Positions 1 to 32,000 are shown, counted from the stretch's first letter. The stretch: DNA of 32,000 nucleotides from Pseudodesulfovibrio mercurii (GCF_000189295.2 NC_016803.1:3810001-3842000), one strand, 5' to 3'. Translations and numbers: made by a program. Notes: generated by a model not told the origin, from the letters alone.

Positions 1-142
1 CATCAAACGGTTGATGGACATCGGCTGCTACCGCGGCCTGCGCCATCGCCGCGGCCTGCCCGTTCGCGGTCAGAAGTCCAAGACCAACGCCCGTACCCGC
101 AAGGGTCCGCGCCGTTCCGTCATGGGCCGCAAGAAGAAATAG
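1..142 (+). CDS. rpsM: 30S ribosomal protein S13, C-terminal fragment (5' end outside window)
   Basis: The frame starting at nt 2 reads [46 protein letters not shown], then TAG at 140-142. This is a typical S13 C-terminus in the canonical position ahead of rpsK-rpsD-rpoA-rplQ. Confidence 0.9.
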
Positions 143-221
143 CTCGTCATGCGACTTTCGCCGGTGCGCCCGTGAGCGCGCGGGCGTTGTATAAGACTTT
201 TATTCAACGGAGATTAAGGCA

Positions 222-608
222 ATGGCTAAACCCCGTCGCTCTGGGAAGAAAAAAGAAAAGAAGAATATTCCCGTCGGTATTGCCCACGTCAAGGCCACGT
301 TCAACAACACGATCGTGACCTTCACCGACGTCAAGGGCAATGTCGTCAGCTGGGCCTCCGCCGGTGCTCACTTCAAGGGTTCCCGGAAGTCCACTCCTTT
401 CGCGGCACAGATGGCCGCCGAAGCCGCCGCCAAGCGCGCGCAGGATTCCGGCATGCGTACCGTCGGCATCTACGTCAAGGGCCCCGGCTCCGGACGTGAG
501 GCCGCCATGCGCGCCATCAACAATGTCGGCTTCAAAGTCACTTTCATCCGGGACATCACCCCGATCCCGCACAATGGTTGCCGGCCGCCCAAACGCCGCA
601 GGGTCTAA
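222..608 (+). CDS. rpsK: 30S ribosomal protein S11
   Basis: 128 aa with [18 protein letters not shown]...[13 protein letters not shown]...[13 protein letters not shown], typical of S11. Purine-rich SD upstream. Alpha-operon synteny. Confidence 0.97.
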
Positions 609-623
609 TTAAGGAGAATTATC

Positions 624-1250
624 GTGGCAAGATATACCGAAGCAAAATGCAAGCTGTGCCGCCGCGAGGGAGAGAAGCTCTTCCTCAAGGGTGATCGCTG
701 CTACACCGACAAGTGCGCCTACGAAAAGCGCCCCTATCCTCCGGGACAGGCCGGCCGCCTTCGCCACAAGATGTCCGACTACGCCGTCCAGCTGCGCGAG
801 AAGCAGAAGGTCCGCCGCATGTACGGCATTCTTGAAGGCCAGTTCCGCACCTACTACAAGCGCGCTGAAGGCATGAAGGGCGTGGCGGGTCACAACCTGC
901 TGTTCCTGCTGGAGCGTCGACTCGACAACGTGATCTACCGTCTCGGCTTCGCCAACTCCCGCGACCAGGCTCGTCAGTTGGTCCTCCACGGCATCTTCAA
1001 GCTCAACGGCCGCCGCGTGTCCATCCCGTCCATGCAGGTCAAGGCCGAGGACGTGATCGAGGTCCGCGAGGAAGCCCGCAAGATCCCCGTGATCAACGAG
1101 GCCCAGGAAGTCATCGCCCGCCGCGGCTGCCCCGAGTGGCTGGAATCCGACGGCGCCAACTTCAAGGGCACGGTTAAGGCCATGCCGAGCCGGGAAGACA
1201 TCCAGTTCCCGATCAACGAGCAGCTGATTGTCGAATTGTACTCCAAGTAA
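624..1250 (+). CDS. rpsD: 30S ribosomal protein S4
   Basis: 208 aa starting [26 protein letters not shown] and ending [11 protein letters not shown] start at 624 lies 7 nt after AAGGAG (611-616). Confidence 0.97.
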
Positions 1251-1262
1251 ATAGGGGACTAC

Positions 1263-2303
1263 ATGCTTATTGAGAACGGCGACAAACTCATCAACACCCG
1301 TAACTGGAGCCAACTGGTCAAGCCCGAGGCCCTCGTGCGCGACTCCAAGTCCTCCAAGACGTACGGTAAATTCATCTGCGAACCTCTGGAGCGCGGCTAC
1401 GCCACCACCATCGGCAACGCCATGCGCCGGGTTCTTCTCTCCTCCATGCAGGGGTGTGCCATCGTGTCCGCCTCCATCGAGGGAGTGCAGCATGAGTTCA
1501 CCACGTTGCCGGGGGTGCTTGAGGATATGACCGAGGTAGTGCTGAACCTGAAGCAGGTTCGCATCGCCATGACCACGGACGAGCCCCAGCGCTTGGTCCT
1601 CGAAGCCAACAAGAAGGGGCAGGTCACGGCCGGCATGATCCAGGAAAACCAGAATGTGACCATTCTGAACAAGGATCAGCTCATCGCCACCCTGACCGAA
1701 AATCGCCCCCTGAAGATGGAATTGGAAGTCCGCATGGGCAAGGGTTACGTTCCGGCCGACATGCATGAAGGGCTGACCGACGAAATCGGCTCCATGGTCC
1801 TCGACGCCAGCTACTCCCCCGTCAAGAAGGTCGCGTATTCCGTCGAACAGGCGCGCGTCGGCCAGATGACGAACTACGACAAGCTCATCCTGGAAGTGTG
1901 GACCGACGGTTCCGTCACTCCCGAGGATGCCTGTGCATACAGCGCCAAGATTCTCAAGGACCAGCTTTCGGTGTTCATCAACTTCGATGAATCCTCCTCC
2001 GAGACGCACGAGGAAGAGGACAACTCCATCGATCTGAACCCGAACCTCTTCAAGTCCATTGACGAGCTCGAACTCTCGGTTCGCGCCACCAACTGCTTGA
2101 AGGCCGCCAACATCCAGCTGGTGGGCGAACTGGTCCAGCGTACCGAACAGACCATGCTCAAGACCAAGAACTTCGGACGCAAGTCCCTGGACGAAATCCG
2201 TCGGGTTCTGGACGGCATGGCACTCAAGTTCGGCATGTCCGTCGAGGATTTTGACAAGAAATACCAGGAATGGTTGAAGAGGAAAGAGAAAAATGAGGCA
2301 TAG
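1263..2303 (+). CDS. rpoA: DNA-directed RNA polymerase subunit alpha
   Basis: 346 aa. N-terminal domain motif [18 protein letters not shown]-terminal domain motif [21 protein letters not shown]. Synteny. Confidence 0.97.
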
Positions 2304-2808
2304 AAAGTCCGGCCGCAAACTGAATCGGTCCAATACGCACCGTGCGGCCATGTTCAAGAACATGGCTCGCGCCCTCCTGACCTACGAGCAGATCCGCACC
2401 ACCGAAGCCAAGGCCAAGGAACTTCGTCGCATCGTTGACAAGCTCCTGACCATGGCTCTGCGCAACGACCTGCATTCCCGCCGTCAGGCGTACAAGGTCC
2501 TCGGCAGCCACCAGATGGTTCAGCGTCTCTTCGACGAGATCGGTCCCCGCTTCGAGAGCGGCGTCGGCGGATACACCCGCATCGTCAAGCTCTCCCAGCC
2601 CCGCAAGGGCGACTGCGCCCCCATGGTCATCATCGAGCTGACCAAGAAGGGCGCCGAGGCCACCGCCGAAGCCCCGGCCAAGGAGGAAGCCAAGCCGGCT
2701 CCCGCCAAGAAGGCCGAGAAGAAGGAAGCGCCCAAGGCCGCTCCCGAGAAAGCCGAAGAACCGGTCGAGGAAACTCCCGAGGCCGAGGAAAAGGCTGACA
2801 AGGAATAA
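2293..2808 (+). CDS. rplQ: 50S ribosomal protein L17 with Ala/Lys/Pro/Glu-rich C-terminal tail
   Basis: Starts [25 protein letters not shown] (canonical L17 N-terminus). Overlaps the rpoA 3' end by 11 nt. Canonical core ends near VIIELTKK, followed by a ~53-aa low-complexity tail. Confidence 0.95.
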
Positions 2809-2815
2809 TGAAAGA

Positions 2816-2842
2816 GGGCAGGCTCCGGCCTGCCCTTTTTTT
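2816..2842 (+). terminator. Rho-independent terminator of the alpha operon
   Basis: Perfect 8-bp stem GGGCAGGC (2816-2823) / GCCTGCCC (2828-2835), loop TCCG, then T7 (2836-2842), 8 nt after the rplQ stop. Confidence 0.85.
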
Positions 2843-2852
2843 GTCTTAAATT

Positions 2853-2867
2853 ATAGATTACGTCTAT
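2853..2867. promoter_or_regulatory. LTTR-box-like dyad ATAGA-N5-TCTAT (contains T-N11-A) upstream of the LysR gene
   Basis: ATAGATTACGTCTAT lies 17 nt upstream of the ATG at 2884 in an AT-rich 41-bp gap between the terminator and the gene. Confidence 0.3.
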
Positions 2868-2883
2868 TTACAGGATTGATTTT

Positions 2884-3768
2884 ATGGACATCAGAAAGCT
2901 TGAGGCCTTTTGCAAGGTATACGAACTGCAAAGTTTTTCCAAGGCCGGGGAGGCCATGTTCCTGTCCCAGCCGACCATCAGTTCGCACGTGGCCAACTTG
3001 GAGGACGAGTTGGGCGTCAAGCTGTTCGACCGGTTGGGGCGGAAGATCATGCCCACCCAGGCCGGTGATGTCCTCTACGAGAGCATGGTGACCATCTTCC
3101 GCAACCTGGACCGGGCCAAGGCGGCCATCGAGGTCCTGCGCGACCGGGTGGTCGGCGAGTTGCAGGTGGGGTGCAGCACCATCCCGTCGCACAGTCTTCT
3201 GCCGGAACTGCTCAAGTCCTTTTCCGCCAAGTATCCCGAGGTCTCCTTCGTGGTCCACACCGGCGACTCGTCCGAGGTCATCCGCAGGGTGGCCTGCGGC
3301 GACTGGCCCGTGGGCATTGTGGGCAAGCGGCCCGAGGAAGAGGAACTGGTGGCCAAGCTCCTGGCCAGGGACGAGACCATCCTGGTGGCCTCTCCGCACG
3401 CTCCCTGGCTGCCCGAGGGCGACAACCTGCCCATGGAGCGGTTGGTGGAGTTGCCGTGGATCATGCGCGTCAAGGGCTCGGCCACGCGGCTGGTCCTGGA
3501 GAACGCCTTGAACAAGGCGGGCTATTCCCTGCAGAACCTGAATGTGCGCATCAAGGTGGAGGGCACCTGCGAGAGCCTGGCCCACGCGGTGCACGGGGTG
3601 GGGATGTGCTTCACCTCGAAACTGGCCGCCCAGTCCCTGCTGGACAGCGGCGAGGTGGTCCGGATCAAGGCCCCTGCCCTGGAGGGACGGCGCGAGTTCT
3701 ACCTGATCCACCACGGCGGCCGGTACATGTTCCCGGCCCTCAAGGCCTTCGTGGAATTCCACGGCTAG
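2884..3768 (+). CDS. LysR-family transcriptional regulator
   Basis: 294 aa. N-terminal wHTH MDIRKLEAFCKVYELQSFSKAGEAMFLSQPTISSHVANLEDELGVKLFDR. Length and C-terminal substrate-binding-like region fit an LTTR. Confidence 0.85.
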   Translation: MDIRKLEAFCKVYELQSFSKAGEAMFLSQPTISSHVANLEDELGVKLFDRLGRKIMPTQAGDVLYESMVTIFRNLDRAKAAIEVLRDRVVGELQVGCSTIPSHSLLPELLKSFSAKYPEVSFVVHTGDSSEVIRRVACGDWPVGIVGKRPEEEELVAKLLARDETILVASPHAPWLPEGDNLPMERLVELPWIMRVKGSATRLVLENALNKAGYSLQNLNVRIKVEGTCESLAHAVHGVGMCFTSKLAAQSLLDSGEVVRIKAPALEGRREFYLIHHGGRYMFPALKAFVEFHG

Positions 3769-4595
3769 GCGGAGGGCAGGAAGACCAGCTCCGGGACGCG
3801 TTCGATGATCCCGGTCTCCACCAGGCTTTCGTAGAAGGCCCGCATGCCCCGTTGCTCCTCGGGCCCGAGGTCGTAGACCAGGCCGTCGAAGTAGGAGCAC
3901 ATCTCCTCATCGTTCAGGCAGCTCTCCTCGGCGGCCATGACGCAGACGTCGGCGATGTTCTCCTCGCCCCAGTGCTTGCCCGCCAGGAGCAGATTCGCGG
4001 CCTGTTCCACCTTTTCCCTGTCCCGGTTCCAGCTTTCGCGGCTGACGATCCAGACGCCGAAGATGAACGGCAGGCCGGTCAGCTCGCGCCAGGCCTCGCC
4101 CAGGTCGATGCGGTAGGGATAGTCGGGGTGATAGCGCAGGTTCAGGGCCTCGTCGCCGATGCACAGGATGGCCTGGGGACGTTCCCCGGTGCCGAGGACG
4201 TCGGTGGCGCTGCCGGTGGTGAACACGGTCCGTATCTTCCACAATTTGGCCTGGAGCACGCGGAGCAGGGCGGCGGAGGTGTGGGTCTGGGCGCTGACCA
4301 GGATGGTCCTGCGGTCCAGTTCCTCCACCGGGCGGCGGCTCAGGAGCAGCACCGACTGCACCGGTCCCCGGCTGCCGATGGCGATGTCCGGGATGAGGTA
4401 GTACTTGTCCGCGTGGCGCGCGTATTCCACGCTGGACGCGGCGGACACGTCGAGGAGCCCGGCGTCCATGAGCCGGTTCAACTCGGCGGGCGGGCCCGAA
4501 GTGACCTCGCAGTCCATGGGCAGGATGCCGGTCTCCAGGGGATGGTAGATGGGCAGGACGTTGAGATAGCCGATCTTGCCGAGACGCACGCTCAT
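3765..4595 (-). CDS. mqnA: Chorismate dehydratase (futalosine pathway MqnA)
   Basis: 276 aa from the internal ATG (cat 4593-4595): MSVRLGKIGYLNVLPIYHPLE..., an MqnA/VitK2_biosynth-type N-terminus. TAATG overlap with the upstream radical-SAM gene. The 443-aa track ORF is an upstream extension running through that neighbour. Confidence 0.8.
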   Translation of the reverse strand: MSVRLGKIGYLNVLPIYHPLETGILPMDCEVTSGPPAELNRLMDAGLLDVSAASSVEYARHADKYYLIPDIAIGSRGPVQSVLLLSRRPVEELDRRTILVSAQTHTSAALLRVLQAKLWKIRTVFTTGSATDVLGTGERPQAILCIGDEALNLRYHPDYPYRIDLGEAWRELTGLPFIFGVWIVSRESWNRDREKVEQAANLLLAGKHWGEENIADVCVMAAEESCLNDEEMCSYFDGLVYDLGPEEQRGMRAFYESLVETGIIERVPELVFLPSA

Positions 4596-5665
4596 TATTC
4601 GGCCTCCAGAAGGGTATAGTCCATGGTCCGCTGCCGGGGGACGAACCCCGCGCCCCGGACCAGGCGGTGGATTTCCTCGCGGGACAGGCTGAAGGACACG
4701 CCCGCGGCCTTGACCACGTTCTCCTCGATCATGGTCGAGCCGAAGTCGTTGCCGCCGAAATACAGGGCCAGCTGGGCGATCTTGGGCCCCATGGTCACCC
4801 AGGAAACCTGGATGTTGTCCACATTGTCCAGGACGATGCGCGAGACGGCCAGGGTACGCAGGTACTCCACGCTGGTCAGCTTGCGGCAGCGAGGCAGGGC
4901 GGTGTGGTCGGGCTGGAAGGTCCAGGGGATGAAGGCCGTGAAGCCGTGGGTGCGGTCCTGGACCTCGCGCACCCGGAAGAGGTGTTCGAGCCGCTGGACC
5001 GGGGTCTCGAGGTGGCCGAACATCATGGTCGCGGTGGTCCGCAGCCCCTGGCGGTGGGCCTCCTCCATGACGCCGAGCCACTGGTCGGACGGACACTTGT
5101 TGGGAGCCACCCGGGAGCGGACCTCGTCCACCAGGATCTCGGCCCCGCCGCCGGGGATGGAGTCCAGCCCGGCCGCACGTAGCCGCCGGATGACCTCGGC
5201 CACGGAGAGACCTTCCCTGTTGGCCCAGAAGACCACCTCGGGCGGGGAAAAGGCGTGGATGTGCACGGGGTGCTCGGCCTTGATGAAGCGGAGCATGTCC
5301 TCGTACCAGGTCAGGGGCAGGTCCGGGTGGTGCCCGCCCTGCATGAGGATCTGGGTGCCGCCCAGGGCGATGGTCTCGTCGATCTTGCGTCCGATCTCTT
5401 CGAAGGAGAGCACGTAGCCGTCCGCTCCGCCGGGCTCGCGGTAGAACGCGCAGAACTTGCAGCAGCAGACGCAGACGTTGGAATAGTTGATGTTCCGGTC
5501 CACCACGTAGGTGACCACGGGCTCGGGATGCCTGCGCAGCCGCACCTGATGGGCCAACCGCCCCAGGTCGTGAAACTCCGCCTCAGCATACAGCGTCTCG
5601 GCCTCGTCGAACCCGATCCGCCCGCCGTCCAGAACCTTCCCATATATTTTTTCAAGCTCGCTCAT
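4595..5665 (-). CDS. mqnC: Radical SAM enzyme of the MqnC/MqnE family, most likely cyclic dehypoxanthinyl futalosine synthase (MqnC)
   Basis: 356 aa from the ATG at 5665 (SD AGGAGA 7 nt upstream). CxxxCxxC in NVCVCCCKFCAF. Motifs QGGHHPDLP, TATMMFGHLET and FTAFIPWTFQ fit my recollection of MqnC rather than MqnE. The paralog assignment was not verified by search. Confidence 0.65.
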   Translation of the reverse strand: MSELEKIYGKVLDGGRIGFDEAETLYAEAEFHDLGRLAHQVRLRRHPEPVVTYVVDRNINYSNVCVCCCKFCAFYREPGGADGYVLSFEEIGRKIDETIALGGTQILMQGGHHPDLPLTWYEDMLRFIKAEHPVHIHAFSPPEVVFWANREGLSVAEVIRRLRAAGLDSIPGGGAEILVDEVRSRVAPNKCPSDQWLGVMEEAHRQGLRTTATMMFGHLETPVQRLEHLFRVREVQDRTHGFTAFIPWTFQPDHTALPRCRKLTSVEYLRTLAVSRIVLDNVDNIQVSWVTMGPKIAQLALYFGGNDFGSTMIEENVVKAAGVSFSLSREEIHRLVRGAGFVPRQRTMDYTLLEAE

Positions 5666-5700
5666 ACTGTTCTCTCCTGAACCTCCCGCCCGAACTTCAC

Positions 5701-5810
5701 CCCGCGAAGCGGCGCCAAAGAGTTTGGGAAAAGGTGGGGATGGGGGTCCGGGGGAAGGGGAGGAAAGAACCCTTTTCAAAGGTTTTTCCCTTCCCCCGGC
5801 CGCCGGAGGC
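5701..5810 (+). repeat. Structured dispersed repeat, copy A (forward orientation)
   Basis: CCCGCGAAGCGG..AAAGAGTTTGGGA..GGGGATGGGGGTCCGGGGGAAGGGG..imperfect hairpin..CCCCCGGCCGCCGGAGGC. Aligns over its length with copies at 10147-10263 and 30194-30308 and with the reverse complement of 9947-10075, 18277-18447 and 30026-30115. Confidence 0.9.
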
Positions 5811-5811
5811 A

Positions 5812-6906
5812 TTACACCTCGTTGAAAAAGCCGTCGCGTTCGACGGGGGTGCAGCCGCAGCCCCGGATCATGTTGGTCAGTTCGGACCGGGACAGCCCCT
5901 GTTCCGAGGTGGCCCCGGCCTCGTGGCCGATCTTTTCCTCGACCACCGTGCCGTCGAAGTCGTCGGCCCCGAACTTGAGGGCGGCCTGGGCCTGTTTGAC
6001 CCCGAGCATGACCCAGTAGGCCTTGATGTGCGGGATGTTGTCGAGGAGCAGCCGGGATACAGCGATGGTCTTGAGCTCCTCCAGGCCGGTCAACGGGTTG
6101 TCGATCCTGAGTTTGCTGTTCTCGGTCAGGAAGGGCAGGGGGATGAAACAGGTGTACCCGTGCGCCCGGTCCTGGGATTCGCGCAGGCGGATGAGGTGGT
6201 CCACGCGGTCCTCGACGGCCTCGATGTGCCCGAAGAGCATGGTCGCGTTGGTCCTGATGCCCAACCCGTGGGCTTCCTCGTGGATGGCCAGCCACTCGTC
6301 GGCCGTGGCCTTGCGCGGGCAGAGTTGTTCGCGCACCGAAGGGGCGAATATCTCGGCCCCGCCGCCGGCCAGCATGCCCAGCCCGGCCGTTTGCAGGCGG
6401 ACCAGGACCTCGCGGGTCGGGACGCCTTCCAGGCGGGCGAAGTGGGCGATCTCCACGGCGGTGAAACACTTGAGGACCGCGTCCGGGTAGCGGTCGCGCA
6501 CGGCGGCGAGGATGTCCTCGAAATAGGCCAGGCCGAGCTTCGGGTGGCAGCCGCCGACGATGTGCACCTCGCGCGGCGGGAGCGGGGCGGCGGCGAGCTT
6601 GGCCAGGACGTCGTCGCGGGTCAGGACGAAGCCGCCGGACTGGCCTTCCTCGCGCTGGTAGGCGCAGAACACGCAGCCGTTGACGCAGACGTTGGTGTAG
6701 TTGACGTGGCGGTTGACCACGTAGAAGGCCTTGTCGCCGTGCAGCCGGGTGCGCACGCGATGGGCCAGCGCGCCCACGGCCAGGGGCTCGGGGCAGCGGA
6801 ACAGGCGCACGCCGTCGTCGAAGGACAGGCGCTCGCCCGCCTCGACCTTGTCGCGCACGTCGGCCAGGCCCATGTTGTCGAAATAGTCGCTTTTGAACAG
6901 GTTCAT
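5812..6906 (-). CDS. mqnE: Radical SAM enzyme of the MqnC/MqnE family, most likely aminodeoxyfutalosine synthase (MqnE)
   Basis: 364 aa from the ATG at 6906 (AGGAG 7 nt upstream, inside the tetR 3' end). CVNGCVFC radical-SAM motif. FIPLPF, HIKAYWVMLG and VVEEKIGHEAG resemble MqnE-type sequences as I recall them. Not verified by search. Confidence 0.65.
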   Translation of the reverse strand: MNLFKSDYFDNMGLADVRDKVEAGERLSFDDGVRLFRCPEPLAVGALAHRVRTRLHGDKAFYVVNRHVNYTNVCVNGCVFCAYQREEGQSGGFVLTRDDVLAKLAAAPLPPREVHIVGGCHPKLGLAYFEDILAAVRDRYPDAVLKCFTAVEIAHFARLEGVPTREVLVRLQTAGLGMLAGGGAEIFAPSVREQLCPRKATADEWLAIHEEAHGLGIRTNATMLFGHIEAVEDRVDHLIRLRESQDRAHGYTCFIPLPFLTENSKLRIDNPLTGLEELKTIAVSRLLLDNIPHIKAYWVMLGVKQAQAALKFGADDFDGTVVEEKIGHEAGATSEQGLSRSELTNMIRGCGCTPVERDGFFNEV

Positions 6907-6910
6907 GCGG

Positions 6911-7549
6911 TTACTCCTGTGAAGGGATGTCGGCCAGGCCGTGGCGCAGGAAGGCGGCCAGGGCGCGGGCCAGGTCCGGCAGGGAGGCGGCGGGCGCGAG
7001 CCCGTTGTCCAGGGAGGGCACGGCATAGCCCTGGATGAAGCGGTCCATGACCGCGTGCAGGGTGAACACGGCCATGTCCACGTCCAGTGCGGCGGGCAGC
7101 TGGCCCGCCCGGATGCCGTCCTCGATGAGCTGCCGGAGGTACTTGGCGTGCGCGCCCCGGATCTCGCCGAGGAACCGTTCGCGCAGGGGGAAATTCTCGT
7201 TGAAGAGCATCTTCAGATAGATGCGGTACAGGTTGGGGTGGTCGTCCACGAACCGGGTCCCGGCCAGGAAGCTCATCTCCATGCGCTCGAAGAAGTCCAG
7301 GCCCGGCGTGTCGCGGATGACCTTGAGAGGCTTCTTGAACCCGGCCACGGCGCGACTGAAGATGTGCTCGAACAGCCCCTGCTTGTTGCCGAAATACTTG
7401 AACAGCGAACCCTTGGCGATGCCCAGACGGTCCACGATGCGGTTGACCGAGGCCTGGTGGTAGCCGTACTCGGCGAACTCCACGGTGGCCTCGTCCAGGA
7501 CGCGCCGCCGCTTCTCCTCGGGCAGGTTCTCAAAGGTGTTTTTTGTCAA
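6911..7549 (-). CDS. TetR/AcrR-family transcriptional regulator, first gene of the mqn operon
   Basis: HTH region RRRVLDEATVEFAEYGYHQASVNRIVDRLGIAKGSLFKYFGNKQGLF. Preferred start is TTG at 7549 (GGGAG 7 nt upstream). The alternative ATG at 7612 would put the first codons inside the 20-bp palindrome. The stop is 4 nt before the mqnE ATG. Confidence 0.8.
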   Translation of the reverse strand: MTKNTFENLPEEKRRRVLDEATVEFAEYGYHQASVNRIVDRLGIAKGSLFKYFGNKQGLFEHIFSRAVAGFKKPLKVIRDTPGLDFFERMEMSFLAGTRFVDDHPNLYRIYLKMLFNENFPLRERFLGEIRGAHAKYLRQLIEDGIRAGQLPAALDVDMAVFTLHAVMDRFIQGYAVPSLDNGLAPAASLPDLARALAAFLRHGLADIPSQE

Positions 7550-7591
7550 TGCCGGGCTCCCGTACTTGCGCTTTCCGGTCGGTTCCAGTAG

Positions 7592-7611
7592 TGGTGACCA
7601 GGTGGTCACCA
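7592..7611. promoter_or_regulatory. Perfect palindrome TGGTGACCA-GG-TGGTCACCA, candidate TetR operator in the tetR/mqnD divergent region
   Basis: 9-bp perfect inverted arms (7592-7600 and 7603-7611) with a 2-bp spacer. Lies 43 nt upstream of the tetR TTG and 67 nt upstream of the mqnD ATG. Confidence 0.55.
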
Positions 7612-7677
7612 TGAGTACAAGGACGCGGAGATCGTGTCAAGTATGGTGATGAAAATTAGGTAAAACAGAAGGTTGTC

Positions 7678-8505
7678 ATGCAGAAAAAATTGACCATCGG
7701 CCATTCTCCCTGTCCCAACGACACCTTCATCTTTCACGCCCTGACCAGCGGGCTGGTGGACTGGCCGGGCGGGCTGGACCTGACCCTGGCCGACGTGGAG
7801 GAACTGAACGGGCTGGCCGCCGAGGGTGCGCTGGACGTGGTCAAGGTGTCCACGGCCGCCGCCGCCGGGATTCTGGACGAGTACGTGCTGCTGCGCGCGG
7901 GCGGGGCCATGGGCTACGGGGCCGGGCCGGTGCTGGTGGCCCGGCAGGGGCGGACCCTCGACTCTCTGGACGGCGGCACGGTGGCCATTCCGGGCGAGCG
8001 GACCACGGCCAATCTGATCTTCGGGCTGTGCTGCCGGGAGGCCGGGATTGCGGTACGGCGCGCGCCCATGGTCTTCGACCGGGTCATGGACGCGGTGCGG
8101 GCCGGGCGGGCGGACGCGGGCGTGGTCATCCACGAGGGGCGGTTCACCTTTGCCGAGCGCGGCCTGGTCCGGGTGCTCGACCTGGGGGCGTGGTGGGAGG
8201 CGCACACCGGCCTGCCCATCCCGCTGGGGGCCATCGCCATCCGGCGGTCGCTCGGCGATGACACGGCCCGGCGCATGAACGAGGCCATCCGGCGGAGCCT
8301 GCTCTACGCCCGCGCCCATCCCGAGGCCGGGCGGGAGTACATCCGCCAAAACGCGCAGGAACTGAGCGGGGACGTCATCCGCACGCACATCGAGACCTTC
8401 GTCACGGACTACAGCCTGGACGCGGGCGAGGCCGGGGCCGGGGCCGTGGCCAGGCTGCTGGCCGAGGCGGGCTGCCGTCGGCCGGACATCTTCATCGAGC
8501 TGTAG
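7678..8505 (+). CDS. mqnD: 1,4-dihydroxy-6-naphthoate synthase (MqnD)
   Basis: 275 aa. N-terminal LTIGHSPCPNDTFIFHAL motif is characteristic of the MqnD branch of the MqnA/MqnD fold. Clustered with mqnA/C/E. Confidence 0.8.
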   Translation: MQKKLTIGHSPCPNDTFIFHALTSGLVDWPGGLDLTLADVEELNGLAAEGALDVVKVSTAAAAGILDEYVLLRAGGAMGYGAGPVLVARQGRTLDSLDGGTVAIPGERTTANLIFGLCCREAGIAVRRAPMVFDRVMDAVRAGRADAGVVIHEGRFTFAERGLVRVLDLGAWWEAHTGLPIPLGAIAIRRSLGDDTARRMNEAIRRSLLYARAHPEAGREYIRQNAQELSGDVIRTHIETFVTDYSLDAGEAGAGAVARLLAEAGCRRPDIFIEL

Positions 8506-8508
8506 GGG

Positions 8509-9405
8509 CTAGTCGGCCTGCGCGGCCTTGCGGTCCTGGCTGACGTACACGCCGGCGATGACCAGGGCCGAGGCCGCGTACTGCATCCAGTTGAGGCGCT
8601 CGCCCAGCAGGACCATGCCCAGGATCAGGGTGATCACCGGGATGAGATTGATGAAGGCCGAGGCCTGGGCCGCCGGGATCTTGGACATGCCGTAGTTGTA
8701 CATGCCGTAGGCCCCGATGGTCACGAACACGCCGAGGTAGAGGATGGAGAGCACGCCCGTGGTGTCGAAGGCCGTGGGCAGTTCGGTGGTGGGCAGGAAG
8801 AGCAGCGGGAAGAAGAACAGGGAGCCCGTGAAGGCCTGGACCATGGTCAGGAACCACGGGTCGTAGCGCGGGGTCAGCTTCTTCAGGGCGATCATGTACC
8901 CGCAGGCGCAGATCATGGCCAGAAATTCCAGGAAATTGCCGAGTATCGGGTTGGACGCCGTGTCCGTGGCCTCGGCCACGCTGGACAGGACCACCGCCCC
9001 GACGATGGCCAGGCCGAAGCCGGTGGCGGTGCGCCGGGTCAGGGGCTCGTCCAGGGTCAGGCGCGCCACCAGGGCCACCATGAGCGGCAGCAGGGCGCAG
9101 ATCATCCCGGCCTGGGAGGCGTCCGTGTAGGTCAGGGCCAGGGCCTCGAACACGAAGTACAGCCCCGGCTCGCAGATGCCCATGAAGGCCAGCAGCTTCC
9201 AGTCGCCGGGCCGGTAGTCGATGTGGCGCAGGTTCCTGAAGACCAGCAGGAAGCAGAGGGAGGCCACGAACATGCGGCCGAAGATGACCACCATGGGGTC
9301 GAAGCGCTGAAAGGCGATCTTGAGCACGATGAACGAGCTGGCCCAGAGCAGGACGGCCGCCCACAGCGCCAGCAATGCCTTTGTCTTCCCTTCAGCGATA
9401 CCCAT
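8509..9405 (-). CDS. EamA/DMT-superfamily transporter
   Basis: 298 aa, about 10 hydrophobic segments arranged as two EamA-like halves (WASSFIVLKIA..., ...GERLNWMQYAASALVIAGVYV). Confidence 0.85.
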   Translation of the reverse strand: MGIAEGKTKALLALWAAVLLWASSFIVLKIAFQRFDPMVVIFGRMFVASLCFLLVFRNLRHIDYRPGDWKLLAFMGICEPGLYFVFEALALTYTDASQAGMICALLPLMVALVARLTLDEPLTRRTATGFGLAIVGAVVLSSVAEATDTASNPILGNFLEFLAMICACGYMIALKKLTPRYDPWFLTMVQAFTGSLFFFPLLFLPTTELPTAFDTTGVLSILYLGVFVTIGAYGMYNYGMSKIPAAQASAFINLIPVITLILGMVLLGERLNWMQYAASALVIAGVYVSQDRKAAQAD

Positions 9406-9572
9406 GAACGACTCCTGCGGATGTGATCGAATCGTCTACCATTGTTCACGGTTGAAGGGAATGGCGTGGGCCATCATATATTCGGATGGCGGCCATCCGC
9501 GCGGGGCCCGGAACGTGAAAAGGGCCCCGCTCGCGCAGGACCCTTTTCACGGTGTTCTATGAAATGCTCGCC

Positions 9573-9842
9573 CTAGTGGGGGCAGACGGCCAGGACGTTG
9601 ACGGGCTTGAAGCCGTTGTCCGGATCCTCGGCGTAGCGGCAGCCCAGGTGGGAATCGTCGCGCTTGTGCAGGATGTCGGTCTCGGAACTGAGATAATGCG
9701 GACAATTGTTGTTGTTGCAGATGAGGATGACGCCCCAGCCAGTTTCGGGCGGCGCCAGCCAGGGGTCCAGCCGTTGGCCGCAATGCGGACAGTTCTTGTC
9801 GGGCAACTCGGTGACGATGCCCGCGTATTCATGAATGACCAT
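9573..9842 (-). CDS. Small Cys-rich protein (89 aa), putative zinc-ribbon; function unknown
   Basis: ATG at 9842 lies 8 nt after AAGGAG. The upstream ATG at 9860 overlaps that SD. Contains CPHCG, CNNNNCPH and a C-terminal CPH. No family recognised. Confidence 0.55.
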   Translation of the reverse strand: MVIHEYAGIVTELPDKNCPHCGQRLDPWLAPPETGWGVILICNNNNCPHYLSSETDILHKRDDSHLGCRYAEDPDNGFKPVNVLAVCPH

Positions 9843-9895
9843 CGCTGTATCTCCTTGCATGCGGCAACTGAAGCCGTCGTTTTATCGATGGATAC

Positions 9896-9923
9896 AAAAT
9901 AATCCCCCAACCCCCGCCGTCAA
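9896..9923 (-). promoter_or_regulatory. Candidate sigma70-type promoter for the Cys-rich ORF
   Basis: Minus strand reads TTGACG (9923-9918), a 16-nt spacer, then TATTTT (9901-9896), about 55 nt upstream of the ATG. Confidence 0.3.
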
Positions 9924-9946
9924 CCCCATGGGGTTGTTTTTTTATC

Positions 9947-10075
9947 GCCTCCGGCGGCCAGGGGGAAAGGGGAGAGGGGGAACCTTTTGAGAAAAAGGTT
10001 CCCCCTCTCCCCTTTCCCCCTGGACCCCCCAATCCCCCTCTCTCCCTCCCAAACTTTTTGGTTCCGCTTCGCGGG
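9947..10075 (-). repeat. Structured dispersed repeat, copy B1 (reverse orientation)
   Basis: GCCTCCGGCGGCC, then a perfect 28-bp hairpin (9961-9988 / 9993-10020, loop GAGA), then a C-tract block, AAACTTTTTGG and CCGCTTCGCGG. Confidence 0.9.
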
Positions 10076-10146
10076 ATGCGAACGCGGGGGCTTTTTCGTG
10101 CTTGTTATCCGCTATCCGGGCACGGCTTCGCGCGCCCGCACGCCTT

Positions 10147-10263
10147 CCGCGCAGCGGCGATAAAAAGTTTAGGAAGGAAAGGGAGATGAGGGCCCGGGGG
10201 AAGGGGGAAAGGGAAGCCCTTTTCAAAGGGTTCCCTTTCCCCCTTCCCTCGGCCGCTGGAGGC
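10147..10263 (+). repeat. Structured dispersed repeat, copy B2 (forward orientation); forms an inverted pair with B1
   Basis: CCGCGCAGCGGCG ATAAAAAGTTTAGGAAGG...GGGCCCGGGGGAAGGGGGAAAGGGAAGCCCTTTTCAAAGGGTTCCCTTTCCCCCTTCCC..GGCCGCTGGAGGC. Ends 5 nt from the yjgA stop codon. Confidence 0.9.
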
Positions 10264-10268
10264 TTCTA

Positions 10269-10796
10269 TTACTCCGCTGACTGGAGATCGCGGAGGAGGC
10301 GGAAGAGGGCGCGGGCGTCCTTGGGGGGCTTGCCGGCGGTTTTTTCGCGGCGGGCGCCAAGGGTCAGTTGGCGGATGCGCTGGCCGTTGTCCGGGTGGGT
10401 CTCGAACAGTTCCTGGAGCAGGTCGTCGTCGCCGTCCAGGAGGCGGTCGCGCAGGGATTCGATCGCCTGGAAGGCCTGGGTCTTGACCTCGTGGCCGAGG
10501 TGGGCGGCCTCCACCAGTTCGCGAACGTGGGTGGTGTCGAAGGTGCGCATGAGCTTGCCCACGTACTGCATGTGGCGGCGTTTGGCCTCGTGCTTGGTCA
10601 GGGTCTTGATGAGCAGCAGGGCCTTTTCCACCTCGGGGGGCAGGTCCGCCTCCAAGATCACCTTGTCGCCCAGCGCGGCCAGGTCGGCCCCGAGCTGTTG
10701 CAGGGCGGTCATGTCGCGCTTGAGCTGGGAGCGGCTCGGGCGGTCGTCGATCTCGTCGAATTCCTCGGGCCGGTAGGTCGGTTTCTTCTTTGCCAT
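10269..10796 (-). CDS. yjgA: Ribosome-associated protein YjgA/DarP (DUF615 family)
   Basis: 175 aa. SRSQLKRDMTALQQLGADL...KHEAKRRHMQYVGKLMR is the typical YjgA core. The start shares 1 nt with the upstream lipoprotein stop (TGATG). Confidence 0.8.
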   Translation of the reverse strand: MAKKKPTYRPEEFDEIDDRPSRSQLKRDMTALQQLGADLAALGDKVILEADLPPEVEKALLLIKTLTKHEAKRRHMQYVGKLMRTFDTTHVRELVEAAHLGHEVKTQAFQAIESLRDRLLDGDDDLLQELFETHPDNGQRIRQLTLGARREKTAGKPPKDARALFRLLRDLQSAE

Positions 10797-11413
10797 CAGT
10801 TTTTCAGCGGCGCGGCGGCCAGGTCGGATTCAAGGGCGGTGAACACGGTCTCCACGCCCTGGGTCAGCCCCTTGACCAGGGCCTGGGGAGAGCCGTCGGC
10901 CAGGGGGATGCGTTCGGAGTAGGAGCCGGAGAAGACGATGGTGTTGTCCGCGGTGGATTCGTCCACCGCGAAGAACTGCATCTCGACCACGGCGGCGGGG
11001 GCGGCGGTGGAATAGTCGCCGTAGAGCGCGTTGACCGTGCCCTCCAGGGTCAGGCCGGGCACGGCCATGCTGCCGGGCTCGATGATGTGCGCGAACAGGC
11101 CGGACTCGCGCAGCCAGCGGCGCAACTCGGTGGTCAGCATGTTGGCCGGGCTGACGAAGAACATGTTGTAGAAATCGGAATCAATGCGTTCCTCGGGGCC
11201 GCGATAGACCAGCTCGCGGGTGTTGTAGAGGTCCGAGACGGACAGCCGCCGGACAAGGAGGATGATGTCGCGGGGGGCGGCCGCCTTGGGCGCGGTGCGT
11301 GCCGGGGCGATCTGGTAGTAGCGCTTTTCCAGGGGCTTGCTGCCCAGCTTGACGCAGGCCGAAGCGGCCAGGGCCGTGACCAGGAGGGCGATGAGAAGGG
11401 CGTATCGTTTCAT
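10796..11413 (-). CDS. PqiC/YmbA-like ABC-transport auxiliary lipoprotein
   Basis: MKRYALLIALLVTALAASAC signal peptide with a lipobox-like ASAC. Size and position downstream of an MCE protein fit the ABC_trans_aux family. A GTG at 11422 is an alternative start. Confidence 0.65.
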   Translation of the reverse strand: MKRYALLIALLVTALAASACVKLGSKPLEKRYYQIAPARTAPKAAAPRDIILLVRRLSVSDLYNTRELVYRGPEERIDSDFYNMFFVSPANMLTTELRRWLRESGLFAHIIEPGSMAVPGLTLEGTVNALYGDYSTAAPAAVVEMQFFAVDESTADNTIVFSGSYSERIPLADGSPQALVKGLTQGVETVFTALESDLAAAPLKN

Positions 11414-11425
11414 GACGGTCACCGC

Positions 11426-12577
11426 TTAGTTGCCTTCGGGATGGGGTTTGCTCGGCGGGGTGCCGAAGATCACGCCGGACGGGTAGCGCTTGGCGTCGTC
11501 CGTGAGTTCCTTGACGTTCTGCATGACCTCGCGGGTGTCCTCGATGATGGACCGGACGTTGGCCTCCTGGGAGGCGGCCATGCCGTTGAGGCGGTTGATC
11601 AGGGTGTGGACCTTGGTCACGGCGGCGGCCAGGTCGGACGAGGCCCTGGAGATGTTTTCCAGGGAGGGGGCGATCTCGGCCATGGCCTTGTCCATGCGCG
11701 GGTCGGTCAGGGTCTTGCTCAGGACCTGGGAGGCCTGCTTGAAGCTGGCGATGGCCGCCCTGGTCTCGGCCGCGGCCTTGATGATGTTGTCGGCGGACTC
11801 CGAAGTGATGCGGTCCACGTTGGACAGGATGGAGGCGGTGTGCGGGATGAGGGTCTCGGCCGCCGGGTCGGCCAGCAGCCTGTCGGTCCGGCCCAGGATG
11901 CTCCGGGTGGACTGGAGGATGTCGAGCACGCGGTTGCCCGCCTCCCGGCCGCCCTCGGTCTTCATGAAGTCGTCGATGGTCCCGACGATGGACTTGACGT
12001 CCTTGATGATCGACTGGAGGTCTTCCTGCCTGAGGCTGCTCAGGGTCTTGCTGATGGTGGTCACGGCCTCCTCGACCCGGCTCAGGGTGGAGGGCACGGA
12101 CGGGATGTACGCGTATTCCGGGGTCCAGTCGATGGGCAGGGGCGGGTTGGTCTTGGGGTCCTGGTAGATCGTATTCAGGAAGAGCTGGCCGGTCAGCCCC
12201 AGGGAGGTGGGCCGGATGCGCATGCCGCGCTTGGCCTCGCGTGCCACATGCTCGACGAACTCGTCGTCGGTCATCTCCTTGAACAGGTCCGGGTTGACCT
12301 CGCAGCGGACGTAGACGTAGCGGGACTGGGGCGACTTGGCGTCGTGGTAGATGTTGGACACGAAGTTGATCTCGGCCACGCGGCCCACCTGAACGCCGCG
12401 CAGCTTCACCGGGGAGCCCACGGACAGCCCGTTGACCGACTCGTCGAAGTAGGTCTCCAGGGGGAAGGTGGTCTGGAAGTAGCGTCCGGCCCCGAGGATG
12501 ACGACCACGGCCAGGAGCATGCCGGTGCCGAGGATGATGTACAACCCCAGCTTGAAATAGTCTTTTTTGCGTACCAT
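11426..12577 (-). CDS. MCE-domain protein (MlaD/PqiB-like) with long C-terminal helical region
   Basis: 383 aa. N-terminal TM segment, then MCE motif LSVGSPVKLRGVQVGRV, then ~200 aa of helical low-complexity sequence. Confidence 0.85.
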   Translation of the reverse strand: MVRKKDYFKLGLYIILGTGMLLAVVVILGAGRYFQTTFPLETYFDESVNGLSVGSPVKLRGVQVGRVAEINFVSNIYHDAKSPQSRYVYVRCEVNPDLFKEMTDDEFVEHVAREAKRGMRIRPTSLGLTGQLFLNTIYQDPKTNPPLPIDWTPEYAYIPSVPSTLSRVEEAVTTISKTLSSLRQEDLQSIIKDVKSIVGTIDDFMKTEGGREAGNRVLDILQSTRSILGRTDRLLADPAAETLIPHTASILSNVDRITSESADNIIKAAAETRAAIASFKQASQVLSKTLTDPRMDKAMAEIAPSLENISRASSDLAAAVTKVHTLINRLNGMAASQEANVRSIIEDTREVMQNVKELTDDAKRYPSGVIFGTPPSKPHPEGN

Positions 12578-12580
12578 TGC

Positions 12581-13384
12581 CTATCCTTGGGCTGCCGGTT
12601 GTCCGTCCGGGCCGTGGCCGGGGGTGTCGATGTCGGGTTGGCGGAGAAAGAAGCGCCTGACGAACGGGTTGTCCGAGGTGTCCCGCAGCACGCGCGGGTC
12701 GCCCTCGGCCACGATGGTTTTGACTTCCTTGTCGAGCATGATAACCCGATCCGCTATTTTGTAAATGCTTTCCAATTCATGGGTGACGATGACGAAGGTG
12801 ATGCCCAGGTTCTTGGACAGGTCGAGGATGAGGTCGTCCAGGACCGCGCTGGAGATGGGGTCCAGCCCCGCGCCCGGCTCGTCCAGGAAGAGGATGCCGG
12901 GGTCCAGCGCCATGGCCCTGGCGATGGCCGCCCGCTTCTTCATGCCGCCGGACAGGGCGGCGGGCATCTTGTAGGCCGCGTTCTCCATGTCCACCATGGC
13001 CAGCTTGGACTTGGCGATGAGTTCTATGGCCTCCTGGGGCAGGTCGGTGAACTCCTCCAGCGGCAGCATGACGTTCTGGAGCACGGACATGGACCCGAAC
13101 AGGGCGCCCATCTGGTACATGACCCCGAACTTGCGGATGATCGTCTGGCGCGCCTCGCCCGTGGCCGAGGTCAGGTCGTCGCCGCCGAAGAGGACCCGGC
13201 CCGCCATGGGCTCGATCAGGCCGATCATGTTCTTGAGCAGGGTGGACTTGCCGCAGCCCGAGCCGCCGAGGATGATGAAGACCTCGCCCCGGTTGATGTC
13301 GAAGGTCACGTCGTTGACGATGACCACGCCGTCGTAGCCGCAGGTCAGGTTGCGAACGCTGATGACCGGTGTGTTGTCCGCCAT
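12581..13384 (-). CDS. mlaF: ABC transporter ATP-binding protein, MlaF-like
   Basis: 267 aa. Walker A GGSGCGKST, signature LSGGMKKR, Walker B ILFLDEP. GGAGG SD. Confidence 0.9.
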   Translation of the reverse strand: MADNTPVISVRNLTCGYDGVVIVNDVTFDINRGEVFIILGGSGCGKSTLLKNMIGLIEPMAGRVLFGGDDLTSATGEARQTIIRKFGVMYQMGALFGSMSVLQNVMLPLEEFTDLPQEAIELIAKSKLAMVDMENAAYKMPAALSGGMKKRAAIARAMALDPGILFLDEPGAGLDPISSAVLDDLILDLSKNLGITFVIVTHELESIYKIADRVIMLDKEVKTIVAEGDPRVLRDTSDNPFVRRFFLRQPDIDTPGHGPDGQPAAQG

Positions 13385-13393
13385 GGCCTCCGC

Positions 13394-14539
13394 CTATATC
13401 CCCAAATAATAGTACGCCACGGCGAACAGGCCGTCGGCGAAGGCGATGAGGATGATGCCCGAGACCACGGCGCTGGTGGTGGACAGTCCCACGGCGCTGG
13501 CCCCGGACCGGGTCTGCATGCCGCGCAGGCAGCCCACGCCCGCCACCAGAAAGCTGAAGACCAGCCCCTTGGCCATGCCGCCCCAGAAGTCCGTGGCGCT
13601 GACGTTGGCGAAAACGCGCGAGGTGAAGGTCACCAGGGGGTAGCCCATGGAAAGCATGACCAGGGCTCCGCCCACCAGGCTGGCCAGGTTGAAGAACATG
13701 GTCATCAGCGGGACCATGGCCATGGTCGCCAGGAGCTTGGGAACCACCAGGAAGCGCATGGGGGAAAGGCCCATGGTGGTCAGGGCGTCCAGTTCCTCGT
13801 TGATCTTCATGGTCCCGATCTCGGCGGCGAAGGCCGAACCGGACCGGGCGGCCAGGAGGATGGAGGTGACCAGCGGGCCCATCTCGCGGAACATGACCAG
13901 GCCGAGCATGTTGGGCACGAATATCTCGCCGCCGAACCGCTGCAGGCTGATGGCCGACTGGAAGGACATGATCAGTCCCATGAGGAAGCCGATGAGCACG
14001 ATGATGAACATGGACTCCACGCCCACGTTGATGCAGGCCAGGACCACGTCCTTCCAGCGCACCATGCCCGGATGCACGGCGGCCCGGCCGAGCAGGGAAA
14101 AGGACTCGCCCACAAAGGCGATCATCTCGCGCACGTTGTGCCACAGCTCGCCGCCCGCCGCGCCCACGGCCTCGGCCAGGCCGCGCCGCTCCCGTTCGCT
14201 GTCCCGCTGCTTGGGCAGGGCCGTGTCCCAGGTCAGGTCCACCAGGCGGCTGTCCTCCTCGCGCAGGTTCGTAAGTTCGATGGCGGCCTTTTTCTCGGCG
14301 CACAGCTCCTTGAGCTTGAGCAGCAGGGCCACGCCCGAGCCGTCCATGTAGGTCACGCCCCCGCAGTCGGCGGTCAGCCGGGAGAAGCCGGAACCGGACG
14401 CCCCCTTGACGGCCTCGGCCCAGACGGCGGTGGTGCCCGCCGCGTCCAGGCGGCCCGACAGGGCCAGGACCAGGCCGCCGTCCCTGGGGGAAACGGTGAC
14501 CCGCGCGTCGGTGGGGCTGCGTTTGTTGCTGGTGGCCAT
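13394..14539 (-). CDS. mlaE: MlaE-family ABC permease with N-terminal STAS (MlaB-like) domain
   Basis: The C-terminal ~260 aa are MlaE-like (REMGPLVTSILLAARSGSAFAAEIGTMKINEELDAL). The N-terminal ~110 aa look like STAS/anti-sigma-antagonist (LALSGRLDAAG...VTYMDGSGVALLLKL). Preferred ATG is 14539 (GAGGAA upstream); an alternative ATG is at 14575. Confidence 0.85.
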   Translation of the reverse strand: MATSNKRSPTDARVTVSPRDGGLVLALSGRLDAAGTTAVWAEAVKGASGSGFSRLTADCGGVTYMDGSGVALLLKLKELCAEKKAAIELTNLREEDSRLVDLTWDTALPKQRDSERERRGLAEAVGAAGGELWHNVREMIAFVGESFSLLGRAAVHPGMVRWKDVVLACINVGVESMFIIVLIGFLMGLIMSFQSAISLQRFGGEIFVPNMLGLVMFREMGPLVTSILLAARSGSAFAAEIGTMKINEELDALTTMGLSPMRFLVVPKLLATMAMVPLMTMFFNLASLVGGALVMLSMGYPLVTFTSRVFANVSATDFWGGMAKGLVFSFLVAGVGCLRGMQTRSGASAVGLSTTSAVVSGIILIAFADGLFAVAYYYLGI

Positions 14540-14701
14540 GGGGTGTCGTTCCTCGCGTGATTCCTGGAATGTCATCCGAAGATATCGAATTGTCAGATTA
14601 TCCGAGGAGACGGGAAAAGAAAAGTCGTATGTGCGCGATCGGTCGTCCGGCCGCCCGAAGTCGCTTGACAGGGGGTGAAAAGAATATTATTCCTTTATTC
14701 C

Positions 14702-15175
14702 ATGAATATCAGAAAAATTGACAAACTGGATTTGGAAATCCTGAACATCCTTCAGGAAGACGGAAAGGTTTCCAATGCCGAAATAGCCCGGAAGGTCGGC
14801 AAGGCTCCCTCGGCCGTGCTTGAGCGCGTGCGCAAGCTGAGGAAGAGCGGTATCATCAAGGGCTATGAATGTATTGTCAACCACAAAGCTCTGGGTCGCG
14901 GGCTGACCGCCTTCACATCCATCCGGGTGGAAGAGGGCGTGGGCGCCACCGAGGTCGGCCAGAAACTGGCCGAATTTCCGGAGGTTCTGGAAGTTCATTA
15001 CACCGCAGGGCGGGATTCGTATCTGGTCAAGGTCAGGGTGGAGGACACCGAGGCCTTGCAGGCGACACTGGCCAAGTTCGGCACCATCGGGCCGGTCCGG
15101 GACACCAATTCGACCATCGTCCTGACCACGGTCAAGGAGTCACGGGTCATACCGCTACCCCACGAAAACGACTAG
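14702..15175 (+). CDS. Lrp/AsnC-family transcriptional regulator (PutR-like by context)
   Basis: 157 aa from the ATG at 14702: MNIRKIDKLDLEILNILQEDGKVSNAEIARKVG, followed by a RAM domain. Ends 17 nt upstream of putA. Confidence 0.85.
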   Translation: MNIRKIDKLDLEILNILQEDGKVSNAEIARKVGKAPSAVLERVRKLRKSGIIKGYECIVNHKALGRGLTAFTSIRVEEGVGATEVGQKLAEFPEVLEVHYTAGRDSYLVKVRVEDTEALQATLAKFGTIGPVRDTNSTIVLTTVKESRVIPLPHEND

Positions 15176-15192
15176 AACACAAGGAGTCAACA

Positions 15193-18100
15193 ATGTCCGC
15201 TACACCGACCTCCCTGGACCCGAGAATCATTGCTCGGGGCAGGGAGTTTTTTACGTCCATTTCCGGCGAATCTCCTTCGGTTTTCAACAAGGGCTGGTGG
15301 ACCGGAAAGGTCATGGATTGGGCCATGAAAAACGAGGATTTCAAGGTCCAGATGTTCAGATTCGTTGATGTTCTTCCCTGCCTGAACACCTCGGAGTCCC
15401 TGTCGCGCCATATCGAAGAATATTTCGCGGGCGAGGATTCCAACATCCCCGACGTGCTCAAGTGGGGCGCGACCAAGACCAAGTTCGGCGGCGGCCTGGT
15501 GGCCAAGGTCCTGCACAAGACCATCCGCTCCAACATCGAGTCCATGGCCCGCCAGTTCATCATCGGCCAGGAGGCCAAGGAGGCGGTCAAGGGCATCAAG
15601 AAGCTGCGCAAGGACGGGTTCGCCTTCGTCCTCGACCTGCTCGGCGAGGCCACCGTGTCCGAGGTGGAGTCCGACGCCTACCGCGAGGGCTACATGGAGG
15701 TCCTGGACGCCATCCATAAGGAATTGGACAAGTGGAAGCCCCTGGACGGCGGCGAGGGCGATCTGGACTGGGGCAACGCCCCCAAGGTCAACGTGGCGGT
15801 CAAGCCGTCCGCCTTCTACTCCCAGTCCAAACCCGTGGACTTCGAGGGCACCGTGGACGGCATGGTCCGCAGCATCGAGCCCGTCTACAAGAAGGTCATG
15901 GAGATGGGCGGCTTCATGTGCATCGACATGGAGCAGCTCAAGTACAAGGAGGCCACGGTCGAACTGTACAAGCGCCTCCGCCTCAAGTATCCGGATTATC
16001 CCTACCTGGGCATCGTCTTCCAGGCCTACCTCAAGAGCGTGGACGAGGACGTCCGCCTGCTCGTCGAGTGGGCGCGCGAGGTCAACCTGCCCATCTCCAT
16101 CCGGCTGGTCAAGGGCGCCTACTGGGACTACGAGACCGTGCTGGCCAAGCAGAACGACTGGCCCGTGCCGGTCTGGACCCACAAGCCCGAGTCCGACATG
16201 GCCCACGAGCGCGTGGCCCGCTACATCCTCGAAAACCACGACATCTGTCATTTCGCCTGCGCCTCGCACAACATCCGGACCATCTCGGCGGTCATGGAGA
16301 ACGCGGCCGAGCTGAAGGTGCCCGAGGACCGCTACGAGTTCCAGGTCCTCTACGGCATGGCCGAGCCCGTGCGCAAGGGTCTCAAGAACGTGGCCAAGCG
16401 CGTGCGCCTGTACTGCCCCTACGGCGATCTGCTGCCCGGTATGGCCTATCTGGTCCGCCGCCTGCTCGAGAACACGGCCAACGAGTCCTTCCTCAAGCAG
16501 ACCTTTGCCGACGAGGCGGACCGGGACCGGCTCCTGGAGAACCCCCAGGAGACCCTGCGCCGCCAGCTTGAGGGCAAGTGCCGGGTCGAGCCCGAACACA
16601 CGGAAGGGCTGCCCCGGTTCCGCAACTATCCGCCCGTGGACTTCACCGTCCCGGCCGAGCGCGCGGCCTATCCCGCGTCCATGGCCCGGCTGCGCGCCGC
16701 CATGGGCAAACAGGTCCCGCTGTTCATCAACGGCAAGGACGTGACCACCGACGACACCCTGGATTCCTACAACCCGGCCGATCCCGGGGAGATCCTCGGG
16801 ACCGTCTGCCAGGCGGGCGTGGCCGAGGTGGACGCGGCCGTGGAGGCCGCCCGCGAGGCGTACTTCGCCTGGCGCGACGTGCCGCCCGAGGAGCGCGCCC
16901 AGGCCCTGCTCAAGGCTGCCGCATATCTCAAGGCCAACGTCCACGACCTGGCCGCCCTCCAGGTCCTCGAAGTGGGCAAGCAGTGGGATCAGGCCCAGGC
17001 CGACGTGGGCGAGGCCATCGACTTCCTCGAATACTACGCCCGCGAGATGATCCGCCTGGGCAAGCCCCGCCGCATGGGCCGCGCCCCCGGCGAGATGAGC
17101 CATCTCTTCTACCAGGGCAAGGGCGTGGCCGCGGTCATCGCCCCGTGGAACTTCCCCATGGCCATCTCCGTGGGCATGGTCTCCGCCGCCATCGTCTGCG
17201 GCAACCCGGTGGTCTACAAGCCCGCCGGGTCCTCCTCCTGCGTGGGCCGCGCCCTGGTGGACATGTGGAAGGCCGCCGGCCTGCCCGACGGCGTGTTCAA
17301 CTACTGCCCCGGACGCGGGTCGGTCATGGGCGACCACCTGGTGGACCACCCCGACGTGGCTCTCATCGCCTTCACCGGGTCCATGGAAGTGGGGCTGCGC
17401 ATCCAGGAGCGCGCCGCCGTGGCCCAGCCCGGCCAGCAGCACTGCAAGCGGGTCATCGCCGAGATGGGCGGCAAGAACGCGACCATCATCGACGACGACG
17501 CCGACCTGGACGAGGCCGTGCTCGGCGTGCTCTATTCCGCCTTCGGCTTCCAGGGCCAGAAGTGCTCGGCCTGCTCGCGGGTCATCGTCCTCGACGCCGT
17601 CTACGACCGCTTCGTCGGCCGCCTGACCCAGGCCGCCAAGTCCATCAAGCTCGGCCCGGCCGAGAACCCGGCCAACTACATGGGCCCGGTGGTGGACAAG
17701 GCCGCTCAGGAAAACGTCCTGCGCTACGTGAAGATCGCCGAAGAGGAGGGCCGGGTGCTGGTCAAGCGCAGCGTGTCCGACGACGTCAAGGCCACGGGCG
17801 GCTGCTACGTGCCCCTGACCATCGTCGAGAACATCACCAAGGAACACCGCATCGCCCAGGAAGAGGTCTTCGGCCCGGTCCTCGCGGTCATGCGCGCCAA
17901 GGACATGGACGAGGCCATCGACATCGCCAACTCCACCCGGTTCGCCCTGACCGGCGCGGTCTACTCCCGCAGCCCGCACCATCTGGAACAGGTCTACCGG
18001 GACTTCCGCGTGGGCAACCTGTACCTGAACAAGCACTCCGTGGGCGCGCTCGTCGAACGCCACGCCTTCGGCGGCTTCAAGATGTCCGGCGTGGGCTCCA

Positions 18101-18213
18101 AGTCCGGCGGCCCCGACTACCTGCTCCAGTTCATGGACCCGCGCCTGGTCTGCGAAAACACCATGCGCCGGGGCTTCGCCCCCATCGAGGAAGGCGACGA
18201 CTGGCTGAGCTAG
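15193..18213 (+). CDS. putA: Bifunctional proline dehydrogenase / L-glutamate-gamma-semialdehyde (P5C) dehydrogenase
   Basis: 1006 aa from the ATG at 15193 (AAGGAG at 15181). The N-terminal half is PRODH-like (VKGAYWDYE, RRLLENTANESF). The C-terminal half is an aldehyde dehydrogenase (FTGS, EMGGKN, catalytic-Cys region GFQGQKCSACSR). No RHH DNA-binding domain. Confidence 0.95.
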   Translation: MSATPTSLDPRIIARGREFFTSISGESPSVFNKGWWTGKVMDWAMKNEDFKVQMFRFVDVLPCLNTSESLSRHIEEYFAGEDSNIPDVLKWGATKTKFGGGLVAKVLHKTIRSNIESMARQFIIGQEAKEAVKGIKKLRKDGFAFVLDLLGEATVSEVESDAYREGYMEVLDAIHKELDKWKPLDGGEGDLDWGNAPKVNVAVKPSAFYSQSKPVDFEGTVDGMVRSIEPVYKKVMEMGGFMCIDMEQLKYKEATVELYKRLRLKYPDYPYLGIVFQAYLKSVDEDVRLLVEWAREVNLPISIRLVKGAYWDYETVLAKQNDWPVPVWTHKPESDMAHERVARYILENHDICHFACASHNIRTISAVMENAAELKVPEDRYEFQVLYGMAEPVRKGLKNVAKRVRLYCPYGDLLPGMAYLVRRLLENTANESFLKQTFADEADRDRLLENPQETLRRQLEGKCRVEPEHTEGLPRFRNYPPVDFTVPAERAAYPASMARLRAAMGKQVPLFINGKDVTTDDTLDSYNPADPGEILGTVCQAGVAEVDAAVEAAREAYFAWRDVPPEERAQALLKAAAYLKANVHDLAALQVLEVGKQWDQAQADVGEAIDFLEYYAREMIRLGKPRRMGRAPGEMSHLFYQGKGVAAVIAPWNFPMAISVGMVSAAIVCGNPVVYKPAGSSSCVGRALVDMWKAAGLPDGVFNYCPGRGSVMGDHLVDHPDVALIAFTGSMEVGLRIQERAAVAQPGQQHCKRVIAEMGGKNATIIDDDADLDEAVLGVLYSAFGFQGQKCSACSRVIVLDAVYDRFVGRLTQAAKSIKLGPAENPANYMGPVVDKAAQENVLRYVKIAEEEGRVLVKRSVSDDVKATGGCYVPLTIVENITKEHRIAQEEVFGPVLAVMRAKDMDEAIDIANSTRFALTGAVYSRSPHHLEQVYRDFRVGNLYLNKHSVGALVERHAFGGFKMSGVGSKSGGPDYLLQFMDPRLVCENTMRRGFAPIEEGDDWLS

Positions 18214-18235
18214 CCGATCACGCGATACGAATAAC

Positions 18236-18270
18236 CCCCCCCGTCCGGTTAACCGGGCGGGGGTTTTTTA
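18236..18270 (+). terminator. Rho-independent terminator of putA
   Basis: About 10-bp GC-rich stem (18238-18247 / 18254-18263, one G-U pair) around GTTAAC, followed by T6 (18264-18269). Confidence 0.75.
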
Positions 18271-18276
18271 TTCGTT

Positions 18277-18447
18277 GCCTCCGGGCCTCCAGCCGTTGGC
18301 GGGTCTTGAGCATTACGGATGAGGACAGCAGCGATCGGCTGGGGGAAGGGGGGAAGGGGACCCTTTGAGAAAAGGGTTCCCTTCCCCCCTTCCTCCGGAC
18401 CTCCATCCCCTCATCCTTCCTAAACTTTTTGGCGCCGCTTCGCGGGG
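18277..18447 (-). repeat. Structured dispersed repeat, copy C (reverse orientation, with ~55-nt internal insertion)
   Basis: GCCTCCGG at 18277, extra segment 18285-18339, then GGGGAAGGGGGGAAGGGGACCCTTTGAGAAAAGGGTTCCCTTCCCCCCTTCC hairpin, a C-tract block, TAAACTTTTTGG and CCGCTTCGCGGGG. Confidence 0.85.
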
Positions 18448-18613
18448 TGCGGGGATGTGGGGCCAGGCGTCGTTGCCGGGGGATGTGCGGTGGCGGAGAG
18501 AGAGGGTGGGAAGAGGAGGGGAGGGGCCGGCGGCGGAACTTTTTTTCATTTTTTTTCGGGGGAACGATTTCGGGTCGTCTACTTTTTCAATGATATTATA
18601 CGCCTCGATTGTG

Positions 18614-18635
18614 AAACTGAGTGCATACTCAGTTT
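18614..18635. promoter_or_regulatory. Inverted repeat AAACTGAGT-N4-ACTCAGTTT, candidate operator 1 of the tetR-sulP operon
   Basis: Perfect 9-bp arms. Lies just upstream of the putative -35 element. Confidence 0.5.
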
Positions 18636-18646
18636 GCGGGATTTTT

Positions 18647-18676
18647 TTGACATTGTAGGATTTTACAAAGTATGAG
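18647..18676 (+). promoter_or_regulatory. Candidate sigma70-type promoter of the tetR-sulP operon
   Basis: TTGACA (18647-18652), 18-nt spacer, TATGAG (18671-18676), in an AT-rich stretch. Confidence 0.3.
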
Positions 18677-18681
18677 GGAAA

Positions 18682-18703
18682 AAACTGAGTGAACACTCGG
18701 TAC
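18682..18703. promoter_or_regulatory. Second, imperfect copy of the operator (AAACTGAGT-N4-ACTCGGTAC)
   Basis: The left half-site is identical to operator 1 and the right half matches 6/9. Sits immediately downstream of the putative -10. Confidence 0.4.
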
Positions 18704-18727
18704 GCTTGGGAAAAAAGGATCAAAGGC

Positions 18728-19309
18728 ATGAAGAAGAAGGAGTCCATCCTCAAGGCCGCCACGTTCATGTTCGCGCACAAGGGGTTCGCGGACACGTCCG
18801 GGCAGGAGCTTGCCCGCCTCACCGGGGTGGCCGAGGGGACCATCTTCTATCATTTCAAGACCAAGGAAGGGTTGTTGCTGGCGATCCTGGAGAAGACCAG
18901 GGACGAGATCGTGGACCAGTTTGAGCGGTTCTTTGAGAACAGGCCGTTCAAATCGGGTCTCGAGATGACGGAGGAGGTCATCTCATTCTATCTCTACCTG
19001 GCCGGCTTGATGGAAGACAAGTTCCTGCTGCTGCACCGTCACATTCTCTATCAGTTCTCCGAGTCCAACCCGGAGTTCAGGGAAAACCTCGAGGACATCT
19101 ACAACTGCCTCGTGGACATCTTCGAGAAGGCCATCGTGACGGGGCTGGAGGACGGGTCCATCTGCCAGGAGGTCCATCCCAGGAAATCGGCGCTCATTCT
19201 GTTCACGATGGCTGATGGTCTGGTTCGGTTCAAAAACTACAACCTGTACGATGCCGGCGCGCTGTTCAACGAGTTGATGCGGGCGTGTCGCCGGATGTTG
19301 CAGGCGTAA
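18728..19309 (+). CDS. TetR/AcrR-family transcriptional regulator
   Basis: 193 aa from the ATG at 18728: MKKKESILKAATFMFAHKGFADTSGQELARLTGVAEGTIFYHFKTKEGLL (HTH). A GTG at 18689 is an alternative start. Confidence 0.85.
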   Translation: MKKKESILKAATFMFAHKGFADTSGQELARLTGVAEGTIFYHFKTKEGLLLAILEKTRDEIVDQFERFFENRPFKSGLEMTEEVISFYLYLAGLMEDKFLLLHRHILYQFSESNPEFRENLEDIYNCLVDIFEKAIVTGLEDGSICQEVHPRKSALILFTMADGLVRFKNYNLYDAGALFNELMRACRRMLQA

Positions 19310-19326
19310 TGCAAGGAAGAGGCTGC

Positions 19327-21453
19327 ATGCTTTCACGAATATTCCCTTTCATCGGCTGGTTCAAAGGGTACAACATGGCGGCGCTCCGGGCCGACGCCAT
19401 CGCGGGGCTGACCGTCGCCCTGGTGCTCATCCCCCAATCCATGGCCTATGCCCAGCTGGCTGGCATGCCCGCCTACTACGGCCTGTACGCCTCTTTCCTG
19501 CCGCCCCTGGTGGCGGCCCTGTTCGGCTCCAGCCGCCAGCTGGCCACCGGCCCCGTGGCCGTGGTCTCGCTCATGACCGCGGCCTCGCTCGAACCGCTGG
19601 CCACGGCGGGCAGCGAGGGCTACATCGCCTACGCCATCCTGCTGGCCCTGATGGTCGGCATGTTCCAGTTCCTGCTTGGCGTGCTCAAGCTCGGCCTGGT
19701 GGTCAACTTCCTGTCCCATCCCGTGGTCAACGGCTTCACCAACGCCGCGGCCATAATCATCGCCTCGTCCCAGTTCTCCAAGCTCTTCGGGGTCTACGTG
19801 GACGGCGCGGAGCACCACTATGAGACCATCATCCGCGTGGTCGAGTCCGCCTTCCACTACACCCACTGGCCCACCCTGGGCATGGGCGTGCTCGCCTTCG
19901 GCATCATGGTCGGCCTCAAGCGCGTCAATCCCAAGATTCCCAACGTCCTGGTGGCGGTCGTGGTGACCACGGCCCTGTCCTGGGGGCTGGGCTTCAACCA
20001 CGACGTCAAGGCCTCGGTGGACGCCATCCGCATCCCGGCCGTGCACGAGGCCTTGGTCGGCTTCAACACCACCGTGGCCGCCCTCGACGAGCTGGCCCTG
20101 GAGCGCACCGCCCTGGCCAAGAAGATGGAGGAGGCCAAGGAGTCCGGCGATCCCATTCGGGTCATCGACATCCAGCACGACCAGAACGTGGTCGGCGCCC
20201 GCATGGCCGGTCTCAAGGAAAAGGCCCACGAGCTGCGCACCGAACTGCGCGAGGAGCTCATGACCGGCGTGGAGCAGCCCGACGGCAACCTGATCTTCGT
20301 TCCCCGGGACGCGGTCCCGGACGGCATGACCGCCGACGGCCGGACCTGGCGCATCAAGGTCGGCAACACCAAACTCGACCCGGCCTCCCTGAAGATGATG
20401 GGCGGCGGGGCCGTGGTCGGCGTGGTGCCCTCGGGCATCCCGGCCATCTCCATGCCGTCGCTCGACCTCAAGGTCATGCTCCACCTGATCCCGTTCGCCG
20501 CGATCATCTCCCTGCTCGGTTTCATGGAGGCCATCTCCATCGCCAAGGCCATGGCCGCCAAGACCGGCCAGCGGCTGGACCCCAACCAGGAGCTCATCGG
20601 CCAGGGGCTGGCCAACATGATCGGCGCCTGCGGCAAGAGCTACCCGGCCTCGGGCTCGTTCTCCCGTTCGGCGGTCAACCTTCAGGCGGGCGCGGTCACC
20701 GGCATGTCCTCGGTGTTCACCTCGCTCATGGTCGTCATCGCGCTGCTCTTCTTCACTCCGCTGCTCTATCACCTGCCCCAGGCCGTGCTGGCCGCGGTCA
20801 TCATGATGGCCGTCATCGGGCTGATCAACGCCTCGGGCTTCATCCACGCCTGGAAGGCCCAGTGGTACGACGGGGCCATCTCCATCCTGTCCTTCCTGTG
20901 CACCCTGGCCTTCGCCCCGCACCTGGACAAGGGCATCATGGTCGGCGTGGTCCTGTCGCTCCTGGTCTTCCTGTACAAGTCCATGCGGCCGCGCGTGGCC
21001 AACCTGTCCCGCAGCGAGGACGAGTCCCTGCGCGACGCCACGGCCTTCGGCCTGAAGCAGTGCCAGCACATCTCCCTGGTCCGCTTCGACGGTCCGCTGT
21101 TCTTCGCCAACGCGAGCTTCCTGGAGGACCAGATCACCGAGCGGCTCATGGGCAACGACAAGCTCAGGCACATCATTATCGTGGCCAACGGCATCAACGA
21201 CATGGACGCCTCGGGTGAGGAAGCCCTGTCGCTGATCGTCGACCGCGTCCGCTCCCGTGGGCTGGACATCTCCCTGTGCGGGGTGAACGAGGCGGTCATG
21301 GCCGTGCTCGAGCGCACCCACCTGCTGGAGAAGATCGGCAAGGACCACGTGTACGCGACCATGGAGAGCGCCATCTGCGCCACGCACGAGAGTGCGCACC
21401 GCGACGGCAACGAAGACAGCTGTCCCCTCACCACCGTTTGCCGCCTGGCCTAA
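19327..21453 (+). CDS. SulP/SLC26-family anion transporter with C-terminal STAS domain and a ~138-aa internal insertion
   Basis: 708 aa from the ATG at 19327 (AAGGAAGAGG upstream). Motifs DAIAGLTVALVLIPQSMAYAQLAG and PSGIPAISMP. STAS region ISLVRFDGPLFFANASFL. Confidence 0.9.
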   Translation: MLSRIFPFIGWFKGYNMAALRADAIAGLTVALVLIPQSMAYAQLAGMPAYYGLYASFLPPLVAALFGSSRQLATGPVAVVSLMTAASLEPLATAGSEGYIAYAILLALMVGMFQFLLGVLKLGLVVNFLSHPVVNGFTNAAAIIIASSQFSKLFGVYVDGAEHHYETIIRVVESAFHYTHWPTLGMGVLAFGIMVGLKRVNPKIPNVLVAVVVTTALSWGLGFNHDVKASVDAIRIPAVHEALVGFNTTVAALDELALERTALAKKMEEAKESGDPIRVIDIQHDQNVVGARMAGLKEKAHELRTELREELMTGVEQPDGNLIFVPRDAVPDGMTADGRTWRIKVGNTKLDPASLKMMGGGAVVGVVPSGIPAISMPSLDLKVMLHLIPFAAIISLLGFMEAISIAKAMAAKTGQRLDPNQELIGQGLANMIGACGKSYPASGSFSRSAVNLQAGAVTGMSSVFTSLMVVIALLFFTPLLYHLPQAVLAAVIMMAVIGLINASGFIHAWKAQWYDGAISILSFLCTLAFAPHLDKGIMVGVVLSLLVFLYKSMRPRVANLSRSEDESLRDATAFGLKQCQHISLVRFDGPLFFANASFLEDQITERLMGNDKLRHIIIVANGINDMDASGEEALSLIVDRVRSRGLDISLCGVNEAVMAVLERTHLLEKIGKDHVYATMESAICATHESAHRDGNEDSCPLTTVCRLA

Positions 21454-21473
21454 GGCGCTAATAGGGAGTCAAT

Positions 21474-22691
21474 ATGTCAGTTATTACCGTTTTCAACGGA
21501 TTGTTTTGCGAAGCCGGTGTGGTGGTCAAGCGCGTCGTGGACGCCACGGGCTGCCGCCTGATCACGGACCAGGAGATCGTGGCCGACGCCGCGCGCCTGT
21601 CCGGCATGGCTGAGGACCGCATCGCCCGGGCCTTCCAGGCCAAGGCCTCGGTCTTCAACACCTTCAGCCACGAAAAGGAGCAGGCCATCGCCTGGATGCG
21701 TCTGGCCGTGGCCAAGCGGCTGGTCGAGGACGAGGCCATGGTCATTCCCGGCTTCGCCTCCCAGCTGCCCGATCCGAACATCGGCCACATCCTCAAGGTC
21801 TGCCTGATCTCCGACAAGAAGGCGCGGGTGGCCGTGGCCGAGCGTGAGGAGGGCTTCGCCGAGAAGCACGCCATGAAGCTCATCCGCAAGGACGACGAGG
21901 ATCGCGCCGCCTGGGTCAAGGCCCTGCGCGACGTGGACGATCCGTGGTCCGGCACCCTCTACGACCTGGTCCTGCCCGTGGCCTCCACCGGCGTGGACCG
22001 CTGCGCGGACCTCATCGTCGAGCAGCTCTCCAACGCCGCGGTCCAGGTCACCGACCGGACCCGCGCGGCCGTGCAGGACTTCCTCCTGGCCGCCCGCGTG
22101 GAGACCGTGCTGGCCAAGGAGGGCCACAGCGTCCAGGTCTCGGCCCACAAGGGCACCGTCACCCTGACCATCAACAAGCACGTGCTCCTGCTGGAGAAGC
22201 TGGAGCGCGAACTGAAGTCCATCGTCGCCGACGTGGACGGGGTCATGGCCGTGGAGGCCCAGGTGGGCAAGGGATTCCACCAGACCGACATCTACCGCAA
22301 GATGGACTTCGAGGTGCCCTCCAAGGTCCTGCTCGTGGACGACGAGCGCGAATTCGTCCAGACCCTGTCCGAACGGCTGATGATGCGTGACATGGGTTCG
22401 GCCGTGGTTTACGATGGGGAGTCCGCCCTGGATCTGGTGCGCGAAGACGAGCCCGAGGTCATGATCCTCGACCTGAAGATGCCCGGCATCGATGGCATCG
22501 AGGTTCTGCGCCGGGTCAAGAGCGAGCACCCGAACATCGAGGTCATCATCCTGACCGGCCACGGTTCGGAGGCGGACCGCCAGGTGTGCATGGAGCTGGG
22601 CGCCTTCGCCTACCTGCACAAGCCCGTGGACATCGACGTCCTGAGCGAGACGCTCAAGGCCGCCAACGACAAGATCAGAGCCGAAAAGTAA
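21474..22691 (+). CDS. Response-regulator receiver protein with N-terminal cytidylate-kinase-like (degenerate P-loop) and BON-like domains
   Basis: 405 aa. The C-terminal REC reads KVLLVDDE...VMILDLKMPGIDG...ILTGHG...YLHKP. Residues ~1-185 resemble the Cytidylate_kin2 family but carry NGLFCEAG where GxxGxGK is expected. Residues ~200-265 are BON-like (VETVLAKEGHSVQVSAHKGTVTLT...VDGVMAVEAQV). GGGAG SD. Confidence 0.8.
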   Translation: MSVITVFNGLFCEAGVVVKRVVDATGCRLITDQEIVADAARLSGMAEDRIARAFQAKASVFNTFSHEKEQAIAWMRLAVAKRLVEDEAMVIPGFASQLPDPNIGHILKVCLISDKKARVAVAEREEGFAEKHAMKLIRKDDEDRAAWVKALRDVDDPWSGTLYDLVLPVASTGVDRCADLIVEQLSNAAVQVTDRTRAAVQDFLLAARVETVLAKEGHSVQVSAHKGTVTLTINKHVLLLEKLERELKSIVADVDGVMAVEAQVGKGFHQTDIYRKMDFEVPSKVLLVDDEREFVQTLSERLMMRDMGSAVVYDGESALDLVREDEPEVMILDLKMPGIDGIEVLRRVKSEHPNIEVIILTGHGSEADRQVCMELGAFAYLHKPVDIDVLSETLKAANDKIRAEK

Positions 22692-22712
22692 CGGCGGGAG
22701 CCGGGTGGCGTC

Positions 22713-24458
22713 ATGGCAGCACTGTTCGAAAAGATACGGCCCAAATTCTGGGACACGGAAGATGGCGGCGGAGCGGGCAAGAACCTGTTCAACTACCGGC
22801 GCATCTGGCGTTTCGCCATCGTCCTGCTGGCGCTGGTGGCCCTGATCCCCCTGATGGTCATGGCCTTCATCGACTACAACGTCACCCGGCATTCCCTGGA
22901 ATCCGAGAACCTGTTGCGCACGGCCCGGACCACTTCCAACACCCGGCGGTCCGTGGCCTACTTCCTGGAGGAGCGGGCCAAGGCCCTGGAGTTCCTGGCC
23001 CTGGATCGTGGCGTGGGCGCCCTGCGCAGCCGCGAGAACCTGGCCGCGGTCCTGGCCTCCCTGCAACAGAGCTTCGGCGGGTTCGTGGACCTGGGCGTGA
23101 TCAACGACCAGGGGCGGCAGATCGCCTACGTCGGCCCCTACGACCTGCTCGGCCGCGACTACAGCGGCCAGGAGGGGTTCTCCACGACCATGGAGCACGG
23201 CACCTACATCAGCCGGGTCTTCCTCGGCTTCCGCGACGAGCCGCACCTGGTGGTCTCGCGCAAGGTGCACGACGGTCCGTCCGGCGAGGACTTCATCCTG
23301 CGGGCCACGCTGGACACGGACCAGTTCAACTCCATCCTTCAGCTCGACCTGCCCGGCGGCGGCGACGCCTTCGTGGTGGACCGGGAGGGCATCATCCAGA
23401 CCCCGTCCAGGGAGCACGGCGCGCTGCTGACCAAGGTGGACCTGGCCATCCCCGGTTATTCCGAGACGACCAGCGTGGAGCAGGTCCGGGGCGGGGACGG
23501 GCTGGAGTACTCCGTGGGCTTCGCCTACATCCACGACACGCCGTTCGTCGTCCTGGTGGTCAAGCGCACCAAGGAACTGATGAAGCCGTTGCAGACCATC
23601 CGCATGGAACTGCTCTGGATACTCATCTCGAGCATCCTGATCATCCTGCTGGTCATCGTGGGCGTGGCCACCTACCTGGTCAACAAGGTCTACATCGCGG
23701 ACCAGACCAGGGCGCGGACCCTGCACCGCATGGAGCACACCAACCGCATGGCCTCCATCGGACGGCTGGCGGCGGGCGTGGCCCACGAGATCAACAACCC
23801 CCTGGCCATCATCAACGAGAAGGCCGGACTGGTCCGCGACCTGTTCATCTACAAGCAGGAGTACGCCCACGACGAGCGGCTGCTGCGGAACATCGACTCC
23901 ATCCTCAACTCCGTGGCCCGGTGCGGCAAGATCACCAAGCGGCTTCTCAGCTTCGCCCGGCACATCGACGTGGAGATGGACGAGATCGAGTTCAAGGACC
24001 TGGCCAACGAGGTCATCGACTTCCTGCGCAAGGAGGCCGAGTACCGGTCCATCGCCATCGAGATGGACATCCCCGAGAACCTGCCCCCGTTCATCTCGGA
24101 CCGGGGCAAGCTGCAACAGATCTTCCTCAACCTGGTGAACAACGCCTTCCAGGCCATGAACGACGGCGGACACCTGTCCATCTCGGCCAGGGAGACGGCC
24201 TGCGACCACCTGGTCTTCGCCGTGACCGACGACGGCTGCGGCATCCCGGAGGCGGATATCAAGCGCATCTTCGACCCGTTCTTCTCGACCAAGAAGAAGA
24301 CCGGCGGCACCGGGCTCGGCCTGTCCATCACCTACGGCCTGGTCCAGGAACTCGGCGGGACCATGGCCGTGGAGAGCGAGGTGGGCAAGGGGACGACCTT
24401 CACCATAACCATGCCCCTCAAGGGGACCAAGCCCGAATGCAAGACGGACAAGGCATAG
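22713..24458 (+). CDS. Sensor histidine kinase with two TM segments flanking a Cache-like periplasmic domain
   Basis: 581 aa. TM at ~25-45 and ~300-325. H-box AAGVAHEINNPL, N-box NLVNNAFQA, G1 DDGCGI, G2 GTGLGL. Confidence 0.9.
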   Translation: MAALFEKIRPKFWDTEDGGGAGKNLFNYRRIWRFAIVLLALVALIPLMVMAFIDYNVTRHSLESENLLRTARTTSNTRRSVAYFLEERAKALEFLALDRGVGALRSRENLAAVLASLQQSFGGFVDLGVINDQGRQIAYVGPYDLLGRDYSGQEGFSTTMEHGTYISRVFLGFRDEPHLVVSRKVHDGPSGEDFILRATLDTDQFNSILQLDLPGGGDAFVVDREGIIQTPSREHGALLTKVDLAIPGYSETTSVEQVRGGDGLEYSVGFAYIHDTPFVVLVVKRTKELMKPLQTIRMELLWILISSILIILLVIVGVATYLVNKVYIADQTRARTLHRMEHTNRMASIGRLAAGVAHEINNPLAIINEKAGLVRDLFIYKQEYAHDERLLRNIDSILNSVARCGKITKRLLSFARHIDVEMDEIEFKDLANEVIDFLRKEAEYRSIAIEMDIPENLPPFISDRGKLQQIFLNLVNNAFQAMNDGGHLSISARETACDHLVFAVTDDGCGIPEADIKRIFDPFFSTKKKTGGTGLGLSITYGLVQELGGTMAVESEVGKGTTFTITMPLKGTKPECKTDKA

Positions 24459-24459
24459 C

Positions 24460-24810
24460 ATGAAAGTACTGTTGGTAGACGACGAAGTGGAACTGGTTTC
24501 CGCCATGGCCGAGCGCCTCGGGTTCCGGGACGTGGACGCGGACTGGACGGACAACGGCGAGTCGGCCCTGGAAATGGCCGACAAGACCGCCTACGACGTG
24601 GCCGTCCTGGACATGAAGATGCCCAAGCTGAGCGGCCTGGAGCTCATGGAGCGGCTGGCGGAACGGCACCCGGACATGAAGTTCATCTTCCTGTCCGGCC
24701 ATGGCTCGGAATCGGATTTCAAGGCGGGCTGCGCCGCGGGCTGCAACTATCTGATCAAGCCCATCCAGCTCGAGGAACTGGTCGCCCTGATCCGCAAGGT
24801 GGCGGCGTAA
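24460..24810 (+). CDS. Single-domain response regulator (CheY-like)
   Basis: 116 aa: MKVLLVDDE...VAVLDMKMPKLSG...FLSGHG...YLIKP. The start is 1 nt after the HK stop. Confidence 0.9.
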   Translation: MKVLLVDDEVELVSAMAERLGFRDVDADWTDNGESALEMADKTAYDVAVLDMKMPKLSGLELMERLAERHPDMKFIFLSGHGSESDFKAGCAAGCNYLIKPIQLEELVALIRKVAA

Positions 24811-24826
24811 CGACAAAGGAGAGGGC

Positions 24827-25477
24827 ATGAGCCGGACCCAGTGCGAGCCCCGCGAGGGACTCAGATTTTTCGGGCGCATCAGCGCCTCCGTGTCCCATGA
24901 GATCAAGAACGTGTTCGCCGTGATCAACGAGGCGGCCGGGCTGATCGAGGACTTCACGCTCATGGCCGAGCGCGGAATGCCCATCCAGCCGGAGCGGCTC
25001 AAGGGCGCGGCCAAGACCATCCAGGGCCAGATCCGGCGCGGCGACGGCATCGTCAGGAACATGAACGCCTTCGCCCATTCCACCGACGAGGACATCCGCG
25101 AGGTGAACCTGGTCGAGGCCCTGAAACTGGCGGCGGACCTGACCTCCCGGTTCGCCGACATGCGGCAGATCAAGCTGACCGTGGGCGAGAGCAAGCCCGT
25201 GTCCATGGTCGCGTGCCCCTTTGATCTGACGCGGCTGCTGCACTCCTCCATGGTGGCGGCCTTCGATTCCATGCGGCCGGGCGACACGCTGGTCATCACC
25301 GTGTCCCCCGCAGACGGCGGCGCATCGTTCTCCCTTTCCGTGCCCGGAAAGGATGCCCCGCTCAAGAATGACGAACCGTTCGCCGACCAGGCAAGGGCCC
25401 TGAACGCCCGGGTCGAGGTGGACGAAAAGACCGGGACGAGCCAGTTGCTGCTTGCGGCCGCGGGCGCACCCGCGTAG
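24827..25477 (+). CDS. Soluble histidine-kinase-like protein with H-box but degenerate ATP-binding domain
   Basis: 216 aa. SASVSHEIKNVFAVINEAAGLIEDF is paralogous to the DHp of the upstream HK. The N-box position reads SSMVAAF (no Asn), and the G1 (DxGxG) and G2 (GxGLGL) boxes are not recognisable. Confidence 0.7.
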   Translation: MSRTQCEPREGLRFFGRISASVSHEIKNVFAVINEAAGLIEDFTLMAERGMPIQPERLKGAAKTIQGQIRRGDGIVRNMNAFAHSTDEDIREVNLVEALKLAADLTSRFADMRQIKLTVGESKPVSMVACPFDLTRLLHSSMVAAFDSMRPGDTLVITVSPADGGASFSLSVPGKDAPLKNDEPFADQARALNARVEVDEKTGTSQLLLAAAGAPA

Positions 25478-25509
25478 AACAACATTCATACCTGATCGGA
25501 GAAGAGAAC

Positions 25510-25938
25510 ATGGCAGAAAAAGTACTGCTTATTGACGATGAAGTGGAATTCCTCGAGGCCCTGTCCGAACGGATGGAGATCCGGGGCATGGATGTGACCA
25601 CGGCCGAGAACGCCAACGCCGCGGTCAGCGCGATCAATTCGGGCGACTACGACGCCATCGTGCTGGACCTGCAGATGCCGGACATGAACGGCATCGACAT
25701 GCTCAAGGTCATCCGCAAGACCAATCCGGACATGCAGGTCATCCTGCTGACCGGCCAGGCCACCCTGGAGGCCGGCATCCAGGCCATGAAGCTCGGGGCC
25801 ATGGACTTCATGGAGAAGCCCGCGGACATCGACGCGCTGACCGACAAGATCAAGAAGGCCCAGGCCAAGAAGATGGTCATCGTGGAGAAGAAGACCGAGA
25901 AGAAGGTCAACGAAATCCTCAAGTCCAAGGGGTGGTAG
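25510..25938 (+). CDS. Single-domain response regulator with short Lys-rich C-terminal tail
   Basis: 142 aa: KVLLIDDE...AIVLDLQMPDMNG...LLTGQA...FMEKP, then KKAQAKKMVIVEKKTEKKVNEILKSKGW. Confidence 0.9.
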   Translation: MAEKVLLIDDEVEFLEALSERMEIRGMDVTTAENANAAVSAINSGDYDAIVLDLQMPDMNGIDMLKVIRKTNPDMQVILLTGQATLEAGIQAMKLGAMDFMEKPADIDALTDKIKKAQAKKMVIVEKKTEKKVNEILKSKGW

Positions 25939-25957
25939 ACCCCGCTGTCGACAACGG

Positions 25958-25993
25958 AAAAAAGGCTGCCGGGACGATCCCGGCAGCCTTTTT
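25958..25993. terminator. Bidirectional Rho-independent terminator between the signalling operon and the GNAT gene
   Basis: A6, then an 11-bp perfect stem GGCTGCCGGGA (25964-25974) / TCCCGGCAGCC (25978-25988), then T5. Lies between convergent genes. Confidence 0.85.
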
Positions 25994-26011
25994 GTCTTTC
26001 GTGGGGGGCGC

Positions 26012-26509
26012 TCAGTCCGCCAGGATCAGGGTCATGGCGTGCCAGGGCACGCCGCCGTGGGTGGACCGGGACAGGCCGTCGTCGGTGAAGCCGAAACGGG
26101 TGTAGAAGGAGGTCAGCGGCTCCTTGCACAACAGCTTGATCGCGGACTTGCCCATGTCCCGGGCATGCTCGATGAAGTTCGCAAGCAGCTTGCCCGCGAT
26201 GCCGCGCTTCTGGAAATCGGGGTGCACGGACAGGGAGAAGATGACGATGTTGCGGCCGTCCGGGTCGTGGCCGATGAGCTGCTTGAACTCCTCGTCCGTG
26301 ATGTCGTCCTTGTCGGTGGAGCCCGCGTTCACCTGGCCGACCACCCGGCCTTCCAGCTCGGCCACCAGAAATCCCTCGGGATAGATTTCGATGCGGTTGC
26401 GCAGGCTGCTCGCCCAGGCGGCCTCGGCGGGCGGAAAGCAGTTGGCCTCGATGGTGTGGCAGGCGGGCAGGTCGTCCATGTCCGCGTGGCGTATGGTCAG
26501 GGCTTTCAT
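26012..26509 (-). CDS. GNAT-family N-acetyltransferase
   Basis: 165 aa. Acetyl-CoA binding-type segment VHPDFQKRGIAGKLL. The start is 2 nt after the uup stop. Confidence 0.85.
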   Translation of the reverse strand: MKALTIRHADMDDLPACHTIEANCFPPAEAAWASSLRNRIEIYPEGFLVAELEGRVVGQVNAGSTDKDDITDEEFKQLIGHDPDGRNIVIFSLSVHPDFQKRGIAGKLLANFIEHARDMGKSAIKLLCKEPLTSFYTRFGFTDDGLSRSTHGGVPWHAMTLILAD

Positions 26510-26511
26510 GA

Positions 26512-28440
26512 TCAGTCCAGCTCCACGCCCTCCAGGGCGGTTTCGAGTTCTTCCCAGGTCTCATAGGCGATTTCAAGGTCGGACTCAAGGGCTTCCATGC
26601 GCTTCTGGTCGTCGGCCATAACCTCGCCGGAATACTTGTAATAATCCGCTGCGGACATGCGCTCCTGTAGGGCCGTGAGCGCTCTCTCCAGCGTTTCTAT
26701 GCGGGCGGGCATGGCCTTCAGCTCCTCCCGCTTCCTCTCGAGTTCGAACTTTTCCTTGTAGCTCAGCTTCCGCCTGGCGGGCTCGGGCCGTTCCGGTTCG
26801 GATTTGGGCCTGCACGATCTGGCCTGGGAGGGGGCGGCCGACGGGCGCTGCCGGAGCCAGTCGTCGTAGCCGCCCACGTACTCGGCCACCCGGCCGTTGC
26901 CCTCGAAGGCGATGGACGAGGTGACCACGTTGTTCAGGAAGTCGCGGTCGTGGGAGACCAGGAGCAGGGTGCCGGAGTAGTCCATGAGCAGCTCCTCCAG
27001 CAGGTCCAGGGTCTCGGCGTCCAGGTCGTTGGTCGGTTCGTCCATGACCAGGACGTTGAACGAGCGGGTGAACAGCCGGGCCAGGAGCAGCCGGTTGCGC
27101 TCCCCGCCGGACAGCACGCCCACCGGGACCTTGGCCCGGTCCGGGGTGAACAGGAAATTCTTCAGGTGGGTCATGACGTGGACGCGGTGGCCGTTGAGGT
27201 CAACGAAGTCGTTGCCCTCGGCCACGTTGTACCGGGCGGAGCGGGTCTCGTCGAGCTGCTCGCGGAGCTGGTCGAAGTAGCTGACCTGGAGGTTGACCCC
27301 GTGGCGCACGCTGCCCGACTGCGGGGCGAGCTCGCCGAGCAGGATCTTGAGCAGAGTGGTCTTGCCCGCGCCGTTGGGCCCGATGAGTCCGACCTTGTCC
27401 CCGCGCATGACCGTGGCGGAGAAATCGTTTATGAGCGGCGTGTCGCTGTAGCCGAAGCAGAGGTGGCTGGCCTCGATGACCAGCTTGCCCGTGCGCTCGG
27501 CCTCCTGGATGACCATCTTGACCGAACCCACGCGTTCGCGCCGCGCGCCGCGCTCCTGGCGCAGCTTCATGAGGTCGCGCACGCGGCCCATGTTCCGGGT
27601 GCGCCGGGCCTTGATGCCCTGCCGGATCCAGGCCTCCTCCTCGGCCAGCTTGCGGTCGAAGTTGTGGTTCTGCCTGGCCTCGGCGGACAGGGCGTCGTCC
27701 TTGCGCGCGAGGTAGGTCTCGTAGTCGCACTCCCAGCTGGTCAGCCGTCCCCGGTCCAGCTCCACGATGCGCGTGGCCAGCCGGCGCAGGAAGGCGCGGT
27801 CGTGGGTGACGAAGAGCAGGGCCGCGTTCTGGCGCAACAGGAAATCCTCGAGCCAGGAGATGGAGTCGATGTCCAGGTGGTTGGTGGGCTCGTCCAGGAT
27901 GAGCAGGTCCGGGCCGGAGACCAGGGCGCGGGCCAGGAGCACGCGGCGTTTGGTCCCGCCGGACAGGGAGCCGAAGCGGTCGTCGCCGTCGAGCTTGAGG
28001 TGCGAGAGCACGGCCTCGATGGTCTGGTGGTGCGGCCAGCCTCCGGCGTCCTCCAGGGCGTGCTGGGCGCGCTCCAGCCGGTCCACCAGGTCCTGACCCG
28101 GCTCGGGAGAATCGGCCAGGGCGCGGGAGGCGTCGTGGTAGGCGGCCAGGTGCGCGCCGACCTCGCCCAGCCCCTGGGCCGCGATGTCGTAGACCGTGCC
28201 CGCCAGCTCCTGGGGCACCTCCTGGGGGAGCATGGCCACGCGGCAGCCGCGCTGGTAGTCCACGCTGCCGGAGTCGGGAGCGGTCCTGCCCTCGATGACC
28301 GACAACAGGGTGGACTTGCCCTCGCCGTTGCGGCCGAGCAGGCAGACGCGTTCGCCCGGCTCGATCTGCATGGACACCTTGTCCAGCAGCACCGTGCCGG
28401 TGAAATTGATGGAAATGTCTCGTAAACTGACCAGGGCCAT
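26512..28440 (-). CDS. uup: ABC-F family ATPase, Uup-like (two NBDs plus C-terminal coiled-coil)
   Basis: About 642 aa from the ATG at 28440. Walker [10 protein letters not shown] and GPNGAGKTT, signatures LSGGTKRR and LSGGERNR, C-terminal coiled-coil tail. The track start (TTG at 28452) lies inside the upstream terminator U-tract. Confidence 0.88.
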
Positions 28441-28450
28441 ACTGTCGCTC

Positions 28451-28477
28451 AAAGAAAAGGGGCTGCCGGACAGCCCC
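28451..28477 (-). terminator. Rho-independent terminator after rpe
   Basis: Minus strand reads GGGGCTG-TCCGG-CAGCCCC followed by TTTTCTTT. Begins 21 nt downstream of the rpe stop and ends 10 nt before the uup ATG. Confidence 0.7.
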
Positions 28478-28497
28478 GTTGCAATCGTTGCCTGCGC

Positions 28498-29148
28498 CTA
28501 TTTGCAGGCGTCCTGAAACGCCTTGTGCCGCTCGCCGTAGGGCGGATGCTTGAAGAAGGCCGAGCCGGACACGAGCACGTCCACGCCCGCCTCGGTCAGT
28601 TCGCGCGCGTTGTCCAGGGTCACGCCGCCGTCGATCTGGATCAGGGTGTCGGCCCCGGCCCGGTCGATCATGGCCTTGAGGTCGCGGACCTTGTCCAGGC
28701 AGAAGGGGATGAACTTCTGGCCGCCGAAGCCGGGGTTCACGGACATGATCAGGACCATGTACAGCTGCGGCAGGAGATAGCGGATGGCCTCGGGCGGGGT
28801 GTGCGGATTGAGCGCCACGGCGGGCTTGGCCCCGGCCTCGACGATCTGGGCGCAGACCCGCTCCAGGTGGGTGCACGCCTCGGCGTGGACGCAGATCAGG
28901 TCGGCCCCGGCGTCGGCGAAGTCGCCGATGTACCGGCCGGGATCGTTGATCATCAGGTGGCAGTCGAAGAAGAGCTTCGACTTGGCGCGCATGGCCTTGA
29001 TGATCGGCGGGCCGAAGGTGATGTTGGGCACGAACATGCCGTCCATGACGTCCAGGTGGACCCAGGACAGGCCCGCGGCTTCCAGGGCCTTGAGCTCGGT
29101 TTCCATGTTGGCGAAGTCCGAGGAAAGCATGGAGGGGGAAAGAATCAT
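28498..29148 (-). CDS. rpe: Ribulose-phosphate 3-epimerase
   Basis: 216 aa: ILSPSMLSSDF...HLDVMDGMFVPNITFG...MSVNPGFGGQKFI...IDGG. Confidence 0.95.
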   Translation of the reverse strand: MILSPSMLSSDFANMETELKALEAAGLSWVHLDVMDGMFVPNITFGPPIIKAMRAKSKLFFDCHLMINDPGRYIGDFADAGADLICVHAEACTHLERVCAQIVEAGAKPAVALNPHTPPEAIRYLLPQLYMVLIMSVNPGFGGQKFIPFCLDKVRDLKAMIDRAGADTLIQIDGGVTLDNARELTEAGVDVLVSGSAFFKHPPYGERHKAFQDACK

Positions 29149-29228
29149 TCGCGTCGCTCCGCTTGGTGTTTTTGCTGGGAAAGATGTACCCGCTCGCGGT
29201 CAGGACCGCAAGGGATTCCGGCGGCTGG

Positions 29229-29555
29229 TCAGGGCTGGTCGGTGATCAGCCGCTCGGACGCGTAGCCGAGCAGCCCGCCGAGGACCAGGTTGATGCCCAC
29301 CACCTGGAGCACGCCCAGGGGAGCGTCGGGGTGGAGCAGGATGCCCAGGGGCAGGGCGGTCAGCACGGCGATGAGCATGCCCGTGGCCCAGCTCTCCAGC
29401 GGCATGCGGGCGAAGGCGATGATGATGCTCAACCCCAGCCAGTGGAGCAGGATCGCGGCCACGGCCTGCAACGGGACGTCCAGGAAGACCATGGGGATGG
29501 CGTTCAGGATGCCCGCGGCCAGCCCGAGCAGCAGAATCTTGTACATCTTGTGCAT
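29229..29555 (-). CDS. Small integral membrane protein (108 aa, ~4 TM segments), function unknown
   Basis: The ATG at 29555 is preceded by AGGGAG and starts 13 nt after the ahbA stop. Strongly hydrophobic segments. No family recognised. Confidence 0.55.
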   Translation of the reverse strand: MHKMYKILLLGLAAGILNAIPMVFLDVPLQAVAAILLHWLGLSIIIAFARMPLESWATGMLIAVLTALPLGILLHPDAPLGVLQVVGINLVLGGLLGYASERLITDQP

Positions 29556-29568
29556 GGGCCCGGTCTCC

Positions 29569-30018
29569 CTACTTGTCCATCTTGAAATCGACCTTGATCT
29601 TGAACAGCTTGTACGCCGGGAGGTTGAGCACCTTGATGCCCGTGGCCTCGGTGATGGAGGCCAGGATTTCCTCCACCGCGTCCATGTCCGGGGCGATGAG
29701 CGCGAACCAGACGTTGAAATCATTCTCGCGCAGGTAGTTGTGCGTCACGCCGTCGTGCCGGTTGACCTCGGCCACGAACGCGTCCAGACGGTCCTCGGGC
29801 ACCGAGGCCGCGCACAGGGTGGACTGCCAGCCCAGGGTGTTGGAGTTGAAGTTCGCCCCCATGCGCCGGATCAGCCCGGACGCCTTCATGGCCCGAACGC
29901 GATCGAGCACCTCGGCCTCGGTCAAACCCACCCGCTCGCCGACCTCCGCATACGGACGGGACGCCAACGGGAAATGGGACTGGATGATGTCGAGTATCTG
30001 CTTGTCGTAATTGTCCAT
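29569..30018 (-). CDS. ahbA: Siroheme decarboxylase subunit (AhbA/AhbB, NirD/L/G/H-like AsnC-type fold)
   Basis: 149 aa: MDNYDKQILDIIQSHFPLASRPYAEVGERVGLTEAEVLDRVRAMKASGLIRR..., then a GVTHNYLR-type C-terminal half. ahbA is chosen over ahbB from my recollection of the Desulfovibrio vulgaris order ahbA-ahbD-hemB-ahbC. Confidence 0.7.
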   Translation of the reverse strand: MDNYDKQILDIIQSHFPLASRPYAEVGERVGLTEAEVLDRVRAMKASGLIRRMGANFNSNTLGWQSTLCAASVPEDRLDAFVAEVNRHDGVTHNYLRENDFNVWFALIAPDMDAVEEILASITEATGIKVLNLPAYKLFKIKVDFKMDK

Positions 30019-30025
30019 GAAGCAT

Positions 30026-30115
30026 GCCTCCGGCGGCCAGGGGGGAAACCCTTTGAAAAGGGTTGTCCCCCCTGGACCCCCCTTCCTAAACTTTTTTTAT
30101 CGCGCCTTCGGCGGG
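30026..30115 (-). repeat. Structured dispersed repeat, copy E1 (reverse orientation, short form)
   Basis: GCCTCCGGCGGCCAGGGGGGAAACCCTTTGAAAAGGGTTGTCCCCCCTGGACCCCCCTTCCTAAACTTTTTTTATCGCGCCTTCGGCGGG. Confidence 0.85.
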
Positions 30116-30193
30116 TGCGTCGGCGCGCGATACATTTTCCTTCAATTACCGTCCCCCGGTCAAGCGGCACATCCTCCCGTCATCCCCCTACCT

Positions 30194-30308
30194 CCGCGAA
30201 GCGGCGTAAAAAGTTTAGGAGGGGAGAGGGGATGGGGGTCCGGGGGAAGGGGAGAGGGAAACCCTTTTCAAAGGGTTCCCCTCTCCCCTTCCCCCGGCCG
30301 CCGGAGGC
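30194..30308 (+). repeat. Structured dispersed repeat, copy E2 (forward orientation); forms an inverted pair with E1
   Basis: CCGCGAAGCGGCGTAAAAAGTTTAGGAGGGGAGAGGGGATGGGGGTCC, then a 24/25-bp hairpin (30242-30266 / 30271-30295, loop TTCA), then GGCCGCCGGAGGC. Ends 1 nt from the ahbD stop. Confidence 0.9.
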
Positions 30309-30309
30309 G

Positions 30310-31509
30310 TCACGCCTTCGGCTTTTTCTTCGGGGTGTAGGAGCACAAAGGCTCCTCTTTCAAATAGTGGCCGTTCATGGTCTGGGCGCGGGCGCGGCAG
30401 CCGCCGCAGACCTTTTCGTATTCGCAGTAGCCGCACTTGCCGTCGTAGACCTCGGGGTTGCGCAGGTTGAGGAACTGCGGGGATTTTTTCCAGATATCCG
30501 GGAAGGGAATCTCGCGCACGTTGCCGCAGTTGAGGTCCAGGTAGCCGCACGGCTGGACCTGGCCCCGGTGGGAGATGAAGCAGAAGCCGATGCCGCCGAG
30601 GCAGCCGCGCGAAACCGCGTCCAGGCCGAAGTTCTCGAAGTTGACCGGGACGCCCTCCTCCTTGGCCCGCTGGCGCAGGATGCGGTGGTAGTGGGGCGCG
30701 CAGGTGGCCTTGAGCTGCATGCTGGTGGTCTTGCGGAAGTCGTAGAACCAGTTGAGCACGTCCTCGTACTCCTCGGCGGAGATGATCTCGGTGCCCAGCT
30801 CCACGGCCCGGCCCGTGGGCACGAGCAGGAAGATGTGCCAGGCGGACGCGCCGATATCCTCGCAGAGGTGGAAGATGTCCTTGAACAGGTGGAGGTTGTT
30901 CTTGGTCACCGTGGTGTTGATCTGGAACTCGATGCCCACGTCCTTGAGGTACTGGATGCCGCGCATGGAGGCGGCGAAGGCCCCGACCTCGCCCCGGAAC
31001 TCATCGTGCTGGGCGGCCTCGGGGGCGTCGATGGAGATGGAGCAGCGCTCGACCCCGGCGTCCTTCATCTTTTGGGCGGTCTCCGGGGTGATCAGCGTGC
31101 CGTTGGGGGCCATGACGCAGCGCATGCCCTTGTCCTTGGCGTAGGCGATCAGCTCGTAGACGTCGTGCCGCATCATGGGCTCGCCGCCGGTGAAGATGAT
31201 GATCGGGGAGCCCACGTCCGGGAAGGTGTCGATGAGGGCCTTGGCCTCGGCCGTGGACAGCTCGCCCTCGTAGGGCTCGGGGTGCGCCTCGGCCCGGCAG
31301 TGCTTGCAGGCCAGGTTGCAGGATCGGGTCACTTCCCAGGCGATGAGGCGGCAGATGGGCGTGACGCCGTCGTCCAGGTACTTCTTGGGCGCGTGTTCGG
31401 CGCCGGGGTGCGTGTTGCCGTGGGGGTGGCCGCCGGGGTGCCCGCCGGGATGGCCCTCGGGCGGACAGCCGGTCATGGGGTGGCCGGGATGATTCTGGTG
31501 TTCGCTCAT
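30310..31509 (-). CDS. ahbD: Radical SAM/SPASM enzyme of the AhbC/AhbD (NirJ-like) family, probably heme synthase AhbD, with His-rich N-terminal extension
   Basis: 399 aa. CNLACKHC radical-SAM motif. C-terminal Cys cluster CGYLDLNC...KCGYCEYEKVCGGCRARA. Flanked by hemB and ahbA. ahbD versus ahbC is decided only by remembered synteny. Confidence 0.7.
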   Translation of the reverse strand: MSEHQNHPGHPMTGCPPEGHPGGHPGGHPHGNTHPGAEHAPKKYLDDGVTPICRLIAWEVTRSCNLACKHCRAEAHPEPYEGELSTAEAKALIDTFPDVGSPIIIFTGGEPMMRHDVYELIAYAKDKGMRCVMAPNGTLITPETAQKMKDAGVERCSISIDAPEAAQHDEFRGEVGAFAASMRGIQYLKDVGIEFQINTTVTKNNLHLFKDIFHLCEDIGASAWHIFLLVPTGRAVELGTEIISAEEYEDVLNWFYDFRKTTSMQLKATCAPHYHRILRQRAKEEGVPVNFENFGLDAVSRGCLGGIGFCFISHRGQVQPCGYLDLNCGNVREIPFPDIWKKSPQFLNLRNPEVYDGKCGYCEYEKVCGGCRARAQTMNGHYLKEEPLCSYTPKKKPKA

Positions 31510-31510
31510 A

Positions 31511-32000
<490 letters not shown>

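Follow-up and report, generated by a model that had tools for sequence, protein, structure and literature searches.

An intergenic repeat family of bacteria in which a mirror-repeat purine strand covaries with both arms of a hairpin suggests selection for intrastrand DNA triplex potential

What holds together a set of long, G-rich hairpins that recur between the genes of a bacterial chromosome, and which of their properties is maintained? The window considered here, that is, the whole 32,000-nucleotide stretch of Pseudodesulfovibrio mercurii DNA that was analysed, is about 65% G+C, Desulfovibrionaceae-like, and contains rpsK-rpsD-rpoA-rplQ, a LysR regulator, mqn genes, an EamA transporter, DarP, the Mla system, PutA, TetR regulators, a SulP transporter, two-component systems, an ABC-F protein and ahb genes. 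All 30 of the window genes that were run against Pfam have housekeeping roles and, as had been claimed, none of the 30 carries a transposase, RAYT or integrase domain (three further called genes lay outside the scan; Table 1). Of three window proteins compared with sequence records, two are absent from them and the third occurs solely on a Logan contig of 1.3 kb. A preliminary description had placed six copies of a structured repeat in this window, and its account of them stands: a window scan for the A-box string AAAAGTTTRGGA with at most one mismatch returned six matches, all of them the reported copies (here A to F), where 0.03 are expected, and the positions, the strands, the long hairpins of B and F and the spacers of 71 nt (B/C) and 78 nt (E/F) are as it gave them. 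The six, which can be aligned across about 110 nt, are the sole copies in the window; GGCCGCCGGAGGC is present exactly or with one mismatch in A, B, C, E and F, and D has an insert of about 50 nt ahead of its GGAGGC end. DNA folding of the elements yielded -27 to -55 kcal/mol, with z-scores of -2.5 to -10. The window and seven loci gave no match to Rfam at the gathering threshold, and an E-value search returned just generic long-hairpin (miRNA precursor) matches, every one below threshold; no tRNA or tmRNA was found in the window. The 'ATG' of GGGGATGGGGG was considered as coding and rejected, given that the ATG is missing in B, in locus L084, in all Glassbacteria copies and in the short copies.

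Read on the top strand, an element consists of a C(GAA)G mini-hairpin, the A-box AAAAAGTTT, which is the most conserved block of the family, a purine block (U), a T-CC turn, the purine arm of the long hairpin (S5), a loop, the pyrimidine arm (S3) and, as the last block, in Desulfovibrionaceae only, the tail GGCCGCCGGAGGC (Table 1). Common to all copies are AAAAGTTT(A/G)GGA, GGGGG-T/C-CC-GGGGG and a hairpin tip of the form CC(C)TTTTCAAA(A)GG, to which the Desulfovibrionaceae copies add the 5' mini-hairpin (52 of about 60 copies) and the 3' tail.

Table 1. Coordinates in the window of the six repeat copies, their parts and the features around them
Feature	Position	Strand	Remarks
Copy A	5701-5810	+	long type
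A mini-hairpin	5701-5713	+	
A A-box	5717-5725	+	
A U	5726-5746	+	
A linker	5747	+	T
A hairpin	5748-5799	+	14 pairs, 4 mismatches
A tail	5800-5810	+	CCGCCGGAGGC
Stop codon, mqnC-like radical-SAM gene	5812-5814	-	1 nt from A tail end
Terminator-like hairpin and T-run	9922-9943	+	abuts GGAGGC end of copy B; read from sequence
Copy B	9947-10075	-	complete element; long type
B 5' mini-hairpin	10064-10075	-	CCCGCGAAGCGG; C-GAA-G triloop
B A-box	10051-10059	-	AAAAAGTTT
B U	10025-10050	-	purine block GGGAGGGAGAGAGGGGGATTGGGGGG; mirror image of purine arm; proposed third strand
B linker	10024	-	T in the GG-T-CC turn
B hairpin	9958-10023	-	S5, loop and S3; 31 pairs, 0 mismatches
B 3' tail	9947-9957	-	CCGCCGGAGGC; GGCC(GCC) able to pair with GG(G)GG-T-CC, lengthening the stem
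Copy C	10147-10263	+	long type
C mini-hairpin	10147-10158	+	
C A-box	10162-10170	+	
C U	10171-10192	+	
C linker	10193	+	C
C hairpin	10194-10252	+	25 pairs, 3 mismatches
C tail	10253-10263	+	
Stop codon, DarP gene	10269-10271	-	5 nt from C tail end
putA terminator	18235-18270	+	canonical, intrinsic; G+C hairpin and T-run between stop codon and copy D; read from sequence
Copy D	18277-18446	-	directly past putA terminator
D mini-hairpin	18434-18446	-	
D A-box	18422-18430	-	
D U	18400-18421	-	
D linker	18399	-	
D hairpin	18339-18398	-	25 pairs, 3 mismatches
D insert		-	about 50 nt, between hairpin and end block
D end block	18277-18290	-	GGAGGCCCGGAGGC
Called gene	28498-29130		outside Pfam scan
Called gene	29229-29555		outside Pfam scan
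Start codon, AhbA/B-like gene	30018-30016	-	ATG; GGAGG of copy E 8 nt upstream
Copy E	30026-30114	-	short type
E mini-hairpin	30102-30114	-	
E A-box	30088-30098	-	
E U	30077-30087	-	
E linker	30076	-	
E hairpin	30037-30075	-	15 pairs, 3 mismatches
E tail	30026-30036	-	
Copy F	30194-30308	+	long type
F mini-hairpin	30194-30205	+	
F A-box	30208-30216	+	
F U	30217-30238	+	
F linker	30239	+	
F hairpin	30240-30297	+	26 pairs, 1 mismatch
F tail	30298-30308	+	
Stop codon, radical-SAM/SPASM gene	30310-30312	-	1 nt from F tail end
Called gene	31511-31999		outside Pfam scan

That this is a true repeat family with further copies elsewhere was borne out by a pattern scan of species-representative genomes, in which the counts refer to the matches listed and are lower bounds. 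Among these matches, at least 26 copies belong to D. (Pseudodesulfovibrio) caledoniensis, many contigs of P. karagichevae terminate inside the repeat, and the other carriers include P. pelocollis, several Desulfovibrionaceae MAGs, Bilophila and Nitratidesulfovibrio, the last with a shorter form; unexpectedly, one long-contig MAG of Candidatus Glassbacteria, from a second phylum, has at least 35 blocks with the repeat. Of two matches in viral contigs, one, at the end of its contig, is a true copy and the other is due to chance. Of 103 parsed copies with intact, near-perfect hairpins, 99 have distinct cores, so the family is old and diversified rather than the outcome of a recent burst, and each of the 63 distinct purine arms found across all taxa has its matching pyrimidine arm. 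The claim that the arms change together while the structure is kept is likewise upheld, as 11 of 29 pairs vary on both sides in an RNAalifold alignment of 23 long-type copies. Neither the family nor its signature strings are described in the searchable literature, and, in the accessible parts of the ITxF paper, Desulfovibrio does not appear in the main text and the supplement names only one D. magneticus plasmid. The family is a widespread, previously undescribed non-coding intergenic repeat of bacteria.

When examining the block that had been recorded as a G-tract, we found that it is indeed present but is more than that: it is a mirror repeat of the purine arm that covaries with both arms, a relationship missed before. 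S3 is the reverse complement of S5, and U is the mirror image of S5, such that U, read backwards from the TCC turn, repeats the purine arm; the three blocks change together over about 90 distinct copies from Desulfovibrionaceae and the Candidatus Glassbacteria genome. In locus L018, S5 reads GGGGG-AA-GGGGG-AAA-GGG-AAG and the reversed U reads GGGGG-TA-GGGGG-AAA-GGG-AGG; in L007, both contain GGGG-AGAG-GG; in L047 and window copy A, GGGG-A-GG-AAAG of S5 is matched by GGGG-A/T-GG-AAAA; and in B, an AAA spacer followed by AGAG-GGGGG is matched by a TTA spacer followed by AGAGAG-GG. Similarly, S5 and the reversed U both have six G in L020, GG versus GGG in Nitratidesulfovibrio, and GAGAG for GGGAG in L019 and L074 of Glassbacteria. 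The spacers AGAG, AAA, AA and AGGAAAG, as well as G-runs of five versus six, agree in U, S5 and S3.

In an ungapped mirror test anchored at the linker, triad-compatible combinations (G*G, A*A, T*A) occupied 82% of the positions in the mirror register over 86 distinct copies, compared with 48-65% when the register was slid by 1-3 nt and 41-52% when U was taken in the direct orientation; the aligned triads comprised 861 G*G, 310 A*A, 179 T*A and 88 others. As an additional check, U was recoded (G to C, A to T, T to T, C to A) so that the allowed triads become base pairs, which were then counted over 58 distinct copies, and coordinated change was seen at 11 of the 15 mirrored positions. The score of U against S5 was 0.669 within the same copy versus 0.527 across copies (reached by 0 of 5000 permutations), and the recoded U gave 97 coordinated cells versus 39.6 +/- 5.1 after shuffling (0 of 500) and 6-36 in slid registers, but the copies are related by descent, so the shuffle statistics overstate independence, the register and orientation controls being unaffected by this relatedness. 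Once the G-U class, equivalent to A or T over G, is removed, allowed triads account for 758 of 870 cells (87%). The mirror correspondence is not complete, holding at about 82-87% of positions and being poorer in many Glassbacteria copies, and opposite A or the rare C interruptions U has T, almost never C.

The conservation of a hairpin together with a mirror purine strand suggests that the potential to form a triple helix is under selection. We put at roughly one half the probability that the potential for a class I intrastrand purine-motif triplex is the selected property of this family, which would behave as a selfish or structural repeat. Inverted repeats arise by replication and template switching but, to our knowledge, no such mechanism exists for homopurine mirror repeats; the expected target of a dimeric protein that binds duplex DNA is an inverted rather than a mirror repeat; and triplex formation is the sole structural rationale for a homopurine mirror repeat that we know of. 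The arrangement R-turn-R-loop-Y in one strand defines class I, the complementary strand being class III (PMC4666352; also Hoyne/Maher), and the sequence has the Watson-Crick paired arms, the antiparallel block that follows the triad rules and the short loops of an intrastrand triplex, with a turn of 3 nt. Under this scenario, the top strand, when single-stranded during replication, transcription or transfer, would fold twice, first by forming the S5-S3 duplex and then by returning U along S5, in antiparallel orientation, as a reverse-Hoogsteen third strand (G*G.C, A*A.T, T*A.T); the product would be an intrastrand purine-motif triplex of class I with a stable mini-hairpin on either side. As duplex DNA, this sequence would be an H-DNA mirror repeat overlapping a cruciform. 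U is unpaired in centroid folds, in which only Watson-Crick pairs are modelled. In Desulfovibrionaceae, the top strand of the element has C(GNA)G triloop mini-hairpins at both ends (CCGC-GAA-GCGG and GCC-GGA-GGC), which, following Hirao and Yoshizawa, are said to be unusually stable as DNA; these, together with the choice of T in U, make the top DNA strand a better candidate for the putative folding molecule than the complementary strand or RNA. The length of the T-run in the A-box correlates with the composition of the hairpin tip (rho 0.35 and -0.39, n=84; TTTT in six copies only), a weak signal from which one might tentatively suppose that the third strand extends through the A-box across the tip, where the purines move over to S3 (G over C.G, T over T.A). 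There is, also in Desulfovibrionaceae, an alternative pairing of the last G-run of U with the tail (GG.GG.CC with GG-CC.G.CC), which makes a longer Watson-Crick stem.

The preliminary description, sound in its observations and partly right in its interpretation, overlooked the polarity of the copies at gene boundaries and the Shine-Dalgarno role of GGAGG. Genes were called in all loci by a codon-usage model trained on the same loci, and no copy in any locus lies within a called gene. The S3/GGAGGC end is gene-proximal in 44 of 47 Desulfovibrionaceae copies (p = 2.5e-10), with a median gap to the gene of 27 nt versus 188 nt at the 5' end, and the S3 end is gene-proximal in 36 of 43 Glassbacteria copies (p = 9e-6). 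This end meets a stop codon, often 1-15 nt away (as in A, F and C), or the T-run of a canonical terminator (D, L011, L035, L114 and L121), or else a start codon, with GGAGG 6-10 nt before the ATG, that is, at Shine-Dalgarno spacing, in about 10 copies including E. In E, this GGAGG probably serves as the Shine-Dalgarno site of the AhbA/B-like gene, and the arrangement is conserved at the orthologous site in two other genomes (L094 and L016). The direction of transcription shows no bias (17 'same' versus 14 'anti' copies in co-directional spacers), and no replication-strand bias or strand switch is seen, the 16 plus and 10 minus copies on the D. caledoniensis chromosome being intermixed. The candidate explanations for the polarity are a polar choice of target, polar erosion of unconstrained DNA near a stalling-prone structure, and a function that needs the duplex beside the ORF.

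Other explanations of the family have to be weighed against triplex potential. Perhaps the least unlikely, and still an improbable one, is that of a REP-like RNA hairpin, the stem of which would block exonucleases or RNase E at the end of a cistron and stabilise the mRNA, with U as a spacer or by-product. It leaves unexplained why U stands in a mirror rather than a direct relation to S5 and covaries with it, and why the same blocks are retained in another phylum, although the very stable stems, the position of the hairpin next to an ORF boundary in both orientations and the occurrence of the copies in transcribed intergenic regions (E lies in a 5' UTR conserved over three genomes) are all as it would have them. 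Both orientations of the repeat are transcribed, which leaves room for a role in RNA. Many copies, however, have decayed; B and D stand behind separate canonical terminators, so that D is not needed as a terminator for putA, which has its own, and the long hairpin is not followed by a T-run, the mark of an intrinsic terminator, in either orientation. The family resembles REP, BIME and REPIN elements, for which RAYT (TnpA-REP) transposases provide mobility, in being short, structured, palindromic and extragenic, in forming inverted doublets, in lying at the 3' ends of genes and as a favoured target of insertion sequences; it differs in that the 5' GTAG of REP/REPIN is absent at both ends in the alignments, the hairpin is much longer, purine/pyrimidine-asymmetric and accompanied by a mirror block, and the doublets are not the amplified unit.

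We consider it slightly less probable still that the repeat acts in duplex form, as an H-DNA or cruciform element that senses supercoiling at gene boundaries and serves as a topological or regulatory insulator. The homopurine mirror repeat of U and S5 is the defining requirement of H-DNA (PMC4666352), and the copies do lie at gene boundaries; on the other hand, only U and S5 would be needed, so that S3 on the same strand and the flanking mini-hairpins go unexplained, and a bias towards divergent promoters is not apparent (2 of 47 Desulfovibrionaceae copies are found there). In common with H-DNA mirror repeats, the family has a homopurine.homopyrimidine mirror repeat with a short centre, but in the family the complementary pyrimidine arm follows on the same strand, and therefore a triplex can form from a single strand without melting the neighbouring duplex.

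The ENEs of PAN and MALAT1 are RNA triple-helix protectors of 3' ends built from U.A-U triples and an A-rich tail, and it is conceivable, if improbable, that the complementary strand or its RNA forms an analogous structure, namely, a class III pyrimidine-motif triplex (R-loop-Y-GGA-Y; C+*G.C, U*A.U) that buries a 3' tail. Like an ENE, the repeat has a hairpin with an adjacent strand that could occupy its groove and is often found just past stop codons; its triples, by contrast, would be G-rich, and no RNA motif suits the choice of bases in U as well as the DNA purine motif does. Long C+ runs require acidic pH, and the T positions of U become mismatching A, which is why 94% of the positions are compatible with the purine motif compared with 81% for the pyrimidine motif of the complementary strand or RNA. 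In about 60% of the copies, the transcript of the upstream gene does have R-Y-Y directly after the stop codon, but about 40% have the opposite orientation. RNA can form pyrimidine-motif triplexes but not purine-motif ones (PMC4666352).

Formation of a G-quadruplex by GGGG-AT-GGGGG-TCC-GGGGG-AA-GGGG in competition with the hairpin appears quite improbable as an explanation of the family: its short types (E, L094, L041 and type 3 with GAGAG) have two or no G-runs and keep the mirror and inverted logic, the covariation reaches A-spacers and distal blocks for which a quadruplex has no need, and S5 is locked in a stem of -27 to -55 kcal/mol, even though long-type copies have at least four G-runs with loops of 2-3 nt. 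Cellular K+ concentrations disfavour G-rich third strands, and the long types could form G-quadruplexes instead of triplexes.

The two inverted pairs had been taken for MITE-like units of 283-317 bp, and this reading is not supported. B/C and E/F appear to be two independent copies each, docked to their own neighbouring genes, and the head-to-head arrangement results from each copy turning its GGAGGC end to its own flanking gene. P. pelocollis keeps the short E and lacks F as well as both B and C, F is truncated in MAG MIC098Bin4, and L041 holds one copy where L084 holds a pair. A classical MITE, with B+C and E+F as the ends of a non-autonomous transposon served by a DDE transposase encoded elsewhere, is hardly credible given that the pairs, recurrent as they are (twice in the window and in L084, L020 and L035), join different subtypes (E is short, F long), have single members at orthologous sites, are far outnumbered by single copies and lack a positionally consistent TIR or TSD. 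No consistent TIR or TSD was found in about 100 copies, the flank-to-flank inverted matches being short and differing between copies, and a TGATCC...GGATCA pair was rejected as a TIR, being present in some Glassbacteria copies but not consistently. The Correia/NEMIS, RUP and ERIC MITEs are likewise non-coding, intergenic, 100-170 nt long and able to donate expression signals; the family differs from them in having no TIR, no target-site duplication and no related autonomous IS. A relationship to IS200/IS605-derived PATEs was rejected as well, since there is no replication-linked strand switch in D. caledoniensis and the two end hairpins are unrelated.

Single copies are present in some genomes and absent from others, at 75-92% identity between the genomes, at which the exact junctions cannot be read. 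Flank-to-flank BLAST found orthologous sites that are filled, empty or occupied by a different subtype, with intergenic divergence hiding the junctions; at the 'empty' site of L031 a deletion is the likelier explanation, since the element is present both in L082, the closest relative of L031, and in the outgroup L044. At some orthologous sites the subtypes differ with all three blocks changed (A versus L064; L031, long, versus L044, short; E, GGGGGG, versus L016, GAGAGA), differing mini-hairpins occur on identical cores, and the insert-bearing subtype of D recurs beside a different gene in P. karagichevae (L040). These subtype swaps, mixed mini-hairpins and the recurrence of the D subtype suggest that the sites stay fixed while the copies in them undergo replacement or conversion. 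Decayed copies are common: in L012, L013, L015 and the L094 orthologue of F, the hairpin has been lost between GGGGAGG and CCGGAGG, and L054 contains a tandem duplication. In at least eight loci of three genomes, the distal S5 arm is interrupted by an IS481-family element, inserted in the same orientation and at roughly the same position. The mini-hairpin is not supported as a pre-existing insertion target, as orphans are just mildly above expectation (170 mini-hairpins were counted, 52 of them linked to an element and about 21 formed by its 3' tail, with about 70 expected in total), but the idea keeps some room because identical cores carry different mini-hairpins. Returning to triplex potential as the selected property, the family would act as a selfish or structural repeat, as do BoxC/PIT/TMECO and REP, that is copied or converted between sites by some mechanism and that would persist only where its duplex/GGAGGC end abuts the nearest constrained sequence, be it a stop codon, the T-run of a terminator or a start codon; GGAGG would be co-opted as a ribosome-binding site where the repeat precedes a gene, and the stalling-prone structure would give rise to internal deletions and to the many decayed copies.

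A repeat organised in this way is not unprecedented. The closest known relatives are the BoxC/PIT/TMECO repeats, reportedly described in E. coli and other Proteobacteria by Hoyne et al. in 2000, and the family is not a member of that group. Both are G/C-rich and intergenic, consist of three blocks on one strand, two purine and one pyrimidine, with a 3-nt purine-purine turn, and are multicopy, sometimes in inverted pairs, with no protein, variable or unstable loci and no known mobilising enzyme. The order of the blocks, however, is R-R-Y in the family (class I, with the third strand 5') and Y-R-R in TMECO (class II); the stems, put at two to three times longer, are 8-24 nt compared with 9 in TMECO; and a search of both strands of the window for the TMECO consensus, CCCTCNCCC-N3-6-GGGNGAGGG-N3-GGGNGAGGG, gave no match, nor is there sequence similarity. 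Unlike TMECO, the family has the mini-hairpin, A-box and GGAGG tail modules and shows three-way covariation across subfamilies and phyla. It is also strictly polar with respect to genes, whereas no correlation with gene orientation or function is reported for BoxC; indeed, strict polarity at ORF boundaries has no counterpart in reports on either REP or BoxC elements. The tested defining features of REP elements, MITEs, PATEs, intrinsic terminators and Rfam families are not found in it. For TMECO, an in vitro triplex has been reported along with the three-block logic, a second loop of 3 nt, intergenic location, inverted pairs and unstable loci, and, with regard to the situation in vivo, Holder et al. 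(2015) state only that a transient triplex cannot be excluded (PMC4666352).

In our view, the comparative support is unusually strong for a triple-helix fold having been selected; the fold itself and its action at the level of DNA are what we infer from that support. A bolder interpretation, which we offer tentatively and with distinctly less confidence than triplex potential as such, is that bacteria of at least two phyla carry a gene-boundary element selected for a true intramolecular DNA triple helix that acts directionally. Such a helix may have up to about 24 triads, with the purine strand possibly switching at the hairpin tip, and would be a polar barrier, a hotspot of recombination or deletion, or a recognition site for a copying enzyme. 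If the triplex acts directionally, the fact that one end always faces the gene would be explained.

For genome annotation, the immediate implications are that the repeat probably provides the ribosome-binding sites of real genes, such as the AhbA/B-like gene at 30018, and that it breaks draft assemblies, as in the P. karagichevae contigs, and attracts an IS481-family insertion sequence. More generally, whether intramolecular triplexes form and are selected for in bacteria in vivo has been an open question since PIT elements were described in 2000, and the PIT family of E. coli is too uniform to furnish evidence from covariation. The family described here supplies dozens of naturally occurring mutants in which U, S5 and S3 have all changed in a compensatory way, spanning 8-24 triads and two phyla, and this combination of natural mutants, graded lengths and phylogenetic spread makes the triplex question directly testable with oligonucleotides and reporters. 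Should the triplex interpretation hold, this would be, as far as we know, the first time that evolutionary comparison provides evidence of triplex formation being of consequence in vivo.

The distal part of the purine arm of the triplex-type repeat is broken up by an insertion sequence of the IS481 family. The ends of this element are TGTACAGCCCGGGTAC...GGTTGCACA, and the transposase that it encodes, 390 aa long, carries HTH_32, rve and rve_3 domains. At least 8 loci, from 3 genomes, carry the insertion at a near-identical position and facing the same way, and the triplex-type repeat appears to be the favoured target of this element, which probably generated a GGGG target duplication in locus L034. 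In the draft assembly of P. karagichevae, many contigs start or stop within the repeat or the IS481-family element, which implies that the copy number is high and that the repeat fragments short-read assemblies.

In one copy (L054:355-480), the segment spanning the mirrored purine block, the TCC turn and the purine arm is tandemly duplicated (GGGGATGGGGGTCCGGGGGAAGGGGAGAGAG x2), which is consistent with slippage inside the mirror repeat. A true copy of the Desulfovibrionaceae type is also present at the extreme end of a predicted viral contig from IMG/VR (L123:9-45; 61% G+C); the other viral match, L122, is a chance match and not a true copy of the repeat.

At some loci, the triplex-type repeat is accompanied by a second repeat family, with the sequence CTTCCGATAGCGGCGCATCTGCACATTTTTTCC...GGGTGCTGCGCACCCGAATCGCTCC..., that terminates with a canonical intrinsic terminator 10-15 nt 5' of the mini-hairpin and resembles a small transcription unit present in multiple copies; no Rfam match was found for this family. 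In Glassbacteria, the triplex-type core is joined by additional repeat modules (for example, GCCGCGGTGGCGGCTACGCCGCCTGGGGGTGAAAG... and GTAGCGGCGGGTTTGAAACCCGCCGCTACGGC), with which it forms BIME-like mosaics.

Within the window, copy A sits between two CofH/MqnC-type radical-SAM genes, and a direct repeat of 189 nt with 70% identity (4903-5091 and 6117-6305) reflects the paralogy of these genes. Near copy B, the terminator-like hairpin has no plus-strand gene upstream; the codon statistics of the plus-strand ORF at 9552-9902 are non-coding.

Features associated with the triplex-type repeat in the window and at other loci (L-numbers)
Feature	Location	Strand	Remark
IS481-family element in repeat	L034:4860-6148		
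Further loci with IS481-family element in repeat	L021, L022, L051, L068, L087, L107, L112		
P. karagichevae contig ends in repeat or IS481 element	L008, L022, L023, L029, L068, L103, L070, L077, L099, L102		
Second repeat family	L030, L073, L075, L121, L040		~190 nt directly 5' of mini-hairpin
Glassbacteria accompanying modules (examples)	L086, L100, L110, L113, L053; L010, L088, L090, L109		50-250 nt 5' of core
Terminator-like hairpin and T-run	window 9922-9943	+	between copy B and start of 89-aa gene
89-aa gene	window 9573-9842	-	
CofH/MqnC-type radical-SAM paralogues	window 4595-5665 and 5812-7026	both -	

In the minus-strand transcript of the head-to-head pair of copies E and F (window 30026-30308), GCCUCCGGCGGCC of F is exactly complementary to GGCCGCCGGAGGC of E. 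Judging from this complementarity, the entire pair could therefore fold into a single giant hairpin; this would hide the Shine-Dalgarno site from which the AhbA/B-like gene, with its ATG at 30018, is translated.

Follow-up and report, generated by a model that had tools for sequence, protein, structure and literature searches.

Seven ORFs, all on the plus strand, occupy positions 18614-25993 of the window (the whole 32,000-nucleotide stretch of Pseudodesulfovibrio mercurii DNA that was analysed). Their order is tetR, sulP-STAS, CK-like/BON-like/REC, dCache kinase, REC, DHp-only "kinase", and REC, and the Pfam domains found in them are, in turn, TetR_N; Sulfate_transp and STAS; Cytidylate_kin2 and Response_reg; dCache_1, HisKA, and HATPase_c; Response_reg; HisKA alone, as a weak match of 20 bits that misses the cutoff; and Response_reg. 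The genes and flanking features are as follows (coordinates, strand, description, with the evidence in parentheses):

18614-18637, plus strand, operator O1, a perfect palindrome, AAACTGAGTgcaTACTCAGTTT, equal to AAACTGAGT-gca-TACTCAGTTT, directly 5′ of the -35 hexamer
18647-18676, plus strand, candidate sigma-70-like promoter, TTGACA (18647-18652)-N18-TATGAG (18671-18676) (read from sequence)
18682-18701, plus strand, operator O2, an imperfect copy, AAACTGAGTgaaCACTCGGT, directly 3′ of the -10 hexamer
18728-19309, plus strand, tetR, TetR-family repressor, 193 aa (Pfam TetR_N, PF00440, E 1.3e-13)
19327-21453, plus strand, sulP, SLC26/SulP permease with a C-terminal STAS domain, 708 aa (Pfam, TIGR00815)
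21474-22691, plus strand, gene 3, CK-like, BON-like, and REC response regulator (Pfam, AF2)
22713-24458, plus strand, gene 4, membrane sensor histidine kinase (HK) (Pfam, hydropathy, orthologue conservation)
24460-24810, plus strand, gene 5, single-domain receiver REC2, 116 aa (Pfam, E 4e-24)
24827-25477, plus strand, gene 6, DHp hairpin and truncated CA-like alpha/beta domain (AF2, Foldseek, conservation)
25510-25938, plus strand, gene 7, single-domain receiver REC3, NtrC/FixJ type, 142 aa (Pfam, E 4e-29)
25959-25993, no strand assigned, intrinsic terminator hairpin with a 16-bp stem (A-run before, T-run after)
26012-26509, minus strand, convergent GNAT gene sharing the terminator hairpin

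Given the likeliest start codons (ATG 18728 for tetR and ATG 19327 for sulP), the intergenic gaps measure 18, 20, 21, 1, 16, and 32 nt, the start codon of gene 5 lying 1 nt past the HK stop codon. At an alternative sulP start, ATG 19309, the start codon and the stop codon of tetR overlap (TAATG); the mechanical tetR ORF begins at GTG 18689, within O2, and we prefer ATG 18728. An earlier note on this DNA had claimed seven genes on one strand with gaps of 1-32 nt, bounded by an operator-bearing promoter and a bidirectional terminator. The ORFs, Pfam domains, and gaps agree with this description, and both the palindromes and the hairpin with its 16-bp stem are present. The seven genes probably form one transcript. 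The reading frames of HK, REC2, and gene 6 overlap or abut (REC2 overlapping its neighbours in several relatives), which suggests translational coupling.

The two operators bracket the TTGACA-N18-TATGAG promoter candidate, for which a consensus promoter scan made no call because the -10 hexamer ends in G. An ACTGAG-N(2-6)-CTCAGT palindrome precedes tetR in the majority of 61 related loci and is conserved across orders; palindromes paired at a spacing of ~68 nt also occur in other Pseudodesulfovibrio and Desulfovibrionaceae loci. The same palindrome, given as ~16 bp 5′ of tetR, has already been reported (PMC11887813). With an N-terminal HTH and a palindrome in its own promoter, the first gene is predicted to encode an autoregulated repressor of the TetR family.

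The arrangement is not peculiar to this genome. A six-gene core occurs in the same order in 38 of the 44 species-level genomes with adequate flank, 37 of them also with tetR (which is present in 37 of the 38 complete Desulfobacterota clusters but missing from the clusters of LCP-89, Acidobacteriota, and Syntrophales). The same seven genes are found in Desulfonema magnum (L081) and Maridesulfovibrio (L001). The flanks are unrelated, no flanking gene being common to more than 10 loci, and even at 25% identity the core is still present (L092). Further copies come from candidate division LCP-89, from Acidobacteriota, where dsrAB is adjacent, and from Syntrophales, where qmoC is; dsrA (584 bits) and dsrB (506 bits) adjoin the core in locus L094, and qmoC (484 bits) does so in L095. 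A gene of the DASS sulfate-symporter family (Na_sulph_symp) is often adjacent to the module or inserted in it. The same order in 38 of 44 genomes and in other phyla places the arrangement far beyond chance, and the refuting condition set in the earlier note, a linkage not conserved outside this genome, does not hold. The same note had seen in SulP and its STAS domain the sole plausible partner encoded in cis. The transporter is indeed the constant partner of the signalling genes across phyla and down to 25% identity, but the window holds a second STAS domain.

SulP scores 433.6 bits against TIGR00815 (cutoff 380.45), which places it in the SLC26/SulP family, and matches Pfam Sulfate_transp (PF00916, E 9e-101) and STAS (PF01740, E 4e-17). 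Three parts of the protein can be marked on the DNA:

19996-20412, plus strand, soluble SulP insertion, ~140 aa, between TM7 and a pre-TM8 segment (Pfam and PDB alignments split there)
21058-21372, plus strand, STAS domain of SulP (Pfam STAS, residues 592-696 of the 722-aa ORF)
21397-21441, plus strand, SulP C-terminal tail motif after STAS, H-x7-C-P-L-x3-C (alignment of 50 orthologues)

The insertion is without a hydrophobic segment (maximum KD19 0.93) and is kept in all orthologues, its sequence being poorly conserved; by analogy with SLC26 topology it would be periplasmic, and it matches the "group Ci" of Marietou 2018. In the STAS domain, the position of the SpoIIAA-type phospho-Ser reads as Ala (DASG). 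Elsewhere in the same window, a STAS-MlaE fusion gene lies at 13394-14575.

The nearest solved structure to SulP is AtSULTR4;1 (7LHV, E 1.4e-94), a far stronger match than BicA or SLC26Dg (1e-23). In a phmmer alignment to 7LHV, AtSULTR4;1 residues Q112, Y116, S390-F-S-R393, and the proton-coupling E347, whose substrate and proton roles are taken from PMC8298490, are all identical in SulP. The fold, the STAS domain, and the site residues are thus common to SulP and the AtSULTR4;1/SLC26 H+/sulfate symporters; unlike AtSULTR4;1, SulP has the ~140-aa soluble TM7-TM8 insertion and the H-x7-CPL-x3-C tail, and its transport activity is predicted. The apparent counterpart in Desulfobacterium autotrophicum, HRM2_40360 (by locus-tag numbering), is highly expressed at high sulfate, and proteome as well as transcript data for apparent orthologues, likewise assigned by locus tag, also favour a sulfate permease. 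Taken with the dsrAB, qmoC, and DASS neighbours, these data favour the earlier suggestion that the permease could import sulfate, and we infer that SulP is a proton-coupled, SULTR-like permease with sulfate as its probable substrate. It is unlikely that the substrate is instead another anion such as bicarbonate, thiosulfate, sulfite, selenate, or molybdate, with the module controlling that anion. The authors of the SULTR4;1 structure caution that binding-site residues do not prove SLC26 substrate selectivity (PMC8298490), so that substrate choice is not readable from them, and the first P of the PXYGLY motif is A in SulP. Moreover, in a few loci (one group) a beta-carbonic anhydrase gene lies directly 3′ of the module, which makes bicarbonate a possible substrate. 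Set against these points are the superior match to SULTR4;1, the dsrAB, qmoC, and Na_sulph_symp neighbours, the expression of HRM2_40360, which rises at high sulfate, and the fact that sulfate reducers make up almost all the lineages named as carriers among the loci scanned.

The third gene combines a cytidylate-kinase-like region (aa 3-167), a BON-like region (aa ~194-264), and a receiver (aa 285-394), in an AF2 model with pLDDT 84.6. Its orthologues are 57-95% identical, and its family comprises 440 50%-identity clusters at E<=1e-10, mostly of ~405 aa; among solved structures, the uncharacterised 3FDI is nearest. The first region matches PF13189 with 56.5 bits (threshold 28). The Walker A P-loop GxxxxGK[ST] was not found in gene 3, the loop after strand 1 reading NGLFCEAGVV and the family consensus at this position being F-[SN]-G-x-[FY]-C, without Lys-Ser/Thr. 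We therefore rejected assignment as a cytidylate kinase enzyme and describe the region as a CK-like fold, not a demonstrated kinase. As to the BON domain of the earlier note, the middle region scores 15.1-18.1 bits against Pfam BON, below the gathering score of 27, but its AF2 topology is alpha-beta-beta-alpha-beta (H194-215, E221-225, E228-233, H240-251, E259-264), 16 of 36 relatives do match Pfam BON (best E 2e-5), and its top PDB profile match is OsmY (E 0.016). A 1032-aa protein, P0265, fuses gene 3 to gene 4, which supports a shared network of the encoded proteins, although the fusion could be a sequencing or gene-calling artefact.

Gene 4 has the architecture TM1, periplasmic dCache_1 (aa 69-282), TM2, HisKA, and HATPase_c. 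It is a HisKA-type kinase by its matches to PF00512 and PF02518 (E 3e-30), its H-box (AHEINNPL), and its N, G1, and G2 boxes (LNLVNNA, DDGCGI, and GGTGLGLS). Sulfate binding is not known for dCache_1 domains, which counts against sulfate sensing by this kinase. All three receivers, in genes 3, 5, and 7, carry the DD pocket, Asp, Thr/Ser, and Lys in a three-way alignment (in REC2, the acidic pocket DD, D51, S79, and K100), with PF00072 E values from 3e-28 to 4e-24. The C-terminal helix of REC3 is conserved and ends in K-G-W, even in the distant L092. In Pfam searches of genes 3, 5, and 7 we found no HTH, sigma-54 AAA+, GGDEF, EAL, HD-GYP, or CheB output, and among orthologues with Pfam calls no DNA-binding or enzymatic output domain appears in any lineage examined, in agreement with the earlier description of receivers without DNA-binding output. 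Since no receiver binds DNA, the output would be protein-protein.

This bears directly on the published account of such loci. A SulP-type sulfate transporter gene cluster of Desulfobacteraceae has already been described (Sci Adv 2025, PMC11887813). It is reported there as widespread in Desulfobacteraceae and also present in Dv. salexigens, and comprises a TetR gene with a palindromic operator, SulP, a cache kinase, and two-component genes; the P. mercurii locus has the same content and belongs to this cluster. Orthologous clusters are present in Desulfobacteraceae genomes and in Maridesulfovibrio, the carriers Desulfonema magnum and Maridesulfovibrio named above being relatives of the organisms in that paper. 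Its authors speculate that the cluster kinase senses sulfate, and in the main text treat the regulators as WalR-type or PhoRB-like, that is, transcriptional, whereas the receivers here are without a DNA-binding domain. On the model put forward there, the cache kinase senses external sulfate and, by way of response regulators, sets synthesis of SulP and DASS in a PhoRB-like manner, TetR being a second, intracellular level of control. It has in its favour that it is a published proposal, that the TetR operator is real and conserved, and that the sensory domains of DASS-cluster and SulP-cluster kinases are reported to be similar (PMC11887813). We nevertheless regard it as very unlikely, given the lack of a DNA-binding domain in the three receivers of any lineage examined and the description, in the same source, of SulP as an abundant, constitutively formed protein; with such receivers, a transcriptional output needs cross-talk to a regulator elsewhere or action on TetR. 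What goes beyond the sections of PMC11887813 considered here is the DHp-only protein, the CK-like/BON-like/REC architecture, the shared docking code, and the spread to other phyla, beside dsr and qmo genes. The earlier note's failure to match the arrangement to any characterised system accordingly holds for its biochemistry but not for the cluster, the TetR operator, or the sulfate-sensing model, all published in 2025 (PMC11887813). The P. mercurii locus is a copy of a deeply conserved SRB operon that had been described before but is uncharacterised.

The DHp-only protein encoded by gene 6 is modelled by AF2 (pLDDT 90.6) as a pair of helices (8-48 and 55-85) with an alpha/beta domain after them, and the top Foldseek matches of the model are HK DHp-CA cores: HK853, ZraS, KinB, DivL, and RetS. 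Its best PDB sequence matches are ZraS and KinB, and among its partners the neighbouring HK, of which it is a close paralogue, scores best (E 5e-12). His24 (codon 24896-24898, motif SHEIKN) is invariant in 47 of 47 gene 6 relatives and present in at least 95% of 50 orthologues. Gene 6 has no HATPase_c match and no DxGxG or GxGxG motif, and at the N-box position it has LHSSMVAAF; conservation is poor across its C-terminal half, and the lid is shortened. Lacking the N, G1, and G2 boxes, gene 6 was rejected as an active histidine kinase. The earlier reading as a degenerate pseudo-kinase nevertheless understates the protein, whose H-box His is invariant and whose DHp is HK-like. Neither the ChpT nor the Spo0B family model matches gene 6, Pfam and NCBIfam returning weak HisKA/HK hits only; what it has in common with ChpT and Spo0B is a DHp hairpin with a conserved His and a CA-like domain without ATP-binding boxes. 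Because the invariant His is kept while the ATP boxes are missing, a phosphotransferase resembling ChpT and Spo0B, or else a dedicated phosphatase, is the better reading of gene 6, and by analogy it may work like ChpT or Spo0B though not a member of either family.

DHp helix 1 is near-identical in HK (AHEINNPLAIINEKAGL) and gene 6 (SHEIKNxLAIINENAGL), and the three receivers share DDExE[FL]xxx[LM][SA]ER[LM]. That the two DHp helices and the three receivers have one docking code in common implies that the network is closed. The candidate phosphotransferase role of gene 6 rests on these residues and on the HK-REC-DHp*-REC gene order; a phosphatase fits equally well, and the HExxN motif is compatible with both functions.

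Relays of the His-Asp-His-Asp type are known from Spo0 (KinA-Spo0F-Spo0B-Spo0A) and CckA-ChpT-CtrA/CpdR, each with a single-domain receiver as intermediate. The second His of these relays is carried on a DHp-like dimer whose CA-like domain is unable to bind ATP; ChpT feeds two receivers, one of which, CpdR, is a single-domain protein with a non-transcriptional output. The relay that we propose would be alike in its DHp-like second His and its single-domain receiver intermediate, and unlike in that gene 6 is a paralogue of its own HK, no terminal receiver binds DNA, and a transporter is encoded alongside. The earlier note had implied a branched phosphorelay or phosphate sink; the HK-REC-DHp*-REC order agrees no less well with a His-Asp-His-Asp relay than with a sink. 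A branched one-step system with such a sink is possible, if rather doubtful: HK would phosphorylate all three receivers, one or two of which drain phosphate, and gene 6 would be a kinase-dead phosphatase or an HK-inhibiting heterodimer partner, as RetS is for GacS. The receivers share their helix-1 docking residues and the DHp helices are near-identical, so that HK could dock all three; gene 6 retains HExxN and counts the pseudo-kinases DivL and RetS among its Foldseek matches; and the L087/L088 variant has no REC2 between HK and gene 6, so that a strict four-step relay there would need the divergently encoded receiver of those loci. However, a purely structural inhibitor does not need a His that is invariant across phyla, HK itself has HExxN and should already be a phosphatase, which makes a separate one redundant, and the gene order with its translational coupling mirrors the Spo0 and ChpT relays.

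Our preferred reading, to which we give about even chances, is a sulfate-uptake module typical of sulfate reducers, made up of a TetR-controlled operon, SulP, and a closed phosphotransfer network. The TetR repressor would bind the two palindromic operators around the promoter and control the seven-gene transcript. SulP would act as a proton-coupled sulfate permease with an extra periplasmic domain, and the other five proteins as one closed phosphotransfer network. The dCache kinase would autophosphorylate on sensing a signal in the periplasm, which may be sulfate or the transporter's state; the phosphoryl group would then pass to REC2, from REC2 to His24 of the ATP-blind gene 6 protein, and from there to the terminal receivers REC3 and/or CK-like/BON-like/REC. 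Most likely the output would tune how active the permease is, and likewise any linked DASS symporter. That this control is post-translational and acts through STAS is pure inference.

The reverse direction of signalling is improbable as the whole explanation: SulP would be a co-sensor whose insertion or STAS domain reports flux to the dCache kinase, as in DctA-DcuS, and the receivers would act on distant targets (metabolism, motility, or proteolysis adaptors). Both SulP and HK have periplasmic domains, the module is without a recognisable effector enzyme, and the single-domain receivers CpdR and DivK do act on remote protein targets. The transporter is, on the other hand, the only non-signalling gene always found with the network, and DASS genes have been recruited in some lineages; gene association fits transporters as targets at least equally, and the two roles are compatible.

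Other known systems resemble parts of the proposed uptake module. In Myxococcus xanthus, the single operon of the "four-component" system RedCDEF encodes a kinase, a kinase-like protein, and output-less receivers, which signal purely by phosphotransfer and protein contacts. Compared by description, RedCDEF is alike in this set of components and unlike in having no transporter and no CK-like/BON receiver, and in serving developmental timing. In DctA-DcuS, BceAB-BceS, and Pst-PhoU-PhoR, a transporter and a kinase are coupled both genetically and functionally to control uptake of the solute transported; these systems end in a DNA-binding response regulator, whereas the module here is without one.

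A more specific form of the proposal is tentative and, we think, rather unlikely as a whole. It would make the module a non-transcriptional His-Asp-His-Asp relay starting from the first known sulfate-sensing HK, in which the CK-like/BON-like/REC protein and the KGW-tailed REC3 gate SLC26/DASS permeases at the membrane for rapid control of uptake, the six-gene cassette having been inherited or exchanged among sulfate reducers of several phyla. If true, the module would provide sulfate respiration with the rapid control over sulfate uptake that has long been sought.

We found on the + strand of the window all seven open reading frames that the earlier note had claimed, and ORF calls, Pfam, and NCBIfam confirm them. 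Pseudodesulfovibrio mercurii is the former Desulfovibrio sp. ND132; gene 6 is DND132_3448, and gene 3 has 100% identity to a P. mercurii protein. The elements of the operon are as follows:

18614-18637: operator O1, a perfect 9+9 palindrome upstream of tetR
18682-18701: operator O2, an imperfect palindrome copy, 68 nt after O1
tetR, + strand: product with TetR_N (Pfam)
sulP, + strand: product with Sulfate_transp and STAS (Pfam); TIGR00815 at 433.6 bits, exceeding the cutoff (NCBIfam)
gene 3, + strand: product with Cytidylate_kin2 and Response_reg (Pfam)
gene 4, + strand: product with dCache_1, HisKA, and HATPase_c (Pfam)
gene 5 (REC2), + strand: product with Response_reg (Pfam)
gene 6, + strand: product with HisKA alone, sub-threshold (Pfam)
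gene 7 (REC3), + strand: product with Response_reg (Pfam)
25959-25993: terminator hairpin with a 16-bp stem, common to the operon and a convergent GNAT gene

With the best-supported start codons, the intergenic gaps are 18, 20, 21, 1, 16, and 32 nt; an alternative ATG of sulP overlaps the tetR stop codon. O1 and O2 bracket the candidate -35/-10 hexamers TTGACA-N18-TATGAG, and this predicted placement would be compatible with repression by TetR. The pattern ACTGAG-N(2-6)-CTCAGT recurs ∼35-55 nt 5′ of tetR in most related loci, in two copies in Desulfovibrionaceae. The stretch from the putA terminator (18238-18263) to the operon promoter also contains a long G/A-rich inverted repeat (18341-18396; 26-nt arms, 92% complementary, 4-nt loop), which may serve as an insulator or represent a REP-like element; at least one further locus (L057) has C/G-rich hairpins akin to it 5′ of tetR. 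A scan of the whole window at Rfam gathering thresholds gave no matches.

Elsewhere in the window, futalosine-pathway menaquinone genes (3765-8505) comprise two VitK2_biosynth and two radical-SAM CofH/MqnC-like genes, near which lie a LysR regulator, a second TetR regulator, and an EamA exporter. Pfam gave no match at E ≤ 1e-5 for two long ORFs (609-2363, - strand, 584 aa; 29290-31527, + strand, 745 aa). Because a radical-SAM/SPASM gene overlaps the second ORF on the opposite strand in GC-rich DNA, this ORF is probably no real gene.

The cluster is strongly conserved. The best 80 loci fetched via relatives of gene 3, one per species-level genome, come from Desulfovibrionales, Desulfobacterales (Desulfonema, Desulfobacter, Desulfatirhabdium, and Desulfamplus), and Desulfatiglandales. 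By tblastn with the seven window proteins, gene content and order are conserved in these loci on every contig of sufficient length. Under strict positional criteria, the six-gene core (sulP to REC3) is present in 38 of their 44 adequately flanked members, and 37 of those 38 also carry tetR. The genes are nevertheless present in several of the six exceptions: REC3 lies further downstream in three, and a fourth has a low-identity match to REC2. In one locus (L043, 14272-16835), a gene for a transporter of the Na_sulph_symp family (DASS) is inserted between the DHp-only gene (gene 6) and two tandem single-domain receivers. When a conserved eighth gene was sought in ∼70 loci, no flanking family occurred in more than 10. 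The flanking genes are unrelated among loci, and the conserved unit therefore consists of these genes and nothing else.

The core extends well beyond the close relatives. In the neighborhood comparison, distant members carry sulP, gene 3, the dCache kinase, a receiver, a DHp-only gene of ∼225 aa, and a second receiver. The core is complete in L092 (25% identity) and is present in L087 (42% identity), with REC2 absent from its usual position. It is also found in the LCP-89 candidate division (L093), an Acidobacteriota MAG (L094), and a Syntrophales MAG (L095). Conservation of the linkage outside this genome, a check proposed in the earlier note, holds both in the adequately flanked loci and in distant phyla. 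tetR is found in only some of the Desulfobacterota versions examined, and L095 lacks it. The metagenome contigs L087 and L088 share a variant cluster in which no REC2 separates the kinase gene from the DHp-only gene, and 5′ of tetR they encode a divergently transcribed 165-aa receiver and a 435-aa protein without a Pfam match; in the variant kinase, the N and G2 boxes seem partly degenerate. The cluster appears to be absent from D. vulgaris Hildenborough and D. alaskensis G20, models with fitness data, because Dv. salexigens is the only one of the compared Desulfovibrio species that PMC11887813 names.

Several neighbors of the core are linked to sulfate respiration. In the Acidobacteriota MAG, the core adjoins dsrA (TIGR02064, 584 bits), dsrB (506 bits), and a cobB/dsrN-like amidase gene, and a DASS transporter with a TrkA_C domain is encoded after gene 6. 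In the Syntrophales MAG, the core is preceded by qmoC (484 bits) and an HdrA/QmoB-like gene and followed by genes for a CBS protein and a DASS transporter. A DASS gene is also found downstream in several Desulfobacterales loci. In one Deltaproteobacteria MAG group (L003, L004, L005, and L017), the gene immediately downstream of the module, ∼250 nt from REC3, encodes a beta-carbonic anhydrase (Pro_CA), which may hint at coupling to bicarbonate or pH; in L003-L005 it is followed by a diacylglycerol-kinase-like gene and an OmpR-type two-component pair.

The closest solved structure to the window SulP is the H+/sulfate symporter AtSULTR4;1 (E 1.4e-94), whereas BicA and SLC26Dg reach only ∼1e-23. 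The window protein shares with AtSULTR4;1 Q112, Y116, S390-F391-S392-R393, and the proton-coupling E347; conserved site residues are insufficient to define selectivity, according to the authors of that structure (PMC8298490). Within the classification of Marietou et al., it is a member of the long 'group Ci'. TM7 and the pre-TM8 segment are separated by an insertion of ∼140 aa (19996-20412), present in every orthologue and weakly conserved except for an R-x-W-R...G patch and a GGG-VVG-P-G-P junction. Hydropathy analysis found no hydrophobic stretch in this insertion and so does not support, for this protein, the extra transmembrane helix described by Marietou 2018. By SLC26 topology the soluble insertion would be periplasmic, and the naming of the TM5-6 loop as extracellular in the SULTR4;1 paper supports the periplasmic placement. 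After the STAS domain, the C-terminal tail (21397-21441) carries H-x7-CPL-x3-C. The His and CPL are found in nearly all 50 orthologues and the second Cys in most, and even the distant L092 has CPL; the tail resembles a metal, redox, or sulfide-sensitive motif. The membrane proteome of D. autotrophicum contains SulP HRM2_40360, whose expression is high at 15 mM sulfate. The locus tags there run from HRM2_40310 (receiver) to HRM2_40360 (SulP3), adjoining the DASS gene HRM2_40290, and judging from this numbering the run would match the seven-gene layout. A second STAS domain in the window belongs to an Mla-like ABC system (11426-14575, - strand; MlaD, ABC ATPase, and MlaE), in which MlaE has an N-terminal STAS domain as a fused MlaB-like module.

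By Pfam and hydropathy, gene 4 encodes a membrane kinase of orthodox type whose periplasmic domain is dCache_1. In a three-way alignment, genes 5 and 7 and the C terminus of gene 3 are complete receivers, with every catalytic residue present. In the AF2 model of gene 6 (pLDDT 90.6), a shortened CA-like alpha/beta domain comes after a DHp hairpin, and the Foldseek matches of the model are the DHp-CA cores of HK853, ZraS, KinB, DivL, and RetS. His24, in the motif SHEIKN, and ∼25 further DHp residues are invariant; conservation is poor in the C-terminal half, where the N, G1, and G2 boxes are missing. The earlier note had called this protein degenerate HK-like and a pseudo-kinase: The ATP boxes are indeed absent, but with His24 invariant it is not a dead relic. 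Lacking ATP-binding boxes and keeping its histidine, it would be unable to autophosphorylate and may retain phosphotransfer or phosphatase chemistry.

Gene 6 is most closely related to the neighboring kinase, gene 4 (E 5e-12). DHp helix 1 is almost the same in the two, AHEINNPLAIINEKAGL in gene 4 and SHEIKNxLAIINENAGL in gene 6, and is almost invariant in all lineages. The three receivers in turn have a common helix-1 docking pattern, DDExE[FL]xxx[LM][SA]ER[LM]. With the docking helices near-invariant across lineages, covariation has no signal for DHp-REC partners, although such constancy is itself informative; these shared motifs lead us to read the five signaling proteins as one putative insulated network. 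Frequent frame overlaps among gene 4, REC2, and gene 6 suggest translational coupling. The gene order of kinase, receiver, ATP-blind DHp protein, and receiver can be read, by analogy, as a Spo0- or ChpT-type relay layout, and the His-bearing but ATP-blind gene 6 points to a multi-step relay. A possible alternative is a phosphatase or sink instead of a relay. At the C terminus of REC3 (25840-25938) there is a conserved lysine-rich helix with K-G-W at its extreme end, kept from Desulfovibrionales to L092 and replaced by another tail in a minority of lineages; it may be a docking peptide.

Gene 3 has a CK-like fold without Walker A, with the family motif F-[SN]-G-x-[FY]-C; the nearest solved structure to this part is the uncharacterized 3FDI. 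The middle of the protein is a BON-like alpha-beta-beta-alpha-beta domain, sub-threshold in Pfam but with consistent support, and the receiver is very strongly conserved. An exact-sequence look-up of gene 3 gave no match, and a fold search with its model returned receiver domains only and was uninformative on the CK-like and BON-like parts. The weak PDB match of the CK-like C terminus to adenylyl-sulfate kinase (E 1.2) is nonsignificant and lends no support to binding of APS. PADLOC likewise gave only receiver-level matches, and a link of the cluster to defense systems was set aside.

A search of the representative library with the CK-like/BON-like part recovered 440 clusters at 50% identity (E ≤ 1e-10), mostly of ∼405 aa. 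One member (P0265, 1032 aa) joins CK-like and REC parts to dCache, HisKA, and HATPase_c, as a fusion of gene 3 with gene 4. Either this is a Rosetta-stone fusion, or a stop codon was lost or the assembly is at fault; if no artifact, the protein supports a direct partnership of the two proteins. Five relatives (P0244, P0245, P0250, P0254, and P0258; 496-513 aa) are longer, with an additional ∼100 residues that separate the BON-like part from the receiver. The single genomic context seen for these, a 4-kb contig (L089), has no adjacent sulP, so the family is not invariably transporter-linked.

For Desulfobacteraceae, PMC11887813 (Science Advances, 2025) describes a 'SulP-type sulfate transporter gene cluster' that includes a TetR repressor besides two-component genes. 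According to that paper, it is widespread in the family and also present in Dv. salexigens, it has a conserved 16-bp palindrome, and its SulP is abundant and constitutively formed; the cache kinase is proposed as a sensor of external sulfate, and the regulators are termed WalR-type. We found no relevant literature on DND132_3443-3449, cytidylate kinase-like response regulators, or a SulP phosphorelay, and the Desulfovibrio nitrate-resistance and RB-TnSeq papers do not cover this cluster. The earlier note could match the arrangement to no characterized system; it is uncharacterized, although the cluster type has been described. Its claim that the receivers have no DNA-binding output holds, and a PhoRB-like transcriptional circuit therefore cannot be encoded in cis. 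To the accessible text of PMC11887813 we add that the receivers lack DNA binding, that gene 6 is a His-bearing, ATP-blind DHp protein, that there is a single shared docking code, that the CK-like/BON-like/REC proteins are a large uncharacterized family, and that the six-gene core spans phyla and adjoins dsr, qmo, and DASS genes.

The most likely function of the cluster is control of sulfate import in sulfate respiration through a private, nontranscriptional phosphotransfer network. The interpretation of the earlier note is supported in part: The linkage is conserved, and the order of phosphotransfer, the signal, and the target are what we infer.

Sulfate uptake is the first, rate-setting step of dissimilatory sulfate reduction. 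To our knowledge, the sulfate transporters of sulfate reducers are predicted only, and no bacterial sulfate sensor is known. Apart from its transporter and repressor, the cassette consists of phosphotransfer proteins only; this content, and its travel with dsr, qmo, and DASS genes across phyla, make it a concrete, tractable candidate for sulfate sensing and the tuning of import. Two uncharacterized protein types are of wider interest, the CK-like/BON-like/REC regulators and the kinase-derived DHp-only partner. P. mercurii ND132 is a study organism for mercury methylation and is reportedly genetically tractable, so the predictions for the cluster are testable there.
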